Shown here: positions 1-64,000 of the stretch, one piece after another | Layout of the letters: every line of letters begins with the position of its first letter | Position numbering within the stretch: position 1 is the first letter of the stretch | Virus record (IMG/VR): IMGVR_UViG_3300028859_000015 | Source: a virus | Taxonomy: Duplodnaviria > Heunggongvirae > Uroviricota > Caudoviricetes | Length of the DNA stretch: 64,000 bases | Strand: one strand, 5' to 3' | The notes under the pieces: generated by a model | What the model was told of the DNA's origin: nothing | What the model saw: the letters and a program-made list of their open reading frames with translations, nothing else | Database searches by the model: none | Program-made: the position numbers and the translations under genes

Positions 1-1228
1 TCCATAAAATTATGCTTGGTACAGTGTTTTCTTCTTTTTTAAGTCTAGAAATCTCACATAGAACGGGAGCAAAAGCCGTACCACCCGATATGTTTTTGGG
101 AACTTCTTGATATGTCTTAATATCACCTGAAAAGCAAATTTCAGAAGTGTGTAGAATAAGATATACTGGATTTCTGGTGTATTTACAAGTAATTTCTCTA
201 ATAATATTTAGAGCATCATTTAATTGCTCACTTGACATACTTCCAGAGCAATCGAGAACAACCATAAATTTTCTGATTAAGTCTGGGGCAATATCAACCA
301 TAGAAGGAAGTCTTATATTTTTTGGCATCATATGGTCCATTCGAGAACCTCTTCTTGAATATCCATAGTCTTCTGAATTTTCTCTGTCAGTAATGTGCTT
401 TAAAATCTGCCTTAGATTTACTTTTGGAGGCTCAAGAAGCATCTCAAAATCTCTTCCATACTCACTGCCAGACCCAGGAAGCTTATTTGAGTTTTTAGAA
501 GTATAATCTTTTAATTCTGATTTAATAATATCTCTGGCCATTTGTTCTTCTGGAGATAAAGGTTTTCCATTCTCGTCTTTTCCAGAACTTCCATCACCTA
601 CCATATCACCATTTAGAGTCCAACCTTCATAGTCCTTTCCTCTCATACCTACTTTATACATGTCATCATAGGTACCTTCAGCTGAAAGTTTGGCATATTT
701 AGCTGGGTCAAATACAAATTGTTTTTCAAGAACTCCCATAAAACTTGTATAATTAGCATCTGACTTAAAAATACCACTTTCTTTCATTATTCTTGCCACA
801 AACTGATTAATTTGAGCATCTGTAGCTACATTCCAAAGCTTCATATCTCTATGTTGAGCTCTGCCAAAACTATCAAAAACAATATGACCTATCTCATGTA
901 AGATAGTAAAAGAGATACCTAGTTCTGGAGTTTTAAACCATGGCTTGTTTTGTTTAGCTGCCAACATTTCATGAATAGTATATAGTTTAGTAGAAATATA
1001 AATTTTAAAGCTATCAGTAAACGCAAAACTTGGGAATTCTTTTGCTTTATCACTATTATTAATTTCTATATTAATTTGTTGTAAAGCCTGTGAATAGAAG
1101 GGAATCTGTTTTATTATGAATTGTCTTAGACTGGCTAGATTAATGTTTGGAACATTTATATTATCCCAGTCGTCTAAAAGACTCTGGTAGTATGCCTTTA
1201 AATCTGTTGGTGATGTTTTAGCTGCCAT
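1..1228 (-). CDS. HExxH metallopeptidase-like + von Willebrand factor A (MIDAS DCSGS) domain protein; 3' end outside window
   Basis: Minus-strand ORF from ATG 1228 (SD GGAG upstream) with no stop before position 1. Translation contains ILHEIGHIV (HExxH) and VVLDCSGSMSS (vWA MIDAS motif). This architecture commonly partners MoxR-type ATPases. Confidence 0.55.
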   Translation of the reverse strand, partial: MAAKTSPTDLKAYYQSLLDDWDNINVPNINLASLRQFIIKQIPFYSQALQQINIEINNSDKAKEFPSFAFTDSFKIYISTKLYTIHEMLAAKQNKPWFKTPELGISFTILHEIGHIVFDSFGRAQHRDMKLWNVATDAQINQFVARIMKESGIFKSDANYTSFMGVLEKQFVFDPAKYAKLSAEGTYDDMYKVGMRGKDYEGWTLNGDMVGDGSSGKDENGKPLSPEEQMARDIIKSELKDYTSKNSNKLPGSGSEYGRDFEMLLEPPKVNLRQILKHITDRENSEDYGYSRRGSRMDHMMPKNIRLPSMVDIAPDLIRKFMVVLDCSGSMSSEQLNDALNIIREITCKYTRNPVYLILHTSEICFSGDIKTYQEVPKNISGGTAFAPVLCEISRLKKEENTVPSIILW

Positions 1229-1408
1229 TTTTTCTCCATAAAAGGCTAGAGTTAATCTATTTCTATAATTTCAAAATTATTTTTACTTCTATTTCTACGC
1301 TTACATAGTTTAGTAATCCAAAAATTAGCGTTTTCTATTGAAGAAAGTTCAAAATATAAATTTCCAGCATAAAATGTTATATATTCTCCAGAAATTACAT
1401 CTAAAATT

Positions 1409-1627
1409 TTATAGCTTTTCATTAATTTCCTCTATTTCAAACTCCTCCAAAGTTACTTCATAAGATATATCTTTATTATAATCATTCCACGTACCTCCAC
1501 GCTTTGTAACCCAGTTAATATCGTTCTTAATAGACTCCATAGCATCATCATAAGAAATATAAACTAGGTCTGTTCCTGAAAAACTTCTCATATATTGTCC
1601 AGAAGTTATGCATAATATTTTATACAT
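1409..1627 (-). CDS. HIPTG/EFEIIEI small-protein family member
   Basis: N-term MYKILCITSGQYM, C-term EFEIEEINEKL. First copy of tandem array 1. Confidence 0.6.
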   Translation of the reverse strand: MYKILCITSGQYMRSFSGTDLVYISYDDAMESIKNDINWVTKRGGTWNDYNKDISYEVTLEEFEIEEINEKL

Positions 1628-1868
1628 TATCTTCTATCCTTATAATTTCAAATTCGTTCTCATTAGTGACTTGTCCAATATCTACATTTTCATATATCCA
1701 GCAGGGAGATTGTGAATAAGTATATACTATTGACTTAATCCATTCTTGGCAAGCTAATTCAGTATTAAAAGTAGCTTTTCTATTTTTACCAGAATACACA
1801 TATTGCTCTGATGGTATGTGTAAAATAATGTACATATATTTAGAACTTCCAAATATGACTATGACCAA
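1620..1868 (-). CDS. HIPTG/EFEIIEI family member (true start probably internal Met at ~1835)
   Basis: Internal MYIILHIPSEQYVY, C-term NEFEIIRIEDNV. Confidence 0.6.
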   Translation of the reverse strand: MVIVIFGSSKYMYIILHIPSEQYVYSGKNRKATFNTELACQEWIKSIVYTYSQSPCWIYENVDIGQVTNENEFEIIRIEDNV

Positions 1869-2070
1869 TAAATAGTCTTTGAAGTAGTTCTAGCATTTGA
1901 TTTTTCCTTTAGCTATTAGGAGGAAGACTTCTTAATATATAATGCTCTAATGCTTGTATTTTTATATGTAAATCTTGTATATCTGTTTTTAATGCTTGTA
2001 TTTGGTTATTCATTGCTAGACATGAATCTATTAATTTTACCATAGCTTTCATTTCTTGTGGTGTCATTTC

Positions 2071-2313
2071 CTATTCCTCTGTTTTATATTTAATATATGG
2101 ATTTAAAATTTCATCTATTTCTCTCATTGCTGGTGGTAATCCCAAATACATATCTGCTCCTCCTTTACCACCAGATTTCCACAATTTCGGGTCTTTTCGT
2201 ATAGTTTCTAATGTGTTTGTTAGACATTTAGCACAAGGTTTATCATATTTAATATCTCTTGTAGGACCTTGTTGCCAATATTCTCCACAATTATTACATT
2301 TATATGTTGTCAT
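2071..2313 (-). CDS. zinc-ribbon protein (CNNCG...CAKC)
   Basis: 80-aa ORF with two CxxC pairs. Stop/start overlap with neighbours. Confidence 0.4.
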   Translation of the reverse strand: MTTYKCNNCGEYWQQGPTRDIKYDKPCAKCLTNTLETIRKDPKLWKSGGKGGADMYLGLPPAMREIDEILNPYIKYKTEE

Positions 2314-2314
2314 T

Positions 2315-2587
2315 TTATTTCTCCTGTATGGGGTTTGTTTTTATTAGTTCAAATTCAATATAGGATACTGGTTTATAGTTAGAAAATTGTTCACACCTCT
2401 TGTGTTCTGTTCTAATATAATAATCCAAATCTTCATTGTAGTCATTAATAGCATTTATTAAAACCCAATAAGCCTCTGACTTACTTTTAAAATTTTGAGT
2501 ATATACTTCAATATTATAATTATAAATACGCATATATTCTGATGAGGTTAATCTCAATATATTCCAAACTAATTTTTCTTTCTTCAT
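2315..2587 (-). CDS. divergent HIPTG/EFEIIEI-like family member
   Basis: C-term EFELIKTNP. The N-terminus is degenerate but sits in the array context. Confidence 0.45.
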   Translation of the reverse strand: MKKEKLVWNILRLTSSEYMRIYNYNIEVYTQNFKSKSEAYWVLINAINDYNEDLDYYIRTEHKRCEQFSNYKPVSYIEFELIKTNPIQEK

Positions 2588-2833
2588 TTATTCTCCTAGT
2601 TTTATTATTTCAAACTCTTCTTTAGAAATTCCTTCTCCAATATCAGCATTATACTCATTCCAACAAAAAGAATATGTAGAATTTATAGCATGCCACTCTA
2701 AGTTATTATCTATCATTATTTGAGCTTCTTTTTTTGAGTTTAAAAGAATATCACTATTTTTATAGTTTTTTAAATAATGTCCAGTAGGTATATGTAAGAT
2801 TTTATACCTTATCATAAATAACTTCAAATTCAT
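2588..2833 (-). CDS. HIPTG/EFEIIEI family member
   Basis: MIRYKILHIPTGHY ... EEFEIIKLGE. Confidence 0.6.
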   Translation of the reverse strand: MNLKLFMIRYKILHIPTGHYLKNYKNSDILLNSKKEAQIMIDNNLEWHAINSTYSFCWNEYNADIGEGISKEEFEIIKLGE

Positions 2834-3005
2834 TAATTATAAAATTACTCCAATTTATTTGCGGATTCCAATCTATTAAACTTGTTCCAAAGTAGTCTTC
2901 TAAATTATCTATTACTTGTTTAGCTGAAAAATCAGATAAAAACTCCCATGGTGTATCATAATATAGTAGATAAGTCCCAGTAGGTATATGTAAAATTTTA
3001 TACAT
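2802..3005 (-). CDS. HIPTG/EFEIIEI family member
   Basis: MYKILHIPTGTYLLY ... NEFEVIYDKV. Confidence 0.6.
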   Translation of the reverse strand: MYKILHIPTGTYLLYYDTPWEFLSDFSAKQVIDNLEDYFGTSLIDWNPQINWSNFIINEFEVIYDKV

Positions 3006-3008
3006 CTC

Positions 3009-3242
3009 TCATACCTCCACTATCTCAAATAATATCTTGTTTTCTGGTATTACTATATAACTAGCATCTGTTGGATATAGTATAATACGTTCATTTAGTT
3101 TCTCAATAGCTTCTTTTTTTGAATCTACTTCATATATATGATATGAAGATGTATTAGTAATTTCATTAGAACAATATAAATTTCCCTCAGGAAAGAAACA
3201 GTACAAATATTCCCCAGGTTCTATAAATAATATTCTATACAT
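3009..3242 (-). CDS. HIPTG/EFEIIEI family member (MYRILFIE subgroup)
   Basis: MYRILFIEPGEYLYC ... LFEIVEV. One of three near-identical tandem copies. Confidence 0.6.
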   Translation of the reverse strand: MYRILFIEPGEYLYCFFPEGNLYCSNEITNTSSYHIYEVDSKKEAIEKLNERIILYPTDASYIVIPENKILFEIVEV

Positions 3243-3244
3243 AG

Positions 3245-3478
3245 CTATACCTCCACTACCTCAAATAATATCTTGTTTTCTGATATTACTATATAACTAA
3301 TATCTGTTGGATATATTATAATATTTTCATCTAGCTTCTCAATAGCTTCTTTTTTTGAAGCTACTTCATATAAGGAATACAAATTAGAATGAGGGGTATT
3401 ACTTAAGTAATATAAATATCCATCAGTATATAGGCAATATAAATATTCTCCAGTTTCTATAAATAATATTCTATACAT
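3245..3478 (-). CDS. HIPTG/EFEIIEI family member (MYRILFIE subgroup)
   Basis: MYRILFIETGEYLYC ... LFEVVEV. Confidence 0.6.
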   Translation of the reverse strand: MYRILFIETGEYLYCLYTDGYLYYLSNTPHSNLYSLYEVASKKEAIEKLDENIIIYPTDISYIVISENKILFEVVEV

Positions 3479-3480
3479 GG

Positions 3481-3735
3481 CTATACCTCCACTATCTCAA
3501 ATAATAATCTATTATCAGGTATAGTCAATAGAATTTTATTAGCTAGTTCAATCTCTAAAACTTCAGATAGTTTATCAATAGCTTCTTTTTTTGAAGCTAC
3601 TTCATATATTTTAAACTTATAACATATATTCTTAGGAGGATTATTAACTTCATATGAGTAATACAAATTAGCATAAGGGGTATTACTTAAGCAATATAAA
3701 TATTCTCCAGTTTCTATAAATAATATTCTATACAT
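3481..3735 (-). CDS. HIPTG/EFEIIEI family member (MYRILFIE subgroup)
   Basis: MYRILFIETGEYLYC ... LFEIVEV. Confidence 0.6.
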   Translation of the reverse strand: MYRILFIETGEYLYCLSNTPYANLYYSYEVNNPPKNICYKFKIYEVASKKEAIDKLSEVLEIELANKILLTIPDNRLLFEIVEV

Positions 3736-3737
3736 GG

Positions 3738-4010
3738 CTATACCTCTACTATATCAAATAATAACGGATTTTCATCTAAGTAAATATCATTATGAAGTAT
3801 ATCAAGTATAGAAAATGAAGGATACTTAATAGTATCAGTAGCTTCAAATAGTATTTTTGCCTCTTCAATAGTTTTAAATTCCCAAGGAACAAATAGATTC
3901 TGCTCACCATCACCAACTATTTCATAAACAGAAAATTTTGAATCACAGTGAGGAGTGCCAATATATCTATAAATATAATCTCCACTTTCTATATATAATA
4001 TTCTATACAT
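3738..4010 (-). CDS. HIPTG/EFEIIEI family member
   Basis: MYRILYIESGDYIY ... LFDIVEV. Confidence 0.6.
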   Translation of the reverse strand: MYRILYIESGDYIYRYIGTPHCDSKFSVYEIVGDGEQNLFVPWEFKTIEEAKILFEATDTIKYPSFSILDILHNDIYLDENPLLFDIVEV

Positions 4011-4141
4011 AAATATCCACTATATTTCCTAAATAGTTTTTATTGGTTATATATTCTTTTATACCTTCTTTTTTATTTACTGGCTCTACTTTTCTGTAAA
4101 AAGTTATTTCATAATTAGGTATATAATTTGGAAATTGTATA

Positions 4142-4390
4142 TTAGCTATCATATTTATCCTCAATTTCTATTATTTCAAATTCATTTTCTACACATTGTT
4201 GAAAAATAAACCATTTACCAGAGTTTTTCATAGCAATACCTCTTCTAACTATATCGCATACAGTGACTATACAACTATTTCTTAAATTAGTCTTATACAA
4301 GTAAAATTCATGATTTGGTTGTCCACTACAAAGTATACCTAAAAAAGTATATATATATTCTCCAGTGGTTATATGTAAAATACAATACAT
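4142..4390 (-). CDS. HIPTG/EFEIIEI family member
   Basis: MYCILHITTGEYIY ... NEFEIIEIEDKYDS. Confidence 0.6.
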   Translation of the reverse strand: MYCILHITTGEYIYTFLGILCSGQPNHEFYLYKTNLRNSCIVTVCDIVRRGIAMKNSGKWFIFQQCVENEFEIIEIEDKYDS

Positions 4391-4391
4391 A

Positions 4392-4634
4392 TCATTCTCC
4401 TATTCTTATTATTTCAAATTCATTTTTATTGGTTTGATATAAGTTATGAAAAACTGGTTTTGAATTTGATATGTATATTCCTATTTCTACTATCGTTAAT
4501 ATACAAGCATTACACATTTCTATTGAGTTTACTTTAATGATTTTATATAGAGAATTTTTAAGTTCTCCACTATAAAATGTACCACTATAACTATATACAT
4601 ATTCTCCAGTTGTTATATGTAGAATAGTATACAT
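4392..4634 (-). CDS. HIPTG/EFEIIEI family member
   Basis: MYTILHITTGEYVY ... NEFEIIRIGE. Confidence 0.6.
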   Translation of the reverse strand: MYTILHITTGEYVYSYSGTFYSGELKNSLYKIIKVNSIEMCNACILTIVEIGIYISNSKPVFHNLYQTNKNEFEIIRIGE

Positions 4635-4635
4635 A

Positions 4636-4863
4636 TTATTTCTTTATTTCTACAAAGGTAACTTCAGAAAATAAATTATCAAGTCCTGCTGAACTTTCTT
4701 TAATTTCATGATTAAACGTAGTATATCGTAAAGTAGTTAGGATAACTTGTCGTAAAATATCAGCTTTATCAAATTTATCTTCTGGTATATTTCTAATAGT
4801 TATAGGTTTATTATAATAGTCCATAACATAAGTTCCAGTAGGTATATGTAGAATTTTATACAT
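4636..4863 (-). CDS. HIPTG/EFEIIEI family member (divergent C-term)
   Basis: MYKILHIPTGTYVMDY ... VTFVEIKK. Confidence 0.55.
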   Translation of the reverse strand: MYKILHIPTGTYVMDYYNKPITIRNIPEDKFDKADILRQVILTTLRYTTFNHEIKESSAGLDNLFSEVTFVEIKK

Positions 4864-4865
4864 AG

Positions 4866-5084
4866 CTAATCCTCCAGTCTTATTATTTCAAATTCATTTA
4901 TTGCTACAACTGTTCCTATATGTTTGTTATGTTCATTCCAGCCTAGGTAATTTAGTTTAGACAAAGCTAATATACACTTAATCTGTGTAGTTGCTTGTTT
5001 AATACTTTTGTAAATATCATTATTTCCATCACAGTCTTTTAGATATTCTCCAGAAGGGATATGAAGAATATAACATCTTTTCAT
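4866..5084 (-). CDS. HIPTG/EFEIIEI family member
   Basis: CYILHIPSGEYLK ... NEFEIIRLED. Confidence 0.6.
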   Translation of the reverse strand: MKRCYILHIPSGEYLKDCDGNNDIYKSIKQATTQIKCILALSKLNYLGWNEHNKHIGTVVAINEFEIIRLED

Positions 5085-5135
5085 TTAATCCTCATTTCTT
5101 TTATAGAATTAAGTATGTAAATATAAGGAGGTAAT

Positions 5136-5309
5136 ATGTCAGATTTCGTATGGTTTATTATTAGTTTCGTGGCCGGTTTTATTGTTGGTGCTCTTGTTTT
5201 TAAGAACAATGAAAAAATAGTAGCTGCTGATACCGCCAAAGTAAGTTCAGTGGTAGCAGAAGTAAAAACAGTAGTAGCTGATGTTGAAAAAGACGCAAAG
5301 AAACTATAA
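5136..5309 (+). CDS. small membrane protein (57 aa, N-terminal TM helix)
   Basis: SD AAGGAGG 6 nt before ATG. Sequence MSDFVWFIISFVAGFIVGALVF... Below the 60-aa cutoff of the ORF track. Followed by a terminator. Confidence 0.45.
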   Translation: MSDFVWFIISFVAGFIVGALVFKNNEKIVAADTAKVSSVVAEVKTVVADVEKDAKKL

Positions 5310-5327
5310 TAATTAAAATAAAGAAAA

Positions 5328-5370
5328 ATGGTATGAATAGTTTTTTAGGCTATTCATACCATTTTTATAT
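5328..5370. terminator. bidirectional rho-independent terminator between convergent genes
   Basis: 13-bp perfect stem atggtatgaatag/ctattcataccat with a T-rich loop. A-run on one side and T-run on the other. Confidence 0.6.
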
Positions 5371-5387
5371 TTAGCTAACTATTACTA

Positions 5388-6674
5388 TTAGCCAATATTT
5401 GATTGAATTTCAGATTGTCCTGCAGCAGTATCTTTTGCGTAACGAATAATATCCTCGCGAGTTAGACCTTTTTCTTTTGAAACTCCACCGAGAAGTTTAT
5501 TCATAAAATCGGTTGAGAGCTTACTTTCTCTCATTGCCTTTGCTACACTTTGAAGTGTCATAGTGGCAAGTTCCGCTGAAGTGGCATCTCCCATAAAACG
5601 AACACAGTAATGAATACCAGCTAGAAGTTTAAAAGCAGGAGAATTTTCATTATCAATTCGAACTGTAATTCCCTTAGTAGCAGCACTATTTACCTGAGCA
5701 ATACAGTGGTTAATACAGCTCATCATAGTTAGAAACTGAATTGCTACGTTATCCTCAATTTTTTCCTTCTTTGCAGTTAAAGTTCCCTCATAAATTTTCT
5801 CAATGTCAGGAATACGATTCATGTAAGCATAAGTAGTAGCAAACTCTGATGCTGCCTGAATTCCCACAGAACCTTCAACTAGAGGCTTAAGAAGAGAATA
5901 GTCTACCACATTATTTACTTTGGCACCTGATAGAGCATTAATGGACTGTGAAGCAATTGTCCATGAACGAGGGCAAGGAAAGGGTTCATTAGCTCCTGGT
6001 TCTGGAACTTCATAAGCAGAGCCAGGATAGATGCTCCACTTAGCCTGAAGAAACCGGCCAGAAGTTTTCTTATGGAATGCTGTGATAGAAGGATGAATAG
6101 AACCAGTAGCCATTGCGTAGTTGATAAAATCATCTAGTGAATAGTCAATAACAATGTTAATACAACGTGAAATTGTAGGAAAGTTCAAATCATTTGCTAG
6201 ACTATTGGTGCTTGGAGGATTACAGGCAGCAATGATATGAACATCACTATAGTCATCACCACCAATTGACTTAGAAGATAGAAGGTTCTGAACTGCTGCC
6301 AGTGTAGAAGGAGCACAGTTATTAAGCTCATCAAGAAAAAGATGATGCTTACCACGACCAAACATATCAGTTGGAGACATTCTAGTAATATCACGATTGT
6401 CTTCATCCTTCTGAATATTTGGCAGACCATTGGTATCTAGTGGGCCAATCTGAGAAAGAATAACAGTACGAAGCTTACGGGCACAAGAAGCAAACGTAAG
6501 TTCAGTAATTACACTCTTTGCGCAACCCGGCGCTCCCCAAACTATAATAGGAGCGAAATCCCTAGGGTCTGTATTCAATACAACGTTCTTCAAAAACTGC
6601 TCAAATTGCCCAATGGACATCTTTGTGGAGGTGGAGAAGAAATCCTTACTGATTGTTTCAGTTTTGTGAGCCAT
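5388..6674 (-). CDS. MoxR/CobS-like AAA+ ATPase
   Basis: Walker A VWGAPGCAKS, Walker B HHLFLDELNNC. 428 aa. Confidence 0.6.
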   Translation of the reverse strand: MAHKTETISKDFFSTSTKMSIGQFEQFLKNVVLNTDPRDFAPIIVWGAPGCAKSVITELTFASCARKLRTVILSQIGPLDTNGLPNIQKDEDNRDITRMSPTDMFGRGKHHLFLDELNNCAPSTLAAVQNLLSSKSIGGDDYSDVHIIAACNPPSTNSLANDLNFPTISRCINIVIDYSLDDFINYAMATGSIHPSITAFHKKTSGRFLQAKWSIYPGSAYEVPEPGANEPFPCPRSWTIASQSINALSGAKVNNVVDYSLLKPLVEGSVGIQAASEFATTYAYMNRIPDIEKIYEGTLTAKKEKIEDNVAIQFLTMMSCINHCIAQVNSAATKGITVRIDNENSPAFKLLAGIHYCVRFMGDATSAELATMTLQSVAKAMRESKLSTDFMNKLLGGVSKEKGLTREDIIRYAKDTAAGQSEIQSNIG

Positions 6675-6789
6675 TAGTTTTTCCTTTTAGGAGGATTTGA
6701 GGTTAGAGGGCATATCACTTTGATGCCCCTCGCTATGAATTTACTAAAGTTTTTATGACATTTTCCGATACTGTTATTGAGGAGACTGT

Positions 6790-7581
6790 ATGCCAAAAAA
6801 GATAGACTACACTAAATATATCGGTATGAAGTATGGTAATTTAACTATTCAAAGTATAGAAAAGGCTACTTATGGAGGAATGGTAGCTAACTGCCTGTGT
6901 GACTGTGGTAATGTGACAAAAAACACAGCTTTTTATGGATTAATTAATAATAAAATTACTATGTGTAAATCATGCTCAGGAAAAATTAATGGTGCTAAAG
7001 GAATTGTCTCTTTTAGAAACTCTAGTAAATATAATTACTTAATTGGAACAACTGTAAATTATTTTAAAGTATTAAGAAGAGCAACTTATGAAACTGACCC
7101 AACTGCTAAGATAGGTACTTTTGTTTGCCAATGCGTATGTGGAAATATTAGATACTTAGATGCTTATGGGCTAACAAAGGATTTAACTAGAAAATCATGT
7201 GGTTGCCAGTCAGGTAAGTTGCTATCTTTAGCTGCTGGTGGAACTGGTATACCTCATGAAATTTCCTCTATTAATGATTTGATTAGAAAAACTGACAGAT
7301 ATGAACAGTGGAGAACAGCTTGTTTTGAAGCTGCTAATTATACATGTGCTATTTCCGGAATTTGTGGACATTCTCTTAATGTTCATCATATAATTTCTCT
7401 TAAGACTATAAGAGATACATATAATATAACAAAAGAAAATTATACTGAGTTCTATGATGAACTTTTTGATATTAATAATGGTATTGTTTTAACTGAAGAA
7501 TTACACAAGAAACTTCACATAACTTACGGAAAAAACCCAACACCTGAACAACTTAAAGAATTTATGGCTTCTTATCAATAA
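6790..7581 (+). CDS. HNH homing endonuclease with duplicated Cys-rich zinc-finger N-terminal modules
   Basis: C-terminal HNH motif CAISGICGHSLNVHHII...NGIVLTEELHKKLH. Two CxCDCGN...CKSCSG-type repeats. One of the few plus-strand genes, inserted between minus-strand genes. Confidence 0.7.
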   Translation: MPKKIDYTKYIGMKYGNLTIQSIEKATYGGMVANCLCDCGNVTKNTAFYGLINNKITMCKSCSGKINGAKGIVSFRNSSKYNYLIGTTVNYFKVLRRATYETDPTAKIGTFVCQCVCGNIRYLDAYGLTKDLTRKSCGCQSGKLLSLAAGGTGIPHEISSINDLIRKTDRYEQWRTACFEAANYTCAISGICGHSLNVHHIISLKTIRDTYNITKENYTEFYDELFDINNGIVLTEELHKKLHITYGKNPTPEQLKEFMASYQ

Positions 7582-8194
7582 GTTCAAGAAAGTTAAATGT
7601 AGTTTTAAAACATTTTAGTTTGTCATCCTTTTTAAGCTCCTCAATAGTTTCCTTGACAATGGTTGTATTATCCATGTTAAGGATTTTTGCTATCCACTCA
7701 AGTAAATCAGAGTCTACTGAGAATACCAAAGAAAGTGGGATGCTTGTATCTTGGGCAGTCTTATCAGAGCCATCAATACATGTATATTCTGTTGGCATTA
7801 CATCTTCGTCAAAAATACAATTTTCTGCTAATTTTTTTGTAAGCATCATGTCATAAACAGATATACCATCTTCTGCTAAAGTTTTCATTTTTTCTTCATC
7901 TAGATTTAACATATCTTTTAGCTTTGTCTTATCTAAGAGAAATGTCTTAGAAGTCATCATCTCATCAACTACTCTAGTATCTTCTAAATCAGCTACTAAA
8001 TTAGACGTCTGATTGAAGGCACCTACAAAAAACATCTTATCATTAAATACATCTGATGAGATTTGACTAAAATCAGCAATACCATTATCGCCTATAACAA
8101 GAGTATTATATAGCCAATTAGAAAGAACAAATAATCCTAAGGTATATCTAACTGTAAATTTAGGATTACTCGTTAATTGTTCCAGATTCTCCAT
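7562..8194 (-). CDS. hypothetical protein (first gene of a seven-gene overlapping operon)
   Basis: 210-aa ORF. Its start overlaps the end of the 802-aa ORF. Confidence 0.45.
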   Translation of the reverse strand: MENLEQLTSNPKFTVRYTLGLFVLSNWLYNTLVIGDNGIADFSQISSDVFNDKMFFVGAFNQTSNLVADLEDTRVVDEMMTSKTFLLDKTKLKDMLNLDEEKMKTLAEDGISVYDMMLTKKLAENCIFDEDVMPTEYTCIDGSDKTAQDTSIPLSLVFSVDSDLLEWIAKILNMDNTTIVKETIEELKKDDKLKCFKTTFNFLELIDKKP

Positions 8195-10574
8195 TTGTTT
8201 CTCCTTCTTGAAGAATATTAGAGACTTCTTCTACTACTATAGTTGTAGAAGTATCTTTAGCTTTATGACCGCGTTTTTTAATTACTTCTACAGGTAAATA
8301 CGGAGTTTCAAGAAGTGCTAACTCTTGTAAAAGCAGCTCTGACTGTTCTAAGAATAGTTTATTTAACTCATGAGTAGCAGATTCTTCTAAATTAAGAATG
8401 TTTTTAGAGATTTCCTCTAAAGTGGGTCTTACATTTTTAAACCAATTATAATAATCTGTAAAGGTCTTACTCTTTTTTAATGCTGTAAATGTATCTAATA
8501 CATCTTGACCATATGTAAAACAATTAGAGTATGGTATCAATTCATTAGAAATGCTAACATAGTTCTCATCTTTTCTACATTCTAATTCATCAGATTGTTG
8601 TTGGTCAGTAGATAAAAAGTTATTAGAATATAAATAATACAATAGCTTACCAGTTAATTTTGAATAGTAATAACTATCAGTGGATAAATATTTGGTATCT
8701 GTTCTAAAATAGTCTTGCTTCATTTCAGAGTAGATATTTGAACCCAATTTAAAGATATTTAAATTTCCTGAAGATGGAGAAAAGTAACTTATATCCTGTA
8801 ATGAGGATGAGAAAAAGGACTCATGAAAATTACACAATAAATGTTTGAATACATTATTTATCTGTTGTTGATAAGGTATTCTATTAAAAGCTTTGTAAGA
8901 AGTTCCAAGTATAAATGACTCTATACACTGCTTAAAAGGAGTTCCCTCATAAGAAGTATCCTTATATAAATCTGAAATAGTGAGTGCTGCTATTGGCTTT
9001 AATTTACTAGCAGACGTGGTTTTAAAGTCTGTTAATTGCTTAATAAACTCTTCAGATAATTTATCATTTATTTGTATTTCTGAAGTTTCTTCTGGATTAG
9101 AAAAAGTATTAAAAAAGATATTTCCTGTAGCATATTTGGTGTCTGGAGATAAGGCCTCTAAAATAGACGCTTTGAAATTATATTTTTTATTTACTAATCC
9201 AGTCTCAAAATCTCTTATTGAAAATAATCTAACTGCCATATCTATTACTGGAGCCATGGCAGTGGAGATTTTTCTAGTTATTGCTGTCTTTTTAGCAGCC
9301 TCTTTTGCTAAAGAAGTCTTACTTAATAAAATTATTTTCTTATCTTTATTTTTTATTGGTATATATCTTCTATTAATAGACTCTATTTCAGAAATCATTG
9401 AATTAGGTTTCATAGCAAATTCAGTTTTTAGAAATTTCTCTTTAGATGTGGTTACTGACATTGCCTCTTTATTATCTAGATACATTTGTTTAATAGAGTC
9501 TATAAATTCAGAATTCAACTCTATATATTCCTCTACTCCTAAACTACGAGAAATTTCAGTAGTAGTTAAATTATCACTGTTTATAAATATAAAGGAATTA
9601 CCAATCCCGGAAGTATATCCTCTTTTGGAAGAATTAGAAAATTCAAATATGGGATTTAAAGATATACTATCATTTAATGCTTGGGATGAAAAGACCTCAT
9701 CAAAGGTCCTTGTAAGAGATGCTGTATTATAGCTAAAATTAAGAGGAGACTTTGATGGAAAAGAGCCTAATAATGTATATACTTTATTATCAAGGTAAGT
9801 AAAACCTGATAATCCCATGAAATCTGGGCCTAACGTTATAGATGTTGAATCTGACCAAGAAAATAAAGGAGATAAAGCTGCTATTAATTGGCTTCTATGT
9901 CTTATAAAAGAAGAAGTATCATGTATTAACTCAGATGGAATTTCTAACTCTTCTTTTATTAAAGTTTTTACTGAGGATGTAGGTAGATTGAAAGTTAATT
10001 TATTATATATACTAAGAATTTCATCTTCTGGAAGATTTGCTATAGAATTAATCCTATCAACTGCTTCAAAAGCAAAGGCTCTATAGGAATTAGCACTTAT
10101 TATTTTACCTTTATATAAATTTAAAAACATTCCAGATTGTAAGGTCTCAAAAAAGAAAGTATAAGAAGTAGCTACATTTCTATATAGCTCAGAGGCTTCA
10201 GAAACTTCTTGATTTGTAAATAAAGTTGTTGCCTTTTTAATTATAGGTATAAATAAGCTATTAACATAGTATTTAGTGTACATAGATGGAGTATCATATA
10301 TAAAATTACATGTCTCAGACCACTTACTTTCTGAATATACTCTGGAACCTGCTGGACTTCCACAATAGATATAAACTCTTGTTGGATTTTTTTCATTGAT
10401 AAATTCTGATAGTATTGTTTCTTTACCTTTATAAATTCTTTCATATAATTCTAAATAATTTTCTAAATTTTTAGCCTTTAAAATTTTAATTGGGTATTTA
10501 GCTGCTGTTTTTCCAAATAGCAATAGTCTTTCTTCTTCTGACAAAACTCTATAATTTAAAGTGTAATCAGTCAT
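8166..10574 (-). CDS. large hypothetical protein (802 aa)
   Basis: Longest ORF in the window. No motif recognisable by eye. Ser/Thr/Asn-rich. Confidence 0.55.
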   Translation of the reverse strand: MTDYTLNYRVLSEEERLLLFGKTAAKYPIKILKAKNLENYLELYERIYKGKETILSEFINEKNPTRVYIYCGSPAGSRVYSESKWSETCNFIYDTPSMYTKYYVNSLFIPIIKKATTLFTNQEVSEASELYRNVATSYTFFFETLQSGMFLNLYKGKIISANSYRAFAFEAVDRINSIANLPEDEILSIYNKLTFNLPTSSVKTLIKEELEIPSELIHDTSSFIRHRSQLIAALSPLFSWSDSTSITLGPDFMGLSGFTYLDNKVYTLLGSFPSKSPLNFSYNTASLTRTFDEVFSSQALNDSISLNPIFEFSNSSKRGYTSGIGNSFIFINSDNLTTTEISRSLGVEEYIELNSEFIDSIKQMYLDNKEAMSVTTSKEKFLKTEFAMKPNSMISEIESINRRYIPIKNKDKKIILLSKTSLAKEAAKKTAITRKISTAMAPVIDMAVRLFSIRDFETGLVNKKYNFKASILEALSPDTKYATGNIFFNTFSNPEETSEIQINDKLSEEFIKQLTDFKTTSASKLKPIAALTISDLYKDTSYEGTPFKQCIESFILGTSYKAFNRIPYQQQINNVFKHLLCNFHESFFSSSLQDISYFSPSSGNLNIFKLGSNIYSEMKQDYFRTDTKYLSTDSYYYSKLTGKLLYYLYSNNFLSTDQQQSDELECRKDENYVSISNELIPYSNCFTYGQDVLDTFTALKKSKTFTDYYNWFKNVRPTLEEISKNILNLEESATHELNKLFLEQSELLLQELALLETPYLPVEVIKKRGHKAKDTSTTIVVEEVSNILQEGETNGESGTINE

Positions 10575-10586
10575 TAGTGTTCCTTA

Positions 10587-11171
10587 TTAGTTTTTACTCA
10601 TTAATTTAGCATTATTAGACATTAGAAATGGAGTGATATCGAAGAACGCAAAATTAGCCATAAGTAGTTTACTAGTGGCAATTTTAGGATAAGCTATCTC
10701 AATGGAGAAGCCTTTTGTAAAAAATCCTGCTATAACTTCATACCAAGTAGATGAGCCATTGACAAAAATTATATCTGTTAGATGTGGATTTACAAGATAA
10801 TTTCCTTCATCATCTATTAAAGGAGAAATTACATTTTGCCAAATAGCATCTAATACGGATTCCATGTTTCCCGTTTCCTTATCATAGGAAACTCTTAATG
10901 GAGTCCAGCCAAAGGTAGTTAATTTCTGTACAAACTTTTGATTGTTTTGTAATTGTGTTAAAGACCTAGTATTTGATGAAATATCTTGTTGAGATACTAC
11001 ATAGGCAGATAGTAAATTTCTATCTTGGCCAACTAAATATTGTAAAAGGTCTTTATAGTCAACCCTTAACTTAGAATAACTACCATCAGCATTTTTAATA
11101 GAGTGGTTTAAAGTCCCTGTAAAATTAGCACAATTCAATACTATAATACAGTTACGCATAATTTCTCCCAT
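10587..11171 (-). CDS. hypothetical protein, possible NYN/PIN-like nuclease domain
   Basis: IIVLNCANF near the N-term and DIIFVNGSSTWYEVI near the C-term resemble the acidic-residue strands of NYN/LabA-like domains. Weak evidence. Confidence 0.3.
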   Translation of the reverse strand: MGEIMRNCIIVLNCANFTGTLNHSIKNADGSYSKLRVDYKDLLQYLVGQDRNLLSAYVVSQQDISSNTRSLTQLQNNQKFVQKLTTFGWTPLRVSYDKETGNMESVLDAIWQNVISPLIDDEGNYLVNPHLTDIIFVNGSSTWYEVIAGFFTKGFSIEIAYPKIATSKLLMANFAFFDITPFLMSNNAKLMSKN

Positions 11172-11182
11172 TTTAATAGAGG

Positions 11183-12058
11183 TTATTGGGGTATGTAAAT
11201 AGATTTAATCTCTTCACAAAGTTTATACTGAAGAAAATTTATGGCTTGATTTTTAAGTAAGGAAACCATAGAATTTTTAGACTCATGGGAAAGTTTTCCA
11301 AGTTCTTTTCTTAGACTATCACAACAAAAAGCTATGAAGTCTAAAGGTTTATCAGCTTGTTCTAAGGTTGCTAAAATAAGATTACTATCTTCAGATAAAA
11401 AGGAAGATAGCTCATTTGTTTTTAGATAATTTAAAGTTATAAAATATAATTTAACTAAGCTAGGTAGTTTAGGATATATTACTTTTATTTTTTCTTTGTA
11501 GGAATATCTACCTGTAACTTCTACTATTTCTCTACCTACAGCTTCTAAACTACCTAAGACAGAGATAGCTAAGATATATTTAGAAGGTAAAAAATTAGAT
11601 TTAATAGAGAAGAAAAAAGTATCAAAATCTCTACTCTTCCAAATTATATTACTTTCCTCTAAAAACATTGAAAAGAAAGGGTCCATTGAGTTTACTAAAT
11701 TAAAATTACAAAATCTGGCCATAGTGCTTACTATAATTTTAGATATATCTGAGAAACAATCAGAAAATTCTTGAAGAAGATATTTATTCTCTTCACTAAC
11801 ACGGGACATAAAAAAGGAAAAGACTTCAGTGTTAGTATATACAGTCTCATAAATAGCTTCAATAGAACTTCCTGACACATACTTAGTAAGGATAGATGAC
11901 ATAGTTGGAGTATAAACTAAGTGTAAGGTTTTTTCTATTCTCTCAAAATTAGTTGACAAAGTTTGTTCCATTACAGCATACTCAATAGAAATATTTGAAA
12001 TTTTATTTATAGTTTCAATACATTTTATTAGATTAGGCATTTGTATCATTAACTCCAA
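11183..12058 (-). CDS. hypothetical protein
   Basis: 291-aa ORF within the operon. Confidence 0.45.
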   Translation of the reverse strand: MELMIQMPNLIKCIETINKISNISIEYAVMEQTLSTNFERIEKTLHLVYTPTMSSILTKYVSGSSIEAIYETVYTNTEVFSFFMSRVSEENKYLLQEFSDCFSDISKIIVSTMARFCNFNLVNSMDPFFSMFLEESNIIWKSRDFDTFFFSIKSNFLPSKYILAISVLGSLEAVGREIVEVTGRYSYKEKIKVIYPKLPSLVKLYFITLNYLKTNELSSFLSEDSNLILATLEQADKPLDFIAFCCDSLRKELGKLSHESKNSMVSLLKNQAINFLQYKLCEEIKSIYIPQ

Positions 12059-12737
12059 TCAAGTAGTATTTTAAGTTATAGCTTTTAGCTACTAAGAAGT
12101 CATAGCGGTTATATTGTAGCTTTCTAATTCCTTTTGGAACTATCTTACAAAATAATGGGTAAGAGTTTCTTTGTATTTCCAACTCTATTTCAGATAAAGG
12201 TAATCTATAAAAATTCTCTTCCTTTGTTATTGAGAAGCCATATAAAATAATGTGTCCATTCTTCTTTGAGGTTAACAGTTGTTTAAAGTCATTATTAAAA
12301 GCAAAAGCAGTTAATCCTGAAGAGACTGAATAATCACTCCCTATGTATAAACAAGAAACAGAAGCTTCCACAGTGTCCTTTGTTATATTATTTTTTACAT
12401 ACCACTCTATTTGTGGTAATTTTCCAATATTTAAGACAGTAGAAATCAATTCAGTTGGAAATAGCATGGATAAACAAAGAGCAGCATATAATTTAGCAGG
12501 CTCATAGGAATATTTTATAGTTTCTTTAATAAACTTACTTTCACAAATAAATGAATCAAGTAAGGAAATTTCATAATATTGAACATTATACTTAGTTTTT
12601 ATATTGATTAGATTAGTTAAAGATATCAAAGTGCTTGTTTTAGGAGATATTTCAGGCCCCAAAAATATTTCAGCATGATGATTATGTGAGAACTCAATTA
12701 GTTCTTTTAGAGTCTCTTCTAAATTAAACATACTCAA
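12033..12737 (-). CDS. hypothetical protein
   Basis: 234-aa ORF overlapping both neighbours. Confidence 0.45.
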   Translation of the reverse strand: MSMFNLEETLKELIEFSHNHHAEIFLGPEISPKTSTLISLTNLINIKTKYNVQYYEISLLDSFICESKFIKETIKYSYEPAKLYAALCLSMLFPTELISTVLNIGKLPQIEWYVKNNITKDTVEASVSCLYIGSDYSVSSGLTAFAFNNDFKQLLTSKKNGHIILYGFSITKEENFYRLPLSEIELEIQRNSYPLFCKIVPKGIRKLQYNRYDFLVAKSYNLKYYLIGVNDTNA

Positions 12738-13506
12738 TATCCATTCCTGATATCTCTTTATTTATTAGATTATTAAATTGAGCCATAACTTCATTATTTG
12801 GAATTCTAAAACCATAATTTACAGTATATTTATAAAATCTTTCAGCTGACATTTGTTTTTCATATAATGGTGATTGTCCAGTGTTTAGAAGAAGTAATTT
12901 ATTAGCTAAGCTATAAAAATAATCTGGATGAATTACTACACTATTTAATGTAAATGAAGGAAATACTGAAGATACTGGAGATGTTTCTATAGATATATCA
13001 ATTCCAAAACAAGCTGGAATAATATCAAAAGCAGAAAGTATATCATCTGCTTCTGTTGGTAAAACAGAAATTCCATTATCCACAATAGATTTTGAAATAA
13101 TTTGAATTTTATAAGGTAGCTTTTGTAATCCATCAAAAGTTATTATATCTATATGAGAATTAGTGCCAGTATTTCCAGAAATTTTTTTTGATTTAATAGA
13201 CTTTCTAATAGCATTATTATATATAGTTATTACATTAGTAGAAGAAGCTAATGGATAGATATCTACATCTGACGGAAGCTCATTAAAAAATAGGGAACGA
13301 AAAACACCTCCAGCTATACAGTATCTTCCTTGTGGTAAGATAGATATTATAGGATTTATTCCTAATTTAATAGCTGGATAAACATATCTTGAAAGTATTG
13401 ATTCGTGTGTTGGACTAAAATGTAAAGCATTAGAAGCATTTAAGGCACTACTATCTAAAACCTCCTCTAAGGAGGTTTGTGGAAAGTTTAACATAAATTT
13501 CTCCAA
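12724..13506 (-). CDS. Pol-beta-superfamily nucleotidyltransferase-like protein
   Basis: IAGGVFRSLFFNELPSDVDIY matches hG[GS]-x(9-13)-DhDh. A possible third carboxylate lies in HIDIITFDG. Confidence 0.4.
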   Translation of the reverse strand: MEKFMLNFPQTSLEEVLDSSALNASNALHFSPTHESILSRYVYPAIKLGINPIISILPQGRYCIAGGVFRSLFFNELPSDVDIYPLASSTNVITIYNNAIRKSIKSKKISGNTGTNSHIDIITFDGLQKLPYKIQIISKSIVDNGISVLPTEADDILSAFDIIPACFGIDISIETSPVSSVFPSFTLNSVVIHPDYFYSLANKLLLLNTGQSPLYEKQMSAERFYKYTVNYGFRIPNNEVMAQFNNLINKEISGMDIEYV

Positions 13507-13559
13507 AATAAGTTATTTATTAATTAGGTTAGCCACTTTTGTGTATAAACCTTCTTCAT

Positions 13560-13916
13560 TTAATGCCAACTTTCTTTCTTATATGGAGTACTAATAATCT
13601 CTTTAGCTTTTTGTTTTTCTCTGTCTAACTTTGACTGAGCTTCTATGGCAGCCATTTTAATTAGAAAAAATTTATCTATGTTGTTTCGTTCTAACCAAGA
13701 CTCTACAATGGGTAGGTCTTTCTTATTAAACATTCTATGGTCTGTATTATTAACATACTGACCTACTACAAATAACGTACTCATTACCTCGTCAAAAGAT
13801 AAGGTATCTGAATAATCACACAAGTCAAAGGCTAGCTTAACACTTAAAACCTCTTTATTCTTCTTTGGATTCACTTTTTGTGCAGGTGCTTCTGTGGTCT
13901 CTTTTTTCCGTGACAT
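13560..13916 (-). CDS. hypothetical protein
   Basis: 118-aa ORF. Confidence 0.4.
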   Translation of the reverse strand: MSRKKETTEAPAQKVNPKKNKEVLSVKLAFDLCDYSDTLSFDEVMSTLFVVGQYVNNTDHRMFNKKDLPIVESWLERNNIDKFFLIKMAAIEAQSKLDREKQKAKEIISTPYKKESWH

Positions 13917-14059
13917 ATATAAGTCCCTTTCCGCAGCAATTACTACATATTTTTTCGATTCCTTTGCTATTTTCTACAACTCCACCATCACACATATCGC
14001 ATTCAACTTCTACTACTTTACTCATTTCTTATTTAAAACTCTCCTATACTTAATTTATA

Positions 14060-14557
14060 TTATAGAATTCTAAGTTCTTCTGGAACACCATCTTTATTAA
14101 TGAATCTAACCAACTTAATACCATGCTTTTTCAAACTATCAATACACATCTTACATGGCCTACTATTAACAAACTTTCCCAAATTATTTACCCTTGCTAC
14201 ATACATAATCAATTTAGAATTTGTATAATCATAATGTTTAATAGCACATAGGGTATTTTGTTCTGCGTGACACGAAATAGTATACTCTGTTCCATCTTCT
14301 TTTTTAACTGTATTTCCAGGTTGACTTTTACCAGTAAAGTTATTACCAGTAGCTAAAAGCCTATTACCACAAAACAAAGCAGCACCCATAAAATGGCCCA
14401 TACATCTATCTGGAGAATAACTAATAGCCTCTTTAGCAGTAGCGAAGCCCTTTACCCATCTATGGGTTAAAGGTTTTACTTTAATGTATACTGTAGAATC
14501 ATTTATCTCATACCTCTTAGAAGCAGTATACTCCATATTAAAGCCTCGCAAACCCAT
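14060..14557 (-). CDS. dCMP/cytidine deaminase family zinc enzyme
   Basis: SCHAEQN ... PCKMC zinc-binding motifs. Confidence 0.8.
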   Translation of the reverse strand: MGLRGFNMEYTASKRYEINDSTVYIKVKPLTHRWVKGFATAKEAISYSPDRCMGHFMGAALFCGNRLLATGNNFTGKSQPGNTVKKEDGTEYTISCHAEQNTLCAIKHYDYTNSKLIMYVARVNNLGKFVNSRPCKMCIDSLKKHGIKLVRFINKDGVPEELRIL

Positions 14558-14791
14558 ATAGCTCCCTTTATTTTTTCTTGTCTGTCACAGATTGGCACGT
14601 CTCAGGAATAGAGAACCCAATTTTGGATTTCTTTGGGGTTTGTTTAGTTACTTTTTTAAGATTTAAAATTAATTTGATTGGAGGAACTCTCAAAGCCCAT
14701 TGAAAATATGCCATATAAACTATAAGCATTTTACATAAAAATGGAAGCAGGAGAGTTAGTAGTAATATTACAGTTATTGACATATTAACTC

Positions 14792-15166
14792 CTAGTTAGT
14801 TTCTTCTATTTTTTCGTATTTTACAATGCCAATATACTTTATTTTAAGAGCTTTTGCTACTGCCATATTTAAATCAAGAACCCTACCTCTAACATAAGGT
14901 CCTCTATCATTTACTTTGGCAATAACACAATCCCCAGTTTTAATATTTATTATTTTTAATAAGGTACCAAAAGGAAAAGTTTTACTAGCCACTGTAAATA
15001 ATTTAGAAGTTAATCTCTCTCCAGAAGCCGTTAATTTTCCCAATAGTCTATCTGAATTATTACCATATACAGAAGCAACTCCTGTTGTAGCACCAAACAA
15101 ATGACTGCTTATTAACATATGTATAGTTATATATGTAGTTATCTTTTTTATTATTTTTATAGTCAT
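14792..15166 (-). CDS. RlpA-like double-psi beta-barrel (DPBB) protein with N-terminal signal/TM segment
   Basis: ASVYG...LTASGERL...FPFGTLLKIINIKTGDCVIAKVNDRGPYVRGRVLDLNMAVAKAL matches the RlpA/expansin-like DPBB consensus. Confidence 0.7.
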   Translation of the reverse strand: MTIKIIKKITTYITIHMLISSHLFGATTGVASVYGNNSDRLLGKLTASGERLTSKLFTVASKTFPFGTLLKIINIKTGDCVIAKVNDRGPYVRGRVLDLNMAVAKALKIKYIGIVKYEKIEETN

Positions 15167-15184
15167 TAGTGTCCTTTTAGTTAA

Positions 15185-15601
15185 TTGTTAAGAGTTAAAT
15201 ATATGGTTAAACTTAAAAACGAATTAGTAAAGGGAAACAGAAGCTTAGCAGAGCAAATAACCATAGATTTGTTACGATTTAAATTTAAAAAATTAAAAGT
15301 TTTAACAAATGATAAAACAGCAATAGGAAAAGAATTAGATATATTTTTACCTGATTTTAAAATAGCAATTGAAATAGATGGTATTTTTCATCAAAGAATA
15401 GTCTACAGTGAAAAATCATTTGAAGCCACAAAGAAAAACGATTTAAGAAAAAACATTCTCTGTAAGGATGCTGGAATATTACTATTTAGAATTCCATTAC
15501 CAGAAGACAGCAGAACCTACTATACTTTTCTTAAAAAAGAAATATTAGAAAATATTGCCCCAGCTATTTCTAATATTATTAATGCTCCTACTATTTCTTA
15601 G
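15185..15601 (+). CDS. Vsr/DUF559-like PD-(D/E)xK endonuclease domain protein (possible free-standing homing endonuclease)
   Basis: ELDIFLPDFKIAIEIDGIFHQ motif. Plus-strand gene inside a minus-strand block. Confidence 0.45.
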   Translation: MLRVKYMVKLKNELVKGNRSLAEQITIDLLRFKFKKLKVLTNDKTAIGKELDIFLPDFKIAIEIDGIFHQRIVYSEKSFEATKKNDLRKNILCKDAGILLFRIPLPEDSRTYYTFLKKEILENIAPAISNIINAPTIS

Positions 15602-16208
15602 TATAAGTAAACATTGTTTGTATGTCTTTTCTTTCTCGTTTAATTAGCTCAAACTCTGCTGTTGAGAAAGAGTATGTCTTTCTGTCTTGTTTTTGTTTAT
15701 ATTGTCCAGAATGACGAATGTAAGAAGCCTCTGTAAATTTCAAGACACCAAAAGATTCCAAAAATTCTATAAATTCTTTGCCTAATTTTAATTGTATTAT
15801 CATGGTAAATAGGCTATTATGTTTATTTGTAAAGTCTTCATCTAGAAATAGTTGAGGGTCTTTTTGAAATAAAAAGGCTCCAACTAATGACGATTGTTTA
15901 GCATAATTACACAAAGAAGTCATAACGGAAAAGGCCAGCACAGCGTATAATTGGTCTATATCTTCTTCTTTAACCCAAATTTCTGTGCTTCCAAGACTGT
16001 AGGAAGTATCTAATGAAACTCCATTTATAAAATACTCTAAAATATCTGTTCCGCCCAAATAAAATTGGGTGATATTCCAATTCCTACGTCTAGAAAAAGT
16101 TTCTCCTGGTTTCATATTCCAAGTGTAGGCTTGTTTTAGTTGTCCGGAAAGTGTTTGAGCACTTACAAGGTTTAATAAAGAATAGAACACATCTGTTTTT
16201 TTAGCCAA
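15591..16208 (-). CDS. hypothetical protein
   Basis: 205-aa ORF. Confidence 0.4.
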   Translation of the reverse strand: MAKKTDVFYSLLNLVSAQTLSGQLKQAYTWNMKPGETFSRRRNWNITQFYLGGTDILEYFINGVSLDTSYSLGSTEIWVKEEDIDQLYAVLAFSVMTSLCNYAKQSSLVGAFLFQKDPQLFLDEDFTNKHNSLFTMIIQLKLGKEFIEFLESFGVLKFTEASYIRHSGQYKQKQDRKTYSFSTAEFELIKRERKDIQTMFTYTKK

Positions 16209-16254
16209 TTAAAATTTCTCCAAAATTAGGCTATAAGTATTAATAGACTATTAA

Positions 16255-16821
16255 CTAAAATAATTCTTCTGTATATTTTTTAGGAGTTATCCATTCACGA
16301 ATAATAAAGGGAGTTATAGCATGTATCATTTCAGTAGATTTAGTAATATTAAATACTTGTTTCCATGTTTCTTCTTTCGACTTTTGATTAGCGTCATATC
16401 TATCATATAATTTATCAAAAAGTTCTTCATCTTTTGTTGTCCAATTATTTGACATATATAAACAAAGTCCTCTAAAACCTAACGAACAATTCATGAAGGG
16501 ACCAGTACACCAAAGGTCATCATCCAGTAATAATATGTCTTTGTCATCTACGTCAGCCATTAATAAGATTTGATTTGTTCCTTGCTTTTGTTGATGCTTA
16601 AAACATCTTAAAACTTCTTTAATATCTGTCTGCCACCAAACTGCTGCTGAACTAAATTCATTTTTTTTGATTGTATTATATTGCTCCATTAACCATCTGT
16701 AAGGTCTTTCAAAGGACTTATCACCTTCTAACATACCGCATTTATTAAAATCTGGAGTATATATTCCATAAATAGTTAAACTCTCTAAAACTTCTAGAGA
16801 TTGTATGGTATATAATCTCAA
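16255..16821 (-). CDS. hypothetical protein
   Basis: 188-aa ORF. Confidence 0.4.
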   Translation of the reverse strand: MRLYTIQSLEVLESLTIYGIYTPDFNKCGMLEGDKSFERPYRWLMEQYNTIKKNEFSSAAVWWQTDIKEVLRCFKHQQKQGTNQILLMADVDDKDILLLDDDLWCTGPFMNCSLGFRGLCLYMSNNWTTKDEELFDKLYDRYDANQKSKEETWKQVFNITKSTEMIHAITPFIIREWITPKKYTEELF

Positions 16822-17609
16822 GGTATTTCTCCAATTAAAGAGTTAAGCCAAAAGTTTCTTTGTATAGGTTATTAATTCCTATAACTAGAGCACGAAACTC
16901 ATACACCGTCAGTTGAATTTCTTTATCTTCTTTAATTATTGTCAGTAATTCTCCATTTTCTGACATATTTATTATGATATTAGGAGTGATTATTCTTTTA
17001 TGTGACATAGATAGAAGCGGAACCAATTAAAGCTCCGTCATTGTTGATATACTTAACTTTAATATTTCCTCCAGTATATCCTAGCCTGTAAGCCATTCTG
17101 CGAGCTAATATTGAGGCCTCTGATAAACTAGAGGCTTCTCCTACAAAATTATTCTCTACTATAACTTTTATGGTATTCAACTATTCTCCAATACTTTCAT
17201 CGTTTTCTTTATTTTTAATATATAAAACATCTTTATTCAATAGAAATAAATTTGTCATAAAAGCTATTTCTCGTTTCTCTATCTCATTTCTCGCTTTAGC
17301 TAATCTATTGTATACATTTTCTGGATTTTCTGTAATTGTATCAGAAATAATCTCTCCATATTTAGGAGAATATTTTATAGAGAAGGTAGCCTTTTCCGTA
17401 TCTAAAATTACTGCTCCTTCTATAATTTTTGAGGATATTCTGTCAAAAAACTCTTCCTCTAAATCTTCTACAATATCTAATTTTAGAACCATTCCCAACT
17501 CAGTTAACGCATAGCAAATCATATAATTACCATAAAAAAGTATAAATTTTTGACTTAACTCATAGATTTCTTAATAAGTGCTACAGTAAGTTGAAATTCT
17601 ATCTTATTT

Positions 17610-18695
17610 TTAACTTTTGTGATTTTTAAGAGCCCGTAACCAGTCCTTTAATGACTGTTTACTGTAATTATTAAGAAATCTATGGCAGAACTTTTGATAT
17701 AAACCAGTATTTCTTAAATACCACGCAATATTTATTTTTTTAAGTATATCTTTGCTACTAGTTGGATCTGCGTGTACGATACATGGAGACCACAAAGACT
17801 CTTTTGAAGTCACTATAGGTAATCCAACATGTACCATATCAGCACTTACTATATTATAAGTTTCTGAAAAACTTACTTGTAATCCTATATCCATTGTTTT
17901 TAATAAGCTAAGAAACTCATCATGTGGATACCAACCGTGCTCTATTAGTTCAGCAGCAGGTAATTTATTAAATAAAAGCCGTAAATTCTTTAATACATTT
18001 TCACTTATAGAGCCTCCCTCAACTCTTCCTCCATTTATATGAAATCTTAGTTTTTTATGCTTATTTTTGGCAAAGTTAATAGCAGCAACTGCTTGTAGTA
18101 GTTGGTTCTTAAGTGGTCGTATAGCACCAAAACATGCCACATCTAAATATTCTGATTCTTTTTTTGAGAGTTTAGATTCATGTCCTAATAAGGTATACAT
18201 GTTTGGAAGGTATATTACTTTTTTATTTTGTAATGGATAAGCTGCTTCAACTAAAGCTGACATATCATAAAAAGACCTATAAGAATTGGCTGCTATATTA
18301 ACATTTTTATAGGCTAAATATCTTAAAGACCAATCCATTATAATTCCCTCCTGAGCTGCAAAGGGTATTTCTGAATGGTTTCTTACAATCCAAGTAATAT
18401 TAGGATGAAGTTTAGTAAGAATTTCAAATTTTTCTGGAACTACCCAAAAAGCTTCTATAATAACAACATCAGGTTTAAATCTTGTTGTCTCCCTATCTAT
18501 ACTGTTATTATCTTCTACTTGAACTAATTCAGCTTCAATTTCTTTTGTTGTATTTAAAGCATCACAAACAAAAGTTGCTGAATTTAGTAAGCCAGAACTT
18601 AAAGAATAGTTATTAATACTAGTAGATTTAATAGAGGCATTCCAATAGGATTCTCTATGTTTTAGAATAAATTGAACTTTTATCTTGTCTGACAT
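17610..18695 (-). CDS. glycosyltransferase (GT-B fold, GT4-like)
   Basis: C-terminal half resembles GT1/GT4 nucleotide-sugar binding domains (…GLQVSFSETYNIVSADMVHVGLPIVTS). Confidence 0.45.
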   Translation of the reverse strand: MSDKIKVQFILKHRESYWNASIKSTSINNYSLSSGLLNSATFVCDALNTTKEIEAELVQVEDNNSIDRETTRFKPDVVIIEAFWVVPEKFEILTKLHPNITWIVRNHSEIPFAAQEGIIMDWSLRYLAYKNVNIAANSYRSFYDMSALVEAAYPLQNKKVIYLPNMYTLLGHESKLSKKESEYLDVACFGAIRPLKNQLLQAVAAINFAKNKHKKLRFHINGGRVEGGSISENVLKNLRLLFNKLPAAELIEHGWYPHDEFLSLLKTMDIGLQVSFSETYNIVSADMVHVGLPIVTSKESLWSPCIVHADPTSSKDILKKINIAWYLRNTGLYQKFCHRFLNNYSKQSLKDWLRALKNHKS

Positions 18696-19216
18696 TATAT
18701 TCCCAAAATTCTTCGTACGTTATAGTATCTATTAATATATTACCATTAAAGTTAAGCACATTTTCAAATTTAAAAAACATATTTAAAGAACCATACTGCT
18801 CTTCATATAACTTAATTGCTGATATTACTTTTTCGTCATTTCTTAGAGATTTATCCCATATATTAAAATCTAATGTATTTTTTATAGTTAGACAACAAGC
18901 CTTGGGACAATTTTGTTGTAGGAAAAAAATAAAACTATCTGGAAGTTTTTTATAAAAATTCTTAAAAAGAAGAATAGATATCATTTTTTCCTTTCGGAGG
19001 ATAATATCAATAGCAATAAAAAAATAGTACCAAAAAGAAAAATATCCAATAGTCTATCTGCTTTTTTAGGAAGAGATACTTTACTCTGTTTTATTTTATT
19101 AAACATAAGTAATGTAAGAATTGTATTTAAAATAAAATATAACAGTATAAAATACATACTAACCCCTACATATTTATAAACTTAATTAGATATGTGGGCT
19201 ACTACTAATACTTACA

Positions 19217-19771
19217 TTAATCCCACAGATTATCAAAGTATTTTATAAAATACTTCATTCCTCTTTCTTTTCTAATTGCCATATCATTATATATCTCATA
19301 TAATGCATGGTTTTTATTGCTTAATAAAGAGTCTCCAGAACTTTTTAAGTTTAAGATAAAATTGTATTCAAAGGCAAATATCATATCATCTAACACTAAT
19401 TCCCAAGACTTATTTTTAGCTTCCTCAGAGTCTTTTTCATTTCTATCGTATGGTTCAACATCATCTGAATAACCATTATGACATTTACGAAGTAATCTTA
19501 ATCTAGGTAAAATAAAATATGAGATAGAAGAATCTAAATTCCACCAATCTCTCTTAATACGATGACTTTCAGATACACAATCTAAAAATAAGTTATATAT
19601 TTCTTTTATATTTCTTCTTATTCCGTAATAAGAAGTCCACGAGTATCCGACAATACCCTGAGATACTAACGACCATCTAATTTCTGGTGGTAATGTTTTA
19701 TAATAGTTTATGGCCTTTCTTTTGGACTTAAATAAAAGAGTTAACCTATGTTTTATATAGATATATTTCAA
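19217..19771 (-). CDS. hypothetical protein
   Basis: 184-aa ORF. Confidence 0.4.
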   Translation of the reverse strand: MKYIYIKHRLTLLFKSKRKAINYYKTLPPEIRWSLVSQGIVGYSWTSYYGIRRNIKEIYNLFLDCVSESHRIKRDWWNLDSSISYFILPRLRLLRKCHNGYSDDVEPYDRNEKDSEEAKNKSWELVLDDMIFAFEYNFILNLKSSGDSLLSNKNHALYEIYNDMAIRKERGMKYFIKYFDNLWD

Positions 19772-20103
19772 ATCTCTAACTCCAATTCTATATTGCCCAT
19801 TTGTTTCATGGCCTCTTTACATCTCTCACAAAATTGTCCGGTTCTTACATGCCATTTAAAACATCTAGGACATTTAGCAATATCTAAAGAATTTCTATGT
19901 TCTGTGAAATACTCTAAACATTTTTGTTTGATACTATCTTCAGAAAGACCTTCCTCATTAATAATTTCAAAGTAATAAATTTGACTATAATTACTAAAAC
20001 AAACTCTATATACATCTCCATATTCATATGCTGATGCTTTAATATCTAACATTTTTTCTTTATTTTTAGAAGCTTTTACTTGAAGTTTCCAGGTTATATT
20101 CAT
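19768..20103 (-). CDS. zinc-ribbon protein
   Basis: CPRCFKWH...CERCKEAM. Confidence 0.4.
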   Translation of the reverse strand: MNITWKLQVKASKNKEKMLDIKASAYEYGDVYRVCFSNYSQIYYFEIINEEGLSEDSIKQKCLEYFTEHRNSLDIAKCPRCFKWHVRTGQFCERCKEAMKQMGNIELELEI

Positions 20104-20471
20104 TTATCATCCTCAATTTCTATTATTTCAAATTCATTTTTTGTTAGTGGCTTTTCTCTATTAATGGCTCTTACTTTAAGTGTATCATACTTAATAAATA
20201 AAGGATGAGTGATACTAATATCTTCTTCTAAATAATAAAACTTTTCTATTGTTTTTCCACAATTAGTTTTTCCAGTTCCCTTTCCTAATCTGTAGCTATC
20301 TATAATTTGACCTGCTCTACCTTTAGTATTTGAAGTAGCTAATTGAGTTTTAGTAGTTTTTTCACAGTATTCCATTAAATAGGTTCCAGAAAGTATATGA
20401 AAAATCTTAAATTTCTTACTTTCTGTAGCTTTATATCCAGCTTCTTTTAATTGTTGTTTAAGAGATTTCAT
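20100..20471 (-). CDS. HIPTG/EFEIIEI family member (long N-terminal extension)
   Basis: ...FHILSGTYLMEY ... NEFEIIEIEDDK. Confidence 0.55.
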   Translation of the reverse strand: MKSLKQQLKEAGYKATESKKFKIFHILSGTYLMEYCEKTTKTQLATSNTKGRAGQIIDSYRLGKGTGKTNCGKTIEKFYYLEEDISITHPLFIKYDTLKVRAINREKPLTKNEFEIIEIEDDK

Positions 20472-20770
20472 ATAATCAGTCTCCTTAAAATACCGCCCAG
20501 TTTAATTCTTTTTAGAATTAGAGGCTGGGCTACGTGGAGGTCTATGGCCTAATATCAACTACTATCCAAAAGTTCCTCCAATAACTTTTCCATTTGAAAT
20601 ATTAGGAAAAAATCTGCTAAAATCTACTCTACACTCTGCTGTAACAATAGTTTCTGGAGGTATTACTGAAACTCCATATTTAAGTGCTTTTCTGATAAAT
20701 GAATCTAAGGTTAACTGTTCCTCTATTAAAAGTCTAATCATACTTTCTCTGAACTGTTCTTGGGAGGACA

Positions 20771-21034
20771 TTAATAGTCTCCTAGAGAATCTGGAAGTTC
20801 AACTATTTCAAATTCATTTCTAATAAGCGGATAAACTATTTTGTTAGTTTCAAAAAAGGAATCATTCTTACTCCAAGTAAACATAGCTTCTAATATCTCT
20901 TCTGGATTAGTAGCATATTTATTTGTTTTAATATTTTTAATATTGTGATTATATAAAATTTCTAAAATAGAAGAATCTTCATAGCCAAATACTAAATACC
21001 TTGCTTCTGGTATATATAAAATCCTATATTTCAT
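20771..21034 (-). CDS. HIPTG/EFEIIEI family member
   Basis: MKYRILYIPEARY ... NEFEIVELPD. Confidence 0.55.
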   Translation of the reverse strand: MKYRILYIPEARYLVFGYEDSSILEILYNHNIKNIKTNKYATNPEEILEAMFTWSKNDSFFETNKIVYPLIRNEFEIVELPDSLGDY

Positions 21035-21035
21035 A

Positions 21036-21347
21036 TTATATTTCTACTATATCAAATTCTAATTTAGTTGTTATCGGACCTGGAATATTGTTATAATTAA
21101 ATATATTTGTCATTAAAGCAAGTTTTCTATCGTCTTTTCTCTTTTCATTATAGGTAAGTCTATGACCAATAAACCATTTGGCTGCCTTTTCTGTTTTAAA
21201 TTCTAAATATTCCCAAGAATCCGAGTATAGATTTATAGTTAGATTTTCTTTTATTTCAGGAGGCATTTTATATAATATTTCATAGCCTATAAAAGGTTCA
21301 ATTTTAAGATAATCACCGCCAGAAGTATAACAAATTATTCTAAACAT
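21036..21347 (-). CDS. divergent HIPTG/EFEIIEI family member
   Basis: MFRIICYTSGGDY ... EFDIVEI. Confidence 0.5.
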   Translation of the reverse strand: MFRIICYTSGGDYLKIEPFIGYEILYKMPPEIKENLTINLYSDSWEYLEFKTEKAAKWFIGHRLTYNEKRKDDRKLALMTNIFNYNNIPGPITTKLEFDIVEI

Positions 21348-21924
21348 TTAAATAAGCTCTATACCGTGAAGATTTGAAAATTCTTTAGTTTCTATCTCTG
21401 TATTAAACGGACCAAAAACTGAAAGTTGTTTTTTAGTATTTTCATCAATAACTAATAGAAAATATTTATATTGAGAAATAACTCCTGATGTGGTAATAAT
21501 TTCTTTTTTTTCAATATATCCCCTGTCTTTGTGAACATGCCTCCCCAAACTACCTAATGTTTGAGGCGGTTTTACGGATAAGTTCATTGGAAGTTTTGTT
21601 CCAATATAGCCACCTAATTTAGATATTGGCATCTTTATTCTCCTCTATTTTTATTATTTCAAAGCACTGACTATCCTCAGTGAGATAGTATTTCTGGCCC
21701 TCATGCTTAATAAAATCTGTGGTAACAGGGGCAAAATATTCTTCCCAACTAGATTTCTTAAACACCTGTAGGGCAGCTTTTTTAGAGGTAAAAAATAAAC
21801 ATTCATAACCTTCTATCCAATATTTAGTTTCTTCCGGAGAAAATAGAGCAGAATTAGGGGAATGATTTTCCTACCTGTGTATACAAATATTCTCCACTTG
21901 GAATAAATAAGATAGCATATTTCA

Positions 21925-22218
21925 TTATTCTATCCTTATAACTTTTCCATAAATAGTATGAGTCCAACCATTATCTCTGTGATGGTTGTTAGATATTAAA
22001 TATCCTTTATTAGAATCTGTTTTTGTAATTAGGTGAGCATCTATTGTTCGGCCAGATACACAGCAAAATACTATATCCCCTACTTCGTAATATTCTTGTT
22101 TTTGAAAAGTTAAGAGGCTACCACTTTTTATAATAGGCATCATAGAATTTCCAAAGCATTTCATTTTACCAGTTCCTACAGTGACTAACTCATTTTTGAG
22201 CCTTTCATATTTATTCAT
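21925..22218 (-). CDS. S24 (LexA/UmuD-like) peptidase domain protein
   Basis: GNSMMPIIKSGSLLTF ... GDIVFCCVSGRT resembles the S24 Ser-Lys dyad peptidase core. No HTH domain. Confidence 0.5.
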   Translation of the reverse strand: MNKYERLKNELVTVGTGKMKCFGNSMMPIIKSGSLLTFQKQEYYEVGDIVFCCVSGRTIDAHLITKTDSNKGYLISNNHHRDNGWTHTIYGKVIRIE

Positions 22219-22498
22219 TTATTTTTATTACCTCAAATAAACTTCTATTTTTAAGACTACAAAGTGAAATTTCCTCTCCATTCATTACTACATAAGAATC
22301 ACCATTCCTACAGTCCTTACTTTTCCAATAAGTATTACAAAATATAACTTCAGCATCTTTTTTGGAGGGAAATAAAGCCAATTCTACATCATCTATACAG
22401 TGGGTTCTTACTTCCTCTTCTGAAAATATAAATCCGTTATGGATAGCTGTTCCAATATATAAATAATCTCCTGTTAAGATATTCAAAATAGCATACAT
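22211..22498 (-). CDS. divergent HIPTG/EFEIIEI family member
   Basis: MYAILNILTGDYLY ... LFEVIKINE. Confidence 0.5.
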   Translation of the reverse strand: MYAILNILTGDYLYIGTAIHNGFIFSEEEVRTHCIDDVELALFPSKKDAEVIFCNTYWKSKDCRNGDSYVVMNGEEISLCSLKNRSLFEVIKINE

Positions 22499-22816
22499 TA
22501 AAACTCATCCATTTCAGAGGAATAATAAAAAATATTCTTAGCTTCTTTACATTCCGGAGGAAGAGCAGTAACTACTTGCTTCCTCATTTTATCATATACT
22601 AAAACTATCTCAGTATTTTTATATACTACAAGATGAACAGTAATTCTATTACTTTGCTTTGCCAAAAATTTCACTTCTTTTTTATCATTGTTTTTAATTT
22701 TTCCTATCAAACACTCACAATCAGTATCAGTTAGAGTTAAATTATATCTTTGAAGAAGCCGTTTTTTAAAGTGTTTTCTTTCTTGGTCTCGTTTGTTCAT
22801 GTTCCTTTATTTTTCA

Positions 22817-23104
22817 TTAGTCATCAGCTACTAATTCAAAATAGCTTAATGGAATTGGGTTAGCTTCATCATAGCCTACTATATCTATGTCAGCAAAAGT
22901 ATATAATTTTGTATAAAATCTTATGTGAGATACTGCTTCAATAATTTCTTGAATTGATGTACTTGTTTTATAAATTTTATTATAACTATAAGTATAAGCT
23001 TCTATTGAATCTAAAGGAGAAAGTATTCCCACTGAGGGAATTTTAAAAAATCTTACATACTTACCACTAGGAATATATAAAAGTTCTTTCATACTAGATA
23101 TCAA
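22817..23104 (-). CDS. HIPTG/EFEIIEI family member (LLYIP subgroup)
   Basis: ELLYIPSGKYV ... YFELVADD. Confidence 0.5.
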   Translation of the reverse strand: MISSMKELLYIPSGKYVRFFKIPSVGILSPLDSIEAYTYSYNKIYKTSTSIQEIIEAVSHIRFYTKLYTFADIDIVGYDEANPIPLSYFELVADD

Positions 23105-23357
23105 CTACTTCAAACATTTCTCTTGTTATATATGAACTGTATAAATCATATCTAGCATAAAAATTATTGCTAAATTGTTCAGATGTTATGGCCCCTATAA
23201 CAGAACTTTCAGTTAATTTATTTCCATTAGTCCAAGTTAATTTGTTATAGTCATCATTATTGTTTCTAACCTTTATGTATTCTTCTATGGAATATTCTTT
23301 GCCGTCTATATTTATAGTAATAAACTTACTATCTGGAATATATAAAAGTTGTCTCAT
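23094..23357 (-). CDS. HIPTG/EFEIIEI family member (LLYIP subgroup)
   Basis: MRQLLYIPDSKF ... MFEVVDI. Confidence 0.5.
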   Translation of the reverse strand: MRQLLYIPDSKFITINIDGKEYSIEEYIKVRNNNDDYNKLTWTNGNKLTESSVIGAITSEQFSNNFYARYDLYSSYITREMFEVVDI

Positions 23358-23578
23358 TTATTTATTATCTCAAAATGATTTTTTTCTAATTGGTCTTTAG
23401 ATGGTAAACCGTTTCTATCAAAAAAAGTATCACTAAATGTACCGTCTAATATTTTATTTATCACAAACTGCTCAGATACGTTCCATTTTTTAGTGTATTC
23501 TTCTAAAGAACCCATAGTATTCTCTTTAATATAAAAAGAAATATAATTACTATTAGGAATGTAAAGTAGCTGTTTCAT
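23354..23578 (-). CDS. HIPTG/EFEIIEI family member (LLYIP subgroup)
   Basis: MKQLLYIPNSNY ... HFEIINK. Confidence 0.5.
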   Translation of the reverse strand: MKQLLYIPNSNYISFYIKENTMGSLEEYTKKWNVSEQFVINKILDGTFSDTFFDRNGLPSKDQLEKNHFEIINK

Positions 23579-23588
23579 TAGTTCTCTC

Positions 23589-23978
23589 CTAGTCCCATTT
23601 ATGAGTTATAACATTTTCTGAATAAGCATTTTGTAATGGAATACTTATTTCCTCATCATATACCCTAGAAGTAACACAATGACATACTCTACACTCCCAC
23701 ATAAAATTAAACCAAAGTTTCAATTGTCTCCTCTTAAAAACCGAAGCTGGTAGCCACTTACAACAAGTTCTGTCAGGTTTATACTTATCTCGGCAAAAGC
23801 TATCCTGCCTATCAACTCTTTTTTTCCATTTATTTTGTACATTCCGTGAAATTTTACCTGTAATCTTAAATTTTATACTTAGGTGTTTAATCTTAGCTAA
23901 ACAAATTAGTAAATCATTTTCTTCTATTTTTTTATTTACTCGTAATATTTTTTCTTTGTATTTATTCTTTTTTTTCAT
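23589..23978 (-). CDS. Cys-rich hypothetical protein
   Basis: 129 aa with multiple Cys/His (CRDKYKPDRTCCKW...CRVCHC). Confidence 0.4.
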   Translation of the reverse strand: MKKKNKYKEKILRVNKKIEENDLLICLAKIKHLSIKFKITGKISRNVQNKWKKRVDRQDSFCRDKYKPDRTCCKWLPASVFKRRQLKLWFNFMWECRVCHCVTSRVYDEEISIPLQNAYSENVITHKWD

Positions 23979-23981
23979 TCT

Positions 23982-24236
23982 TTATACCTCAACTATAGCT
24001 AAGGATTCTGTATCAACCTTATGAAAGATACAAATAGTTTCTGAGAGTCTATATCTATAACAAGCTGCGTTATCTGACTCTTCTAATCTCTCTATAGCCT
24101 GTTTCTCATTATGTGCTTTATATATATGATGGTTACTGTGTCCATATATTGTTAACTCATATTCAGTATATAACGACACATTATTCTCTACTTCATATAA
24201 AAATTCTCCAGTTTCTATAACTAATATACTATACAT
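23982..24236 (-). CDS. HIPTG/EFEIIEI family member (MYRIL-like)
   Basis: MYSILVIETGEFLY ... LAIVEV. Confidence 0.55.
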   Translation of the reverse strand: MYSILVIETGEFLYEVENNVSLYTEYELTIYGHSNHHIYKAHNEKQAIERLEESDNAACYRYRLSETICIFHKVDTESLAIVEV

Positions 24237-24834
24237 TATTATAATTCATAATATTTATTAAAATATCATCCAATTTAACTGGTTTAAAGTTATTGGCATC
24301 TACTCCAACATCGTACATTCTCTCTCTTTTCATTGTAATCTTAGAATGTTGGTGGCCATGTAATAAATACTGTCCAAAATCTTTAATATGATACTGTCTA
24401 TATTTTTCATCAAATGGTAAAATAATGTTATCCTCAAAAGGAAAATGGCTTAACTGTATTTTAGAAATATCATATGTAGGAAATGGTATTTCATTATCCA
24501 TTAAAACTTGAACCAAAGAAATATTTTCAGAATAAACCTTTAAAAATCCAGCCTCTAAATATTTTTGTGTCCATAAAGGCTGATAAAATGGTTTATCATG
24601 ATTTCCTACAATCAGAAAATGACTACCATTTAACTGCTTAACCATTTTAAGACTTTCATCTACTTTTCCCATACAAATATCACCTAAATGTATACAAGAA
24701 TCTGTATCTTTAACTAAGATATTAAAATTATTAATTATAGTCTCATTCATTTCTTCCTTACTTAGAAAAGGCCTATTTGCTAGAGCCAATATATTTTTAT
24801 GATTTAAATGCTCATCAGATGTGAAATAAATCAC
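24229..24834 (-). CDS. calcineurin-like metallophosphoesterase
   Basis: SDEHLNH, GDICMG, GNHD motifs. Confidence 0.75.
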   Translation of the reverse strand: MIYFTSDEHLNHKNILALANRPFLSKEEMNETIINNFNILVKDTDSCIHLGDICMGKVDESLKMVKQLNGSHFLIVGNHDKPFYQPLWTQKYLEAGFLKVYSENISLVQVLMDNEIPFPTYDISKIQLSHFPFEDNIILPFDEKYRQYHIKDFGQYLLHGHQHSKITMKRERMYDVGVDANNFKPVKLDDILINIMNYNNV

Positions 24835-25219
24835 TAATACCTCCCTATATTTGATAAAGTTAACTATACCTTAATCTATGTTCTATCATTTTTAAGATTA
24901 TAGCATCTTGTATTTTATCTAATACAAGAATATTATTATTAGTTATTAACTTTTCTATACCTTTATAAGTGAAATGTAATTGTTTATTAGTAAATTTATC
25001 TAAAATTACATTATAATTACAAAGCCATATACCATACATTTAACTATACCTCAATCTATATTCTATAGCTTTTAAATATACAGCACAATTTATTCTATTA
25101 GATACTGGAAGATATCTGTCTTTTATCCACCTAGAATATATCTCATAAGAGTAAAGTAATCTTATAACTTTCATACTATTTAACATTAATACATTGTCTT
25201 CTAGTAGAAAACTGTTCAT

Positions 25220-26551
25220 TTAAATATCAATTACTGATTGCTCATCTTCAATATTAGTATTACCTTTGTCTGCTTCTTCTGTTTCAGCCTTCATTCTAAA
25301 TCTAAAATTCTTAAGTTTGTAAGACCTACGTTCAAATAGATTATCTACAGAAAGCACTATTCCTTCTTCTGGAACTTTATTATTACAATAAGGACAGTCA
25401 GCATCCAACATAAAAGTGCTTGTAAGCAACCCTAGAAAATTTTCATGCCAGTGTTGACTTACTGGAATTTGAGGGAAATAATCTTTTGCTTTACCATAAT
25501 AAAAAGTATTAGGCATTTCAAATCCATAAGTCTTACAAAAATCAGTAATTTGTGACCACGAAAACTCAATTACTTTACCATCATAATTTGTAGAAGTAAT
25601 TCTATACACTAGAAGTTTATATGTTTTAGGAGCACAGCCATAATCAAAGGCTACTCCCTTGGCTTCTTGAATAGCTCTACCAGAAGGAAGAAAGCCAACA
25701 CACTCTCCATATAGTGTAATGCCTTTAGGAATTAGGTGTTTAATAGACTCAGCAATTTCTCCCCATAAATCCATTCCATAAAAATGACTTGGGTTAGCAT
25801 TTATAAATGAATTTTTTACAACTTTTCTACTGCTATAAATGATACCATAGTTTAACTCATCTCCAATTCCAAGCCAGGACGTTATTTTTTGTTTCCATTT
25901 AGGTATAATTTTCTTAAATAAGACATTACCAACAGCCCAAGAAGTTCCATGATACTTAGATGAAATGCTAATAATGTCATCTGGATTGATATTATCAATC
26001 TCTTTGGCTAGCATTCCAGTATCATTCATTAGTCGATATTGATTTTCAACTACTCTATTTACTTTTACTGACTTCTTATTTTTCTTTTTACCACTATCAG
26101 ATTGCCCTGTATTTTCTTTTCCTTGGATAATGTATTTTTCGCAAACTATCTTACCATCAATAATATTAAAGTCATCTCCAATATTAAAAGTAAAGTCTCC
26201 TAGATAGTTTAAAGAATCAAGAGTAATGAAAAAACCAGATGACTTAAATTTACCATTAATCATTTTACAACATTTAACTCTTCCACTAATTTCAAAAAAT
26301 CCACTTTTAGTAGTATCTTTATTAAGAGTCTTATCTTTATACAAATTATTATTAGATAGAAAATCTTTACTCAATTTAGTTTCAATTGGAAAAAACAATC
26401 CAATATCATTTACTTTAGTATTCTTTCCAACAATGACGGAATTACCAAAAATAATAGCATGTTGAATAGTTTTAGCACCTTCTAATTCTATAAGAGTATT
26501 AATCCTTACTACACTAGCACAATAATTTTTATCTTTAACTTCCAGCTTCAT
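25220..26551 (-). CDS. Rnl2-type RNA ligase (covalent nucleotidyltransferase superfamily)
   Basis: Motif I SKYHGTS (KxHGT as in T4 Rnl2). Motif IV-like EGIVLS. Motif V-like KLK. 443 aa. Confidence 0.6.
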   Translation of the reverse strand: MKLEVKDKNYCASVVRINTLIELEGAKTIQHAIIFGNSVIVGKNTKVNDIGLFFPIETKLSKDFLSNNNLYKDKTLNKDTTKSGFFEISGRVKCCKMINGKFKSSGFFITLDSLNYLGDFTFNIGDDFNIIDGKIVCEKYIIQGKENTGQSDSGKKKNKKSVKVNRVVENQYRLMNDTGMLAKEIDNINPDDIISISSKYHGTSWAVGNVLFKKIIPKWKQKITSWLGIGDELNYGIIYSSRKVVKNSFINANPSHFYGMDLWGEIAESIKHLIPKGITLYGECVGFLPSGRAIQEAKGVAFDYGCAPKTYKLLVYRITSTNYDGKVIEFSWSQITDFCKTYGFEMPNTFYYGKAKDYFPQIPVSQHWHENFLGLLTSTFMLDADCPYCNNKVPEEGIVLSVDNLFERRSYKLKNFRFRMKAETEEADKGNTNIEDEQSVIDI

Positions 26552-26574
26552 TTTTTCTCCTATTAGAGTTAGTG

Positions 26575-26844
26575 TTAGGTATCTATTAGCTCAAATTCAG
26601 ATTCTAATATTGGTTTAGAAGTATCAATCTCAGCACTTTTATAAGTAGTCTCAGTATAACGTCCTTCATAAAAAGCTTTAAGTATATTATCATAAGAAGT
26701 TTCCCAAATAACATGAAAACTATCAGTATGGTTATCCATAAGCTTGGCTTTGGCTAGACAGCTTGTTAAATATTCCTCTATAGAGACTTGACCACAATTA
26801 AATTTTACATATCTACCACTTGGTATATATAATAGTTCTTTCAT
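26575..26844 (-). CDS. HIPTG/EFEIIEI family member (LLYIP subgroup)
   Basis: MKELLYIPSGRYV ... SEFELIDT. Confidence 0.5.
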   Translation of the reverse strand: MKELLYIPSGRYVKFNCGQVSIEEYLTSCLAKAKLMDNHTDSFHVIWETSYDNILKAFYEGRYTETTYKSAEIDTSKPILESEFELIDT

Positions 26845-27590
26845 GGGCCTCCAATTTAAGGTCTATTTATGGTAAATTATTATAATAATCTAAACCTAAA
26901 TAAGGGTCTGTATAATAAACATCCACAATAAGATTTCTTATTTTATCTTCTATTTCATTCAGAGTAAAAGTCTCTTCATAAAAATCTTCCATAACTATCC
27001 CCATCTTAGTAACTTAAGATTAATTCATATAACTTAGTTATAATCAATATATCCGCAAAGTATTAGTCTGCGGATATTTTCATTATAATGTCATTATCTT
27101 TTTTAAATCTACTTTAAATAATTTTATCTCTGGCATTTTTCTTACTTCACTAATTGATAATTTTATTTTTTGTAGCCTACCAAAACTCCAAAAACTATTA
27201 TCGGTCTTGTCAAAGCGTATAATATTAGATTCGTTTAAGCATACAAAAACAGTATTATCTATCATTTTTTGACGTTCTTCTTCATACAAGAATTTATAAC
27301 AAGTAATAGAAGAACCTAAGGCACAACTCATAATAACTAACGAAGTACTGGTAAAATTACAAACTTACTTTGTTTAACACTTTTACGTTCTTTGGCTATT
27401 TCTTTATCTTTCTTTTTTTCTTCTTTTAAAAATTCTTTGTGCTCTTTAGTATCAACTTTACTCATGCGAATATCCCTCTCAGCATTTCTCCGAAAACGGT
27501 AGAAATATTAATATCTTCTTCATGAGAAGGTTTTTTAGTATTTATTAATTCTTTTTTAATTTTCTTTTTATTCTTTCGTATACTTGTCAT

Positions 27591-29378
27591 TTATTTAGAT
27601 AAAACTGTATTAAAATCCTCTACTTGAGCAATAATTGACAAGAAATCTCTCACGTCAGGAGTCTTTTTATTAGCCTTATGTGCGAGCGCCGTTACAAGTC
27701 GAATACAGTTCTTAATCTGACGACCATTAAGATTAGCTGAGGCTACCTTGTCAATATTTTTAGAGCTTAATGTAATGTTATAAAGCTTTAGATGATTGGT
27801 CCAAATCTGTTTACGTGCCTCGTCAGAAAGATCTGGATATTTGATAGCAAGACTAATACGAGAATAAAAAGCACTATCAATGTTAGTTACCCGGTTGGTA
27901 GTTAAAAATAGAATTCCATTATAATACTCTAACAAACGTAAAAATACTCCAACAAGAGCATTACGCTCAATATTCAAATCACGCTTCTCAATAAAAATAT
28001 CAACTTCGTCAATAAGAAGAACAGCATTCCAAGAAGAAGCAATCTCAAGAATATTTCGAAGATTACTATCCAAAGTTTTTACATTTGTACCAAGCTCACC
28101 AACAGAAACCATATAAAGGGGTCTGTGAAGTGTTTCGGAAATCGCTTCGGCCGTAAGAGTTTTACCATTTCCTGGTTTTCCATGAAGTAGGAAAATACAC
28201 CCACCGCCTTTGTTATCAACAATGTCTTTACTTTCACCACTATATTCAGCAAGTGAGAACATAGTATCTTTAGTTTCTTGGTTTAGTACCAACTTACTAT
28301 AAGCATCAGTTCTAAATGAAATATCAGAAATAGAATCGATTTTAAATTCTCCCCATTGCTTGGCAACTAACGAAAAACCATAACAATAAGGAGACATTAC
28401 TAGATATTGACTTTCTGTAATATTCTCTTCTGAGATTCTTTCTTTGAATCTCTTATTTCCATTTCTATCTATATTACCATTGCCACCAAAGTATTTATCA
28501 TAATTTGGATCAGAACGCATCATTCCAGACCTATCAAGAACAACTCTTCCTGTGGAGTTGAATAGAGAGTTCTTATACCAATTTCTACGAACCATACTAC
28601 CTGTATATTGTCCGTAAAAAGAAGTATTTTGATGAAGTTTAAAACACTTCCTGCCTCTTTCAATAAGTTTATTACGTTCTTCCGGATAATCATCTAACTT
28701 AGTTATACCAATTTCAGATAGCATCTTATCTCTAGAATAGAAACCAACTGCTGTAGAATATTCACCAGATGAAAATTCTATTCCATTATGAATAATAATA
28801 GAACCTGAAATATTTAAATAGGTTCCAAAGAAAGACGTAATAATAGATGCCTCTTTAAGAATAAAGCCAACCGTTACTCCATCCTCAGAAAAGGCATATT
28901 CCTCTCCCTTTTTAAGAACGTAAGGAAGACTTTGAAATGGAACTTTAGTGTCCTTATTAGCTCCAGCGTATATAATTGCTAACTCTGCCTCATACTTTTT
29001 AATTGCCTTAATAAAATTAGACCACTCTGGTTTATTGACCACATTATTAAGCCATTGATTTTCAGTACCGTCATTAATTAAATCAAAAATAGAGTATCTA
29101 CAACTAATAAGCTTAATATCCTTACTCTTATCAGCATCATCAATTATATGTGAAGTGATAATAAGATTGGAATCATACTCCATCATAGTTTGCTTAATAA
29201 AATTAGAATTGATTTGTATACGGGCTTTAAAAATATCCTGGTCACTAATGACAACAAAGGCCTCTGTCTTAGGTGCTTTTGTAGTAGTTTTTGTAGCTTT
29301 TTTAGAGATTAGTTTACCAATCAAAATATTCTCCTCATTTATATTTCCTGAAGCTTTGTTTTTAGAAGTAGTCGTCAT
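27591..29378 (-). CDS. classic-clade AAA+ ATPase with ~370-aa N-terminal domain of unknown function
   Basis: Walker A HGKPGNGKT, Walker B LLIDEVD, SRH-like TTNRVTNIDSAFYSR. 595 aa. Confidence 0.7.
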   Translation of the reverse strand: MTTTSKNKASGNINEENILIGKLISKKATKTTTKAPKTEAFVVISDQDIFKARIQINSNFIKQTMMEYDSNLIITSHIIDDADKSKDIKLISCRYSIFDLINDGTENQWLNNVVNKPEWSNFIKAIKKYEAELAIIYAGANKDTKVPFQSLPYVLKKGEEYAFSEDGVTVGFILKEASIITSFFGTYLNISGSIIIHNGIEFSSGEYSTAVGFYSRDKMLSEIGITKLDDYPEERNKLIERGRKCFKLHQNTSFYGQYTGSMVRRNWYKNSLFNSTGRVVLDRSGMMRSDPNYDKYFGGNGNIDRNGNKRFKERISEENITESQYLVMSPYCYGFSLVAKQWGEFKIDSISDISFRTDAYSKLVLNQETKDTMFSLAEYSGESKDIVDNKGGGCIFLLHGKPGNGKTLTAEAISETLHRPLYMVSVGELGTNVKTLDSNLRNILEIASSWNAVLLIDEVDIFIEKRDLNIERNALVGVFLRLLEYYNGILFLTTNRVTNIDSAFYSRISLAIKYPDLSDEARKQIWTNHLKLYNITLSSKNIDKVASANLNGRQIKNCIRLVTALAHKANKKTPDVRDFLSIIAQVEDFNTVLSK

Positions 29379-29459
29379 CTTTTCTCCAAAAAATCCATGA
29401 AAAAACCCTAATAGCTATACCATTATAACTATTAGGGAGTGTTAAACTTATAAGTATTT

Positions 29460-29867
29460 CTATTCTTTGGTATTTTCTACTTCTGAGCTATTCGTTCCAG
29501 GCAAGCAACAGTCTCCATTTTCAAAAGCTTCCTGACAGTTTTCACAATTCTCATCACACGTTCCAGAATAGCTATCTTCCTTATTTAACTCTTCAAAAAG
29601 TTCCTTTGCTGTGCTAAATCTTGGAGTAGACTTATTGTCCAGCATTTCATCACACTCTTTCATTGCCTCAATAGTTTCTTGATTTGGGATTAATTCTCTA
29701 TTGTATTCAGCTATTTCTTCATCTAATAATTCAGCAATTGGTGCTGAATATGGTGAAGTCATATTAGAAAATCCTGGAAAACATGAAACCAAATAAGCAT
29801 CATGAGTCTTAACTCGCTGAAGATGATTACCACGTTTAGTAGTTCTATTATTTTTTGATTTTGACAT
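29460..29867 (-). CDS. acidic Cys-rich hypothetical protein
   Basis: SD AAGGAG upstream. C-terminal CDENCENCQEAFENGDCC. Confidence 0.45.
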   Translation of the reverse strand: MSKSKNNRTTKRGNHLQRVKTHDAYLVSCFPGFSNMTSPYSAPIAELLDEEIAEYNRELIPNQETIEAMKECDEMLDNKSTPRFSTAKELFEELNKEDSYSGTCDENCENCQEAFENGDCCLPGTNSSEVENTKE

Positions 29868-30097
29868 TTTGTATCTCCTTCTTTGGTAGTTTAATAATCT
29901 GTAATTCTTTTATGTTAAAGTAATTATATGATGGATCATTAATCAAGTTAGATATAGGACACCCAAGATCTTCCAAACAACTCAAATAACGTTTAGCCTC
30001 TCGTTTATACTTCCACATTACATCAAAAGCATAACAAAAACCATTTTCAGAGTAATAAACTTTAAGATACTCTCCAGAAAGAATATGTAAAATACAT
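29855..30097 (-). pseudogene. frameshifted HIPTG/EFEIIEI family copy
   Basis: ATGTATTTTACATATTCTTTCTGGAGAGTATCTTAA: the start codon is out of frame with the ILHILSGEYLK...ELQIIKLPKKE body. Consistent with a small deletion right after the start. Confidence 0.5.
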
Positions 30098-30099
30098 TA

Positions 30100-30321
30100 T
30101 TAATGTACCCAAACTATATCAAACTCAGAAATAAGTGGAGAATAGTAAGCAGTATTGCCTTCAATAAAATGAGTAAGTTGAGATGAACGCCGATCACCAC
30201 CACTAAAATAGTAGTTAAATACCTTCTCTATTTCCTCTTTAGACTGTGTTTTATATATCTCATGACCATCTTTAACACGCACTAAAAAACTTCAGCTTGG
30301 TATATGTAGAATTGCCCACAT
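30100..30321 (-). pseudogene. HIPTG/EFEIIEI family copy with in-frame TGA at the conserved Gly codon
   Basis: ATG TGG GCA ATT CTA CAT ATA CCA AGC TGA: MWAILHIPS*, where the family has IP[ST]G. The remaining frame continues to ...EFDIVWVH. The ORF track only recovered a GTG-initiated fragment at 30100..30282. Confidence 0.5.
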
Positions 30322-30524
30322 TAACCCACCAAAATTTCTGGGAATGGAATATTAAGTTTAGTTATATAATCAACTGCTTCATTTGTCCTATTTTTAGCTG
30401 ACTCAATAGACAAACCATGTAAAACAAGCTGAGTAAATAAAGCAGCATGGTATCTTCTACCTGCTTCTTCTCTATCATAACTAATTGTTTGTGTTTTCTT
30501 TTCTTCTGTCATAAGGTAATCCTC

Positions 30525-30926
30525 CTAAAATGGACACTCTTTTATAGAGTCCCATAACATACCCCAGCCACCTAAATCATCGTCAGTCTTGTTAATTAAA
30601 CGACAACCTCCAATATGTGTTTGACCAATAGCAACTAATCCTACATGGATATCATCCTCACCTACTTCAAAAGAATAATAATAAGGACATTTATCACAAT
30701 AAGAACCCTTAGGAATAACAGATAAATCAGGTAATCTTCCATTGTGGAGCTTTTGCCAGCTCCTAATTACTCTTTTAATGTAATTCCTATATTTAATATT
30801 CTTATAATGATTTCTTTTACGAGTAAGTTTATTACTAACTTTCAGATATTTAATATGAGCGCTAAATGAGGTAAATGAGGTAAATGCTGTAACAAAGCCT
30901 AAGGAAGTCACGCTTTCCTCCAACAT
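30525..30926 (-). CDS. hypothetical protein
   Basis: 133-aa ORF containing YCDKCPYYY. Confidence 0.4.
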   Translation of the reverse strand: MLEESVTSLGFVTAFTSFTSFSAHIKYLKVSNKLTRKRNHYKNIKYRNYIKRVIRSWQKLHNGRLPDLSVIPKGSYCDKCPYYYSFEVGEDDIHVGLVAIGQTHIGGCRLINKTDDDLGGWGMLWDSIKECPF

Positions 30927-31225
30927 AAATAGTAGACTAAATAAGAAATGGATGGGATGTAGCGAATTGAACGCTATCTAAAACCTTCAAAGGGTCCTGT
31001 GCTACCGTAACACCTCATCCCAATAACTCTATTATCGTCCAATTTTTATTTTTCTTTATAGATAATATCCAATACCAAGCATAAAAATATCAGCATCTTT
31101 ATTGTTATCTGTTATTACTCTATCAAATAAGGCCTTTGTTGATTAGTTTTACCATAAGAAAAATCAATATCTTGAGAATATAATGATAAACAAGACATAA
31201 CTAATACTAAACTCATAGATTTCAT

Positions 31226-31438
31226 TTATTCCTCCAATTCTATAATTTCATAGAGGTTCTTATTTTTGAGAGCATCATACCTATACCACATACAATCGTT
31301 ACAATTAGTACCATAACACTTTTTATATTTTATACAAGCTCTTGTTATTACATAAAACAAATCATGAATCTTATTTTCTTCTATACAAGCTTCTTCAAAC
31401 TCTCCAGTTGGGATATGTAGACTTCTATATTTCTTCAT
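31226..31438 (-). CDS. HIPTG/EFEIIEI family member
   Basis: YRSLHIPTGEFEEA ... LYEIIELEE. Confidence 0.55.
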   Translation of the reverse strand: MKKYRSLHIPTGEFEEACIEENKIHDLFYVITRACIKYKKCYGTNCNDCMWYRYDALKNKNLYEIIELEE

Positions 31439-31529
31439 TTTTTCTCCAAATTTTCATAAATATCTGTAAGCACTTTACAATACAGCCCTAATTACTGGGC
31501 TGTATGTTAAAATACTTAAAGAATAATAA

Positions 31530-32387
31530 CTACTTCTTTGTTACATCAAGAAAGGGTGTAGGACCGTTTCCCATATATTCTGGAAGTTTCCCAGACCACT
31601 TACTGATTGCCTTTTCTTGAAGATCGTAGGAGCGCCACTGAAGAAGTGCAGGTGTAAGTGAGGAAGCGAGAGCCTGATTAGACTTTGCTTCTCCTTCTGC
31701 TTTAGCAACTTGCTTCTTTGCCTGAGCCTCTGCTTCTCTTAGTTCATTTTCTGCTTTGATAGCATTCTGTGTTGCAGAAAGTTTTGAATTAATAGCATCA
31801 ACAAACTGTTGAGGAGGACGAGGAGCTCCAACAAAACCAAGAGACTCAATTACAAGACCAGTATCCTTGAATTCATTATTTAGACGAGTTTTAACTTCAG
31901 TCACAAAGGCTTCCTTTTTAATTCCGTAAATATCTTCTGCAAGATATTTGGAAGCTACATTGTTAAATTCATCTCTTGCTGTTTGCCTCATAATACCATG
32001 TGTAAATTCACTAATTTTATCAGACTTATATTTAACATAAAAATATGGAATCTTTGCCTGCTCTAGATGATAGCTCAAATGTACATCTGCATTAAAAAGC
32101 AGTCCATCTTTAGAGTTAAAAGTGATTGATTCATCTACTGGATTTCCTTCTTCTAGGGAGTGAGTCCATACTGCTGTTTGAACAAAAGTTGGATAAGCAA
32201 TTACACTTGCTGCAATAGGATTATAGAATACCCAACCAGTTCTTACTGGAATATCAGCTACTCCACGAGAGGAACCTGCCATTGACACAACAATTCCATC
32301 CTCTCCTACACCAATTCTCGAACAAGCAGTAATAGAAAACATAAACATAAACAAAAGCGCAGTAAAGAACGGCAAAAATTTCTTCAT
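31530..32387 (-). CDS. SPFH/band-7 (prohibitin/HflKC-like) lipoprotein
   Basis: Lipoprotein signal MKKFLPFFTALLFMFMFSITAC. C-terminal SATQNAIKAENELREAEAQAKKQVAKAEGEAKSNQALA is typical of SPFH coiled-coil tails. Confidence 0.65.
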   Translation of the reverse strand: MKKFLPFFTALLFMFMFSITACSRIGVGEDGIVVSMAGSSRGVADIPVRTGWVFYNPIAASVIAYPTFVQTAVWTHSLEEGNPVDESITFNSKDGLLFNADVHLSYHLEQAKIPYFYVKYKSDKISEFTHGIMRQTARDEFNNVASKYLAEDIYGIKKEAFVTEVKTRLNNEFKDTGLVIESLGFVGAPRPPQQFVDAINSKLSATQNAIKAENELREAEAQAKKQVAKAEGEAKSNQALASSLTPALLQWRSYDLQEKAISKWSGKLPEYMGNGPTPFLDVTKK

Positions 32388-32394
32388 GTTAGTT

Positions 32395-32610
32395 TTATTC
32401 CTTAGAAGAAGTAGTGTTAGGTGCGATAAACTTGGTCCAAATCCAATGATAAAGCCAAGGGCTAAATACTACAAGACTTCCAATAACACAATAACCACAG
32501 AATATAGCTAAATTTGAAGCCATATTAAGAAGTTTAAAAGAACTTCCTATAATAACTAAAATAAACAAAGTTAAAATACCCATCAAAAATAAACCCAATC
32601 TAATTTTCAT
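32395..32610 (-). CDS. small two-TM membrane protein, possible NfeD-like partner of the SPFH protein
   Basis: 71-aa hydrophobic ORF immediately upstream of, and co-oriented with, the SPFH gene. Confidence 0.4.
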   Translation of the reverse strand: MKIRLGLFLMGILTLFILVIIGSSFKLLNMASNLAIFCGYCVIGSLVVFSPWLYHWIWTKFIAPNTTSSKE

Positions 32611-32929
32611 CTTTTCTCCTATTTACTATAACTAATAATTATATCTGAGTGACGCAATAAAAACATTATAGTAGACCAAACTACCAAAGTAATAAAGGAA
32701 ATATTAATAATATCATACACTACTTCTACTAAACACTCACCTAATTTTTTTAGAAATTTCTTCATTCTTTCTCCTTTAGTGTATATTTAAATTGGTTAGA
32801 TAGGGTATAATATTTCTACTATACCCTATCTATTTGAGGTTTACAGAGCGCTTTTTCAAACAACTAATAGTTATCGTTCTAAAGCCGACCTTATTTTCTG
32901 TAAATCCTCTGACTATTTACTTTAACAAT

Positions 32930-33307
32930 TTATTCAATAATATGCTTACTAATCAAAGAAAGTTCAAAACCATTAAGAACATTAGTATTACAATCAATAT
33001 GAAAATATCGCTTGCTCTTCAGCACGAAATTCTGCATAGCATAATACATGTCATTGGGAACAACAATATCAGAATTTGGTTTAAAAGCTTCCAGACGACG
33101 CATAGCAATCATCAAACCCTTATTCTTATCATAGGCGTTTCGTTCCATATCCTTCTCATGGGTTAGAGACCATCCAAAACGAATAGAACCGTTGTGAAGC
33201 TCTGCAACCATGATACCGTAAGGTTCACCAAGAAAGGGCTTACCATCAGAACGAAGACCAGTGTTAACAGGCTCAAAACGGAGATATTCACGGATAGAAG
33301 TATTCAT
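32930..33307 (-). CDS. hypothetical protein
   Basis: 125-aa ORF. Confidence 0.4.
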   Translation of the reverse strand: MNTSIREYLRFEPVNTGLRSDGKPFLGEPYGIMVAELHNGSIRFGWSLTHEKDMERNAYDKNKGLMIAMRRLEAFKPNSDIVVPNDMYYAMQNFVLKSKRYFHIDCNTNVLNGFELSLISKHIIE

Positions 33308-34104
33308 TGTATTGCTCCTCAGTGGATTTGAGAGTTTGCGATAGACTATTACGAAATGTAATAGCTACCAAGTATTAATAAATAAATATATTAATAAAAT
33401 ATATTATACTGTCTGAACTGACCAATAATTAAAAGAATCCCCAAAAGAAGGACGAACAATTACAAACGTAAGGACCTCATCAAGAGGCTGTGTGGAAAGC
33501 AAAATAGCCTTTTTATACTCTTTCGTAGAAGGCATCTTACCCTTCTCAAACTTCTGAGAAACCCATTCACCATTATTCTGTTCAAGCTGCCATTCAAAAA
33601 GCATCTTTATCTCCTTATACCAGTGGAAGTTTGATGGACCAATAAAATACAAACTTATGATAATTTCTAACATAAACTAAGGTAGCAAATGACCAGCCAC
33701 TTTTACCGTCTTTTTCAGTTTTTTGAATCAGAGCAAAATACCAACCCAAAACGTTTCTATAAAACTCTAAGAAACTTAATTTATTAAGTTGTTTAATTAT
33801 TTCCAAGAGTCTTTTCACGCTGTCTCCCTGAAACCCTCTTCTTCTTTTCTACTACCTTAACTTCTGTAGTTTCCTCAGAAAAGGCCGGAATAACAACTTC
33901 CTTTACCTGCTTAATATTTCGTGCCTCAAGCTTCCAACACTTCTTAGAACAAAACGACCATCCCTTATTATTTACTAGGTCTTCTGCGTTTTCATTACTT
34001 ACACGCTTAATTTCATTGTCTTTTGATACACATTTCATATCTCTAGTCTCCTCATATGGGCTAATTATAAAAATTACAGTCTATTCCTGGGAGAATATTA
34101 TACC

Positions 34105-34608
34105 TTATTTTTTATTAGTGATAATAGAATAAATAGTCTTGCCTTCCATGTTTGGAGAAGCTTCCACATTATAATTATTAAACATAGACATTACCCTAGA
34201 AAGCATGGCAAATCCTACATCTCTATGGGCAAGTTCTCTCCCCTTTAAAGGAATACTAATCTTAACCTTATTACCATCAGCAAGAAACGATAGAATGTGT
34301 CTTACTTTCACACCCAAATCATTGTCTGCTATATTAAGCTTAATTTTAATTTCCTTAAGAACCTCTACTTTTTGATTTTTTTTAGCCAGCTTTTCTTTTT
34401 GGATAAGAGAGAACCTATAACTATCATACTTCATAATCTTACAAGTAGGAACAGTTGGGGAAGCAGAAACCTCAATCAAATCAAGGTCTTTACTCTCAGC
34501 CAATTTAATGGCGTCTGAAGTAGCCATTTTACCTAAAAACTTATTAGTATTATCTACTACATTAACTGTAAGGGCCTTAATTCCATCATTGATTACGATT
34601 TCAATCAA
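34105..34608 (-). CDS. infC: translation initiation factor IF-3
   Basis: Collinear similarity to bacterial IF-3 over both domains: LDLIEVSASPTVPTCKIMKYDSY vs [23 protein letters not shown], and QKVEVLKEIKIK...GNKVKISIPLKGRELAHRDVGFAMLSRV vs QKVIQVKEIKFR...[28 protein letters not shown]. Confidence 0.85.
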   Translation of the reverse strand: MIEIVINDGIKALTVNVVDNTNKFLGKMATSDAIKLAESKDLDLIEVSASPTVPTCKIMKYDSYRFSLIQKEKLAKKNQKVEVLKEIKIKLNIADNDLGVKVRHILSFLADGNKVKISIPLKGRELAHRDVGFAMLSRVMSMFNNYNVEASPNMEGKTIYSIITNKK

Positions 34609-34897
34609 GTGACTATATCTCCAGATAGGGTTATGAGCTAATTACTTTAATTTTATATTTTTTAATTATTTCTTGATGAAGTATTAAATAATCATCTATG
34701 AATAGTTTTGGAACTCTATCTCCTACTAATTCTTCTTTTGTCTTAGGGTCAGTCCATGAAATTTTGCCAAACTCACATGTAGAATAATCAAGCGTTACAA
34801 AACTCATTCAAATTCTCCTTTAAAATAAAAAATCTGGCGGAATTAGGCCAATCCGTTAGGCTTTTCCGGCAAGAGAAAGCACCAGTAGTTATTACTT

Positions 34898-36076
34898 CTA
34901 CTTACTTGTAATAACCTCAATCTCTACCCTACGATTAATTGCAGACTCTTTTGAGGTCTTTCCAACTGATTTAATATTTTTAGAAGGAATTCCAGCATTA
35001 ATAAGAGCATCTGAAATTACTTTTGCTCGTTGATTACTGAGCCGTTCATTAAATGAGGGAGTTCCAACTACCGATGTAAAACCAGAAATATTTAGTAGAT
35101 AATCATTACGATTTTTAAGGTCATTAACTAAATGACTAATTACAGCTTGACCTTCTGAAGAAATAATTGCCTTACCATTATCAAAATGAATTACCACTTC
35201 GTCCAAAGTGATTTTAACATTATGTGAAACAGGTTCTTCAGTAATAACTACTGGTGCTACTGGAGGAGCAACTACAACTGGGAATGTAGTAGCTACAGGA
35301 ACAATTACTTTAGGCTGATTAATTTCTTTAAGAGCAAGAACAACCATTCCTTCAGTATAGACAGGCTTAGCTGTGGCATGATTAAAACCAGTGCCACCAG
35401 AAGAAGCTTGTGATTGGTTCATCTGATTGCCATTAATACCGCCAGCAACATAACCAAGACCTAACCCAAAACCAGTACTTGAAGTTGCCTGACCAGTTAC
35501 TTTTTTCATTAGAAAAATAGAATCAGCACCTGTATCAAGAGCTTCAAGGACAGCTTTACCAATTACATCAACTGTGGTTGCCTTTTTATTTCCCTGAAGA
35601 AAAATAAAAGCCCTTCGTTCGAACTTACTATCGTCTGGAACCAAAGTATCCTTACCATCAGAACCGGTAATCTTTTTCAAAGGAAGCTGAGTAAGAAGCT
35701 TACACTCTTTAAACTGAATAGAACCATCAGCCATTCTATTTATACGTGCCGAAACTCCTCCATTATACATCAACTTAGCCTGTTCAAGACTAATGACCTC
35801 AGGAAGGAGACGCAAATCATCGATAATGTTACTGCCCGTATTCCAGGGCCCAAGATAAGGGAGCACAGGAGCCTGATAGGGTTGTACTGCATTAGTAAAA
35901 AGTCTTCCAGTAGTTGGATCTGAAGAAGCAAAATTCTGAGTTAGAACAGCAGCCGCATTGTTATTGGCGCTTGATGTTGTACTTGTTCCTAAAACTGGAG
36001 TAGCAATCACAGAGTTAGACTGTGCCGACAAGGTTACTGCTACAAGCGTAAGAGCAAGAAATGGGATAATTTTCAT
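34898..36076 (-). CDS. secreted OmpA-C-like (peptidoglycan-binding) domain protein
   Basis: Signal peptide MKIIPFLALTLVAVTLSAQS. C-terminal NISGFTSVVGTPSFNERLSNQRAKVISDALINAGIPSKNI...NRRVEIEV matches the OmpA/MotB C-terminal domain. Confidence 0.7.
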   Translation of the reverse strand: MKIIPFLALTLVAVTLSAQSNSVIATPVLGTSTTSSANNNAAAVLTQNFASSDPTTGRLFTNAVQPYQAPVLPYLGPWNTGSNIIDDLRLLPEVISLEQAKLMYNGGVSARINRMADGSIQFKECKLLTQLPLKKITGSDGKDTLVPDDSKFERRAFIFLQGNKKATTVDVIGKAVLEALDTGADSIFLMKKVTGQATSSTGFGLGLGYVAGGINGNQMNQSQASSGGTGFNHATAKPVYTEGMVVLALKEINQPKVIVPVATTFPVVVAPPVAPVVITEEPVSHNVKITLDEVVIHFDNGKAIISSEGQAVISHLVNDLKNRNDYLLNISGFTSVVGTPSFNERLSNQRAKVISDALINAGIPSKNIKSVGKTSKESAINRRVEIEVITSK

Positions 36077-36087
36077 TTACTCTCCTA

Positions 36088-36819
36088 TTACTTAGAAACT
36101 ACTGGGCAAGCTGAGGAAGTCACAGAAGCCGAAGAAGCTGCAGAATATCCATTTCCAAGATTAGATACCTGTGAATAGCCGGTTTGAATAGTATAACCAT
36201 TTCCTGACCATGTTCCATTTGAGCCATTTCCAGAGGTTCCAGAAACTGAGAAACTAAAACCACCAGTAGTAGAGCTAGAGGCAAAAGCACCATTTGTTGG
36301 GGAAAGTCCAATACCATTAGCATTTGTAATAGTGGTAAAATTACCAATAAGTGCAGAAGTTCCTGTAGATAGACTACCATAACCAATAAGAGAGAAACTA
36401 TCAGAGCCACACGGACTATTAGTTAGAGATACAGACCCTGCTCCTGAAGTAGAACCATTGGTCCAAGAACCTACAGTATTTGTTCCTTGAATAAGAGAGC
36501 CATTAACTACAGTGTTACCTATAGTGTAACCTGAACCACTTCCTGATTCATCTACAGGACAATTAGAGGGTGAGGACATTGAAGAAGAGAAGCCAATATA
36601 GCCTGTCTGCGAGCCACCTGCACCAAACGAGGATGAATAAACATTAGAAAGAGACAACCCAGTTCCAAGAGTAGTTGGAAGATTATAATTAATAGTTCCC
36701 TGTGTTGCTACACCATTAGTCTGTGTAGCAGTCCCATAAAAACTAGTAGCCTCCTGTGCCACCATAGGAGCAACAGAAGAGATAACAAGAGCAGCAAAAA
36801 GAGAAGTAAACTTATTCAT
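36088..36819 (-). CDS. secreted Ser/Gly/Thr-rich low-complexity protein
   Basis: Signal peptide MNKFTSLFAALVISSVAPMVAQEA. More than 50% S/G/T/N. Confidence 0.55.
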   Translation of the reverse strand: MNKFTSLFAALVISSVAPMVAQEATSFYGTATQTNGVATQGTINYNLPTTLGTGLSLSNVYSSSFGAGGSQTGYIGFSSSMSSPSNCPVDESGSGSGYTIGNTVVNGSLIQGTNTVGSWTNGSTSGAGSVSLTNSPCGSDSFSLIGYGSLSTGTSALIGNFTTITNANGIGLSPTNGAFASSSTTGGFSFSVSGTSGNGSNGTWSGNGYTIQTGYSQVSNLGNGYSAASSASVTSSACPVVSK

Positions 36820-37477
36820 GGTATTTCTCCGTAAAAGGCCAATAATTAGGCCATATTTGAGCTGAATTGATCAAATTAGTTATTAATTACTTCCCTAATT
36901 TCAGAAGTATGGGTATATTTATTACTATTAGGCCAAAAAATAACCAAAATAGAGCCTACAGCAGATTCAGTAATAATGTCTGAGCTTGAGGCAGGACCCA
37001 TAAAAAGCGGAATATACTTTGCAGACTGAAGAACGATTTCGGAATACTGTTTATACTCACCATCATTACCTTGATTATAGGTAGGTTCTTTAGTTCCAAT
37101 TAATCGTCTCACTTGTTTATTTTCTACATCAAGTTCGTACATAGAATTTTGAGTTTTAATTAGAGTGGTCATTTTTGTTCCTCCAAGAAAAATAGCAGTC
37201 TTCTTGACTGCTATTATTAACTTAAAAACTACTACAACTACTTACAAACGAGCCTACACTCTACCACTGAATTAGACAGCCTTTGTTTAGCAATCATTTG
37301 CGCTATTAATGCTTCTTCCTCTTCTGGTGTCATCAAATCCCAATTTAGCAAGAGTTCTCCTATGGATTAACTAAAAATGGTAGCCCTAGTAGGTGCTGCC
37401 CCTACGACTTCCGACTTATAAGGTCGGCACTCTACTGTTGAGTTACAGGGCCTTCTAATCAAATTATCGGCTATTTC

Positions 37478-37699
37478 TTACATTGCTTTAATGCTTTTTA
37501 ATGTTTCTATATAATCATCTACTGCCAGTTCAAACTCTTTCTGTACATCACTTGGAGTATCTGCTTGAAACATAACTAAGTCAGTTATACCAAGCAACTT
37601 ACCATGATACGCTTCTGTGTGTGTATCAAACTCCACACTACATTCATAACCTTTATAACAAAGATTAGGTTCCATATTATCTCCAATAAAAATTAACAA
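37478..37699 (-). CDS. HicB-like (UPF0150) antitoxin-fold protein
   Basis: YKGYECSVEFDTHTEAYHGKLLGITDLVMFQADTPSDVQKEFELAVDDYIETL resembles the HicB N-terminal domain pattern. No HicA seen nearby. Confidence 0.4.
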   Translation of the reverse strand: MLIFIGDNMEPNLCYKGYECSVEFDTHTEAYHGKLLGITDLVMFQADTPSDVQKEFELAVDDYIETLKSIKAM

Positions 37700-37994
37700 T
37701 ACTTATTAATAAGTTTAACATCTTCTATAAGAGACATAAATGACCTTTTACCAGAACTCACTAACCAACTTTCTTGAGAATTTAATCTTAAATGATTATT
37801 TGGACTAGTTCTTTGTATAGAATCCCCAGTAACAAGCTCAAAGGGACCCACCGATTTAAGCACTGTCTTTATTTCTTCCAACTCAAGTTCTAAGTCTATA
37901 ATTTTTATTTCATCATCAGACAAACCTAAAAATTCTTGTGTATTTGAAACAGTATATCCAGCTTTCTCTAATTTGGCTTTAAGTTGTTCGTCCA

Positions 37995-38447
37995 TTATTT
38001 TAGATATCCCATTTCTTCTAGGGTTAGAACAATATAATTAGCTAATTCCGTTATTTTTTCAGAAGTTAATTCATTACTACTATGAAAAAAACCATTATTA
38101 ATAAAAGCCATACCAAAAGTTCTTGCTAGTATATCCCTATCATACTCCTTTGAATCACCACCAGAATAGACAATACCTTGAATTGGCTTTATAAGTTTAT
38201 CAGCAAATTCTGTGGCCTCTTTAAATGCTTCCTCTTCTTCTTTGTTATTAAATGACAGAAACCTACCAAAATCATAACAAGTTCTAACAAAATTAACATC
38301 CAATATTACTTTTGGAGTATTGTCATCTATAAACAAGCTTACTGGATACTCTCTGTACCCATCATATTTTTTAATATCAGGATAATTACTTTCTTCTTTG
38401 GGATAAATAGATAGGCATTTGTTATATCTCTCATCACTATCTTGCAT
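37995..38447 (-). CDS. hypothetical protein
   Basis: 150-aa ORF. Confidence 0.4.
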   Translation of the reverse strand: MQDSDERYNKCLSIYPKEESNYPDIKKYDGYREYPVSLFIDDNTPKVILDVNFVRTCYDFGRFLSFNNKEEEEAFKEATEFADKLIKPIQGIVYSGGDSKEYDRDILARTFGMAFINNGFFHSSNELTSEKITELANYIVLTLEEMGYLK

Positions 38448-39835
38448 CTATCATTTCTCCTATTAGATATATTAAATTGGATGACCTTCATCCAATTCAT
38501 CAAATGGAATAAAAGCAGTATAAATATTAGATCTATTATTAATAAGAACTGTAGAAATATCTTCTTCAAAAGAACAATCTATAATATTTTGCTCTACTAA
38601 TCTTTTCTCAATAGTATTAGCATAATCTACATCGTAATATAGGGATGATTTTGTATTTGATAACATTACAGCTCCTGTTGATTACAATTTAATTATTAAT
38701 GATTTTACTTATCACTGAAGAGTATCGGTAAAATACTCTCCAGGTATAAATAAAATGATTAAAGGTTAGAGTTTTTCTCTAAATTTTTTGGGAACTCTGA
38801 ATGAAAATTTACCTCCTTCAAGATTAGTAAATACCTCCATTGTTTTTCTATTGAAGGAAGGAACTACAGTATTAGGGTCCAATAAAAGTACTACCAACAT
38901 ATGTTGTTCAAGCTTTGAGGCAGCTTCTTCATTCTTGAAACTATCTCCAAGCCAATCAAAAAGAAGTTCAAAAGTCATATACTCTCCTAATTATTAAGAG
39001 CACACTTAGGAGTAAAGGGCATAGAGAATTTGACCCACTTCTCACCCTTTGGAGCATCCTCACATCGAGCATACCAGCATGCTTTGTGAGTAGTATTCTT
39101 CTCACTTCCACGCTTCTTTTCCAGTTTTCTCAGACCAGTAGGAACCTGAATCTTGCTTCCACCTTTAGCCATTTAGATATTCTCCTTGCAGCCTATTAGT
39201 AAATCTATTTAATGTGGCTGAGACATTAAATAGTTTTTGTAGCTTCTTTATGCCAAATTTTAGGATTGTGTGTAAAATCTATGTCCAAACAATCATTACA
39301 ATAACCACTATTAATAATACTTTTAGCATCTAATGTATTATCTTCTTTTACTTCTTTTTTACACCCAAGACATGTATGCATTTATTTACTCCAGAAGAGT
39401 AAGTTTGTTTTCATAGTTAGAGATAGCCTTATTTAAATATTCTTGTTCTTTTTCATTATAGTTTCTACTTTCAAGTAAATTTTTATTGTAATTTAGCATA
39501 AAATTATAGACTACTTTCCAATATTGCTTTTGTTCTGGCGTCATTTTCTCTATATTAGATTCCATATATTCTCCTATTTATAACGTAAATGATCGTAAGC
39601 ATGTGGATAAAATTGATTAAAAGTACACTTATGAAGAGTGAATAACATTCTATCATAAGAAGGCCCATTAATATACATGTTATGTAAATACTCATAATTT
39701 TTATTATTTATCATACCTATTTCAGCCCTTATTAAATTCAATAACCTAAGTCTAAATTTAAAAACTAAGGCATTTCTTATTAGAAGAATAATAGGCGCAC
39801 CTATTAAAATTAGAGGAATAATTTCCCATATTATA

Positions 39836-40276
39836 TTAAACATACTTTTGTAATGCTTTTGTTAATGCTGGACACATTTTAAGACTAGTATATTTAGGAA
39901 TATCTGTAAGTAGCACATACTCAAATCTATCCACTTCTGGAAAATTTCTATTATACATTTCAAAAGTAGATGTACACAGCATATTATTAATATTAGGTAT
40001 AGTATCTTCCATATCATATAAGAACAAATGAAGCTTCTTATAAGGAAGATAATCAAAGATACCTAAATCAAGAAATCCATCACTATCATTAGTATTTGTA
40101 AAATCAATACTTGTTTCTTCTTTAAGTTCCCTAATTACACAATCAATAGGAGTTTCCCCATTTTCTAAAACACCTTTAGGTAAATCCCATTGAGGCTGAT
40201 TAGTTACATGGCAAAGCAAGACTCTTTTTCCTTCAAGACTATTAATAAGCAGAATCAATCCGCAAGAAGTTAGCAC
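39836..40276 (-). CDS. Nudix hydrolase
   Basis: Nudix box GVLENGETPIDCVIRELKEETSI. Confidence 0.85.
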   Translation of the reverse strand: MLTSCGLILLINSLEGKRVLLCHVTNQPQWDLPKGVLENGETPIDCVIRELKEETSIDFTNTNDSDGFLDLGIFDYLPYKKLHLFLYDMEDTIPNINNMLCTSTFEMYNRNFPEVDRFEYVLLTDIPKYTSLKMCPALTKALQKYV

Positions 40277-40916
40277 AGTCGTATTCTCCTATTTTCCAGT
40301 AAATTGCTTTTTCTTAGCCAAAAACTGAGGATGAGTTTGATAGTCACAACCACTTTCTTGACACCACTTTGTAAATGGGTTATGAATAAGGACTAAACCA
40401 CATTTCTCACATACTAAATACGGTAAGCATTTAATTTTTTTCTTAAAACTATGCTGTTCCATTATTCAATCCAATAAAGAAAATTTATAACAGCTAAAAC
40501 AGTAAAACATTCAGCCCAGATATACCTGCCAGCATTAAAATCAATGACTGCCATCAAAGCACACAAAATTGCTGCAACCAAACTAGGTTTCATTATAGAC
40601 ATATTCGTTTCTCTTCATTATCTGCAATGAACTCTTCTAAATCAGGTGAATGAAATTCTTGAATCTTACCACATTTAAGACAAATTTCAAATTTAACATA
40701 TTCTCCATCTCCCAATCCAATATCTCTGGGAACATATCCAGTATATTTAAGATTTTTCATAGTAAGAGAGAATTTGTCAGAACATTTAGCCTGAACATTT
40801 GCGATTTTAGGATTACCACAACAAGCATTCATTTTAGGTTCTCCAAGAAAAATCAATTAACTATAATTAAATATATGGTAATAAGCCCCAATCTTGTTAA
40901 TCAAAGGAGATTTTAA

Positions 40917-41321
40917 ATGCTAACACCCTATCTACAACTTAAGGTAAATCCCTCAGCTGCTCCAGAAACTCAGACTAATCTTGAAGCTATTGATGCTGCC
41001 TTTGGTTCTCTGCTGACTGTTTATACAGCTACACTTTCTGCTGGCACTGTTACAGTCCTCAATGCTACAGTACCAACTACAGCACTAAGTCGTATTGTTT
41101 TTGCTAGAACAACTGCTGGCGGAACTGTCGGCACTGTTTCTTGCACCCTAACTGCTGGAACTTCTATTGTCTTTTCTAGCTCCAGTTCTTCAGATACCAG
41201 TGTAATTAGTTATCAGGTAGTAAATTCACCAGCTTCTTTCGTTCTTGGTGAAGAGCCCGCATTTGTTGCCGATGCTAGTGCGGATACTCAGACTGTTCCA
41301 GCACAGATTAAAAATTACTAA
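40917..41321 (+). CDS. Ala/Thr/Ser/Val-rich protein on plus strand with its own terminator
   Basis: SD AAAGGAGA 7 nt upstream. Local GC is much higher than surroundings. Followed by the terminator at 41345..41370. Confidence 0.55.
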   Translation: MLTPYLQLKVNPSAAPETQTNLEAIDAAFGSLLTVYTATLSAGTVTVLNATVPTTALSRIVFARTTAGGTVGTVSCTLTAGTSIVFSSSSSSDTSVISYQVVNSPASFVLGEEPAFVADASADTQTVPAQIKNY

Positions 41322-41344
41322 TACTATATAAAGATTATTAATAT

Positions 41345-41370
41345 GGCCCGATTAATTTCGGGCCTTTTTA
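41345..41370 (+). terminator. rho-independent terminator
   Basis: ggcccg-attaattt-cgggcc followed by ttttta. Confidence 0.65.
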
Positions 41371-41520
41371 TTACCTATAGCTAATGTAATCATAGTAGAA
41401 GATATTAAAAGATACAAAATAGCTGGCCAATTACTGTCTCTAGCCCAAGCATCTAAGGAACATAAAAAGAAATATAAAGCAGCTGTGATTTGAACCCAAA
41501 GCTCAAGCATCTTAATCTCC

Positions 41521-42021
41521 TTAGAGTTTCATGAAGACTTCGTCAGCAGGAACAGGGCAATTAACAATCCAAACCATATTATCCTTAACTTTCCACATAC
41601 TCAAATCAACATAAGAAGGAATAACTACTTCCTTAAATACATTAAGTCGCAAAGAACTAAAAGAATAAATCGCTCTATTAGCAAGTATTTCATTATTAAG
41701 AATAATGAAAGCATCCAAATCTTTAGGTTCATGAAGAGTTAAAGTAATACCTTCAAGATGATATTTTAGCAAATTAATAGTATCATACAATTCGTCAACT
41801 TTAGCTGTATACATATAAAGTTTAGTAGTAATTGGGAACTTACCAATAGTGCTTCTTACTATTTCTGGATGAAGCATAGGCTCACCACCAGTTAAATAAA
41901 CCTCATCCCAAGTATCAAAATTGTCAATTACTGGAACTTTGTCAAAATCAATTCCTTTATTACAACAACCCTCACAAGACCTATTACAATCACGAAACAG
42001 AAGAAGTCTAAGTTTTTTCAT
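41521..42021 (-). CDS. small radical SAM protein (NrdG-like activase or QueE-like)
   Basis: CNRSCEGCCN (CxxxCxxC) near the N-terminus and LTGGEPML SAM-binding motif. 166 aa. Confidence 0.6.
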   Translation of the reverse strand: MKKLRLLLFRDCNRSCEGCCNKGIDFDKVPVIDNFDTWDEVYLTGGEPMLHPEIVRSTIGKFPITTKLYMYTAKVDELYDTINLLKYHLEGITLTLHEPKDLDAFIILNNEILANRAIYSFSSLRLNVFKEVVIPSYVDLSMWKVKDNMVWIVNCPVPADEVFMKL

Positions 42022-42918
42022 TTTAGCTTCGTTTCCTCATATAGATTAGCTGAATCTTCGTTTATCTTTGAAAAAACCTTCCTTTTTTACCACACATCCA
42101 AGGAAATATTCCCCACATTCTAAACTCTTGGCAAAAAACCATATTATCTGATTCCTTTATCCTCTTACTTCCATCAGTAAGGTCAATTTCAACACTACTA
42201 AAATGCTTACGTCTTTGGCATACGTAAGGTCTAGAATCGTTAGGTTTAATATATTCACAATTAATACAGAGATTAATTTCTTTTTCTTTTTTAGGCTTAA
42301 AGGGCCACATTAAAGCCACCCGATTTGTTTAGAAATTTCAGGAGTCATACCGCCCAAGGAATTAAATCTCTTCATAAAAACATCACTAAAAGGAAGAGAC
42401 CTATCAAAATAAATATGTCCTGGACTAGCAAATCTATATAAACTGGCCATTTCAATATGAGACATCATATTAATCTTATCTAAAGGCTGTTTAATTTCTG
42501 TATTAGTCATGCTGCTTCTCCTTAGCTTGACAACCTTCGGGCTTTTCAACCCAAACTTCATTATACCTGTCATAATAGTTCCCTTTTCTATCCCACTCAT
42601 ATCTTCCAATATGGCTCTTAAAAGCACCTACATCATCACAGCCACATTCAGGACATACAGTCCTTTTGGAACCATCCCAAGGAACATAACCACAATGACA
42701 TTGATATCTAAAAGTCCATGGACCAATTACATGAACAGCCTGAGAAGAAAAAAGAGTTTTCCAGAAAACACCCATTTTAGTCTCCTATCATCAAGGAAAA
42801 AGTTTACCGGCCCCCTATTAGACACGTTTGAGCTCAACTTCATGAAACCTCCAGGCACGATTATTCCATGAGGATTGATATTCAGATGTTACAAAAAAGT
42901 AAGTCAACGGCCCAATAC

Positions 42919-43344
42919 TTACCAAGGCATAAGTTTATTTTCATCATCCATGTCAGACCACATTTTACAAAATGCCATATTTTTTGCCATTCTAACAATC
43001 TCAGGACGATGATGAGAACAAAGCAAATCACACATAAAAACAGTGTCAGATGCCCTCAAACCACTCCAAACATTATTCCATTCAAGGCCACACTGAGTTC
43101 TTCCAACAGTAAACATCTTTGAATAAGCTGCTTTAAGCTGAGCCATAACAAGAAGATATCTTGCTTGAATCATGCTCTCATGAAGCATAGCAGCATCAAC
43201 AATCTTCATTCGTTCATAACTAGGCATCTTACAGAGTTTGTCAATAATTTTATTCTGTTTCTCAATTGTAGGAATATTGAGAAGTTTCCTAGCATATTTC
43301 TTTTGACGCCAGTTCTTTCCACAAAGATAGAAGGTTTCTTTCAT
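42919..43344 (-). CDS. hypothetical protein
   Basis: 141-aa ORF. Confidence 0.4.
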   Translation of the reverse strand: MKETFYLCGKNWRQKKYARKLLNIPTIEKQNKIIDKLCKMPSYERMKIVDAAMLHESMIQARYLLVMAQLKAAYSKMFTVGRTQCGLEWNNVWSGLRASDTVFMCDLLCSHHRPEIVRMAKNMAFCKMWSDMDDENKLMPW

Positions 43345-43399
43345 GTTAAGCCATCCTTTCAGTGATGGAAGATTAATGTGGTTGTGTATACTGTTTTTA

Positions 43400-43451
43400 T
43401 CAAAAAAACTAAGTCAACGATATCTGAAAATTATACAGATATCGTTGACTT
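43400..43451 (-). terminator. strong rho-independent terminator
   Basis: Perfect 16-bp inverted repeat aagtcaacgatatctg/cagatatcgttgactt with a 9-nt loop. T7 run on the minus strand immediately after. Confidence 0.7.
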
Positions 43452-43455
43452 AAAA

Positions 43456-43540
43456 TGGTGCTTCCGACGAGCCACGACCTCGTAATCCTTTTCAGGCGCG
43501 GGTTTTTAAGACCCGAGTGTATACATTCCACCACGGAAGC
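43456..43540 (-). tRNA. candidate class-II tRNA-Leu(UAA) with encoded CCA
   Basis: Hand fold of the minus strand: 7-bp acceptor GCTTCCG/CGGAAGC. U8, A14. 3-bp D stem. Anticodon arm CGGGT-CTTAAAA-ACCCG (U33, anticodon UAA, A37). 15-nt variable arm with CCT-GAAA-AGG. T arm ACGAG-GTCGTGG-CTCGT. Discriminator A73, then CCA. D- and T-loops are non-canonical. GC-rich island in AT-rich DNA. Confidence 0.45.
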
Positions 43541-43587
43541 TTTATATAAAATATTATCGTCACAGTCTAACAAAACTTTAACAAATT

Positions 43588-43680
43588 TTACAATTTACTT
43601 AGTCCCATTAGAAACCACTTAAGACCTAAAGCAATCGCAAAAGCAATTCCAACATATACAAAAGCTTGTGGCCAAGACAT
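43588..43680 (-). CDS. 30-aa hydrophobic mini-protein
   Basis: Strong SD GGAGGAA 5 nt before ATG. MSWPQAFVYVGIAFAIALGLKWFLMGLSKL. Below the ORF-track cutoff. Confidence 0.4.
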   Translation of the reverse strand: MSWPQAFVYVGIAFAIALGLKWFLMGLSKL

Positions 43681-44731
43681 AATTCCTCCAAGAATTAGTT
43701 TGTGTATGCTGTTTTTTGGTTTATATTTTCTTATTTTTGTTAGAGTTATGTTAAAAAATAACGAATAATTAAACGAAGTTATTTAGAGCTAAAAACTACC
43801 TAACAGAATATTTTTTAACTACGTAACGTAAAAAAGCACCTGAGAAATAGAAACAAAAGGTATTAAAAGATAACATCCAGACTAACCAATCAATAAACCG
43901 TAAAAAAGATAAAACACTAATATACAAGCATAATTTAAATAAGTTAATCATTTTTATTTTGTGGGTAAAAATATAAAAACGGTTTCTTTCCTTCCAAGCA
44001 TTCTATAAATGAATGAAGTATTTTAATATCTTCTCCATCCTCTTCCAATTTTTCTGCTAAAAATTTAACATATTCAATAGACCCTTGTTTATCTCCTTGA
44101 TGAGCTAAACGTAAGGCCGTCATAATTATAGTTAAATGTTTCATTTTTATGCTCCTATTATTAACAAAAAATAACAATACTTGAAAACATACCTTCATAT
44201 TTAAAACTCAATAACGCAATACAGTCCTCCTGATTATCATAAATATTATTTTTATAAGCCTCACGAATGGTTTCCATTTGGTCAAAAAAGTCTTCTTTAT
44301 CGCAAATATTCTCAGATAAACTAACAAAACCTACAAATTCATTATTTGGAAGCTTAAAAATAAATAAAGAACAGAGCTCTTTATCCGGGCCCTCTTGTGG
44401 TTGATGAAATTCAACTATCTCGTCAGAAAGCCCTCCAGCTTCATATATTTTACGTTCAGCCTCAGTTAGTGGGCCAAAATCTGGATTGGGATTAAAGGGA
44501 ATGATATTATCAGTCATTGCTGAAATCCTTTATGGAAGTTCTGGAGAAGTCTTTCTCTTTTGGTTTAGAGAGCCGCTTTTGACCATCAGCATTTTCTGAT
44601 TCATGCCAGGGACAAATGCTACAATCTTTATTTTTATTTGTTACTACTTTTTTATATGTTTTCTTATATACAGAACGATTAGATGTAGATTCCATTTCTT
44701 CTTTTGGTTTCATTTTATTTTCTCCTTAAAT

Positions 44732-44785
44732 GTAAAATAGTAGCTATTATCAATATTAAACGTAAAATAGTAGCTATTATCAATA
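44732..44785. promoter_or_regulatory. two 24-bp direct repeats (30-bp period) in a promoter region
   Basis: gtaaaatagtagctattatcaata occurs twice, 19-72 nt upstream of the minus-strand gene starting at 44713 (SD AAGGAG). Confidence 0.5.
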
Positions 44786-46659
44786 CAATACCTACACATT
44801 GTAAAACAATAACTAAAAATGAATAACAAAAACTAATAAATTTAGCAATCATTGTAACTCCTATCTATTCTTTAATTAATTTTGTAAAAATCAATAGTTT
44901 GTTAGTATTTAATGGCATATACTAAAAATATATGCCCTTTAAATATTAAGAACTATTCTAAATCCTTTATATAAACTCTTGTTAAACTACTCTCCTCAGA
45001 AATTAAAGTTGTTCGTAAATTTTGGGTTTCTTCTTTTGAAGGAACTCTATAAAGATTAGACAAAACTTCGTGAACATGGTTACAAGTAGGACAAGTTTCT
45101 AATTTTTGCCCTTGAATTCTAAAATATTTATTCATATCTTCATATGTAATTTTACCTACATCATCTCCATTTGTTTCATCCACTTGATTTTCCCATAGTA
45201 TTTTACCTTTACAAATACTACATTCAGGCTCTGTCATATCATGATAATAAGTATCTTCCGAAGTCAAATGCCCATTCTCACAAATTAGTTGAACGTAACC
45301 TTCATAGGACATAATAGTCTCTTTGATTAGCTCAAGTAAAGTAGTCATATTAATATGTATCATTACTCATAATTACATACATTTGTACGCGCTCAATTAG
45401 AGTTAGCTCAACTTCACAGGTATCGTCCACAAAACGTCTAACTCCTTGAGCATCAAGAAACTCAGAAAGTTCAAGAGCCTCAGCAGCTCTTAGTTCTTGT
45501 TCAAGATTCATGATTTATTTCTCCTCAAAAAAATCAGTTTGATTAATTTCTACATACTTTCTCTGTTCATTAATTTTTCTCATTTCATCAATGAATTTAA
45601 GAGTATTTGCCCACTTATATTTAATGTTAGCTCTAATATCAGCCATTTTCTTTTCTGTAGTTTTATCTGTATTAGCATGAATAATACTTAGTTGAAGTTT
45701 GATTTGGTCTTTATCAGAGAATTCAAACATTATTTTTTATCCCTATAATTATCAATAGCCCAGGCGCCAGTTGTGATTATGCAACACGCACCTGCTGTTG
45801 CCAGTAAAGATAAAAATGTCTTAGCTCCAGCCTCGGGGGCGTTCAGCACAACAATAAAATACATAAGGCTTAATACACTAAAAGTAAATATAATTATCCC
45901 CATACCAAAAGTGATAATAGCCATTGCTTTATTCATTTCCTTTACTCCCCTCAGGAAACTGGCATGAAGTTATGTAAAATGTCTAATACGTCTTGGTCTT
46001 CTCTTTAATTTTCTTACTTTAGACCTAGTTAAAGGACTATTTTCAAATAACTCTAAAAGATATTTAACTTCCTCTTTATCTGGCTTTTTATTCATACTAA
46101 CCTCCACCCATAATAAAATTAATGATACTAAACCATACTCTGCTAATAAGGTATGGTTTTTTTCTTAGCCCTTTTAGTGCCATATTAGCCTCCCTATTCA
46201 GATTGAGCCTGTATAACGTATTAGATTATACAGGATTAATATGAATTATCTGCGCTTTTTTCTACCTAAGTGCCTATTATTTATATACTTTGACATACCT
46301 GAGAAACCAAAACTCAGAGTATCAAAAAGAAAATTATATGCGCTAAGCATTCCAAACCTCCGCAAAAAATTATCCCCTGATTAGGTGTATAATCTATAAC
46401 ACTATACTAAATACAAGAAACTCTATGAATTATACCAAAAAGCTTGTTTCTGGGATTTTATCTTAATCGTCATCAGTAAGAGAAATAGCAGTTATAACAA
46501 AAATAAAGCAGGTAATCCCGGTAGGAAGCGCAACCCAAGAATAACCATGACAAGTATAATAAACACCTAACCAAAGAGTCAAAATAGTAAGAAATAGAAA
46601 TAGAGCAACCAATTTCTTCATGTTATTCTCCTATACAGTCAATCATTTAGCCCAGAAAA

Positions 46660-47373
46660 TTAAACTACTGAATTTATATCATCAAATATAACCTCTATTT
46701 TTTCTTTTGTTAAAGCAGCAGCATATTCCGCTATAAGTTTAATGTCAGGGTGTGCAGCCTTAGACATACGAAGCTTAAAAAAGTTTCTTAAACTTCTAAA
46801 ATTAAAGGTAGCTATTAACTCTGTTTTTGTGGCATGTGGTAAAAATGTTCTTGCTTCTTGAGGAGTCCAACCAAGTTTAAGAGCTTCATGATAGCTTTTA
46901 AAAGCTTCACATAAACCATTATACCAGAACACCTTTTCTTCATCTGATTTATTTATTAAATGGTAGGGGTAAATAACCTGCCCTCCACCTTTTTTACTAT
47001 AATTAACATATCTTGTGCTTTCTTGTGAATAAGAAGCTATTCTATGCCTTACAACCTCATGACTAATGCCTCTATCAATTACTAGTCTAAAAGAAATTAC
47101 AGCAGCATGTTCAATAGTGCTTTCATGATGAGTTACGTGAACTAACTTATTAACTAATACTTTATCTGACCCAGGTTTGATAGCACCCTCTGATTTATAA
47201 CAAGTTCTCATAATACGTTCTAAACAAGGGAGTATTTTATCCCAATTAATAATGTCTTCATTTTCAATAGATACTGAAGGAGCAATAACTTCTACATCAC
47301 CAATAAATAAATGAGAATCTAATTTTACAGCTTGTTTAACTTCTTCTAAATGTAATTTCAAATCTTCAAACAT
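46660..47373 (-). CDS. thyX: flavin-dependent thymidylate synthase ThyX
   Basis: ThyX signature RHRIASYSQESTRY (RHRxxSxxxxSxRY). Confidence 0.85.
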   Translation of the reverse strand: MFEDLKLHLEEVKQAVKLDSHLFIGDVEVIAPSVSIENEDIINWDKILPCLERIMRTCYKSEGAIKPGSDKVLVNKLVHVTHHESTIEHAAVISFRLVIDRGISHEVVRHRIASYSQESTRYVNYSKKGGGQVIYPYHLINKSDEEKVFWYNGLCEAFKSYHEALKLGWTPQEARTFLPHATKTELIATFNFRSLRNFFKLRMSKAAHPDIKLIAEYAAALTKEKIEVIFDDINSVV

Positions 47374-48169
47374 TATAGTTTACCAGTTAGATAGTAGCTT
47401 TTTTAATTATTCCTCTTTCTTTGGAGTAGAGGGAAACATAGCATTAACAACATCAATAACTAAACAGACAAGAGCAGTCATACCAATATTGTACACCAAT
47501 ACCCAATTAGTTAGAGGAGTATCAAATACCTTATCAAGTATCGTCAAAATAGCATACCAGATAACAAATCTACTAATATTTTTCTTTAGCATATAAAATC
47601 TCTTTCTAGAATAGGTAGAATAACAAAATTAGATTTCTCTGGATCTTTTTCAATACCGCATACATGGCATTTCATGTTTATCTCCTAGAAAATGTCCAAT
47701 TCTCAACTTCCTGTATGAATAAAAAATATATAAGGCTAATGAATCCAAAGACCCATTAGCCTTATAGTTACTTAGAGAATAGAATTTTTAGGCAGTAGAG
47801 TAAACAATGTCAAACTTCCACTAATATTAAGATGTAGATGAATTTCTCTATTTGGACATTTACTTCTCTGAGACATGGCAGAACTATAATTGATGTTGTG
47901 CTTATTACACCACAAAGCAAAACTACCAGGACCAATAGCAGTTACCGCATTTCCTTGTCTTATAAGAAATTTAGTAGTTCTCTTATGATCGCTTGGAGAT
48001 TTGACAGCAAGAATTACAGTATTATTGAGTAGCTCAAGAGTTGGAATATGTTTTGGCATAAGGCCTCCAATAGTTTACTAGAGAAAAAAGAAAAGAATGC
48101 CTCCAACAATAAATCCAACACCAACAGAGAACTAATATTTACCTTTCAAGCTATCTCCTTAAATGAAAA

Positions 48170-48222
48170 GAGCAGTAGTAGATTCAGAATATTCTATATC
48201 CCTATCTATCTTAATACTGCTC
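48170..48222. ncRNA. structured repeat element, copy A (covarying stem-loop)
   Basis: Outer stem gagcagta/tactgctc. Inner palindrome agaatattct. Conserved core gtagattcagaata...tatctatcttaata. See copy B at 52966..53018. Confidence 0.5.
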
Positions 48223-48310
48223 AACTAACAGTAATATATTATATTATAGGATTTGTTCATATAGGCTACATAACTCCTCCTTTGAGGAAGACTTTAGGTC
48301 TTCTATATAA

Positions 48311-48342
48311 ATGAAAAAAGGCTCCCTAAATTAATAGGGAGC
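48311..48342 (-). terminator. rho-independent terminator after the J-domain gene
   Basis: ggctccct-aaattaat-agggagcc with a T6 run on the minus strand. Confidence 0.65.
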
Positions 48343-48369
48343 CAGTAAGCATGGGAATATTAGATATAT

Positions 48370-48963
48370 TTAAAAATACCTACCAAAAGATTTATACCAA
48401 GGAAGCAAAGTTAATGACACATCTACAAGTGTATTTTCAAAAGTATAAGATTTATTAAAATATTCTTTTTGTATTGGATTAAGCTTTGTCTCTAAAAAAC
48501 ACAGAACAGAGTAAAATACTATTAATTCATGTGATTCATCTATAAGATCTACTGAGGTAGTAAATAAAGTCTTATAATCATAAATATTATTAATAGTAAC
48601 AATTAAAGTATTATCTAAATATACAATTTCAAATGTTTTAGCACGTCTAGATAAAGATAGGACAATATTATCTATTTTACCCTTAATACACTCTTTTACC
48701 CGCCAAATCTTATCTTCTGTCTCACTTTCTGAACTGTATGAATAGTTATTATCTTCATTAGTAGAAGTTTTCTCACATTCTTTAAAAGAAGTATTTAGCA
48801 AGAGATTTTTAGCAAGTGTAAGACCTCTAAACATTTCTACTGAACCGCCTGTATCTGGATGGCATATTAGACTCACTTTCCTAAAGGCTTCTTTAATTTG
48901 GTTGTCTGTAGGATTCTCAGATTCGTTAAATCCAAGAATAAGTAAAGCTAATTTATCAGGCAT
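48370..48963 (-). CDS. J-domain (DnaJ-like) protein
   Basis: ILGFNESENPTDNQIKEAFRKVSLICHPDTGGS: HPD tripeptide in J-domain helix II/III context. Confidence 0.75.
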   Translation of the reverse strand: MPDKLALLILGFNESENPTDNQIKEAFRKVSLICHPDTGGSVEMFRGLTLAKNLLLNTSFKECEKTSTNEDNNYSYSSESETEDKIWRVKECIKGKIDNIVLSLSRRAKTFEIVYLDNTLIVTINNIYDYKTLFTTSVDLIDESHELIVFYSVLCFLETKLNPIQKEYFNKSYTFENTLVDVSLTLLPWYKSFGRYF

Positions 48964-49493
48964 CTTAGTAACCCTAGGTTAGCTATCTGTGTCGTCCCTG
49001 TTTCCTTTGCCCATATTACAATCCTCACACAATATCTGAAGGTTTGAAAGCTCAAAAGCTAATTCAGGATATAGATTTTTTGGCTACCTTTAAAGGGTTT
49101 TATACTTCTATATATTTCAGACATTAGTTTTTGACATCTACATAAGGTTTCGTCATAAGCCATCTTTGTTTATCCTATAAAGGAGAACTATATCTATTAA
49201 ATTTTTATATTAATAGGCATTATCTACTTCCTTATGGGTTGCTCGAACTTCGTTCTCTCAACCCAGTTCTCAGCTTCGCTTCGAACGATTTATTTTTGTT
49301 TTGAACTTTTATCTTTTAGGCTTTGCTTGAAGGTTAATATTTAAGCGACAAGTTGCTGCTTTATTATCGTATAATATTGGAGAAACTTTAGGGTTTTTGA
49401 AAATAAATATTTGACTGTGTAAGTGTTGAGTTAGTTTGTGTAATCCCAGTAATTTTAATTGTCTACTGGGATTAGACCTACTAACCTATATTA

Positions 49494-49742
49494 TTACTTA
49501 TTAGACTTGCTGTCTTTCATGCCATCATCAAATCCACGGCACCAGAACCTATATTCCCTGGTATCTGGAGCATAAGGACATTCTCTGACTTTGGTCTTTC
49601 GATATGTCTTGCCAGAGACATATCCAGACTTTGCTGCTTCAATGATGGACGGCTTTTGGTTCTTGAGCTGTTGTGGAATAAGACCAACAGCATCAATAGT
49701 GATACCAGATTTTGCAAGGGCCTGACCAAGAGCAGTGGACAT
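49494..49742 (-). CDS. hypothetical protein, homolog of 57998..58291 (SIIEAA-SGY...TREY-FWC-GFD family)
   Basis: Shares SIIEAAKSGYVSGKTYRKTKVR..PY..TREYRFWCRGFDDG with the 58-kb copy. GC about 43% vs about 27% background. Confidence 0.55.
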   Translation of the reverse strand: MSTALGQALAKSGITIDAVGLIPQQLKNQKPSIIEAAKSGYVSGKTYRKTKVRECPYAPDTREYRFWCRGFDDGMKDSKSNK

Positions 49743-49902
49743 AAGTCCTCCTTAAAGAGAAAAGTTATAGGTTATTAGCTTTAGGGACTAATTATGAGAA
49801 TTGAATTAAATAACTCAGTCACTCTATCTGAGCAATAGAATCAATTCACCCACCACTTATTTAGTGTCTATAGAGTTTATGGGAAATTAATTATTTTTAT
49901 CT

Positions 49903-50139
49903 TTAATTATGTTGATTAAATATTTGATTCCATACCTGCTTATTTACTTGATTCTCTACTTGATCCCATACTTTATGGTGTAATTCATTAGCTACTTGAT
50001 TCCATACTTGCCTAAGTATTTGATTACTTATTTGAGTCTTTATTTGGTTACTTGCTTGATTATAAACTCTATTCCTTACTTGACTACATACTTGATTCCC
50101 TACTTTATTATCTACTTGACTCCTTACTGATTTAAGCAT
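49903..50139 (-). CDS. MLKSV-(xNQV)n tandem-repeat small protein
   Basis: SD AAGGGGA. Start ATGCTTAAATCAGTAAG. Body is 12-nt repeats N-Q-V-x. Confidence 0.55.
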   Translation of the reverse strand: MLKSVRSQVDNKVGNQVCSQVRNRVYNQASNQIKTQISNQILRQVWNQVANELHHKVWDQVENQVNKQVWNQIFNQHN

Positions 50140-50218
50140 TATTTATCCCCTTCATTGGTTTGTTAGTACTTGATGGAATAGCTATAAAAGCTACTCCACT
50201 AAATACTAAAATCAAATA

Positions 50219-50557
50219 TTAATCAGCAACGTTCCTCGTATAACCCTGAACATATTCCTTCTGAATATAGGATTCAAAGGTCTTACCAGCAGGAAGATTG
50301 AAATGGCCATGTTCTTCATGAGTGAGTTCGGCAGGAGCTTCATCCACATGAAGATAAATCTTACCTTCCAGCTCGTAGGCAGAAATACCAGGAATGGCCT
50401 CAACAGCATGATGATGGCCAGTCACTTCTCCATCAGCAAGAATATATCGGCCATTCACGGCTTCCAGCTTCTTGGCATTTGTTGGAATTGAAGAAACTTC
50501 CTCAACAAATACATCACCCTGACGAGCCTGCTTGTCAAACTTCTTGTTAGTCTTCAT
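50219..50557 (-). CDS. hypothetical protein (GC-rich cargo)
   Basis: 112-aa ORF. GC about 42%. Confidence 0.5.
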   Translation of the reverse strand: MKTNKKFDKQARQGDVFVEEVSSIPTNAKKLEAVNGRYILADGEVTGHHHAVEAIPGISAYELEGKIYLHVDEAPAELTHEEHGHFNLPAGKTFESYIQKEYVQGYTRNVAD

Positions 50558-50770
50558 TGATTTCTCCTCCAGAGAAAGGTTTTGTTGCTTTATTAATTTT
50601 TGACTTTATAGTTATAGCTTTGTGTAACTCTGTAATATCTAATAGACTTGATACTTCTATGTTAATATCATTACTAACTTTTTTCCATACTATATAATTT
50701 ACATTATTAAAGACACATCCACTTACTTGGGCTGTTACTTTACTTAACATCTCCCTTTTAACAGAATTAA

Positions 50771-50977
50771 TCATGTTTTTAAATCCTCAGTAATTATTTC
50801 TATTCTTATTTGCTCTCCTATTCCTATGAATGCTGTACTATCTATTTGATTACTTACTTGACTACTTACTTTCTTATTTATTTGGTTACTTGCTTGATTA
50901 AACACTTGATTAAACACTTGATTAAACACTTGACAGAATATTTGATTTCTTACTTGGGGCTTTATTGATTTGAGCAT
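50771..50977 (-). CDS. MLKSI-(xNQV)n tandem-repeat small protein
   Basis: Internal Met MLKSIKPQVRNQIF of track ORF 50771..51085. Directly follows the stop of the 328-aa gene. Confidence 0.5.
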   Translation of the reverse strand: MLKSIKPQVRNQIFCQVFNQVFNQVFNQASNQINKKVSSQVSNQIDSTAFIGIGEQIRIEIITEDLKT

Positions 50978-50981
50978 TTTA

Positions 50982-51968
50982 CTAGGTCTCAATGCTCGGA
51001 TTGTATTTAGCACCAGTCTTACCAAAGGTCGAAGCAACCGCATTTTTTGCGGTAAATTTTTGAGCTGCTCCAAAGGTTCCATCAAGCTTCATAGGACGAA
51101 GCTGGGGGTGAACACGAAGGAAGTAAGTCTTGTACATATGTTCTTTCCAATAATCCAGGTCTTTCTGATATTCAGCACGAGTCATATATTTCTTAATATC
51201 CCACTTTGGCTTAGGTTCAGGAGTGGAATTAAGCACTTCCACCATCATAATGTCTTCATCACCGTCAATTTTCTTACGCCAAAGAGTCCCAAAGGAATCA
51301 CTATGAATCTTTTCAGCATTGGTTCCCTTGAGATATTCAGCAACTCCAAACAAATCAATCATAATTCTTCGAACTTCCGCATTGGTTTCTTTTTCAATGC
51401 GGTCAACGGTAATGGAAGACCTGTCAAGAATAATATCTTCTGGAACACTGATACCATGAAAGAAGTACAAAAAATAACCATCACGATACTTAACAGCTGG
51501 GCCAGAAGTATTGTGAAGCCTATTTTCAGGGTCACGATGAAGCTCTGAAGGCCTGTCTTGGAGAACGGCAAGAGTTTCGTAGGCGCTCCACCAGCAACAA
51601 TTCTTCGCAAATTCAACAAGAAGATTAAACCCATTAGTAAAACCAGTGACCCCAACAACTTCCTGCATGTACTCATAGAAAGAAAGCCAAGAAGCCTCTT
51701 GATTACCGAAAGACATGTCAAAGAAAATGGAACTCTCTGACATAGAACTATCAATATTCTTAATAATAGAAATAGCTTCCTTCGGGGAACGTGCATAGAG
51801 GATGGTGTCGGGGGCCTTCAATCCAGTTTCTTCGTACAATTTTACTGCGCTTTTCTTTGCCTCCTCAAAATTGATAGGGTCTGTCGAAAGACCAATCTTC
51901 TGCCACTTATCGACAAATTCCGGAAATCTTGCTTCCTGTTCCTTGGTCAAGCTAGCGATTTTAGCCAT
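50982..51968 (-). CDS. hypothetical protein (328 aa, GC-rich cargo)
   Basis: Long ORF. GC about 40%. Confidence 0.55.
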   Translation of the reverse strand: MAKIASLTKEQEARFPEFVDKWQKIGLSTDPINFEEAKKSAVKLYEETGLKAPDTILYARSPKEAISIIKNIDSSMSESSIFFDMSFGNQEASWLSFYEYMQEVVGVTGFTNGFNLLVEFAKNCCWWSAYETLAVLQDRPSELHRDPENRLHNTSGPAVKYRDGYFLYFFHGISVPEDIILDRSSITVDRIEKETNAEVRRIMIDLFGVAEYLKGTNAEKIHSDSFGTLWRKKIDGDEDIMMVEVLNSTPEPKPKWDIKKYMTRAEYQKDLDYWKEHMYKTYFLRVHPQLRPMKLDGTFGAAQKFTAKNAVASTFGKTGAKYNPSIET

Positions 51969-51981
51969 TGTAGTTCTCCAG

Positions 51982-52218
51982 TTAGTGGGTTAGGTTATTT
52001 GATAGACTATTAAACAAAGCTCTTCTTGTGAGTTCTATTTGATTATCTACTTGATTCTTTATTTGATTATATACTTGATTATTTACTTGATTCCATACTT
52101 GAATATTTGTTTGCTTATATACTTGATTCTTTACTTGATTATCTACTTGATTCTTTATTTGATTATATACTTGATTATTTACTTGATTCCATACTTGGGG
52201 CTTTATTGATTTAAACAT
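51982..52218 (-). CDS. MFKSI-(xNQV)n tandem-repeat small protein
   Basis: SD AGGGGAA. 12-nt repeat body. Confidence 0.55.
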   Translation of the reverse strand: MFKSIKPQVWNQVNNQVYNQIKNQVDNQVKNQVYKQTNIQVWNQVNNQVYNQIKNQVDNQIELTRRALFNSLSNNLTH

Positions 52219-52220
52219 TA

Positions 52221-52331
52221 TTCATTCCCCTATTTGATTATATACTTGATTCCATACTTGATTCCTTACTTGATTATATACTCGTCTCAATACTTGTTCA
52301 CATACTTGACTCTTTACTAATTTAAGCATTT
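52221..52331 (-). CDS. short MLKLV-(xNQV)n repeat protein (36 aa)
   Basis: ATGCTTAAATTAGTAAAG start. Its stop TGA overlaps the SD of the next repeat gene. Confidence 0.4.
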
Positions 52332-52547
52332 TATTCAACACATTTGAATAGGAAATTTTTATCACTATTAGTCATATTAGGATGAAATTGTTTAGTCATA
52401 TTCCAGGCATGGTCTAAAATACTTGTTAACTCAAGGTCAGTATATTTTGCTTTACAATATTTGACAGATTTTTCAAAGTCTGGAAGATAAACATCCATCC
52501 TGAAAGAGTTATTAGACATGTGAGTCTCCTGTAGAGAGTGTTGAGGT

Positions 52548-52802
52548 TTATTCCCAAGGACAATCTATGCCTCTAACATAATTGAAAGGGTCTACCTCAA
52601 CTGATTTTCCATCTTTTACAGCAAATACAGTATTACATTTTTCACAAGTATATGGAGAATGCCTATTAACATTTACAAGAACTGATTTAGGAGCTTTTTT
52701 AAGTGAAAAAGTATCCAAATTACAGTTACCACTCTTACTCTGAAAATCTTCCCTGTGGCCACATTTAGGACAAGGTACTTTTACAGTATCATACATTCCC
52801 AT
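52548..52802 (-). CDS. zinc-ribbon protein
   Basis: CPKCGH...CEKCN. Confidence 0.45.
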   Translation of the reverse strand: MGMYDTVKVPCPKCGHREDFQSKSGNCNLDTFSLKKAPKSVLVNVNRHSPYTCEKCNTVFAVKDGKSVEVDPFNYVRGIDCPWE

Positions 52803-52965
52803 AGAGTTTCTCCTTGAGGCAATAAAAGTGAAGGTTATTCAGGCGATACCTTCAAACGCTTATCGAGGGCACCAGTAGTTTTTTTAAGAGAAACTACAAA
52901 CTCCTGGAGAAGATGCTGGTAGACTCAGGCACTACCCATATCTATCCTCATAGCATCTAAATAGT

Positions 52966-53018
52966 AGTGCTAGTAGATTCAGAATAGTTTTTCTATTCCT
53001 ATCTATCTTAATAGCACT
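52966..53018. ncRNA. structured repeat element, copy B
   Basis: Outer stem agtgcta/tagcact: three base pairs changed relative to copy A, all compensatory. Inner stem gaatag-ttttt-ctattc. Same conserved core. Confidence 0.5.
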
Positions 53019-53031
53019 CTATCAAATCAGC

Positions 53032-53211
53032 TTAATCCAAGAGCTGTTTCAAGAGTTTAACAAATAAAAATCCCACGGCAATACCAACAATAAAAAGCCA
53101 ATAATTATGAATTACAACACTAGGGAACTGTTTATACATTACATCATTCCAACCAAGCATAAGAATATAAAGAAGAAACATACCAAGAATAATGGAAATA
53201 ATTTGTTTCAT
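53032..53211 (-). CDS. 59-aa membrane protein
   Basis: MKQIISIILGMFLLYILMLGW... Not in the ORF track. Confidence 0.4.
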   Translation of the reverse strand: MKQIISIILGMFLLYILMLGWNDVMYKQFPSVVIHNYWLFIVGIAVGFLFVKLLKQLLD

Positions 53212-54236
53212 ATTGACTAATCTCCTTGTGGGGGCTATTAAATTATCGTCTTCATCTGGATTAAAGAAAGACCTACAATCAAAATTAAAATAAAATTTTC
53301 TTTCTTCTAACTCTGCTTCATAACTAGCAAGTTCTTCCTGGGCATCTAATTTTTCATTATAATATAGTTCATCAAGGGCTTTTTAATTTCTTTCTTTGAA
53401 GAAAGAAGTTTAGCCCTCACCTAAAAATCTTTATGAAATTGAATGCTGGTATTAAGGAGATTTTTCATACCTCTCCAAAAACCACGTTCCTTGAAATGGC
53501 AAATCCAATCATTGAGCTTATAATTATATGACCCGCAGCCACACTTAAAATAGAGTTTCATTGTAGTTCTCCTATGTTTCTATTTCTCGTTCCCATTTAA
53601 GCTGGGCCCTATGAGAGTTATAGACAACTTGTTCACAACCTATTCTAATATCCATATTGTTAACTTCATAACAACTAATAACAAAGTTAAAATCTTTAAA
53701 AAACCATAAATGTTTTTTAAACCATTTATTAAAACATGGCATATTTTTAAATCCAAATTTGAAATAATCTCTAAAATCCTCCCCCAAGCCATCATCTCTG
53801 GGAGTAGTCATATCCCCAAGCTCTGAATAAACCCCTGAATCACATAAGGCAGAATAAAAAATTTCATTTCTAAACCTATAGTTAAAAGGACCTTCACGAG
53901 TAATTTTATGTTCAAGTCTAAAAATTTCCATGTAGTCCTCCTAGGTTAGTGAATCAAATTAAGGGTTAGGTAATAAATACCTAACCACTAATCAGATTGG
54001 TGGGACTTGGAACTTTAAATTATATACTAGTATTTATTTTTCGCTGTATTTATAAGTAAGAATAGCTACAGGACTAATTTCCGTCTCACCTTCAAGAATT
54101 GGATGACCTTCAAAAACCATCCAACAATTACCTGAATAAATAGGCAGTTTAAGAACCTTGCTCAAATCATTTGTAATCACACGCTGCATTTTAGTTACCT
54201 TAACGTCACTATAAATAAGGGTATAGGGCTTCATTT

Positions 54237-54365
54237 TCAGTCCTTTCTTGTTATTCCGTTAAGTATTGATTGATTATATACTTGACTATATACTTGATTC
54301 CCTACTTGATTCCATACTTGAATACTTACTTGATTCCTTACTTGACTCCTTACTGATTTAAGCAT
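54237..54365 (-). CDS. short MLKSV-(xNQV)n repeat protein
   Basis: Same conserved start. Stop 3 nt before the next gene start. Confidence 0.4.
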   Translation of the reverse strand: MLKSVRSQVRNQVSIQVWNQVGNQVYSQVYNQSILNGITRKD

Positions 54366-54562
54366 TATTTATTCTCCTTTATTTGATTGTATACTTGATT
54401 CCATATTTGATTTAGTACTTTTTCTAATATTTGAAGATATACTTGATTCTTTATTTGATTATCTACTTGACTATATACTTGATTCCCTACTTGATTATCT
54501 ACTTGATTCCCTACTTGATTCCATACTTGAATACTTACTTGACTCTTTACTGATTTAAGCAT
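54365..54562 (-). CDS. MLKSV-(xNQV)n tandem-repeat small protein
   Basis: SD AAGGAGA. 65 aa. Confidence 0.55.
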   Translation of the reverse strand: MLKSVKSQVSIQVWNQVGNQVDNQVGNQVYSQVDNQIKNQVYLQILEKVLNQIWNQVYNQIKENK

Positions 54563-54565
54563 TAT

Positions 54566-54763
54566 TTATTCTCCTTTCAAGAGATAAGATTGTTCTTGAT
54601 TCCATATTTGATTTGGTACTTTTTCTAATATTTGAAGATATACTTGATTATTTACTTTACTCTCTACTTGATTACTTACTTGATTCCATATTTGACTCGT
54701 TACTTTGTCCTTTATTTGATGTCCCACTCTACTTCTTACTATAATAGTCTCTGATTTAAGCAT
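54566..54763 (-). CDS. MLKSE-(xNQV)n tandem-repeat small protein
   Basis: SD AGGAGA. 65 aa. Confidence 0.55.
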   Translation of the reverse strand: MLKSETIIVRSRVGHQIKDKVTSQIWNQVSNQVESKVNNQVYLQILEKVPNQIWNQEQSYLLKGE

Positions 54764-54779
54764 TACTTATCCCCATTCT

Positions 54780-56342
54780 TTATGGGACAATAGGCAAGCT
54801 GTCTGCTTCATTGACACTTGGAAATACAAATTGCCCATACCCTGTTCTATGGCCTTGTTTAAGATATCTAAAATTATATGGTTGAGTCAAAGGTCTGCTA
54901 CTATTATACATACCCAGAGTAGCACAATTAGTTTCAGCAATCTCTTTAATGATTCTATATGATTCAAGAAAATTAACTTTCATATCTTCAGCACACCAAT
55001 GATTACAAATTAAAACAGGCCTACCCACTGTTCGTCTTGCTGGCCCTGACACTCTCATATTCTGAAGAGAACTATTTAATGGGAAGAATTTTTTAGTATA
55101 GTGAACTTGAATAATAATTTCAAATTGATTTTCTTTGTCAGAATAATCAGTAAAGCTAACACCACGACTAGCCATAAAGCCAGCGATGATAATAACTTTA
55201 CGAAATCCCAAATCTTTTTGTTGTTTAATTAAATCAGCTAAAGTCTCTTCTGAACTTTCTTTGGTTTCTGAATTCATTACAAATAATCCAACTTTATTAC
55301 TTGCTCCCAATTCATTAAGATGTCTTTTAATTACCTCAGCCATTCCAAATTGTTGAATTTTACGATTTTCAAGACTAATTAAACAAAGTTGTACAATATC
55401 AGACCCCTCTTCCTGTTTGTTAGCTGCCTTTACAAACTGTTCAGTAGCAAAACTAACAGCTGGATAGAAACTATTATATGCTTGGTCCATATAATCACCA
55501 GTCCAACGATTACGAGCCTTACATCTATTTTCAACAATACGACCATCTAATACTATATTAGCAGGATGGTCAATACCAATACCGACATAATTTTGATAAG
55601 GTTGTTTATAAAGAACTAACCAATCATCCTTTTCTGCTGTAAGAATAGCAGCAGGAGTAGCAGAAACAAAGATAGTTCTACTATTAGATCTAGATTTAAC
55701 CATATTTTTAATTTGAAGAAGAAGCATAGTCACTGGAGGAAGGGAACTACCATCAGCTACTGGCTCTTCATCTAAAGTGTCTTCGTCATCAGATTCTATA
55801 TTTTTTTTCTTACTTTGCTTTCTTTCATTAGCCTCAATTGTATTTCTGGATTTGTCCGCCTCGTCAATTACTACAGTCACTGGTAAATCTTCCAGCATAT
55901 CTAGGATATCTTCTAGTTGTTTTAGATTATTAATTTCCATAAGCAAATGAATAATACGTTTTTTACCTACTGATTCTTTTAGAAACTTACCAAGTCTAAT
56001 ATCATCACGATAATTGACAATCTCAAAGCCAAGACTACGGGCTCTACTATTAGTCTGTGATGCTAGGCAGGTATTCTTATCACTAATAAAAACAATGGCA
56101 GATTCTTTATAGAAATGGCTAACTGTTTTAAGAACATCACTAGTTTTGCCACTTTGTACTGATTTGAATAAAATAATGCTGGTATAAGACTTATGCTCAA
56201 TTAAAACATCTTTAACTTCCGTACTGTTGGAGAGCATTAGGAATTTACCCATTGTATTTCTCCTATTTGGCAGCAAACTTCCACATGCCATTGTTGTTAA
56301 CTTCAGGTTTAGTATTGCTTGATGGATATGTAATAAATACAT
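54780..56342 (-). CDS. SF2 DEAD/DEAH-type helicase-like ATPase
   Basis: Motif I VQSGKTS, motif II VVIDEADKS, motif III FVSATPA. The track ORF starts at GTG 56348; the first ATG is at 56342. Confidence 0.55.
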   Translation of the reverse strand: MYLLHIHQAILNLKLTTMACGSLLPNRRNTMGKFLMLSNSTEVKDVLIEHKSYTSIILFKSVQSGKTSDVLKTVSHFYKESAIVFISDKNTCLASQTNSRARSLGFEIVNYRDDIRLGKFLKESVGKKRIIHLLMEINNLKQLEDILDMLEDLPVTVVIDEADKSRNTIEANERKQSKKKNIESDDEDTLDEEPVADGSSLPPVTMLLLQIKNMVKSRSNSRTIFVSATPAAILTAEKDDWLVLYKQPYQNYVGIGIDHPANIVLDGRIVENRCKARNRWTGDYMDQAYNSFYPAVSFATEQFVKAANKQEEGSDIVQLCLISLENRKIQQFGMAEVIKRHLNELGASNKVGLFVMNSETKESSEETLADLIKQQKDLGFRKVIIIAGFMASRGVSFTDYSDKENQFEIIIQVHYTKKFFPLNSSLQNMRVSGPARRTVGRPVLICNHWCAEDMKVNFLESYRIIKEIAETNCATLGMYNSSRPLTQPYNFRYLKQGHRTGYGQFVFPSVNEADSLPIVP

Positions 56343-56360
56343 ATCCACTAAACAATAATT

Positions 56361-56600
56361 CTAGTTAGCTATTTTATTACTTACTTGATTATATACTCGT
56401 CTCAATACTTGTTCACATACTTGAATTCTTACTTGAATTCTTACTTGAATTCTTACTTGATTACTTACTTGATTCCATGCTTGATTAAATACTTGATTAA
56501 ATACTTGATTAAATACTTGATTAAATACTTGATTAAATACTTGATTCGTTACTTGGGTATATATTTGGTTATCTACTTGATTCCTTACCGATTTAAGCAT
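56361..56600 (-). CDS. MLKSV-(xNQV)n tandem-repeat small protein
   Basis: Five consecutive FNQV units. 12-nt repeats. Confidence 0.55.
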   Translation of the reverse strand: MLKSVRNQVDNQIYTQVTNQVFNQVFNQVFNQVFNQVFNQAWNQVSNQVRIQVRIQVRIQVCEQVLRRVYNQVSNKIAN

Positions 56601-57589
56601 TGTCTATAGCCTTGATGCTAGTCCACCATGCTAGACATTCTTCAACTTTATCATAAGCCAATGGACAAGTTAGATTGTATTCGCATTGGCCACATATCTT
56701 TTCAGCCAATTCATTATGTTCGTTAGTTGTTTGTTCTTTATTGTCACTCATATAATCTCCTTGTTTTGAGTTTGTTCTTAGTTAACTAGGGGATGTCCTT
56801 TATTCAGAGTTCCTAGTTGAATAAAAACAAATACTGGCCCAGGATAGTATGTTCCCAGGCCAGTATATTTTACTATTGTTCTATAATCTCTAGGTTTAGT
56901 CTCAACGTTGTGGTAGTTTTTATAAGTTGGCTTAACTACCAAACCATGGCATATATCTAACCCTGCATGTACCACCTCACAATTCCCTATATTACCCAGG
57001 CGATTAGGTAATATAGCTCAAGAAGATTGGAGTTGTATTCTTGGGGGATTTAGATATGCGGAAAATCCCCAACAACCGCTTAATTAACATGACATTGTTC
57101 ATCTTTTCTCCTATTGGTGTGGGTGCCATTTTCGATAACAGCATTCCACAATTGCTCTAGCTCTTTCAAGCTAGGACAGTTAGAAGGAGACTCATGTTTA
57201 GACACAGGCTTGTATCCATAAACAAGAGTCAGTAAGAAAAAGTTGAGGGTTTATACGATACCCACAAACGTTTATTCCCCAGTCGCTTCACAGGTTTCCC
57301 TCCACATACTGGGGTACTTCTACTATGTGAGAGTTTGAGGCTATATAGTCCACCACTATGTAGACTATTAGTAGGATACTACTGGAATATAAACAACTCC
57401 CAGCAATATGCAGCTCACAACCAGACGTGAGGGTTATTCGATACCAAACTGACCCCCTAAAAATCAATTTAATACAGCCAAGCGTATTAAACTTGGCTGA
57501 ATAAACTGATTGTATTTATTTGAGCTGTAATAGGCCTAGGAGACCTACTTGCCGTTCTTCATCTTACCGTGTGCCTTGATCTTTCCGGC

Positions 57590-57691
57590 CTTACTTTGCC
57601 CGGTCCTGGTCTTGTTCAGGCGGTCGGAAACGGTGAGTTTGTTCTTGTTCACCTTGTCGAACTTCTCAACCTTGACTTTGGCTTTGGCCAT
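57590..57691 (-). CDS. small Lys-rich basic protein (about 35 aa; a +1 shift at a C4 run would extend it to about 50 aa)
   Basis: SD AAGGAG. MAKAKVKVEKFDKVNKNKLTVSDRLNKTRTGAK*. The other frame continues QSKAGKIKAHGKMKNGK. GC-rich islet. Confidence 0.35.
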
Positions 57692-57748
57692 GATTACTTC
57701 TCCTTTTTGTTGTGTTGTTTCTTGTATATAGAGGGAGGATGTTGAGGT

Positions 57749-57889
57749 TTATTCGAAATGAACGGTATAACGGGTATCCTTGTGAGAGATGCCCTTGTTC
57801 ATGCGCTTCTGTTTGTTGTTCTGGAGACGCTTGTACTGCTTTCGTGAACCTGCCTTATCCAGAGTGAGGAACTTCTCAGTGGTTGACAT
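57749..57889 (-). CDS. 46-aa basic protein
   Basis: SD AAGGAGAG. MSTTEKFLTLDKAGSRKQYKRLQNNKQKRMNKGISHKDTRYTVHFE. Confidence 0.4.
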   Translation of the reverse strand: MSTTEKFLTLDKAGSRKQYKRLQNNKQKRMNKGISHKDTRYTVHFE

Positions 57890-57997
57890 GTTTCTCTCCT
57901 TGTTAATAAATACCAGGAACTATTCCTGATAATATAAGATTATCTTGATGATAGTCTAGGAGTTAGCCAGACCACCACTAAAACAACTGATTATTTA

Positions 57998-58291
57998 TTA
58001 ATCTTCAGAGGCATAATCCTCCGTATTGTATTCGGGCTCCTGGTGAACAAGCTTGGCATCCTGGATACCGTAATCAAAACCATGGCACCAGAACGTGTAC
58101 TCCCTGGTCGTCTTCTCGTAGGGATTGAGACGAAGCTTGAACTTCTTGTAGGTGTATCCGGCATAATACCCGGACGTGGCCGCTTCGATGATGGACCGAG
58201 GATAGCCCTTCAGCTGACGTGCCACCAGAGAAACATTGTCGATCTTCACAATGTTCTCACCTTCGATGTGGATGTTTTCAAGACCTTTCAT
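57998..58291 (-). CDS. hypothetical protein, homolog of 49494..49742
   Basis: SIIEAATSGYYAGYTYKKFKLR..PY..TREYTFWCHGFDYG. SD AGGAGA. GC about 47%. Confidence 0.55.
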   Translation of the reverse strand: MKGLENIHIEGENIVKIDNVSLVARQLKGYPRSIIEAATSGYYAGYTYKKFKLRLNPYEKTTREYTFWCHGFDYGIQDAKLVHQEPEYNTEDYASED

Positions 58292-58366
58292 GACGTTCTC
58301 CTATCTTTCTTGTGTTGTTGGAAATAAGTCTTAATCACTATGACTAAGACCAGTAAAAAGCCGGTA

Positions 58367-58660
58367 CTAAAACTTATTGAGGAAGTGGATAGTAACAAGG
58401 CTAAGACTAAGGATACCCCATATACAGAAGGTACCCAGTCCCATGAACAAGATAGCATCCAGTAAAGAAATACCAGATTCTTTCTTGTCCATATCAACTA
58501 TCTTGTTAGACACAATGAACTGACCATTATGTTTGGCCCATTCCTTGCATCTTTTGATTCCCTCATTGTCTGCGAGGGTAGAGAAGTGTGTACGCCCAGG
58601 ATTTTCAGGCCTCCCACTAACTAAGGACATTATCTGTCCTTTCTTGATTATGTTGAGCAT
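58367..58660 (-). CDS. hypothetical protein with C-terminal TM helix
   Basis: 97-aa ORF. Confidence 0.45.
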   Translation of the reverse strand: MLNIIKKGQIMSLVSGRPENPGRTHFSTLADNEGIKRCKEWAKHNGQFIVSNKIVDMDKKESGISLLDAILFMGLGTFCIWGILSLSLVTIHFLNKF

Positions 58661-58792
58661 TGTATGATTCCTCCTATAGATAAAGAAACTGTTGTTGACA
58701 AATATGAGAGGGAGGTGTTAATGAGATACTAACATTTAACACTCAATCTCACATTTAGCAAAAACAGTAATAAATTATGGCATATATCTACC

Positions 58793-58984
58793 TTAGGGTA
58801 TAATTTCTGCCCTTATTTTATTAACTACTTGATTATATACTTGATTAAACACTTGATTAAACACTTGATAGAATATTTGATTTCTTACTTGGGTATATAT
58901 TTGGTTATCTACTTGATTCCATACTTGATTCTTTACTTGGGTATATATTTGGTTATCTACTTGAGTCCTTACTGATTTAAGCAT
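58793..58984 (-). CDS. MLKSV-(xNQV)n tandem-repeat small protein
   Basis: SD AAGGGGA. 63 aa. Confidence 0.55.
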   Translation of the reverse strand: MLKSVRTQVDNQIYTQVKNQVWNQVDNQIYTQVRNQIFYQVFNQVFNQVYNQVVNKIRAEIIP

Positions 58985-59150
58985 TATTTATCCCCTTTGT
59001 TAGTTAATGAATTGTTTTAAGAATATCCTGTGCCATATTGATATTACTAGGAGGGGCAGGGTATTATTAAAGCAACTAATATAAATATACTATGGGCGAG
59101 AATCACAGTTCTATCAACTATCCTACACAAACACTCCATCTAATCTAGCC

Positions 59151-59281
59151 TATCTAACCCGTGTTAACTTGTGTTGACTTTATCTAACTTATTTAAATTT
59201 ATCTAACCCGTGTTAACTTGTGTTAACTTGTGTTGACTTTATCTAACTTATTTAAATTTATCTAACCCGTGTTAACTTGTG
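59151..59281. repeat. about 2.5 copies of a 49/59-nt tandem repeat with internal 10-nt GTGTTAACTT sub-repeats (iteron-like)
   Basis: tatctaacccgtgttaacttgtgttgactttatctaacttatttaaatt repeated. The second unit carries an extra gttaacttgt. Confidence 0.7.
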
Positions 59282-59584
59282 CGGATTCTTGATAATATTT
59301 GTTTAAATTCTCCTAAATTTCTGTCAGGATTTGTCGATAATCTAATAATTAAGTATGTAGACCAAGATAGGAGACCTTGTAACATTCAAAGCTTTGTAAG
59401 ACTCAATCGGTTCGTCCAGAGCATAAACACTAGAATAGGGACAATGGTTAAATAACTTCCTTTACAAATTATGTTGTATCTATACTATATAAAGTTCATT
59501 ATACCCTGACGGATTATGACCGTCTTTAATTGTTTATGTTACTATTACAGGGTGGATAACAAACTAATTCAAACAAGAAAATTA

Positions 59585-59694
59585 GAATTACTCTTAATAA
59601 ATATGAGGGGGGGAGTCTAAACCTCAGCCTCATATTTATTAAAAATAAAAAGGGTCTGTCACAAGATACCCTTTAGAGGGGCAAGCTTATGACA
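59585..59694 (-). terminator. two tandem rho-independent terminators downstream of the 243-aa gene
   Basis: 13-bp stems aaagggtctgtca/tgacagacccttt and aataaatatgagg/cctcatatttatt. T-runs on the minus strand. Confidence 0.55.
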
Positions 59695-59714
59695 GACCCT
59701 TTTATATTGCCGTA

Positions 59715-60446
59715 TTACTTGGCAGGCTTTTCGGAAGTGTTACGGAGCATGACGATATTGTCTTCATCCAGCCCGTTCTCCTGGAACTTCTTTTCCAGGA
59801 AGGTGATGTAGTCTTCCTTGGAAACTTCCTTGGCCTTGGCCTTGAGGGCGACCAGAGCATCGATCTCGTTCTGGATGTCTTTGATGACAGCAGAAGAAGG
59901 ATCGTTGACGGTACGGATGTCAAGATACTTCCCAGACTTGCAGAACCGGCGCTTGACATCAGCTTCAGGATCAGCAGTAGATTTGTTCTTGTTCAGGTCG
60001 ATGATGCGTTCCTGAATTTCCGACATGACCCCACGGAAAAACTCAGGAGTCTTCTCTTTGGGCTCCAGTTCGGCCTGTTCCTGATCGAGCTTTGCCTGCT
60101 GTTCCGTGATGTAAAGGCTCAGGCCAGGTGCAAGCTTCTTTTCGGAAAGCCTGATTAGCTTGTTGTAATCCATGTCTTCAACAGTCTCTCCGATGCTTTC
60201 CATGACGGAGAAGACATCAGAAAAGGAACGCTTGGACATGGTGACAGGGCCGACAGTTGCGGGAACCTTGGCCTTCTTTTCTTCACGGGTCCTGGGCTTT
60301 TCTTCCACGAATCCCACGAAGTTGAAAAAGACACTGGTGGAGCCTTTTTCCTTATCTGCGCTGGCCTCGGTCACGATGATGTTTTCGTGGACCAGGAAAG
60401 CTTCGTCATGCTCTGTCCCTGAGATAGCCAAGAATTTATAGGCCAT
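59715..60446 (-). CDS. hypothetical charged/coiled-coil protein with foreign composition
   Basis: 243-aa ORF. GC about 46-48% vs about 27% background. Codons such as CTG/GGC/GAC are unlike the rest of the window. Confidence 0.6.
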   Translation of the reverse strand: MAYKFLAISGTEHDEAFLVHENIIVTEASADKEKGSTSVFFNFVGFVEEKPRTREEKKAKVPATVGPVTMSKRSFSDVFSVMESIGETVEDMDYNKLIRLSEKKLAPGLSLYITEQQAKLDQEQAELEPKEKTPEFFRGVMSEIQERIIDLNKNKSTADPEADVKRRFCKSGKYLDIRTVNDPSSAVIKDIQNEIDALVALKAKAKEVSKEDYITFLEKKFQENGLDEDNIVMLRNTSEKPAK

Positions 60447-60649
60447 GGTATTACTCCCATATAGAATACTACTGTGCTACATTCAAAGGTATGTAGCGAA
60501 CCTATGTGTTTGTTGCCAGTGTACAAAATAAAAACCAGATAAGAAAATAACAAACTGGATTGATTAGCATTGGTTAGTCTTTGATAGACCTTCGTTGCTT
60601 TCCAGTTTGTTATTTGCCATCGGCTCATCATCATATATACCCGCAAATC

Positions 60650-61210
60650 TTACATGTCCATCCGATTATGGCATTATTTGTGCTTATACTTTAACCATTC
60701 ATAATTAATCCTTCATACGAACTTATATTAAACACTCATATGAACTTATATAAACTAAACATATTAATCATTCATGAGAAACTTGGCATGTTTTATGCTT
60801 ATAGTTAAATGGTTTATACTTATTGTTAGTATGAATTAGTATTAAACATTCATATAAACTTATACTAACAAGATATATTAGTTCATATTAACCTGCCATA
60901 TTAACTCATATGTCTTGTTAGTATAAACCCATATAAAAGTGCCATATTTTCTCATATATATTATTCATGAAAAAGTTGGCACGATTTTTGCCCCGGCTTA
61001 TATGAATGATATATCTTACATTATGAAACCTATGAATGGCTAATAGGTGATTGGCAATAAATATTCGTGTGATAAATTTTTTTCCAATTTTTTGAAATTA
61101 TTTTTTTAGTTTTTCCAATTTTTTGAAATTGCTTTTCTAAATTTTTGAACTTGTTTTTCTAATTTTTCCTAAAATTTTCTAATTCTTTCTCTAATTCATT
61201 AACTTTATTT
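60650..61210. repeat. repeat-rich non-coding block
   Basis: Multiple TCATATGAAC-like units. ATTCATGA-AAA-TTGGCA-G occurs twice. TTTTCCAATTTTTTGAAATT occurs twice. No ORF of 60 aa or more. Confidence 0.6.
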
Positions 61211-61357
61211 ACTGCTATCACATAATTCATATACACTTTTCCAAGTATAATTAGTAGCTTTCTTTCTTGTGGTCAGAAACATCAACTGGTAAGGGCACAA
61301 TCTCCATAAAATTATCCTAAAATATCTCAAATTTATTAATGGTTTGGTGGCCAGTCT

Positions 61358-61633
61358 TTATATAACCCTGCCAATATCTCTCAAATATTCTATTTCTTTG
61401 TCAGATATCTCAATTATCTCAAACTCATTCTTACAAATTTTAATATAATATTCAGAACCATATAAATTACAATAACCATTATTTAAGACATTAATAGCTT
61501 CTTCCATAGTTTTAAGACACATAAAATTATATGAATTATGAGTTAACGTGACATAACAAACAGAATCTTTTGGAGTTTCTGTTAATATAGGTCTAATATA
61601 TTCTCCGGTTGGTATATGTAATATCTTATACAT
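61358..61633 (-). CDS. HIPTG/EFEIIEI family member
   Basis: MYKILHIPTGEYIRP ... NEFEIIEISDKE... Confidence 0.6.
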   Translation of the reverse strand: MYKILHIPTGEYIRPILTETPKDSVCYVTLTHNSYNFMCLKTMEEAINVLNNGYCNLYGSEYYIKICKNEFEIIEISDKEIEYLRDIGRVI

Positions 61634-61886
61634 TCTTATCTTCTATCTCTATTATCTCAAATTCATTTTCACAAATATCAGTTATCCATGAAGGTTTATC
61701 ATTAATACGAACTGTAATACCATTAAGTTTTCTAACATATTTTAGAATTCTAGCTAAACAATATTCAGCATCAAGTATATCAGGATAAGTTTGAACCATA
61801 TATAAAGGAAAATCAGCAAATACAGGACTAGATAGTATACCAGAATAATAAGTACCGGTAGGAATATGTAATATTAAATATCTCAT
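61626..61886 (-). CDS. HIPTG/EFEIIEI family member
   Basis: MRYLILHIPTGTYYSG ... ENEFEIIEIEDKNV. Confidence 0.6.
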   Translation of the reverse strand: MRYLILHIPTGTYYSGILSSPVFADFPLYMVQTYPDILDAEYCLARILKYVRKLNGITVRINDKPSWITDICENEFEIIEIEDKNV

Positions 61887-62117
61887 TTTATTTCTATTAT
61901 CTCAAATTCATTTTCACAAGACACTTCAAAACAGCCCTGATTATTAATATAGATATATTGATTTTTTATACTGTTAGTTGTAAGCTCTTCAACCTTTCTG
62001 ATATTAATCATATTGGCCGTATTTTTATCATTAGAAAATACGGCAATATTATACAAAAAAAATATCCGTTTCAGCATTATACCAAGTACCGGTTAATATA
62101 TGAAAAATATAATACAT
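61883..62117 (-). pseudogene. HIPTG/EFEIIEI family copy frameshifted at a T8/A8 homopolymer
   Basis: Frame A: MYYIFHILTGTWYNAETDIFFV*. Frame B (track ORF 61883..62077): ...IFFLYNIAVF...CENEFEIIEIK. The switch occurs at the a8 run at 62054..62061. Confidence 0.5.
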
Positions 62118-62125
62118 CTAATCTC

Positions 62126-62371
62126 CTATATCTTTATTTCTATTATAGCCAATTCATTTTCTAATATCAGCATAGTCTCTAATGTATCATTAATAAGAAA
62201 ATATGCCGGATTATTTTTACAGTAATTCAATATACTACTTATTTTAAATATACTATCTTTATTATTTTTAAACTCTTTACTATAGTCATACCTATCACTA
62301 AAAGTAGGAATATCTATAGCGCCCATAAATGTATAATAGCTACCTGTCGGAATATGTAATATCTTATACAT
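62126..62371 (-). CDS. HIPTG/EFEIIEI family member
   Basis: MYKILHIPTGSYYTF ... ENELAIIEIKI. Confidence 0.6.
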   Translation of the reverse strand: MYKILHIPTGSYYTFMGAIDIPTFSDRYDYSKEFKNNKDSIFKISSILNYCKNNPAYFLINDTLETMLILENELAIIEIKI

Positions 62372-62630
62372 TATTGTCTTCTATCCTCTTGTATTCTATC
62401 TCTATTACTTCAAATTCATCTCTATCTGGTATCCTATAACTATCCTCAAAACGTACTTCAGTATGTAACATATGAAGTAAATAGCTAGTAGCTTTCTCTA
62501 AAGTAATAAAGGAACTTGACAAACCAATATAGGAGGTAGTAAATATCAAATGACCAGCAAAACCTCTAACTTCTCCAATATAAGTTCCGCTTAATAAATG
62601 TAGTATTTTATATCTAATCCCATCTCTCAT
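62364..62630 (-). CDS. HIPTG/EFEIIEI family member
   Basis: RYKILHLLSGTYIGE ... DEFEVIEIEYK. Confidence 0.55.
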   Translation of the reverse strand: MRDGIRYKILHLLSGTYIGEVRGFAGHLIFTTSYIGLSSSFITLEKATSYLLHMLHTEVRFEDSYRIPDRDEFEVIEIEYKRIEDNNV

Positions 62631-62907
62631 CTATTATTTCAAACTCATTAAAGTTAACATAGATTATATTAATAGTTTGTGTTTGTTTATAGTTTGGACT
62701 TATATTTATTTGTGATACCCCTAATAACTTTTTTAGGTCATTATAGGCGGATTCATAAGAGGTAAAATATTTAGCCCATTCAAAGTCTACAAATAAAAGT
62801 AAATGATTTATTACATGTGTAGAGCTATAATAAAATTGTCCTGATGGTATGTGTTTTATTTTATAATTCATATTAAGATATGGCATAGAAATAGAGAATG
62901 TTTTCAT
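62614..62907 (-). CDS. HIPTG/EFEIIEI family member
   Basis: YKIKHIPSGQFYY ... NEFEIIDERWD. Confidence 0.55.
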   Translation of the reverse strand: MKTFSISMPYLNMNYKIKHIPSGQFYYSSTHVINHLLLFVDFEWAKYFTSYESAYNDLKKLLGVSQINISPNYKQTQTINIIYVNFNEFEIIDERWD

Positions 62908-62952
62908 ATTAATTTCCAGATATAACTTAATTTCTGGATTCTTTATAATAAA

Positions 62953-63126
62953 ATACTAACTAATTTCTATTACCTCATAATTACTAGAAAACTCTGGGCA
63001 TTGTATTGTTATCCAGCCAATCATACTTTCTGCCGTTTGCTTCCTAGAAAATATCCAACGCTCATGAATACTATTAGGAACATATTCTCCAGATATTACG
63101 TTAAGAATAACATATTGTTTAGCCAT
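62953..63126 (-). CDS. HIPTG/EFEIIEI family member (57 aa, below track cutoff)
   Basis: MAKQYVILNVISGEYV ... NYEVIEIS. Confidence 0.45.
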
Positions 63127-63313
63127 TTACTAAATTCCATGAATCCCTACTTATATTAATATCTACTTTAATTGCCTCATATTTATCTTCGCCATATAAT
63201 AAATTAGCAAATGAAGCATATCTGTAAGCTGCTCTTTCTGTTTGCCAGTACCATTTAATACACACATCTGCTGGAACATATTGGCCCTCTAAAATACTCA
63301 GCACAGCATACAT
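63119..63313 (-). CDS. divergent family-like small protein
   Basis: SD GAAGGGG. MYAVLSILEGQYV... The track ORF extends to 63421, but that would overlap the plus-strand gene; an internal Met with a good SD is more likely. Confidence 0.4.
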   Translation of the reverse strand: MYAVLSILEGQYVPADVCIKWYWQTERAAYRYASFANLLYGEDKYEAIKVDINISRDSWNLVNG

Positions 63314-63371
63314 AATGTCTACCCCTTCTATCATCCACATATAGAATATCGGCAAAACCTCAATTAAATGT

Positions 63372-64000
63372 ATGAGAGAACGCCTAGAACTAGCTGAAAT
63401 TTTACTGTCTGAGTCTGGCAATAAACCTACTGCCAGGGTATGGTATTATAGAATGGATAATGAACCATTAGTTAAAAAGATTATAAAATTTCCTATTAAC
63501 TATGCCGAAATAGAGGTCAGGAAATTTTTACGTAATAGTGGTATAACATATCCTATTACATTATGGCCAGGATTTAGTAAAGAACCTCCAATAATACATA
63601 AGAATATAACAGAAGATATAGAAATACTAGATGAAGAGACTAAATGGCCGGAAATTAATGAGGTATATGAAAGAATACCAAAACATGATATAGAAAATTG
63701 GTTTATTAGATTCACTAAGGGTGATAGATTTGGGATGAATTATAATGCCACTCAAAGAGGACATTTCGATCCAGTTGGTATATATGCCTATCCATTAAAT
63801 TGGTTTTATAATAAAATGAAGGGTAGTTATTACGGAACTGATAGGCCAGGAGTTTATGTATTTAGAGTAGATTTAAATGCTCCTGGTGTTTATTTTGCTA
63901 ATGCTATTCCTAATAACTTATTAAACTTATTAAAAGCAAGTTTATTACATTACGGTAAGACATTAAAAAACGGATACTATACTTCTGCCCTAGAAAGATG
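63372..64000 (+). CDS. hypothetical protein, 5' partial in window (more than 209 aa, no stop before window end)
   Basis: Open frame with no stop across more than 630 nt of about 27% GC DNA: MRERLELAEILLSESGNKPTARVWYYRMDNEPL... Not listed in the ORF track. Confidence 0.5.
   Translation, partial: MRERLELAEILLSESGNKPTARVWYYRMDNEPLVKKIIKFPINYAEIEVRKFLRNSGITYPITLWPGFSKEPPIIHKNITEDIEILDEETKWPEINEVYERIPKHDIENWFIRFTKGDRFGMNYNATQRGHFDPVGIYAYPLNWFYNKMKGSYYGTDRPGVYVFRVDLNAPGVYFANAIPNNLLNLLKASLLHYGKTLKNGYYTSALER

What the first reader, a model, noticed from the sequence alone, without database searches (positions are those of the whole stretch)
1409..5084. Massive paralogous small-protein family with conserved termini and hypervariable cores
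At least 33 genes of 57-100 aa in this 64-kb window share an N-terminus M-Y-[KR]-I-L-H-I-P-[TS]-G-x-Y and a C-terminus [NE]-E-F-E-I-[IV]-E-I-E-D, with unrelated 40-60-aa cores. They form four arrays: 13 tandem copies at 1409-5084, a cluster at 20100-24236 plus 26575, 29855-31438, and eight copies at 61358-63313. Both ends are conserved at the nucleotide level: ccagtaggtatatgtaagattttatacat recurs on the plus strand at gene starts, and tattatttcaaattcatt at gene ends. That pattern is expected for recombination between copies or cassette shuffling rather than simple divergence. Three near-identical MYRILFIETGEYLYC copies (3009-3735) show very recent duplication. Sub-families coexist in the window: HIPTG/NEFEIIEIED, LLYIPSG/FE[LV]V, and MYRILFIE/FEIVEV. 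I do not recognise this family from any characterised phage or bacterial protein. The paired conserved termini around a variable core suggest a β-hairpin clasp presenting a variable surface, as in diversified binder, decoy or anti-defence arsenals.
Basis: seen in the sequence. Interest (0 to 1): 0.9.

Follow-up and report, generated by a model that had tools for sequence, protein, structure and literature searches.

The report
Expanded small-protein family in uncultured phage
A clade of large uncultured phages gives roughly a fifth of the genes in this window to one undescribed family of ~80-residue proteins that share a conserved beta-sheet scaffold and fast-evolving middles, a pattern that suggests, but does not show, a host-interaction or anti-defence role.

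Summary

Independent assemblies reproduce the region at 97-100% identity, so it is not an assembly artefact. The family matches nothing in Pfam, PHROGs, NCBIfam, PADLOC, PDB sequences, cultured phages or 185,579 prokaryotic species genomes. It occurs only in metagenomic contigs of one clade of ~220-kb phages, with 128 distinct members in 153 kb.

- **Conserved ends:** they are protein-level scaffold (dN/dS 0.15 and 0.27, against 0.40 for cores). Their nucleotide conservation follows mostly from amino-acid conservation plus AT-rich codon usage. N- and C-terminal types co-vary, so free cassette shuffling is not supported.
- **Recombination:** it does occur at the ends. One strain carries a 208-nt deletion that fuses two neighbours inside the N-terminal motif. 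Copies are gained, lost and pseudogenised between strains.

Function is unknown. An accessory host-interaction or anti-defence arsenal is the best guess.

The parts
1252..5084 (-). Array 1: 14 family genes with stop-inclusive low ends at 1252, 1409, 1620, 2315, 2588, 2802, 3009, 3245, 3481, 3738, 4142, 4392, 4636 and 4866. Three unrelated small genes interrupt it: 1909-2067, the Zn-ribbon gene 2071-2313, and 4003-4164. The array sits between the MoxR-like ATPase gene and the DUF2201 gene.
   Evidence: synteny with L001 and L013
3009..4010 (-). MYRIL[FY]IExGxY...LF[ED]IVEV subfamily, four tandem genes. Read as a ~236-nt period repeat at 79-83% identity; proteins are 33-68% identical. Synonymous identity is higher at the ends than in the cores.
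4866..5084 (-). Representative HIPSG/NEFEII member (72 aa) used for structure model 1.
   Evidence: pLDDT 93.3, pTM 0.81
20100..24236 (-). Array 2: members at 20100, 20771, 21036, 22211, 22817, 23094, 23354 and 23982. Interspersed with an S24-like 97-aa gene and other small genes.
21619..21925 (-). Frameshifted (decayed) member. The N part MKYAILFIPSGEYLY... and the C part ...CFEIIKIEE are in different frames. The counterpart in strain L010 is intact.
20999..22186 (-). Block that is only 50-85% identical between this strain and L010, while the flanks are ~100% identical. The left breakpoint interval contains the C-terminal end of gene 22211-22498. The right one lies just after the N-terminal motif of gene 20771-21034.
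26575..26844 (-). Solitary LLYIPSG/SEFELIDT member (89 aa) used for structure model 2. The identical protein occurs in many metagenome assemblies.
29848..30321 (-). Two adjacent decayed copies. Gene A has its ATG at 30321 and a TGA nonsense at codon 10. Gene B (29848-30096) lost its ATG through a 5-nt deletion. Both are intact in L010. L009 fuses them into one intact chimera through a 208-nt deletion.
31226..31438 (-). Solitary member (70 aa), MKKYRSLHIPTGEF...LYEIIELEE.
61358..63313 (-). Array 4: eight members at 61358, 61626, 61883 (frameshifted, with the N motif MYYIFHILTGTWY in another frame), 62126, 62364, 62614, 62956 and 63119.

Best explanation
This is a real multigene family, specific to one phage clade, of small (56-123 aa), mostly acidic, soluble single-domain alpha/beta proteins.

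The conserved N-terminus (M-Y-K-I-L-H-I-P-T/S-G-x-Y) is predicted to form a beta-hairpin, and the conserved C-terminus (N-E-F-E-I-I-E) a terminal beta-strand. Together they would form the scaffold sheet (inferred). The 40-60 residues between them form 2-3 helices and loops that keep the architecture but evolve fast.

The genes are packed head to tail in co-oriented arrays. Starts and stops overlap or lie 0-3 nt apart. The acidic C-terminal codons often carry the Shine-Dalgarno sequence of the next gene, so the arrays are probably translated as coupled polycistrons (inferred).

The family evolves by birth and death: tandem duplication, divergence of whole genes into subfamilies, pseudogenisation, replacement of blocks between strains, and unequal homologous recombination between the conserved ends of neighbours. 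That recombination changes copy number and makes chimeras.

The most likely role (inferred, not shown) is an arsenal of non-essential accessory proteins, each binding a different host or defence target through its variable helical face. They would be expressed with the non-structural genes among which the arrays sit.
For: Family and extent:
- define the family and its copies in the window.
- Searches find 144 ORFs, 128 of them distinct, in 153 kb from 6 loci of 3-4 related lineages. One relative has 35 copies in 20 kb.

Fold:
- Two distant subfamilies give the same architecture at pLDDT 93.3 and 88.7.
- They also share the same weak structural neighbours.

Coding under selection:
- Orthologue dN/dS is 0.15 for the N-terminus, 0.40 for the core and 0.27 for the C-terminus.
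- Neighbouring enzyme genes give 0.04-0.13, and other fast-evolving unknown genes 0.24-0.47.

Ends are a protein-level constraint:
- Codon identity at identical residues is only 5 points above the codon-usage expectation.
- N-terminal and C-terminal types co-vary.

Packing and coupling:
- Spacings between consecutive family genes are -8, -4 and 0 to 3 nt.
- 15 of 31 starts have an SD-like motif, and 10 of these lie inside the upstream member's C-terminal codons.

Turnover:
- Array 1 holds 14, 13 and 8 copies at the same syntenic site in three lineages.
- The window carries at least 4 pseudogenes.
- Strain L009 has a chimeric deletion at the N-terminal motif.
- A mosaic block has breakpoints at family gene ends.

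Charge and context:
- Median pI is 5.1 and 73% of members are acidic.
- Neighbouring genes are nucleotide metabolism, RNA ligase, IF3 and AAA+ ATPases, not virion genes.
Against: - There is no functional evidence of any kind: no homologue of known function, no expression data, no known host.
- Overall dN/dS is below 1, so there is no gross signal of diversifying selection. dS is near saturation, which makes the test crude.
- Several copies are decaying, which fits weak selection on individual genes.
- Evidence for recombination at the ends rests on one clean deletion, one mosaic block with ~120-nt breakpoint intervals, and a modest synonymous-site excess in one subfamily (84% vs 69%, p 0.0017).
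Confidence: 0.55

Rival explanations
1. The conserved ends are mainly DNA- or RNA-level elements at gene boundaries (regulatory or recombination cassettes like the PeSLs of T4-type phages). The protein motifs would be a by-product, and the cores would be unrelated ORFans shuffled between these elements.
For: - The C-terminal motif plus the next N-terminal motif form a ~60-70-nt near-repeat at each junction, and the nucleotide motifs recur.
- C-terminal codons often hold the next gene's SD sequence.
- A deletion junction lies in the motif.
- PeSL-mediated shuffling is documented in T4-type phages (PMC2839356).
Against: - Conservation follows codons: synonymous variation is near the codon-usage expectation, and dN/dS is 0.15-0.27 at the ends.
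- Solitary members not followed by another member keep both motifs (26575, 31226).
- N- and C-terminal types co-vary with whole-gene subfamilies.
- Both ends are confidently modelled as strands.
- Promoter-like and terminator-like sites are not enriched: 42 vs 43.9 and 1 vs 2.3.
Confidence: 0.08
2. The family consists of adaptor or regulator proteins for the phage's own AAA+/protease machinery (MoxR-like ATPase with DUF2201/VWA partner, 595-aa AAA+ protein, ClpP in relatives). Each paralogue would deliver a different host protein to it.
For: - Array 1 lies between the MoxR-like ATPase and DUF2201 genes in all three lineages.
- Members flank the 595-aa AAA+ gene in the window (26575 and 29848) and ClpP in L006 and L012.
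Against: - No ClpS Pfam match turned up in any member.
- Adjacency may only reflect insertion hot spots in a genome that is full of these arrays.
Confidence: 0.1
3. The proteins are degenerate, catalytically dead derivatives of a GIY-YIG-like nuclease domain, remnants or offshoots of homing endonucleases.
For: - The two conserved tyrosines are 10 residues apart in a beta-hairpin (Y2...Y12), which resembles GIY-(10-11)-YIG (the GIY-YIG spacing is from my own knowledge).
- A beta-beta-alpha-alpha-beta order ends in an acidic strand.
Against: - hhalign against the I-TevI catalytic domain gives probability 0.08%.
- None of 36 members matches PF01541, even at E<=1.
- There is no conserved Arg in helix 1, and no helix with the conserved Asn after the last strand, because the proteins end there.
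Confidence: 0.06
4. The proteins are packaged internal or ejected virion proteins, and the shared N-terminus is a capsid-targeting peptide, as in the polymorphic internal proteins of T-even phages.
For: A conserved ~12-residue N-terminus on otherwise divergent small proteins, in a variable locus, resembles the T4 IP/CTS arrangement (my own knowledge).
Against: - The N-terminus is modelled with pLDDT >90 as an integral strand of the fold.
- The C-terminus is equally conserved, which a targeting peptide does not explain.
- The arrays sit among non-structural genes.
- No consistent [LI]-x-E cleavage motif is seen.
Confidence: 0.04
5. The expansion is largely neutral or selfish: duplication-prone DNA with little function per copy.
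For: - At least 4 of ~36 copies are pseudogenes in this strain.
- Copy number varies between lineages.
- Core dN/dS of 0.40 is relaxed.
Against: - dN/dS is clearly below 1 for nearly all orthologue pairs.
- Subfamilies persist across lineages whose conserved ATPase is only 79% identical.
- Reading frames and the fold are maintained in 128 distinct members.
Confidence: 0.12

Closest known systems
PeSL-flanked ORFan cassettes in the hyperplastic regions of T4-type phages (Arbiol et al. 2010, PMC2839356; PMC4122927)
   Same: Both have clusters of small non-essential genes of unknown function in plastic regions of large phage genomes. In both, a short conserved sequence repeated at gene boundaries serves as substrate for recombination that inserts, deletes and replaces genes between close relatives (here).
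   Different: PeSLs are non-coding promoter plus stem-loop cassettes between unrelated ORFans. Here the repeated boundary sequence is coding, belongs to the protein fold, and the genes are true paralogues. No promoter or terminator signature was found.
Multigene families of large eukaryotic DNA viruses (for example ASFV MGF110/360/505 and poxvirus host-range families); comparison from my own knowledge
   Same: Both have dozens of tandem paralogues, copy-number variation between isolates through recombination, more conserved terminal segments, and birth-and-death dynamics. The role there is host-range or immune evasion, which here is only presumed.
   Different: This is a tailed-phage clade. 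The proteins are much smaller (~80 aa), single-domain and unrelated in sequence. Function here is untested.
Polymorphic internal proteins (IPI-III and alternatives) of T-even phages with a shared capsid-targeting sequence; comparison from my own knowledge
   Same: Both have a conserved N-terminal segment on divergent small proteins in a variable locus. The T-even proteins include an anti-restriction example (IPI*).
   Different: Here the N-terminus is a structural strand and not a cleaved signal. The C-terminus is conserved too. Copy number is 10-fold higher, and the genes are not next to head genes.
Anti-CRISPR AcrIC8 (PDB 8g9s_A)

Membership tests
Any described protein family (Pfam-A, PHROGs v4, NCBIfam 20, PADLOC-DB 2, PDB sequences) | A significant, or at least consistent, profile match across members | tested here: not met
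   36 members were scanned one by one. No family is matched by more than 2 members, and nothing falls below E 0.002. A profile search against PDB sequences gives a best E of 0.58.
GIY-YIG nuclease superfamily | GIY...YIG hairpin with two Tyr ~10-11 residues apart | tested here: inconclusive
   Y2 and Y12 are conserved and 10 residues apart in the predicted hairpin. The flanking G and I/V-G residues of the motif are absent.
GIY-YIG nuclease superfamily | Conserved catalytic Arg in helix 1, Glu on or after strand 3, and Asn in the following helix | tested here: not met
   There is no conserved Arg; helix 1 consensus is S-x-x-x-A..I...L. The proteins end at the last strand, so the Asn helix is missing.
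GIY-YIG nuclease superfamily | Sequence-profile or significant structural similarity to members | tested here: not met
PeSL regulatory cassettes of T4-type phages | Intergenic sigma-70-like promoter plus stem-loop terminator flanking the ORFs | tested here: not met
   Genes abut or overlap (-8 to +3 nt). Promoter-like sites number 42 against 43.9 expected, and terminator-like sites 1 against 2.3.
PeSL regulatory cassettes of T4-type phages | Recombination between repeated boundary motifs causing indels and replacements between close relatives | tested here: met
   L009 has a 208-nt deletion with its junction in the N-terminal motif. There is also a mosaic block with breakpoints at family gene ends.
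Viral multigene family (ASFV-MGF-like concept) | Many tandem paralogues whose copy number varies between isolates | tested here: met
   The window has 33-36 copies. The syntenic array 1 has 14, 13 and 8 copies in three lineages. Strain-level gain, loss and pseudogenes are seen.
Viral multigene family (ASFV-MGF-like concept) | Role in host range or immune evasion | not testable with these tools
   No host is known, and there are no expression or phenotype data.
T-even internal proteins with capsid-targeting sequence | Cleavable N-terminal targeting peptide that is not part of the fold | tested here: not met
   The N-terminal 12 residues are modelled as a hairpin strand with pLDDT 93-96. No consistent protease-site motif is present.
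Anti-CRISPR / anti-defence proteins | Homology or significant structural similarity to a known inhibitor, or demonstrated inhibition | tested here: inconclusive
ClpS-type protease adaptors | ClpS fold or profile | tested here: not met

The most novel reading that the evidence does not exclude
The family is a new fold used as a diversifiable scaffold. A conserved three-stranded sheet, built from the two chain ends, would present a hypervariable helical face. On this reading the phage clade carries perhaps 60-100 paralogues per genome (my extrapolation from the sampled loci), each neutralising or redirecting a different host defence or host protein, possibly by handing it to the phage's own AAA+/ClpP machinery. 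Arrays would expand and contract by recombination at the scaffold-coding ends. That would be the largest dedicated counter-defence or host-takeover arsenal known to me in a tailed phage.
Probability: 0.2. Interest if true: 0.85.

Novelty: new variant of a known kind. Interest (0 to 1): 0.66.

Why it matters
Paralogue expansions on this scale are, to my knowledge, unusual in tailed phages. By my estimate the family makes up about a fifth of the genes in this 64-kb window, and it covers about 44% of the DNA in a 20-kb stretch of a relative.

The family is invisible to every annotation library tried, yet it gives confident structure models. That makes it an accessible test case for how phages generate and maintain diversity in accessory proteins.

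If the paralogues are binders of host or defence proteins, this would be a ready-made natural library of ~80-residue proteins on one scaffold. It could yield new anti-defence activities and would be of interest for protein engineering.

The strain-level data show array remodelling by recombination inside coding scaffold motifs. This is a coding analogue of PeSL-mediated shuffling in T4-type phages.

Tried and rejected
- **Annotation libraries.** Pfam, PHROGs, NCBIfam and PADLOC scans of single members and of all 36 alignment members gave no consistent match.
- **Cultured phages.** tblastn of a member found nothing relevant. blastn of 6.6 kb of flanking genes found no match. The ATPase and DnaB proteins are at most 29% identical to any isolate.
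- **Prokaryotic genomes.** A motif scan of 185,579 species genomes confirmed no relative.
- **GIY-YIG lead.** It came from the Y-x10-Y hairpin. hhalign and the missing catalytic residues rule it out.
- **Mantel tests.** Distances between ends and cores within the window gave N vs C r=0.23 (p 0.02), and the core correlations were not significant. Raw local scores are a poor metric, so I replaced this with the motif-class contingency test on 115 members.
- **Concerted-evolution test.** I compared orthologue identity with best same-genome paralogue identity at the ends. The paralogue was closer in 5 of 14 N-termini and 2 of 12 C-termini, so there is no clear homogenisation.
- **Promoters and terminators.** The scan and a k-mer search of intergenic gaps found no enriched signal.
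- **Literature.** Full-text searches found no description of this family or of the source samples.
- **Tool limit.** The search for related loci with the whole-family alignment failed, because no stretch was conserved enough.

Full report

Yes. The ORF list for 1-7000 shows back-to-back minus-strand genes of 56-90 aa that begin M-Y-K/R-I-L-H/F-I-x-T/S-G-x-Y and end in N-E-F-E-I-I-E-like sequences.

- **Copies found.**
  - A profile built from 14 seed members and iterated over every stop-to-stop segment of at least 35 codons in all six frames converged on 35-36 segments. All are on the minus strand.
- Restricting to ATG-started ORFs of 45-140 aa gives 33 at E<=1e-3.
- **Clusters.**
  - 13 members lie inside 1409-5084, plus one more at 1252-1422.
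  - 8 intact copies and 1 frameshifted copy lie in 20100-24236.
  - There is one at 26575, two at 29848-30321, one at 31226, and eight at 61358-63313.
  - Array 1 is not purely family genes. The 1909-2067 gene, the Zn-ribbon gene at 2071-2313 and the 4003-4164 gene are unrelated, and they are conserved in a relative.
- **Nucleotide motifs.** Both quoted motifs recur far above chance.
- **Not an artefact.** Independent assemblies from ENA, JGI and Logan reproduce window 16.6-37 kb at 97-100% identity.

**2. What kind of genome is it?**

- **Composition and gene content.**
  - The window is ~30% G+C with nearly all genes on one strand.
  - It encodes a MoxR-like AAA_5 ATPase, HNH endonucleases, dCMP deaminase, ThyX, NUDIX, an RNA ligase, a 595-aa AAA+ protein, an SPFH protein, an OmpA-domain protein, IF3, a DnaJ-domain protein and tRNAs.
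  - It is the non-structural part of a large phage genome.
- **Relatives.**
  - Relatives sit on metagenomic contigs of 220,571 bp and, for another lineage, 233,172 bp.
  - No cultured phage is close. There is no DNA match. The ATPase is 27% identical to that of cyanophage S-TIM5, and the DnaB of a relative is 29% identical to that of Bacillus phage SP-10.

**3. How widespread is the family?**

- An exhaustive profile search of 1.84 billion cluster representatives found 215 proteins at E<=1e-3. All are 56-108 aa and match over their full length. None is fused to a larger protein.
- Every hit examined comes from a metagenome and is unnamed or called 'hypothetical protein'.
- No member was found in 185,579 prokaryotic species genomes or in 50,697 phage records. 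Only about five IMG/VR contigs carry the family.
- Every contig retrieved belongs to the same clade and is full of copies.
  - There are 24 in 20 kb of L001, 16 in L007, 14 in 12.5 kb of L006, 35 in 20 kb of L012 and 24 in 16.8 kb of L013.
  - Over six loci (153 kb) this makes 144 ORFs, 128 of them distinct.
- Array 1 occupies the same syntenic slot, between the MoxR-like ATPase and the DUF2201 gene, in three lineages. It holds 14, 13 and 8 family genes.

**4. Are these proteins, and do they share a fold?**

- **Selection.**
  - Twenty reciprocal-best orthologue pairs between the window and the ~75%-identical relatives give dN/dS of 0.11-0.82.
  - Pooled values are 0.15 for the first 14 residues, 0.40 for the core and 0.27 for the last 12.
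  - Neighbouring enzyme genes give 0.04-0.13, and other unknown genes 0.24-0.47.
  - The genes are therefore coding and under purifying selection. It is strongest at the ends and relaxed in the middle.
- **Structure models.**

| Model | Protein | Subfamily | pLDDT | pTM | Elements |
|---|---|---|---|---|---|
| 1 | 4866-5084 | HIPSG/NEFEII | 93.3 | 0.81 | strands 4-8 and 13-14, bridge 22-25, helices 28-43 and 51-56, strand 65-69 |
| 2 | 26575 | LLYIPSG/SEFELIDT | 88.7 | 0.76 | strands 2-6 and 11-13, helices 22-37, 51-59 and 65-69, strand 84-88 |

- **Reading of the models.**
  - Both models have the same architecture: an N-terminal hairpin, helices, and a C-terminal strand.
It is overstated at the family level, because semi-conserved aromatic positions and a helix pattern persist and the architecture is shared.
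  - I infer that the conserved ends are the sheet of the fold. I could not open the coordinates to confirm that the strands pair.

**5. Why are the ends conserved in DNA?**

- **Whole family.**
  - It is mostly because the amino acids are conserved and the codon usage is strongly AT-biased.
  - At positions where two paralogues have the same residue, the same codon is used in 62.7% of cases at the ends, against 57.4% expected from the family's own codon usage. In the cores it is 59.5% against 58.8%.
  - An earlier estimate with codon usage taken from long genes gave a larger apparent excess. That excess reflects the family's preference for ATA.
- **Ends move together.** N-terminal and C-terminal motif classes are strongly associated over 115 distinct members (chi2 68.7, p 6e-10, Cramér's V 0.45). 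For example, the xIExGEY N-terminus goes with LFEIVEV in 15 of 21 cases. Whole genes therefore diverge together into subfamilies, and these subfamilies are shared by different lineages. This speaks against free cassette shuffling as the main process.
- **Local homogenisation.** Within the MYRILF subfamily the ends do show more synonymous identity than the cores (84% vs 69%, p 0.0017), which suggests local homogenisation between neighbours. A test for concerted evolution across the family was inconclusive.
- **Overlapping signals.**
  - Part of the C-terminal tail is constrained by overlap. 15 of 31 starts have a GGAG/GAGG/AGGA motif 3-13 nt upstream, and 10 of these lie inside the preceding member's last codons (...VEV*, ...LED*, ...LGE*).
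  - Four junctions are 8-nt overlaps (ATGTATAA), in which N-V-stop and M-Y-K share bases.
  - In L012 the junction pattern implies an analogous overlap, ATGACTAA, linking Y-D-stop to M-T-K (the sequence is inferred from the protein ends, not read directly).

**6. Does recombination act on the ends?**

Yes, at the strain level.

- **A fused pair.**
  - At window 29848-30321, strain L010 (97% identical overall) has two intact neighbours: MWAILHIPSGSF...SEFDIVWVH and MYSILHILSGEY....
  - The window and L011 carry a GGA-to-TGA nonsense at codon 10 of the first gene and a 5-nt deletion that removes the ATG of the second.
  - Strain L009, otherwise 99.9-100% identical to the window, has a 208-nt deletion. 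Its junction falls in the shared ...ATT(C/T)TACATAT... of the two N-terminal motifs and creates an intact chimera, MWAILHILSGEYLKVYY....
- **A replaced block.**
  - 331 of the 604 differences between the window and L010 lie between 22186 and 20999, inside array 2.
  - The left breakpoint interval contains the C-terminal end of gene 22211-22498. The right one lies just after the N-terminal motif of gene 20771-21034.
  - Within the block, L010 has an intact gene where the window has a frameshifted one.
  - A second divergent block, 36008-36785, lies outside the family, so mosaicism is not exclusive to the arrays.
- **Other traces.** One more frameshifted copy lies at 61883-62120. P0039 carries a remnant N-terminus fused upstream of a full copy.
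- **Overall pattern.** This is birth-and-death evolution, with unequal recombination between scaffold-coding ends.

**7. What does it do?**

Unknown. The following points bear on it:

- The proteins are small and stand-alone, and mostly acidic (median pI 5.1).
- The genes are tightly coupled in co-oriented arrays among non-structural genes.
- The middles evolve fast on a fixed scaffold, and individual copies are dispensable.
- Copy number differs between lineages.

This is the profile of accessory host-interaction or counter-defence genes. That reading is my best guess, at about 40% for the functional part. The structural and evolutionary description stands at about 90%.

Alternatives considered:

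- **DNA-level cassettes.** Largely refuted.
- **Adaptors for the phage's AAA+/ClpP/MoxR machines.** The gene adjacency and the weak ClpS-like neighbours are suggestive only.
- **Degenerate GIY-YIG domains.** The Y-x10-Y hairpin is intriguing. But hhalign gives probability 0.08%, there is no PF01541 hit, and the catalytic residues are missing.
- **Packaged internal proteins.** Unlikely.
- **Neutral expansion.** Argued against by purifying selection and by subfamilies that persist across lineages.

**8. Comparison with what is known**

- The closest mechanistic analogue is PeSL-mediated modular shuffling in the hyperplastic regions of T4-type phages (PMC2839356; PMC4122927). Here the recombining boundary repeat is coding and is part of the fold, and the genes are paralogues.
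- The closest evolutionary analogue is the multigene families of large eukaryotic DNA viruses (my own knowledge).
- The family is not a member of any described protein family, judged by the tests listed in the membership table.

**9. Verdict**

- The structural intuition is broadly right, and the cassette-shuffling inference is only partly right.
- Function remains open.
- I rate it a new variant of a known kind (a viral multigene family or hyperplastic accessory array), with interest 0.66.

Noticed in passing
window 49903-50139, 50771-51085, 51982-52218, 54365-54562, 54566-54763, 56361-56600, 58793-58984 (all minus strand): A second paralogous family of seven small proteins (63-104 aa). Each starts MLKSV[RK]xQV and consists of tetrapeptide repeats x-N-Q-V/I. 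It appears as 12-nt period tandem repeats (TTGATTATATAC on the plus strand). The copies are scattered around the DUF6745 gene and a 522-aa gene.
   Followed up: partly
window 34105-34608 (-): The phage encodes a full-length translation initiation factor IF3 (IF3_N plus IF3_C). It is 85% identical between lineages, with dN/dS 0.10.
   Followed up: partly
window 1-1239 and 5388-6674 (-); L001 8393-15680; L013 4780-9897: A MoxR-like AAA_5 ATPase gene and a DUF2201 (VWA-like) gene, which I would expect to be adjacent partners (my own knowledge), are separated by family array 1 in all three lineages.
   Followed up: partly
L013 7893-8255: A Zn-ribbon protein, homologous to window 2071-2313, is fused in frame to a family domain of the window 2315-2587 type. 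This is the only fusion of the family to another module that I saw.
   Followed up: no
window 36008-36785: A second block of ~200 clustered differences between this strain and L010 covers an unknown 243-aa gene and the start of the OmpA-domain gene, while the flanks are ~100% identical. This is another recombinational replacement, outside the family.
   Followed up: partly
window 37381-37452 (-), 30949-31022 (-), 43456-43540 (-): Rfam reports a tRNA at 37381-37452 that ARAGORN did not list. ARAGORN's tRNA-Gln and tRNA-Leu were not listed by the Rfam gathering search. The window probably has three tRNA genes.
   Followed up: no
L007 18050-19084: An IS605 OrfB/TnpB (Cas12f-like) gene is inserted next to the array-2 region in the relative. 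It is absent from the window.
   Followed up: no
window 21926-22218 (-); L007 16312-16605: A 97-aa protein with a weak Peptidase_S24 match (from gene calls on L007 and L009) is conserved inside array 2. It lies in the strain-variable block.
   Followed up: no

Follow-up and report, generated by a model that had tools for sequence, protein, structure and literature searches.

On the minus strand of a 64,000-nucleotide stretch of DNA from an uncultivated, low-GC phage (the whole of this stretch is referred to as the window) lie seven consecutive genes, g1 to g7, and the question they raise is whether they make up one dedicated system. The original prediction, made from the letters of the window, saw among them a nucleotidyltransferase, a possible NYN nuclease and a large protein, and likened the set to a signalling, abortive-infection or counter-defence module. 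The reading that we favour, tentatively and with rather less than even confidence, is that the block is a clade-specific, vertically inherited non-structural stretch of a jumbo phage that holds two functional units plus g1, and is not one dedicated system.

Gene content, surroundings and distribution of the block

The seven ORFs of the original prediction are all found in their predicted positions (Table 1), and in pairwise comparison with a relative, L006, all seven have a dN/dS below 1 (0.05-0.46). They are real genes under purifying selection; an ORF of 802 codons in DNA of 29% GC, together with these dN/dS values and the kept order of the orthologues, places them beyond chance ORFs, and the 802-aa protein that had been claimed is confirmed as g6. 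The starts first assigned were too long in four genes, being TTG codons in g2, g3 and g4 and an upstream ATG in g5; ATG starts supported by Shine-Dalgarno sequences agree with public gene calls for g2 to g5. In g2 a GGAG ribosome-binding site stands ahead of the ATG and the TTG first chosen, at 13506, lies inside that site.

The genes had been described as contiguous with stop/start overlaps, and they are indeed all co-directional, but after revision of the starts true overlaps remain only at g2/g3 (8 nt), g3/g4 (8 or 17 nt) and g6/g7 (29 nt), the rest being short gaps of 65 nt (g1-g2), 23 nt (g4-g5) and 12 nt (g5-g6). As read from the DNA this is a predicted operon: its genes run in one direction, neighbours are 12-65 nt apart or overlap by 8-29 nt, and there is no internal terminator-like site. 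Such a site was looked for on the minus strand of the block and none was seen, and promoter-like and terminator-like sites show no excess over chance. In a hydropathy scan all 19-residue windows fall below the value typical of transmembrane segments, the maximum Kyte-Doolittle mean being 1.56.

Table 1. Genes of the block and its immediate neighbours, in window coordinates
Feature	Coordinates	Strand	Description
HNH homing-endonuclease gene	6790..7581	+	PF13391 HNH_2, E 1.2e-4; convergent with g7, 20-nt overlap at the g7 3' end
g7	7562..8194	-	210-aa acidic orphan, pI 4.4; most conserved of the block
g6	8166..10574	-	802-aa clade-restricted protein, no sequence or fold relative
g5	10587..11159	-	190-aa NYN/LabA-fold protein; highly conserved
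g4	11183..12049	-	Orphan; start ATG 12049 (288 aa) or 12040 (285 aa)
g3	12033..12731	-	232-aa orphan; start overlaps g2 by 8 nt
g2	12724..13494	-	256-aa Gad2-family nucleotidyltransferase (by sequence); likely start ATG 13494
g1	13560..13916	-	118-aa orphan; basic N-terminus; strongly constrained
Zinc-ribbon gene, 56 aa	13855..14025	-	Two CxxCxGxG-like motifs; directly upstream of g1, 62-nt overlap with the g1 start

The plus-strand HNH endonuclease gene predicted at the flank is confirmed. A similar-sized gene on the opposite strand occupies this site in L006 and in the contig carrying P0004, and none does in L008 or L010-L013; a gene that is there in some relatives only shows that the HNH gene is not part of the block. 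It sets apart from the block a MoxR-like AAA+ ATPase and its VWA/DUF2201 partner (phrog_1297), a pair that occurs in many phages and is the conserved downstream neighbour in every relative, with an array of small paralogous genes on its other side. At the other end of the block stands the zinc-ribbon gene, which the original prediction had not listed; it is kept in relatives and has weak or faint precomputed matches to DnaJ_CXXCXGXG and Anti-TRAP.

At least eight lineages, the window among them, have all seven genes in the order g1 to g7; these are uncultivated, low-GC phages with contigs of ~225-233 kb (same-order orthologues in L006, L010, L011, L012, L013, L015 and L019), and the block was never found outside this one phage clade. 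Orthologues of g1 and g4 are found in all lineages, those of g1 even where g2 and g3 are absent, and g4-g7 stand in order in nearly all lineages of the clade and nowhere else. Both g2 and g3 are missing from L008 and from the contig carrying P0004, which retain g4-g7, and this joint absence is a single loss in one lineage. At the edge of the clade the content varies: L021 contains an additional gene of 665 aa, and in L018 g5 is not followed by g6.

The flanks are as syntenic as the block itself in every relative (DUF3841, SLT/DPBB, dCMP deaminase, MoxR-like ATPase and DUF2201). Within its one phage clade the block is inherited vertically, as a fixed part of the genome. Given this inheritance and the conserved flanks it is not a mobile defence or anti-defence island, which would be patchy, accessory and present in unrelated genomes. 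Co-occurrence of the seven genes in other genomes had been suggested as a check on the proposed module; their order is kept, but so is that of the flanks, and co-occurrence is therefore no proof of a single system.

Since the flanks are equally syntenic, the kept order may reflect genome collinearity only, and the seven could be unrelated clade-specific genes that lie side by side with no functional coupling past shared transcription. The variable content at the clade edge is consistent with this, as are evolutionary rates that differ widely among the genes: dN/dS against L006 is 0.05 for g7, 0.08 for g1 and 0.46 for g3, the fastest-evolving gene of the block, whose positional orthologues are barely detectable at the sequence level. 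We consider collinearity as the whole explanation unlikely, as the conserved start/stop overlaps of g2/g3 and g6/g7 and the joint loss of g2 and g3 argue for coupling that is at least pairwise.

The NYN-fold protein and the orphan genes

A possible NYN nuclease was among the predicted products, and the predicted structure of g5 confirms the NYN fold, but the label of nuclease is doubtful, as the canonical catalytic aspartates conserved in NYN domains appear to be replaced. Identity to solved structures of the NYN/LabA-like group (PF01936; VPA0982, 2qip; MARF1 NYN, 5yaa) is 12-15%, and the Pfam NYN model PF01936 matches 3 of 30 members of the g5 family weakly (best E 0.0042) and does not match the g5 of the window. 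Strand 1 ends in N13 and the loop after strand 4 reads N138-G139-S140-S141-T142-W143, where NYN proteins have sGDsDf, so that the three aspartates of the NYN motifs read N13, S140 and T142, positions assigned by motif and strand position and not by residue-level structural alignment. Within this family, which is restricted to the clade, G139 is invariant and conservation reaches at least 90% at N13, N138 and S140; a different active site could be formed by further acidic residues that are conserved (D38, D63, D133 and D178).

The remaining five products other than the nucleotidyltransferase had been called unrecognisable, and so they are: g1, g3, g4, g6 and g7 have no match in Pfam, PHROGs, NCBIfam, PADLOC or PDB sequences. 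The g1 family returned no matches, the family profile of g4 found none in PDB sequences and its individual members none in Pfam or PHROGs, and g7 has none in the PDB. The largest of them, g6, is confined to 24 clusters in a set of 1.84 billion proteins and has no Pfam, PDB or BFVD relative by sequence or by fold, the structure model being usable (pLDDT 80). Residues ~400-455 make up a basic hairpin-helix segment that is conserved, and the disordered C-terminal tail has a conserved PYLP..KKRGRKxK motif with an acidic run after it. The core of a canonical AT-hook is RGRP, and the KKRGRK of g6 would be termed only AT-hook-like. An enzyme signature is not seen in g6, which might conceivably still be a novel enzyme. 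Constraint is far stronger on g5 and g7 than on g6, and against their counterparts in L008 g7 has 71% identity and g6 37%. In every relative the g7 start overlaps the g6 end, by 26-38 nt, and this conserved overlap suggests that translation of the two genes is coupled.

Proteins of this kind, g4-g7 together or g6 alone, could be virion or ejected internal proteins with a part in the internal head, ejection or scaffolding, and structural prediction had been named as the means to decide on such roles. The g6 model has no similarity to any virion protein in the PDB or BFVD, known virion folds do not include the NYN fold of g5, and the whole 64 kb is non-structural, with genes for nucleotide metabolism and RNA repair as the neighbours (RNA ligase, phosphoesterase, AAA ATPases, dCMP deaminase, ThyX, an initiation-factor-like gene and two tRNAs) and, among the window ORFs scanned, none that was recognised as a capsid, portal, tail or terminase gene. 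A virion role is accordingly a rather improbable explanation.

The nucleotidyltransferase gene g2

The hG[GS]...DhDh nucleotidyltransferase signature noted at the outset is real and is invariant in g2. The Pol-beta motif hG[GS]-x(9-13)-[DE]h[DE]h is present as A65-G66-G67, twelve residues and then D80-V-D82-I, within a set of invariant residues (A65 G66 G67 .. R70 .. D80 x D82, then F160 D161) of which D161 provides the third carboxylate. The invariant counterparts in Gad2 (Gabija anti-defence 2, PF26128) are A30 G31 G32, D45, D47 and F106 D107. This family is phage-borne and common among large phages. Gad2 itself, from SPbeta-like Bacillus phages, has been shown by experiment to be an anti-Gabija protein and was predicted to be a nucleotidyltransferase by its authors, whose list of homologues includes short forms of 214-278 aa and was the source of the Gad2 sequences compared here (bioRxiv 10.1101/2023.05.01.538930).

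With hhalign the g2 family aligns to nine verified Gad2 homologues at a probability of 97.7% (E 1.8e-12, 151 columns) and to the single verified B. laterosporus Gad2 at E 1e-4. Matches to PF26128 are found for g2 and 11 of 14 g2 homologues in precomputed annotations, the model being unreported in the local Pfam scan, and phrog_4400 matches g2 at E 2e-7. Judged by its sequence, g2 is a short Gad2-family nucleotidyltransferase with a head of the class-II, CCA-PcnB-like type and intact catalytic motifs, and from the Gad2 homology and the alignment of its motif with human TRNT1 it probably has a Pol-beta fold. A check against the CD-NTase, SMODS and OAS families had been proposed; g2 matches none of their models, there being no Pfam match beyond a weak one to PolyA_pol, none in PADLOC at E <= 0.1 and none in NCBIfam.

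The likeness to Gad2 covers ~150 homologous columns of the N-terminal nucleotidyltransferase domain, in which the AGG, D.D and FD motifs and an R..KY..G[YF] segment are common to both. Only residues 22-172 of Gad2 are aligned, not the full-length architecture; at 256 aa, g2 is missing the C-terminal half (~220 aa) that is present in the tested proteins of 394-400 aa, and the anti-Gabija activity applies to those long forms. Residue R70 of g2 (in GGvFRS, a form also seen in CCA enzymes) corresponds to a T in the Gad2 proteins of Bacillus phages (GGtITS), and g2 sits in a conserved block whereas Gad2 was described from a variable anti-defence locus. The neighbouring g3 was considered as a displaced Gad2 C-terminal domain and rejected (hhalign probability 0.4%). 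Gad2 homologues in cultured phages stand without equivalents of g3-g7, for example in GAP32, where the neighbourhood resembles that of the window in having Dam, RnlA and PseT.

The same catalytic head invites a reading of the block as an RNA or tRNA maintenance module, in which g2 would be a tRNA nucleotidyltransferase of CCA-adding or poly(A) type in minimal form and g5 would bind or cleave RNA, acting with the tRNAs, RNA ligase and phosphoesterase of the window to counter host nucleases that attack anticodons or 3' ends. RNase activity is typical of NYN domains, MARF1 being an example, and the RnlA and PseT genes beside the GAP32 homologue also fit. With HMMER, g2 and the class II tRNA nucleotidyltransferases have in common a GG.vR(D/S)...D.D strand-turn motif, and TRNT1 is aligned exactly on the catalytic motif IAGG.vR....p.DiD; we further take FD(F/I)(T/I) of g2 to resemble class-II motif B (RDFTiNa) and R(F)YKY..YGF the LRa.RFaa.lgF segment. 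Assignment of g2 as a class II CCA-adding enzyme or poly(A) polymerase was nevertheless rejected, the TRNT1 score (E 1.4) and that of the PolyA_pol head PF01743 (E 0.05, 14.4 bits against a cut-off of 23) being non-significant while the relation to Gad2 is strong, and g2 ends about 100 residues past the head with no body or tail domain for binding tRNA. The EDxxR templating motif of class-II CCA enzymes is also not seen in g2, which counts against the module, as do the replaced aspartates of g5, and we hold such a module to be very unlikely.

Least probable of all is that the seven genes form one signalling, abortive-infection or counter-defence system, with a signal or modification made by g2, an NYN effector nuclease and g6 as scaffold, for although the packing is tight and uninterrupted, g2 is homologous to an anti-defence protein and g5 has the predicted fold, there is no match to any PADLOC model or, above threshold, to Pfam, the would-be effector reads N, S and T at its catalytic positions, g2 and g3 are lost where g4-g7 persist, Gad2 homologues elsewhere stand alone, and the restriction to one clade with conserved flanks is unlike a mobile system. 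Of the module first proposed the nucleotidyltransferase, now seen to be homologous to Gad2, and the NYN fold survive, but nothing joins the seven genes, and homology to a counter-defence protein holds for g2 alone.

Possible functional units of the block

In the two-unit reading that we favour, unit A would consist of g2 and the fast-evolving g3 that overlaps it, and since one lineage has lost both genes the unit would be dispensable. We infer that g2 would transfer a nucleotide to a host or nucleotide-like target and so weaken a host response, in the way that Gad2 counters Gabija. Unit B would consist of g4-g5-g6-g7, retained in nearly all lineages, and the division between the units rests on the one loss event.

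Within unit B, g5 would bind rather than cut nucleic acid, as its replaced metal-binding aspartates suggest, g6, a protein whose fold has no known relative, would bring its conserved basic core segment and AT-hook-like KKRGRK tail, and g7 would be its very conserved acidic partner. We infer that these products may assemble into a nucleic-acid-binding complex whose targets during infection would be DNA or RNA of the phage or the host.

Gad2 is already a known family, and it is g6, g1, g3, g4 and g7 that resemble nothing known. A more specific proposal, which we regard as speculative and on balance unlikely, is that g4-g7 encode a previously undescribed nucleic-acid-handling complex of this jumbo-phage clade, built from a catalytically dead NYN protein, a ~800-residue protein of no known fold with an AT-hook-like tail and an acidic g7, with the Gad2-like nucleotidyltransferase as a separate, dispensable counter-defence add-on. 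If this were true, the g4-g7 complex could serve to organise the AT-rich phage genome or its transcripts, or to mark or shield them.

Gene content and organisation of the block

The block comprises seven minus-strand genes, g1 to g7 in order of transcription (13916 to 7562), in a window that has a GC content of 29% and nearly all of its genes on that strand. All seven reading frames were recovered exactly where the original prediction had placed them and they are genes rather than chance ORFs; pairwise dN/dS values against L006, a 123-kb contig of a related uncultivated phage, are 0.08, 0.33, 0.46, 0.28, 0.07, 0.24 and 0.05 for g1 to g7, values that are approximate as dS is near saturation (g6 is 61% identical to its L006 counterpart). 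Four of the proposed starts were over-extended, these being the TTG codons of g2, g3 and g4 and an upstream ATG of g5. GGAG-type ribosome-binding sites precede ATG codons at 13494 (g2), 12731 (g3), 12049 or 12040 (g4) and 11159 (g5), and the starts corrected in this way agree with public gene calls of 256, 232, 285/288 and 190 aa respectively. With these starts g2 and g3 overlap by 8 nt, g3 and g4 by 8-17 nt and g6 and g7 by 29 nt, the remaining junctions being gaps of 12-65 nt. Scans for sigma-70 promoters and terminators found such sites at chance level, with no terminator-like site on the minus strand of the block. Transmembrane products were also considered and rejected, as the maximum Kyte-Doolittle mean over 19-residue windows is 1.56 and none of the seven proteins has a convincing transmembrane segment.

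The small gene that overlaps the start of g1 encodes a zinc-ribbon protein with two CxxCxGxG-like motifs and weak matches to DnaJ_CXXCXGXG and Anti-TRAP. At the other end of the block the HNH gene behaves as a mobile homing endonuclease, given that its position is filled by a gene in only some of the relatives. Further along, the MoxR-like ATPase has a more remote partner gene, DUF2201 (VWA / metallopeptidase-like), for example at 14573-15946 of the related contig L001; both are kept throughout the clade, and in all relatives the interval between them is filled with small genes, which in the window form paralogous families. A second family of small, internally repetitive paralogues surrounds a DUF6745 protein, and elsewhere a phosphoesterase adjoins an RNA ligase in what looks like an RNA-repair pair. 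In L006 an IS605 OrfB / Cas12f-like TnpB gene (1-322) lies about 10 kb upstream of the block.

Features of the window outside g1 to g7
Feature	Coordinates	Strand	Remarks
Small-gene array, about 15 genes (56-90 aa) in tandem	1252-5084	minus	directly downstream of MoxR-like ATPase
Example paralogues in array	3009-3242, 3245-3478, 3481-3735, 3738-4010	minus	30-68% identity
MoxR-like AAA_5 ATPase	5388-6674		phrog_1297, E 3e-45
HNH gene	6790-7581	plus	real gene
Zinc-ribbon gene, 56 aa	14025-13855	minus	overlaps g1 start by 62 nt; kept in relatives
Further small genes of the array type	23982-24236, 61358-62371		
Phosphoesterase and RNA ligase	24229-26551	minus	phrog_547, E 3e-39; phrog_968, E 8e-41
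tRNA-Gln	30949-31022		
Match to PHROG 'translation initiation factor'	34105-34608	minus	phrog_9787, E 3e-40
tRNA-Leu	43456-43540		
ThyX	46660-47373		33 kb from g2
Second small-paralogue family (63-103 aa), within 49903-58984	49903-50139, 50771-51082, 51982-52218, 54365-54562, 54566-54763, 56361-56600, 58793-58984	minus	internally repetitive
DUF6745 protein, 328 aa	50982-51968	minus	E 4e-50

The recognisable products, g2 and g5

Searches of the seven proteins against Pfam, PHROGs, NCBIfam and PADLOC returned only weak matches to PolyA_pol and phrog_4400, both from g2. Within the g2 family (14 homologues) A65-G66-G67, R70, D80, D82, F160-D161, H193-P194 and R223-F-Y-K-Y are invariant, and HMMER aligned the first of these motifs on the catalytic motifs of the Pfam PolyA_pol head (E 0.05) and of the human CCA-adding enzyme TRNT1 (E 1.4), alignments that are suggestive and not significant. 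There was no match to the CD-NTase, SMODS and OAS models of Pfam and PADLOC. The Gad2 family (PF26128) appears in the collection's precomputed annotation of g2 and most of its homologues, and the local Pfam copy did not report it. SPbeta-like phages encode Gad2 as their second anti-Gabija protein; it is 400 aa long and was predicted by its authors to be a nucleotidyltransferase (bioRxiv 10.1101/2023.05.01.538930). An alignment was built from nine homologues in Supplementary Table 10 of that work, among them the Brevibacillus protein, which has been verified by experiment, and short forms of 214-278 aa, and the g2 family matched it in profile-profile comparison with a probability of 97.7% and an E value of 1.8e-12 over 151 columns (g2 53-252, Gad2 22-172). 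As the two families also have the same invariant residues, g2 is judged from its sequence to be a short-form member of the Gad2 nucleotidyltransferase family.

What g2 lacks, in comparison with the Gad2 proteins that have been tested, is their C-terminal half. It is not supplied by g3, as a split Gad2 was rejected with an hhalign probability of 0.4%. Gad2 homologues are also widespread in large cultured phages (139 records), with nearly all of those listed annotated as hypothetical. The homologue in the jumbo phage GAP32 has Dam, RnlA and PseT in its vicinity, but nothing there resembles g3 to g7, and a relationship between g3 and the gene downstream of the GAP32 homologue was likewise rejected.

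The g5 family, with proteins of about 190-210 aa, has 46 clusters, every one of them from this phage clade, and an AlphaFold2 model of g5 made from 30 sequences has a pLDDT of 91. In NYN proteins the motif vfiDgeN stands where strand 1 ends, and vLvSgDsDf follows strand 4. At these positions, as placed by motif and strand position only, g5 has IVLNCAN (N13, N16) and IFVNGSSTW (N138, G139, S140, T142), residues that are conserved family-wide. The NYN fold of g5 is real, but with the classical metal-binding aspartates replaced the protein is probably not a classical NYN nuclease. Further conserved acidic residues (D38, D63, D133 and D178) leave room for a different site. In g5 we have a clean example of an NYN fold that lacks its catalytic aspartates and is nevertheless very strongly constrained.

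The orphan products

For g1, g3 and g4 no relatives were found, and their orthologues, together with those of g7, gave no match to Pfam or PHROGs. Against PDB sequences, neither individual proteins nor family profiles (g2, g3, g4, g5, g6 and g7) gave anything significant. A HMMER search of 1.84 billion representative proteins with the g6 profile found 24 proteins, mostly of about 780-850 aa with the rest shorter, and nothing that connects them to another family; Pfam matches are absent from all members. Most of the residues that are invariant in g6 are K, R, Y, W or N, which is not an obvious catalytic set, and conservation is highest in a basic hairpin-helix (residues 400-455). At the C-terminus a family-wide PYLP..KKRGRKxK motif, which looks like a non-canonical AT-hook, is followed by an acidic, Ser/Thr-rich tail. 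This family of 800-residue proteins is well modelled and has no structural relative. The 210-aa g7 protein is acidic (pI 4.4) and the most conserved of the block; a match to FtsB was rejected as a hydrophobic-helix artefact.

Conservation, origin and possible roles of the block

Proteins identical to g6 are encoded on contigs of three JGI metagenomes (3300029913, 3300029915 and 3300037149) and in two SRA runs, whereas nothing was found in cultured phages (INPHARED) by megablast of the block or by tblastn of g6 and g2. The neighbouring MoxR-like ATPase is no more than 27% identical to proteins of cyanophages and other cultured phages. An origin from a prophage or a cellular genome was rejected since there is no g5 relative among 185,579 GTDB species genomes. 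The scanned window ORFs include, beside the RNA ligase and phosphoesterase, AAA+ ATPases, a glycosyltransferase, dCMP deaminase, ThyX, an initiation-factor-like protein, OmpA and SPFH proteins, with no recognisable virion gene among them. Given this gene content, the lack of cultured or GTDB matches and relatives' contigs that reach 220-233 kb, the window is a non-structural arm of an uncultivated jumbo phage.

Loci around g6, g5 and g2 homologues were scored with family HMMs. The full order g1 to g7 is retained in seven related loci (L006, L010, L011, L012, L013, L015 and L019), while one sub-lineage (L008 and the contig carrying P0004) has g1-g4-g5-g6-g7, with g2 and g3 both absent. A recent insertion of g2 and g3 was rejected because the lineages furthest removed (L010-L013, L019 and L021) have both genes, which makes their absence from L008 a loss. 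In four lineages (L010-L013) ThyX is directly upstream of g2, with a gap of 3-9 nt or an overlap of 8 nt. Gene content varies at the margin of the clade, where the variants include an additional 665-aa gene between g5 and g6 in L021 (6755-8752) and, on the short contig L018, a 206-aa gene (1240-1860) directly after g5 that is not g6, no g6 being present; its product aligns collinearly with g7, an alignment that is not significant (E 0.0097, probability 4%). An apparent disruption of g7 in L007 was rejected as an assembly gap of Ns.

The flanks (DUF3841, an SLT or DPBB lytic enzyme and dCMP deaminase, then the MoxR-like ATPase, the small-gene array and the DUF2201 protein) are conserved as well as the block itself, so co-occurrence reflects genome collinearity and cannot alone show a functional system. 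That the seven genes are collinear without any coupling seems rather unlikely. We tentatively propose two units instead. The products of g4 to g7 would be made together in one of them, as suggested by the overlap of g6 and g7, which is 26-38 nt in every lineage. This unit probably binds, rather than cuts, nucleic acid, given the NYN fold without aspartates, the basic segments of g6 and the acidic partner g7. The dispensable g2, perhaps with g3, would form the other unit, in which a Gad2-type nucleotidyltransferase may act in counter-defence or in nucleotide-linked manipulation of the host. Virion or ejected proteins are an improbable alternative for g4 to g7, or for g6 alone, and a role in RNA or tRNA maintenance, to which the CCA-like motif of g2 and the two tRNAs of the window might point, is more doubtful again. 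A single integrated system of g1 to g7, as originally proposed, is very unlikely with g2 and g3 lost together from one sub-lineage. The original reading as signalling, abortive infection or counter-defence is supported in part: counter-defence has homology behind it in g2 alone, and no evidence points to signalling or abortive infection.

We can say with confidence that the block is a real, clade-specific gene set, and that known superfamilies account for two of its products. Those parts that can be recognised add new members to known families, and the others are orphan genes, which are common in jumbo phages; on present evidence it is a set of orphan phage genes and not a demonstrable new system. 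The most promising leads are the g6 family with its orphan fold and g5, a pseudo-NYN protein under constraint; together with the short Gad2-type g2 they give structural biology and biochemistry concrete targets. With g2 the Gad2 family of anti-defence nucleotidyltransferases gains a short, CCA-like form. This form is a fixed part of uncultivated jumbo phages from the environment, where it often follows ThyX immediately, and it may help to solve the problem of what Gad2-type enzymes target.

Follow-up and report, generated by a model that had tools for sequence, protein, structure and literature searches.

A bacterial-type translation initiation factor IF-3 with a divergent N-domain encoded on phage-like DNA

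The IF-3 gene and its neighborhood

The window, by which we mean the whole 64,000-nucleotide stretch of DNA analyzed here (IMG/VR record IMGVR_UViG_3300028859_000015), encodes on its minus strand a 167-aa homolog of translation initiation factor IF-3 (34105..34608, with a TTG start codon at 34606-34608 and a TAA stop codon at 34105-34107). Both Pfam domains of the family are recognized well above their cutoffs in an HMM search, IF3_N (PF05198) with 64.4 bits against a cutoff of 26.9 over residues 6-73 (34390..34593, minus strand) and the 30S-binding IF3_C (PF00707) with 84.1 bits against a cutoff of 34.8 over residues 84-165 (34114..34359, minus strand). A Lys-rich interdomain linker helix, assigned by DSSP on the AlphaFold model, occupies residues 61-78 (34375..34428, minus strand). 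Matches to whole-protein profiles are nearly end to end, with residues 5-167 covering positions 6-169 of the 170 in the NCBIfam infC equivalog TIGR00168 (148 bits, cutoff 60) and residues 2-167 covering positions 2-168 of the 168 in PHROG 9787 (138.7 bits, E = 3.4e-40). In phmmer alignments against the PDB, the protein is collinear and nearly gap-free with IF-3 of Geobacillus (5me0_Y, E = 1e-28), as it also is with those of Thermus (5lmn_X) and E. coli (8jsg_A).

An AlphaFold2 model computed with 34 homologs has a mean pLDDT of 87 and consists of a beta-beta-alpha-beta-beta N-domain (pLDDT about 90 or more), a long linker helix at residues 61-78 with the sequence YRFSLIQKEKLAKKNQKV, and a beta-alpha-beta-alpha-beta-beta C-domain. 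Its pTM of 0.52 agrees with a flexible arrangement of the two domains relative to each other. The best Foldseek matches of the model in the PDB are all IF-3, either full-length or as single domains; the N-domain superposes on 1tif and 6o6d at 1.3-1.9 Å, and the C-domain on 1tig (1.7 Å), 2m71, and 6vrj within a range of 1.6-2.1 Å. The product of this gene is a full-length two-domain bacterial-type IF-3, and on this point, which the original prediction had made from the collinearity of both domains, the profile matches and the PDB alignments agree.

The TTG at 34608 is preceded by a Shine-Dalgarno (SD) sequence, GGAG, read from the sequence 10 nt 5' of the start codon (34619..34622, minus strand). 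The earliest in-frame ATG is codon 28, which lies within the N-domain, and initiation there would delete the initial strands of that domain. Both the SD sequence and the TTG are kept in the orthologs with 81% and 64% identity despite near-saturated synonymous sites. ATG is the start codon of 133 (95%) of the 140 genes called on the same phage DNA, TTG that of 4, and GTG that of 3, so the conserved TTG of the IF-3 gene is atypical for this phage. IF-3 genes of other phages also often have a non-ATG start, namely GTG in Atu_ph07 and Phosso and TTG in Vibrio 2.275.O. The E. coli infC gene starts with AUU, a codon that IF-3 itself discriminates against. This non-canonical AUU (or AUA/AUC) start of canonical infC loci is absent from the window gene, which has TTG in its place; UUG belongs to the canonical class of start codons, so classical infC autoregulation is not implied here and the TTG is simply a weak start. 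Elsewhere in the phage DNA, SD-preceded AUU, AUA, AUC, and CUG starts occur at background level only, and with this background and 95% ATG starts the phage gives no sign of needing relaxed start fidelity.

Directly upstream of the IF-3 gene, the original prediction had placed an unrelated ORF of 57 aa at roughly 34636-34806. The ORF is there, but in the ORF list it encodes 58 aa and spans 34631..34807 (minus strand); it has no Pfam family and is probably co-transcribed with IF-3. A counterpart with 89% identity is present in the 81% relative and missing beside the 64% ortholog, so this ORFan is not a conserved partner of IF-3. Between it and an OmpA-domain gene, a consensus scan placed a terminator-like hairpin with a T-run (34834..34851, minus strand), which is a possible but weakly supported transcription-unit boundary, the scan having returned 1 site against 0.7 expected. 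Downstream of IF-3, at the place that rpmI takes in the bacterial operon, lies an 81-aa ORFan (33793..34038, minus strand) that is unrelated to L35 and has a counterpart in the 81% relative only. We considered and rejected a conserved module of the 58-aa ORF, IF-3, and the 81-aa ORF, since both neighbors are missing beside the 64% ortholog, which adjoins a DUF2201 gene; in the window, 33 kb separate IF-3 from the DUF2201 gene. IF-3 has thus been kept while its neighborhood was rearranged, and it has no fixed partner gene.

The absence of the usual infC-rpmI-rplT partners, noted from the start, is borne out by both Pfam and tblastn. A Pfam search of ten ORFs around IF-3 returned no match, the precomputed Pfam matches of called genes around IF-3 include neither Ribosomal_L35p nor L20, and tblastn with L35 and L20 found nothing in the window and its flanks while matching the positive control locus. 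The translation proteins L35, L20, and S21 were searched for in the window and none was found. Nor do the window and about 10 kb of flanks contain thrS, another ribosomal protein gene, or any core bacterial gene of the kind that, on the original prediction, would mark the contig as chromosomal. The nearest bacterial match (P0006, 41% identity), by comparison, sits in a textbook infC-rpmI-rplT locus adjoining dnaE, which served as a control (L016).

Phage context and relatives of the gene

Coding in the window is almost wholly on the minus strand and in small genes, with a G+C content of 27-38% along its length and a persistently negative GC skew. Public gene calls on identical or near-identical contigs give about 140 genes per about 62 kb, most of them of 40-100 aa and outside any Pfam family, and several of the larger proteins are ORFans as well. 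Stop-codon recoding was tried as an account of this pattern and rejected, because reassigning TAG, TGA, or TAA yields no coherent long ORFs; the region simply holds many small genes.

The recognizable genes of the window are the typical set of large virulent phages. They include an RNA ligase (25220-26551), a phosphoesterase (24229-24834), two AAA-type ATPases (27591-29378 and 5388-6674), and a DUF2201 protein that runs off the window start, together with an HNH endonuclease, thymidylate synthase, dCMP deaminase, NUDIX and HSP20 proteins, a T4 Y00F-family protein, and an SPFH lipoprotein of phrog_200, all identified through PHROG and Pfam matches. Among phages, the RNA ligase is best matched by proteins of Synechococcus jumbo phages and Lak megaphages. 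Relatives of the AAA_5 ATPase with 79% and 71% identity occur in IMGVR_UViG_3300031251_000400 (35.9 kb) and IMGVR_UViG_3300044712_000568 (230,154 bp), respectively, and the first 14.5 kb of the window (1-14.5 kb) are syntenic with both of these IMG/VR genomes over eight genes with 33-79% amino acid identity. Further along, the 230-kb genome encodes a clamp loader and a protease of ClpP type, and no IF-3 turned up in the examined part of it. The identical IF-3 protein occurs in at least 54 assemblies, the longest contig carrying it being 113.9 kb, as against the genome length of at least 200 kb that defines a jumbo or huge phage.

PHROG and Pfam searches of the window and about 10 kb of flanks (about 50 further ORFs) turned up no gene for capsid, terminase, or tail, and genes for plasmid replication or conjugation were not seen either. 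Megablast of the 20 kb around IF-3 against 50,697 phage records and tblastn with an 802-aa protein returned no match, and no related locus was present in 185,579 species genomes. The neighboring OmpA-domain gene has no relative in reference genomes, so no host could be inferred through it. The case that this IF-3 is carried on phage DNA is strong but indirect, coming as it does from gene content and IMG/VR synteny and not from virion genes, and the carrier would be a large bacteriophage of virulent type, probably a jumbo phage. The phage-type genes and the synteny thus both agree with the phage-like accessory region proposed originally, which may also be described as early-type.

The IF-3 itself belongs to a small family of its own, with members at 99, 86, 81, and 64% identity. 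An exhaustive search with HMMER over 1.84 billion cluster representatives returned 8,629 matches at E <= 1e-3, and beyond the protein's own cluster these have 33-46% identity only. The top matches among 185,579 species-representative genomes have 33-42% identity and fall in unrelated phyla (Alphaproteobacteria, Planctomycetota, Bacillota, and Methylomirabilis). The IF-3s known from phages show no greater similarity than bacterial ones, with 95 phage records matching at 28-41% identity. Within IMG/VR, a family-alignment search recovered 21 contigs at 32-44% identity, and a scan with the single IF-3 protein gave no confirmed relative. The question of a recent capture from a host, raised with the original prediction, received a negative answer: the HMMER, word-indexed, and species-genome searches found nothing above about 46% identity outside the protein's own clade and no close cellular relative, so recent capture is unsupported and rejected, and the searches point to no particular donor lineage.

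Phage-encoded IF-3 is an established phenomenon, as seen in PHROG 9787, in the early annotation of GAP32, and in huge phages (PMC7162821), and the IF3 of huge and jumbo phages has been proposed to redirect translation (PMC7162821, PMC7824862, PMC11895373). Carriers of PHROG 9787 include Cronobacter GAP32, Salmonella PHA46/Munch, Pectobacterium CBB, Agrobacterium Atu_ph07, Sinorhizobium Phosso, Vibrio 2.275.O, and the huge phages LR756501 and LR756511. In these large phage genomes, as in the window, the IF-3 gene stands alone, with no ribosomal-protein neighbors and with other translation-related genes such as tRNAs around it, and several substitutions in the window protein (K79Q, G71D/N, P62V/I, and I27V) recur among phage IF-3s. 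The examined phage IF-3 genes adjoin Clp/ClpS/ClpX-like genes, whereas that of the window does not. The lineage represented by the window has no close IF-3 relative outside its own clade and is environmentally widespread, given its occurrence in at least 54 assemblies.

Domain asymmetry, selection, and the initiator-tRNA elbow contacts

The window IF-3 resembles bacterial IF-3 (infC) in its length class (167 aa beside 171-180 aa), its two domains, its collinear alignment, its Lys-rich helical linker, its conserved C-domain, and its predicted fold. It differs from cellular IF-3 in having only 33-46% identity to it, in lying outside an infC-rpmI-rplT locus, and in its TTG start. Its N-domain also departs from the bacterial proteins at 12 of 25 near-universal positions, with R25N and Q33F among the changes.

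Conservation was scored in an alignment of the family with 155 bacterial-type IF-3s (top representatives plus three PDB sequences), using columns conserved at 70% or more and a comparison set of 144 full-length comparators, which are top-scoring metagenomic representatives and may be either cellular or phage. By this measure, the C-domain is ordinary, keeping 18 of 20 conserved columns, which equals the comparator mean, and the other two changes, F130L and R131K (E. coli numbering here and below), are conservative. The retained residues include K94, E95, D106, K110, G132, R133, E134, and H137, which answers favorably the earlier question of whether 30S-contacting positions are conserved. The N-domain, by contrast, keeps 13 of 25 conserved columns, a fraction below that of every one of the 144 comparators (mean 0.89, minimum 0.68), and its changes include R25N, G31N, Q33F, P62V, D69K, G71D, and K72S. 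The asymmetry between the two domains is significant by Fisher's exact test (p = 0.009), and it sets the window protein apart from the IF-3s of GAP32, PHA46, and the Vibrio phage, in which both domains have diverged (C-domain 10-11 of 20) and not the N-domain only.

The protein is under purifying selection. By the Nei-Gojobori method, dN/dS comes to 0.12 for the 81% ortholog and 0.14 for the 64% one, with an overall range of 0.12-0.20, at dS values between 1 and 2 that are near saturation. Between the window protein and the 81% ortholog, the N-domain is 87% identical (omega 0.11) and so more strongly conserved than the C-domain, which is 73% identical (omega 0.17), and the linker is 100% identical. 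The derived N-domain is therefore not decaying, as its omega of 0.11 indicates and as the confidently predicted, normal IF3_N fold would suggest.

Two of the N-domain changes fall at positions with an assigned role in initiation. In E. coli IF3, R25, Q33, and R66 contact the elbow of the initiator tRNA (Singh et al. 2022, PMC9723500). Mutation of R25 alone (R25A) or of all three residues (R25A/Q33A/R66A) raises initiation from AUU about 5-fold, relaxes discrimination against 3GC-mutant initiator tRNA, and impairs growth (PMC9723500). Eviction of the C-domain from the 30S subunit is impaired in elbow-contact mutants, which grow poorly, and the C-domain alone sustains growth and carries most IF-3 functions (PMC9723500). 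In the window IF-3, R25 is replaced by N16 and Q33 by F24, and R66 is replaced conservatively by K57, in a stretch that is gap-free in all three PDB alignments. Across 145 bacterial-type sequences, the R25 column contains Arg in 121 and Asn in 1. Arg is also kept at this position by the 64% ortholog and by seven other phage IF-3s that we examined, and R25N is found only in the sub-lineage of the window, so phages do not in general dispense with the elbow contact.

The window protein and the E. coli R25A/Q33A/R66A mutant are thus altered at the same positions, and the N-domain fold and the C-domain are intact in both. The mutants carry Ala, whereas the window protein carries natural Asn and Phe together with an R66-to-Lys exchange, all fixed in a phage lineage and maintained there by selection. 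If the analogy with the mutants holds, replacement of two of the three elbow contacts might alter the proofreading of tRNA and start codon, most simply by making it less stringent, an effect that we suggest tentatively and regard as rather doubtful.

Possible roles during infection

Taking these features together, we think that the gene probably encodes a functional phage IF-3, one that would bind the host 30S subunit and do the job of IF-3 during infection. On the basis of its conserved positions, the C-domain would bind the platform of the host 30S subunit; once there, the factor would keep the subunits apart and would promote and check 30S initiation complexes, and the phage could thereby control or sustain initiation independently of host IF-3. 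N16 and F24 in place of R25 and Q33 might in turn alter how tRNA proofreading and start-codon proofreading are coupled. A mobile-element-encoded copy had originally been proposed to re-tune host initiation, and, as a hypothesis, re-tuning by a phage IF-3 agrees with what has been put forward for other large phages (PMC7162821, PMC7824862, PMC11895373). A stronger version, in which the phage installs on host ribosomes a relaxed or re-specified proofreading factor lacking the Arg25 and Gln33 contacts, would follow from the same substitutions, and we consider it unlikely.

The functional reading has to be weighed against several others, of which the closest is that the phage supplies a host-equivalent IF-3 as a plain supplement or back-up, raising or maintaining the IF-3 pool, and with it subunit recycling and the rate of initiation, with no change in specificity and so covering for shut-off of host gene expression or for depletion of host IF-3 in a long jumbo-phage infection. 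We see this as a possibility on the less likely side. In its favor, none of the near-invariant C-domain positions is lost, and most functions of IF-3 reside in the C-domain by itself (PMC9723500); genes of the phage have ordinary ATG starts and SD sequences, R25 persists in other phage IF-3s, and the tRNAs for A-ending codons described below would fit a general boost of translational capacity. What a mere extra copy would not be expected to have is an N-domain that is further off consensus than in all 144 comparators and yet strongly selected. If the protein were instead a competitive inhibitor or decoy, it would occupy the IF-3 site of the 30S subunit and be defective in productive initiation, either shutting down host translation or blocking an IF-3-dependent host defense. 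An intact 30S-binding domain joined to an altered N-domain would fit such a decoy, and the E. coli elbow mutants are poor in C-domain eviction and in growth (PMC9723500). Such an inhibitor would block translation of the phage as well, however, and the survey of starts and SD sequences found no mRNA feature that would exempt it; both the linker and the fold of the N-domain are preserved in full, and the weak, conserved TTG start argues for low expression and not for stoichiometric flooding of ribosomes. We therefore judge a decoy improbable.

Two further readings were weighed. One is that the gene is an ordinary infC on the chromosome of some low-GC bacterium not yet cultured, or lies on a plasmid-type non-viral element, with which the absence of capsid, terminase, and tail genes from the window and about 10 kb of flanks, and the ORFan status of several larger proteins, would be compatible. 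A chromosomal origin is hard to reconcile with a locus that has no rpmI, rplT, thrS, or core genes, in contrast to the chromosomal control locus L016, or with the gene density and sizes, the HNH endonucleases, the T4 Y00F-family protein, the PHROG matches, and the synteny with the 230-kb IMG/VR genome. As no related locus turned up in the 185,579 species genomes and neither replication nor conjugation genes of a plasmid came to light, this reading is very improbable. The other is that the gene is a decaying, non-functional passenger captured from a host. Its many substitutions at conserved N-domain positions could be taken that way, but the frame is intact in at least 54 assemblies, dN/dS is 0.12-0.20, the N-domain is 87% identical in the 81% ortholog despite near-saturated synonymous sites, the SD sequence and start are conserved, and the fold is predicted confidently, which together leave decay a negligible probability.

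Returning to the functional phage IF-3, phage translation factors are widely cited as evidence that large phages "intercept" host translation, and the main value of the present protein is as a well-defined test case, in which the ribosome-binding domain is apparently competent and two fidelity residues are replaced. If its proofreading is indeed altered, an IF-3 that lacks elbow contacts could favor phage mRNAs, could tolerate an initiator tRNA altered by the phage or by stress, or could evade a host defense that targets initiation, and it would be the first viral initiation factor whose sequence predicts a specific change in start-site fidelity. Otherwise, it would add one more case of a known phenomenon, from a phage lineage that is new and environmentally widespread.

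Three tRNA genes lie scattered among the phage-type genes of the window, all on the minus strand. A tRNA-Gln(UUG) at 30949..31022 was found by ARAGORN (Rfam 47.5 bits), as was a tRNA-Leu(UAA) at 43456..43540. A tRNA-Ile(UAU) at 37381..37452, 2.8 kb upstream of IF-3, was missed by ARAGORN and recognized through Rfam (RF00005, 50.8 bits); it has atypical D and T loops, and its anticodon was read from the sequence. The Rfam scan returned nothing beyond tRNAs. The tRNA-Ile(UAU) was considered as a possible phage initiator tRNA and rejected on account of its UAU anticodon, the lack of a 3-GC stem, and its G1-U72 pair. All three tRNAs read A-ending codons, in keeping with a genome of 30% G+C that tunes translation to itself.

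Gene neighbourhood of the phage IF-3

The association of IF-3 with Clp-type genes is recurrent among jumbo phages: in GAP32/PHA46, Atu_ph07, Phosso and Vibrio 2.275.O (loci L018-L022), IF-3 directly adjoins genes for Clp protease, ClpS-like or ClpX-like proteins, and in Vibrio 2.275.O it also adjoins the gene for ribosomal protein S21. In the window, a 595-aa AAA protein (27591-29378, minus strand) that matches phrog_29662, annotated as an ATP-dependent protease, is encoded 4.7 kb downstream of IF-3.

Directly upstream of the IF-3 unit, which probably includes a 58-aa ORFan, lie two further minus-strand genes (34898-36076 and 36088-36819). One encodes a protein with a signal peptide and a C-terminal OmpA domain, for which we sought relatives in the reference genomes and found none, and the other a 243-aa secreted protein rich in Ser, Thr and Gly that falls in no family. 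Both proteins of the phage are envelope-directed, and this suggests that the host is a diderm.

tRNA genes and a putative tRNA-repair pair

Besides tRNA-Gln(UUG) (30949-31022) and tRNA-Leu(UAA) (43456-43540), the window contains a third tRNA gene that was overlooked by ARAGORN, tRNA-Ile(UAU) at 37381-37452 (Rfam tRNA model, 50.8 bits; anticodon loop CUUAUAA); all three are on the minus strand. The T-loop of tRNA-Ile(UAU), GGCAGCA, is without the usual UUC and its D-loop, AACAGUA, is without GG, so the elbow of this tRNA is atypical. The gene does not code for an initiator tRNA. In Sinorhizobium phage Phosso, too, a tRNA-Ile(tat) gene occurs near IF-3, some 500 nt on its downstream side. U34 is present in all three tRNAs of the window, and the codons they read are A-ending, a pattern that fits compensation for codon usage in a phage genome of about 30% G+C.

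A phosphoesterase gene (24229-24834; phrog_547) lies near an RNA ligase gene (25220-26551; phrog_968), again both on the minus strand. The top phage matches of the ligase are in Synechococcus phages B3/B23 and the Lak megaphages. Together, the two enzymes could form a tRNA-repair pair directed against host anticodon nucleases.

Small-ORF arrays, nearby genes and repeats

The minus strand also carries several paralogous families of ORFans of 65-90 aa, arranged in head-to-tail arrays (1252-5084, 23982-24236 and 49494-63126) in which neighbours frequently overlap by a few bases. Among these families, one comprises 7 members located from 49.9 to 59.0 kb, another has 5 (3009-4010 plus 23982-24236) and a further one has 4 (1409-5084), and the arrays extend past the window start. 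About 4 kb of these arrays separate an AAA_5 (MoxR/CobS-like) ATPase (5388-6674, minus strand) from a DUF2201 (CobT/VWA-like) gene that runs off the window start (1-1228, minus strand). Since the spacing between the ATPase and DUF2201 genes is far shorter in the IMG/VR relatives, the intervening arrays seem to have been inserted or expanded specifically in this lineage. An 802-aa ORFan in the same region (8166-10574, minus strand), which has no match in Pfam, PHROG or phage records, has counterparts at 33-42% identity in two IMG/VR viral contigs, with its position kept. An HNH endonuclease (6790-7581) is encoded on the plus strand, opposite to all of its neighbours, and in one related assembly (L009) its slot is occupied by a pair of shorter ORFs (120 and 125 aa), a pattern expected of a homing endonuclease that is mobile or decaying.

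Two members of the 7-member family contain tandem repeats of the 12-nt unit TACTTGATTAAA, in about 17 copies at 56382-56583 and about 12 copies at 58826-58964; they may specify a protein repeat of four residues, or they may be non-coding iterons where genes are sparse. A perfect 59-nt direct repeat (59161-59281; 2.1 copies, 100% match) with internal sub-repeats GTGTTAACTT occupies an intergenic gap that adjoins a 243-aa ORFan (59715-60446) and may serve as an origin or have a regulatory role.

Follow-up and report, generated by a model that had tools for sequence, protein, structure and literature searches.

An intergenic RNA element with covarying stems and an invariant core, repeated in a large uncultivated phage and its relatives

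A structured RNA element of ~53 nt, called here the unit, is repeated in intergenic DNA of a large uncultivated phage and of three related uncultivated phages. Nine copies from these four phages share one architecture on the gene-sense strand, which is the minus strand in the window (the whole stretch of 64,000 nucleotides that was analysed). A 7-bp outer stem (P1), different in sequence in nearly every copy, encloses a core that makes a bulged helix (P2), and an apical hairpin (P3), variable in stem and loop, closes the fold. The element is non-coding, it is under purifying selection as a sense-strand RNA fold and it moves between unrelated intergenic positions. As far as its sequence tells, it matches no catalogued RNA family and belongs with the orphan phage regulatory RNA motifs. 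The evidence is presented below, together with the functions that the element might serve.

Copies of the unit in the window

A sequence-only reading of the window had described the element as occurring twice, at the positions of units A and B (Table 1). The coordinates and sequences of both copies were confirmed, as were their shared core (GTAGATTCAG...CTATCTATCTTAATA) and the outer stems that flank it, gagCAGta...taCTGctc in A and tagTGCta...taGCActc in B. The count itself was too low: a third copy, C, had been missed, which lies 7 nt from B and carries a third outer-stem sequence. The pattern GTAGAYTCAG-N5-30-TATCTATC finds three matches in the window against 0 expected (100 shuffles). An unfiltered search of the window with a covariance model of A, B and C scores the three copies at 58-83 bits, with E values from 1e-13 to 1e-20, and the next match in the window at 17 bits; a weak match at 63092-63163 was dropped, being located inside a coding sequence. 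No more than these three copies exist in the 64-kb window and the 10 kb beyond it (~74 kb). Within the window the unit alone is repeated, the flanks of the copies being unique. The search for further copies that the sequence-only reading had proposed thus yielded C and six copies in the three related phages.

Table 1. Positions of the unit copies, associated hairpins and neighbouring features in the window
Feature	Position	Strand	Description
J-domain gene	48370-48963	-	upstream of unit A
Intrinsic terminator	48311-48343	-	strong; 9-bp stem with 6 GC pairs, T-run; after J-domain gene
TATAAT	48242-48247	-	only promoter-like -10 between terminator and unit A; no good -35
Unit A	48170-48222	-	single copy; 82.8 bits; P1 GAGCAGU/ACUGCUC; core AUUAAGAUAGAUAGG...CUGAAUCUACU; P3 GGGAUAU-AGA-AUAUUCU
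Membrane-peptide ORF remnant	48078-48149	-	23 codons; TTG start, in-frame TAG; between unit A and 95-aa gene
95-aa gene	47772-48059	-	downstream of unit A
Unit B	52966-53018	-	first of tandem pair, type 1 'UAUUAAG'; 78.3 bits; P1 AGUGCU/AGCACU; P3 GGAAUAG-AAAAA-CUAUUCU
Unit C	52911-52958	-	second of tandem pair, type 2 'UAUGAGG...CUACC'; 58.4 bits; P1 AGAUGCU/AGCAUCU; P3 short, G.U-rich, UGGGU-AGU-GCCUG
Hairpin H	52870-52904	-	GAGUUU-GUAGUU-UCUCUUAAAAA-AACUAC-UGGUG
Hairpin T	52821-52860	-	AGCGUUU-GAAGGU-AUCGCCUGAAUA-ACCUUC, then U-tract; directly before the RBS of 52548-52802
84-aa zinc-ribbon gene	52548-52802	-	downstream of B-C-H-T; orthologues behind the same module in L102 and L223

Fold of the unit

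Reading inward from P1, a 4-nt bulge AUUA (AUGA in C) precedes P2, in which AG-A-UAGAU is paired with AUCUA-CU; this helix is made by the invariant core AUUAAGAUAGAUAGG ... CUGAAUCUAC. P2 and P3 are separated by an internal loop (A / GA) with a conserved G.U closing pair, and P3 has 3-7 bp. Altogether the interrupted helix amounts to 18-21 bp per unit, or about two helical turns. Copy A is the only one followed by a U-run. The inner stem formerly drawn for A (agaata/tattct) leaves no loop and had to be replaced by the sense-strand P3 of Table 1, which includes two G.U pairs. In 3/3 window copies the sense fold is stabler than the antisense one (-18.2, -20.4 and -17.8 versus -14.5, -19.9 and -13.6 kcal/mol for A, B and C, respectively). 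Since the P3 loops are unconserved, no apical-loop pseudoknot is indicated, and the functional surface would be made up of bulges and internal loops, as it is in operators bound by proteins.

Small ribozymes are often found in tandem in phage-like contexts, and the small size, invariant core, tandem arrangement and phage context of the unit would suit a self-cleaving ribozyme of a new class. Such an activity is highly improbable for a single rod with neither junction nor pseudoknot; Rfam ribozyme families give no match, even at E up to 10, and the nine-copy alignment shows none of the hammerhead, twister, pistol or hatchet core sequences.

Covariation and strand

For the analysis of covariation, the nine copies were aligned with MAFFT rather than fitted to the model, and the structure was given by hand. 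Paired cells account for 93%, versus 82% after shuffling and 29-50% when the partners are slid. The covariation score is 0.51 versus 0.28 for shuffles, and 0/500 shuffles reach 0.51; these values refer to nine copies from four related phages, in which the copies named E and F are close, so that part of the signal is shared ancestry. Changes on both sides affect 7/7 P1 pairs and four P2/P3 pairs. Between the orthologues B and E1, two double compensatory changes convert AGUGCU/AGCACU into AGCACU/AGUGCU, and their P3 stems differ in sequence while both remain paired. The covariation from which the sequence-only reading had started, and for which it had suggested a covariance model, therefore persists across all nine copies.

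In the hand-curated helices the sense strand has 152 Watson-Crick pairs, 16 G.U pairs, 0 A.C and 4 other mismatches. Read on the opposite strand, each of the 16 G.U pairs would become a C.A mismatch; selection has therefore acted on the fold of the sense RNA (or sense single strand) rather than on duplex DNA. In each of the four phages, all copies are oriented like the neighbouring genes, and the genes around the window copies are all on the minus strand. The compensation in P1, the 16:0 bias and the gene-sense orientation together support one half of the original proposal, that of a structured RNA or riboregulator.

Conservation of the core

No letter of the 5′ block (UAUUAAGAUAGAUAGG) or of the 3′ block (CUGAAUCUACUA) differs among A, B, E1, F1 and D1. 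The proteins common to the window phage and the phage with D1 are ~45% identical, yet the core is the same to the letter. When the window is compared with L102, a relative carrying E1 and E2, the B-C module as a whole is 71% identical and the flanking genes 77-83%. In such alignments the stems drift and the core stays frozen. The spacing between the conserved blocks is 13-25 nt depending on the copy, P3 differing in length by 2, 5 and 7 nt between copies. Because these shifts change the frame of the two blocks relative to each other on either strand, a coding explanation is excluded, and the reading of the blocks as protein-coding was rejected for both strands.

Distribution among phages

The window phage is uncultivated and large, with ~31% G+C, tRNAs, an RNA ligase, ThyX and a gene with a Phage_T4_Y00F domain; a gp25 baseplate gene lies just outside the window. 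No close cultured phage was found, and none of 50,697 phage records matched the region by megablast. The metagenomic loci L083-L086 and L203-L208 represent the same phage, at >99% identity. Three relatives carry the unit, namely L102 (SRR32070982; copies E1 and E2; neighbouring genes with the DNA identity given above), L223 (GROS21-1; copies F1 and F2) and L089, which equals L209 (Ga0265327; copies D1 and D2; shared proteins only ~45% identical to those of the window). In all three, the two copies contained in each 5.7-20 kb stretch form a tandem pair in gene-sense orientation, and the order of type 1 and type 2 within the pair is kept in all four phages.

In L089 the module sits in a gene neighbourhood different from that of the window. 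There, D1-D2 are inside a 1.3-kb stretch without called genes (L089 3277-4620, corresponding to L209 12275-13617), which also contains several more hairpins and a short basic ORF whose homologue in the window is at 57545-57691; further non-coding RNAs may be present in it. Degenerate unit-like pieces are found directly upstream of the pairs (window 53024-53039 on the minus strand, L102 3528-3543 and L089 3522-3546), with GGAUUAAGMUGAUUU before B, E1 and F1 and GUUAUUUGGAGAAUCUACC before D1. Their sequences suggest that they are remnants of further units, left by expansion and contraction of an array.

Beyond these phages the searches were negative. In IMG/VR, the exact pattern of both blocks occurs at 81 loci, all of them chance or coding matches without the outer stem, and the tandem-junction pattern at 13 loci, none of them real; the GTDB species genomes (one per species) gave one chance match. 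Sixteen loci came from a metagenome scan, and only two of them are genuine, L089 and L086, the latter belonging to the window phage itself. A candidate in L097 (23-24 bits) was rejected as it overlaps the stop codon of an 852-aa ORF on an unrelated contig. The models found no unit in 1.49 Mb of other phage DNA, including 80 IMG/VR loci encoding DUF6745 relatives (1.23 Mb) as well as L103 and L224-L228; contigs carrying P0004 end short of the intergenic region. The family is thus real but narrow, being composed of four related phages from peat or soil-type metagenomes.

Genomic context of copy A

At locus A the order is the J-domain gene, the terminator, ~70 nt, the TATAAT box, unit A, a Shine-Dalgarno sequence with a degenerate peptide ORF, and the 95-aa gene. 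The TATAAT box is not listed as a full sigma70 match; judging from its sequence and place, it may mark a promoter upstream of A. The sequence-only reading had located both copies 110-150 nt upstream of a gene. For A this stands, with 110 nt to the 95-aa gene and the degenerate 23-codon ORF in between, but B is 164 nt from the gene downstream, a distance occupied by C and two more hairpins.

L222 and L223 have an intact peptide ORF (MKKSYWFSIGVGFIVGGILFFLF in L222, MKKKYLFSIG... in L223) followed by a 94-aa gene, and lack copy A. Both have a sense codon, TGG or TTG, at the site of the window's TAG, and the ORF of the window is probably a recent pseudogene. Recoding of TAG was considered and rejected: 24/98 long ORFs end in this codon, and the additional tRNA is of type Ile(UAU) rather than a suppressor. 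The tRNA in question (37381-37452, minus strand) scores 50.8 bits with the Rfam model and is not found by ARAGORN; its anticodon loop is CUUAUAA and its T-arm, GUAGGGGCAGCACCUAC, is unusual.

The terminator, TATAAT and A of the window are replaced by three genes in L222 (86 aa, 98 aa and an uncalled 55-codon ORF) and by two in L223 (89 aa and 55 aa). Homology of the window with both restarts exactly past the 3′ arm of A.

Genomic context of copies B and C

At the second locus, B begins 13 nt past the stop codon of a 59-aa membrane-protein gene (53032-53211) and is followed by C, hairpin H, hairpin T with its U-tract, a ribosome-binding site and the zinc-ribbon gene. The neighbouring genes of this locus and of locus A are unrelated, both upstream and downstream, which fits a generic rather than gene-specific role. 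The whole B-C-H-T module is kept in L102 and L223. In these two relatives an extra 122-aa gene with its own hairpin stands ahead of the module (L102 3120-3488 compared with window 53032-52803), and in L102 a 45-aa ORF is found between hairpin T and the zinc-ribbon gene (L102 3772-3909). With these insertions, both edges of the B-C module are indel junctions.

Paralogous small genes are frequent near the units, all on the minus strand (54237-54763, 56361-56600, 58793-58984, 49494-49742 and 57998-58291). They include tandem 65-aa genes, two 'NQV'-repeat proteins and an 82/97-aa pair with a homologue in L089, and their similarity points to frequent local duplication.

The loop and flanks of hairpin H are conserved, and its stem covaries in comparison with L102 (3661-3695) and L223. 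Hairpin T has a wider distribution. Its layout, found just upstream of gene starts, consists of AGCGUUU, a 6-bp stem, the invariant loop AUCGCYUGAAUA and the return stem; 5/6 stem pairs are changed on both sides. It recurs in L102 (3716-3752), in L223 (1714-1750, there without a U-tract), in L212-L221 and in L230. Its occurrence in 10 IMG/VR loci, all without the unit motif, compares with ~1-2 expected by a rough estimate, and the fetched loci range from 29 to 48% G+C with 19 conserved nucleotides in common. A second copy in the 148-kb contig L230 has AGUG and CACU replacing AGCG and CGCU, a double change that fits pairing of the 5′ tail AGCG with the CGCU of the loop, so that T possibly forms a small pseudoknot. 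No Rfam family matches T. Copy A is accompanied by neither H nor T.

Comparison with known elements

Searched with Rfam 15, the window shows no family except tRNA that reaches its gathering score, and over the units themselves only noise (snoRNA and miRNA models) appears at E up to 10. The closest resemblance concerns hairpin H, which aligns with the 3′ hairpin of wcaG RNA (RF01761) at 24.6 bits for the window and 19.1 bits for L102, the gathering score being 42. The part of H that aligns has the arrangement GUUU-stem-UCUCUUAAAAA-stem-UGGYG (GUUUC...GUGGCG in L102). However, the first hairpin of wcaG and its 23-nt linker are absent at H, and the repeated unit has no counterpart in wcaG. Together with manA, wcaG is an orphan riboswitch candidate from T4-like cyanophages (PMC2864571). 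Like these two, the unit is a conserved structured RNA, known chiefly from metagenomic data, in the putative 5′ UTR of accessory genes in large T4-like phages; unlike them, it comes from peat or soil-type metagenomes and not from marine cyanophage.

These precedents bear on the possibility that the unit is a riboswitch-like aptamer, with the invariant bulge and internal loop as ligand pocket, cooperative or two-step control by the tandem pair, and H, T and the ribosome-binding site as expression platform. A conserved aptamer-like core of unpaired nucleotides between covarying stems, in a 5′-UTR or intercistronic position and in tandem, is what riboswitches generally show, and a terminator-like hairpin stands just before the ribosome-binding site in the window and in L102. 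A search of the window, L102 and L223 for a conserved, mutually exclusive pairing of P1 with H, T or the ribosome-binding site, as a switch with a terminator or a masked start would have, found none. T is moreover an independent motif that occurs without units in other phages and lacks the U-tract in L223, copy A has neither hairpin, the downstream genes are unrelated small ORFs, and the simple hairpin fold leaves little space for a pocket. For these reasons the aptamer is considered unlikely, even if a conserved core held between variable stems looks, taken by itself, equally like a binding site for a small molecule.

Another kind of function is illustrated by putL and putR of phage HK022, two similar ~70-nt RNAs per genome, each with two bulged stem-loops; located between an early promoter and the terminators that follow it, they work without protein factors (PMC9378689). 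As far as the tandem pairs go, the analogy is close in outline: a low number of similar copies, a sense RNA of ~70-110 nt with two bulged stem-loops, stems kept by compensation and a putative place in early transcripts before terminators. In a put-like processive antiterminator, the nascent tandem stem-loops would bind RNA polymerase and lead to terminator read-through in the early gene array. The conservation of a two-hairpin, two-subtype module in four phages agrees with this, as do the terminator-like hairpin 60 nt after B-C and the position of A downstream of the sole -10-like box, itself behind a strong terminator; RNA polymerase, being highly conserved, would also be a fitting partner for an invariant core. 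Against it, A consists of one hairpin only, B-C come after a coding region instead of a promoter, and no obvious terminator lies downstream of D1-D2. The put RNAs fold into a V-shaped two-stem structure with a triplex, whereas the units form separate closed hairpins similar to put neither in sequence nor in structural detail. Furthermore, put-like antiterminator RNAs are not known from T4-like or jumbo phages. Antiterminator function is accordingly rated as quite improbable.

Processing sites are a further comparison. Dunn and Studier reportedly described RNase III processing signals in the early mRNA of phage T7; such sites are intercistronic hairpins of about two helical turns with internal loops, and share sequence between the sites of one phage. 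The unit could likewise be a processing or 3′-stabilising site, or the source of a stable small RNA, excised for instance by RNase III or RNase E and acting as a ~55-nt decoy or sponge, e.g. against a host RNA-targeting defence. Its interrupted helix, the intercistronic location and the tandem repeats with adjoining degenerate partial copies would agree, and the copy number varies among close relatives, A being missing from L222 and L223. However, a 26-nt core that is invariant across distant phages exceeds the needs of RNase III, a free-standing small RNA gene would be bracketed by a promoter and a terminator, which the units are not, and complementarity of the core to possible trans targets elsewhere in the window is at chance level. 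This family of explanations is judged improbable.

The other half of the original proposal was a PeSL-like promoter stem-loop. PeSLs combine a simple terminator stem-loop with a sigma70-like -35/N17/-10, a Shine-Dalgarno sequence and ATG, in dozens of copies within hyperplastic regions (PMC4122927). The unit is similar in being repeated between genes, at indel junctions, in a hyperplastic region rich in small ORFs of a phage that is T4-like or jumbo: the cassette with A replaces three genes of L222, and insertions flank B-C in L102. The likeness ends there. Three helices and an invariant A/U-rich core make the unit a bulged hairpin and not a simple G+C-rich terminator stem-loop, and its G.U pairs are specific to the RNA strand, while a PeSL carries a promoter. 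On the gene strand no promoter match exists in or after any unit, still less at a conserved spacing; A is itself downstream of the only -10-like box, and B and C directly follow a stop codon, without a promoter. Copies are also few, one to three per genome (three in the window and its 10-kb extension, two in each relative stretch). The promoter half of the proposal was therefore abandoned. Sigma70 boxes and T4 middle or late boxes were looked for in the core as well, without a consistent match.

More generally, the unit might act as DNA, as a PeSL-like cassette, a mobile palindrome of REP or MITE type or a recombination site, whose hairpin would promote the shuffling of ORFs. This would account for the junctions, including the resumption of homology just after the 3′ arm of A and the insertions beside B-C, and for the other neighbourhood in L089. 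But a position at indel junctions is not specific to PeSLs and holds for many intergenic regions, and the 16 G.U against 0 A.C, unexpected for a double-stranded DNA site, largely refute the idea. Elements of REP or MITE type have conserved terminal inverted repeats, a variable interior and no strand preference. The unit is the reverse, with varying termini and an invariant interior, so that such palindromes were excluded; moreover, its flanks are not repeated. A DNA-level function is thus very improbable.

Possible mode of action

The reading that we prefer, although it remains somewhat short of probable, is that a trans-acting partner docks on the core and, by binding there, sets the fate of the downstream message. 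The module would share its transcribed strand with the early or accessory genes around it and lie either in a 5′ leader (A) or in an intercistronic spacer (B-C and the tandem pairs of the relatives). P1 and P3, free to change as long as pairing is kept, hold the invariant bulged helix between them. The partner would most likely be a phage or host protein, possibly the transcribing RNA polymerase, and its binding could act on read-through of the next hairpins or terminators, on processing or stability, or on access to the ribosome-binding site. The usual working form would be the tandem pair of two distinct subtypes; A, if it works, does so as a singleton, so that a pair would not be obligatory. 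In this small sample, no candidate binding protein was found to co-vary with the element.

A more ambitious view, which we hold unlikely, makes the unit the sensor or effector of a new class of phage regulatory RNA, either a tandem aptamer for a metabolite or infection signal or a protein-independent reprogrammer of RNA polymerase, that would act together with the putative pseudoknot T, itself an undescribed motif, in a modular control region swapped by phages between genes.

Significance

The value of the element is limited by its narrow distribution in four related phages and by the lack of a cultured host. Hairpin T, present in diverse phages of very different base composition, is possibly of broader importance than the unit. 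In large uncultivated phages, small early genes stand in long arrays, the regulation of which is almost uncharted. The element described here is compact, under clear structural selection and invariant in its core; swapped between intergenic positions and absent from the RNA family libraries, it provides a concrete handle for experiments.
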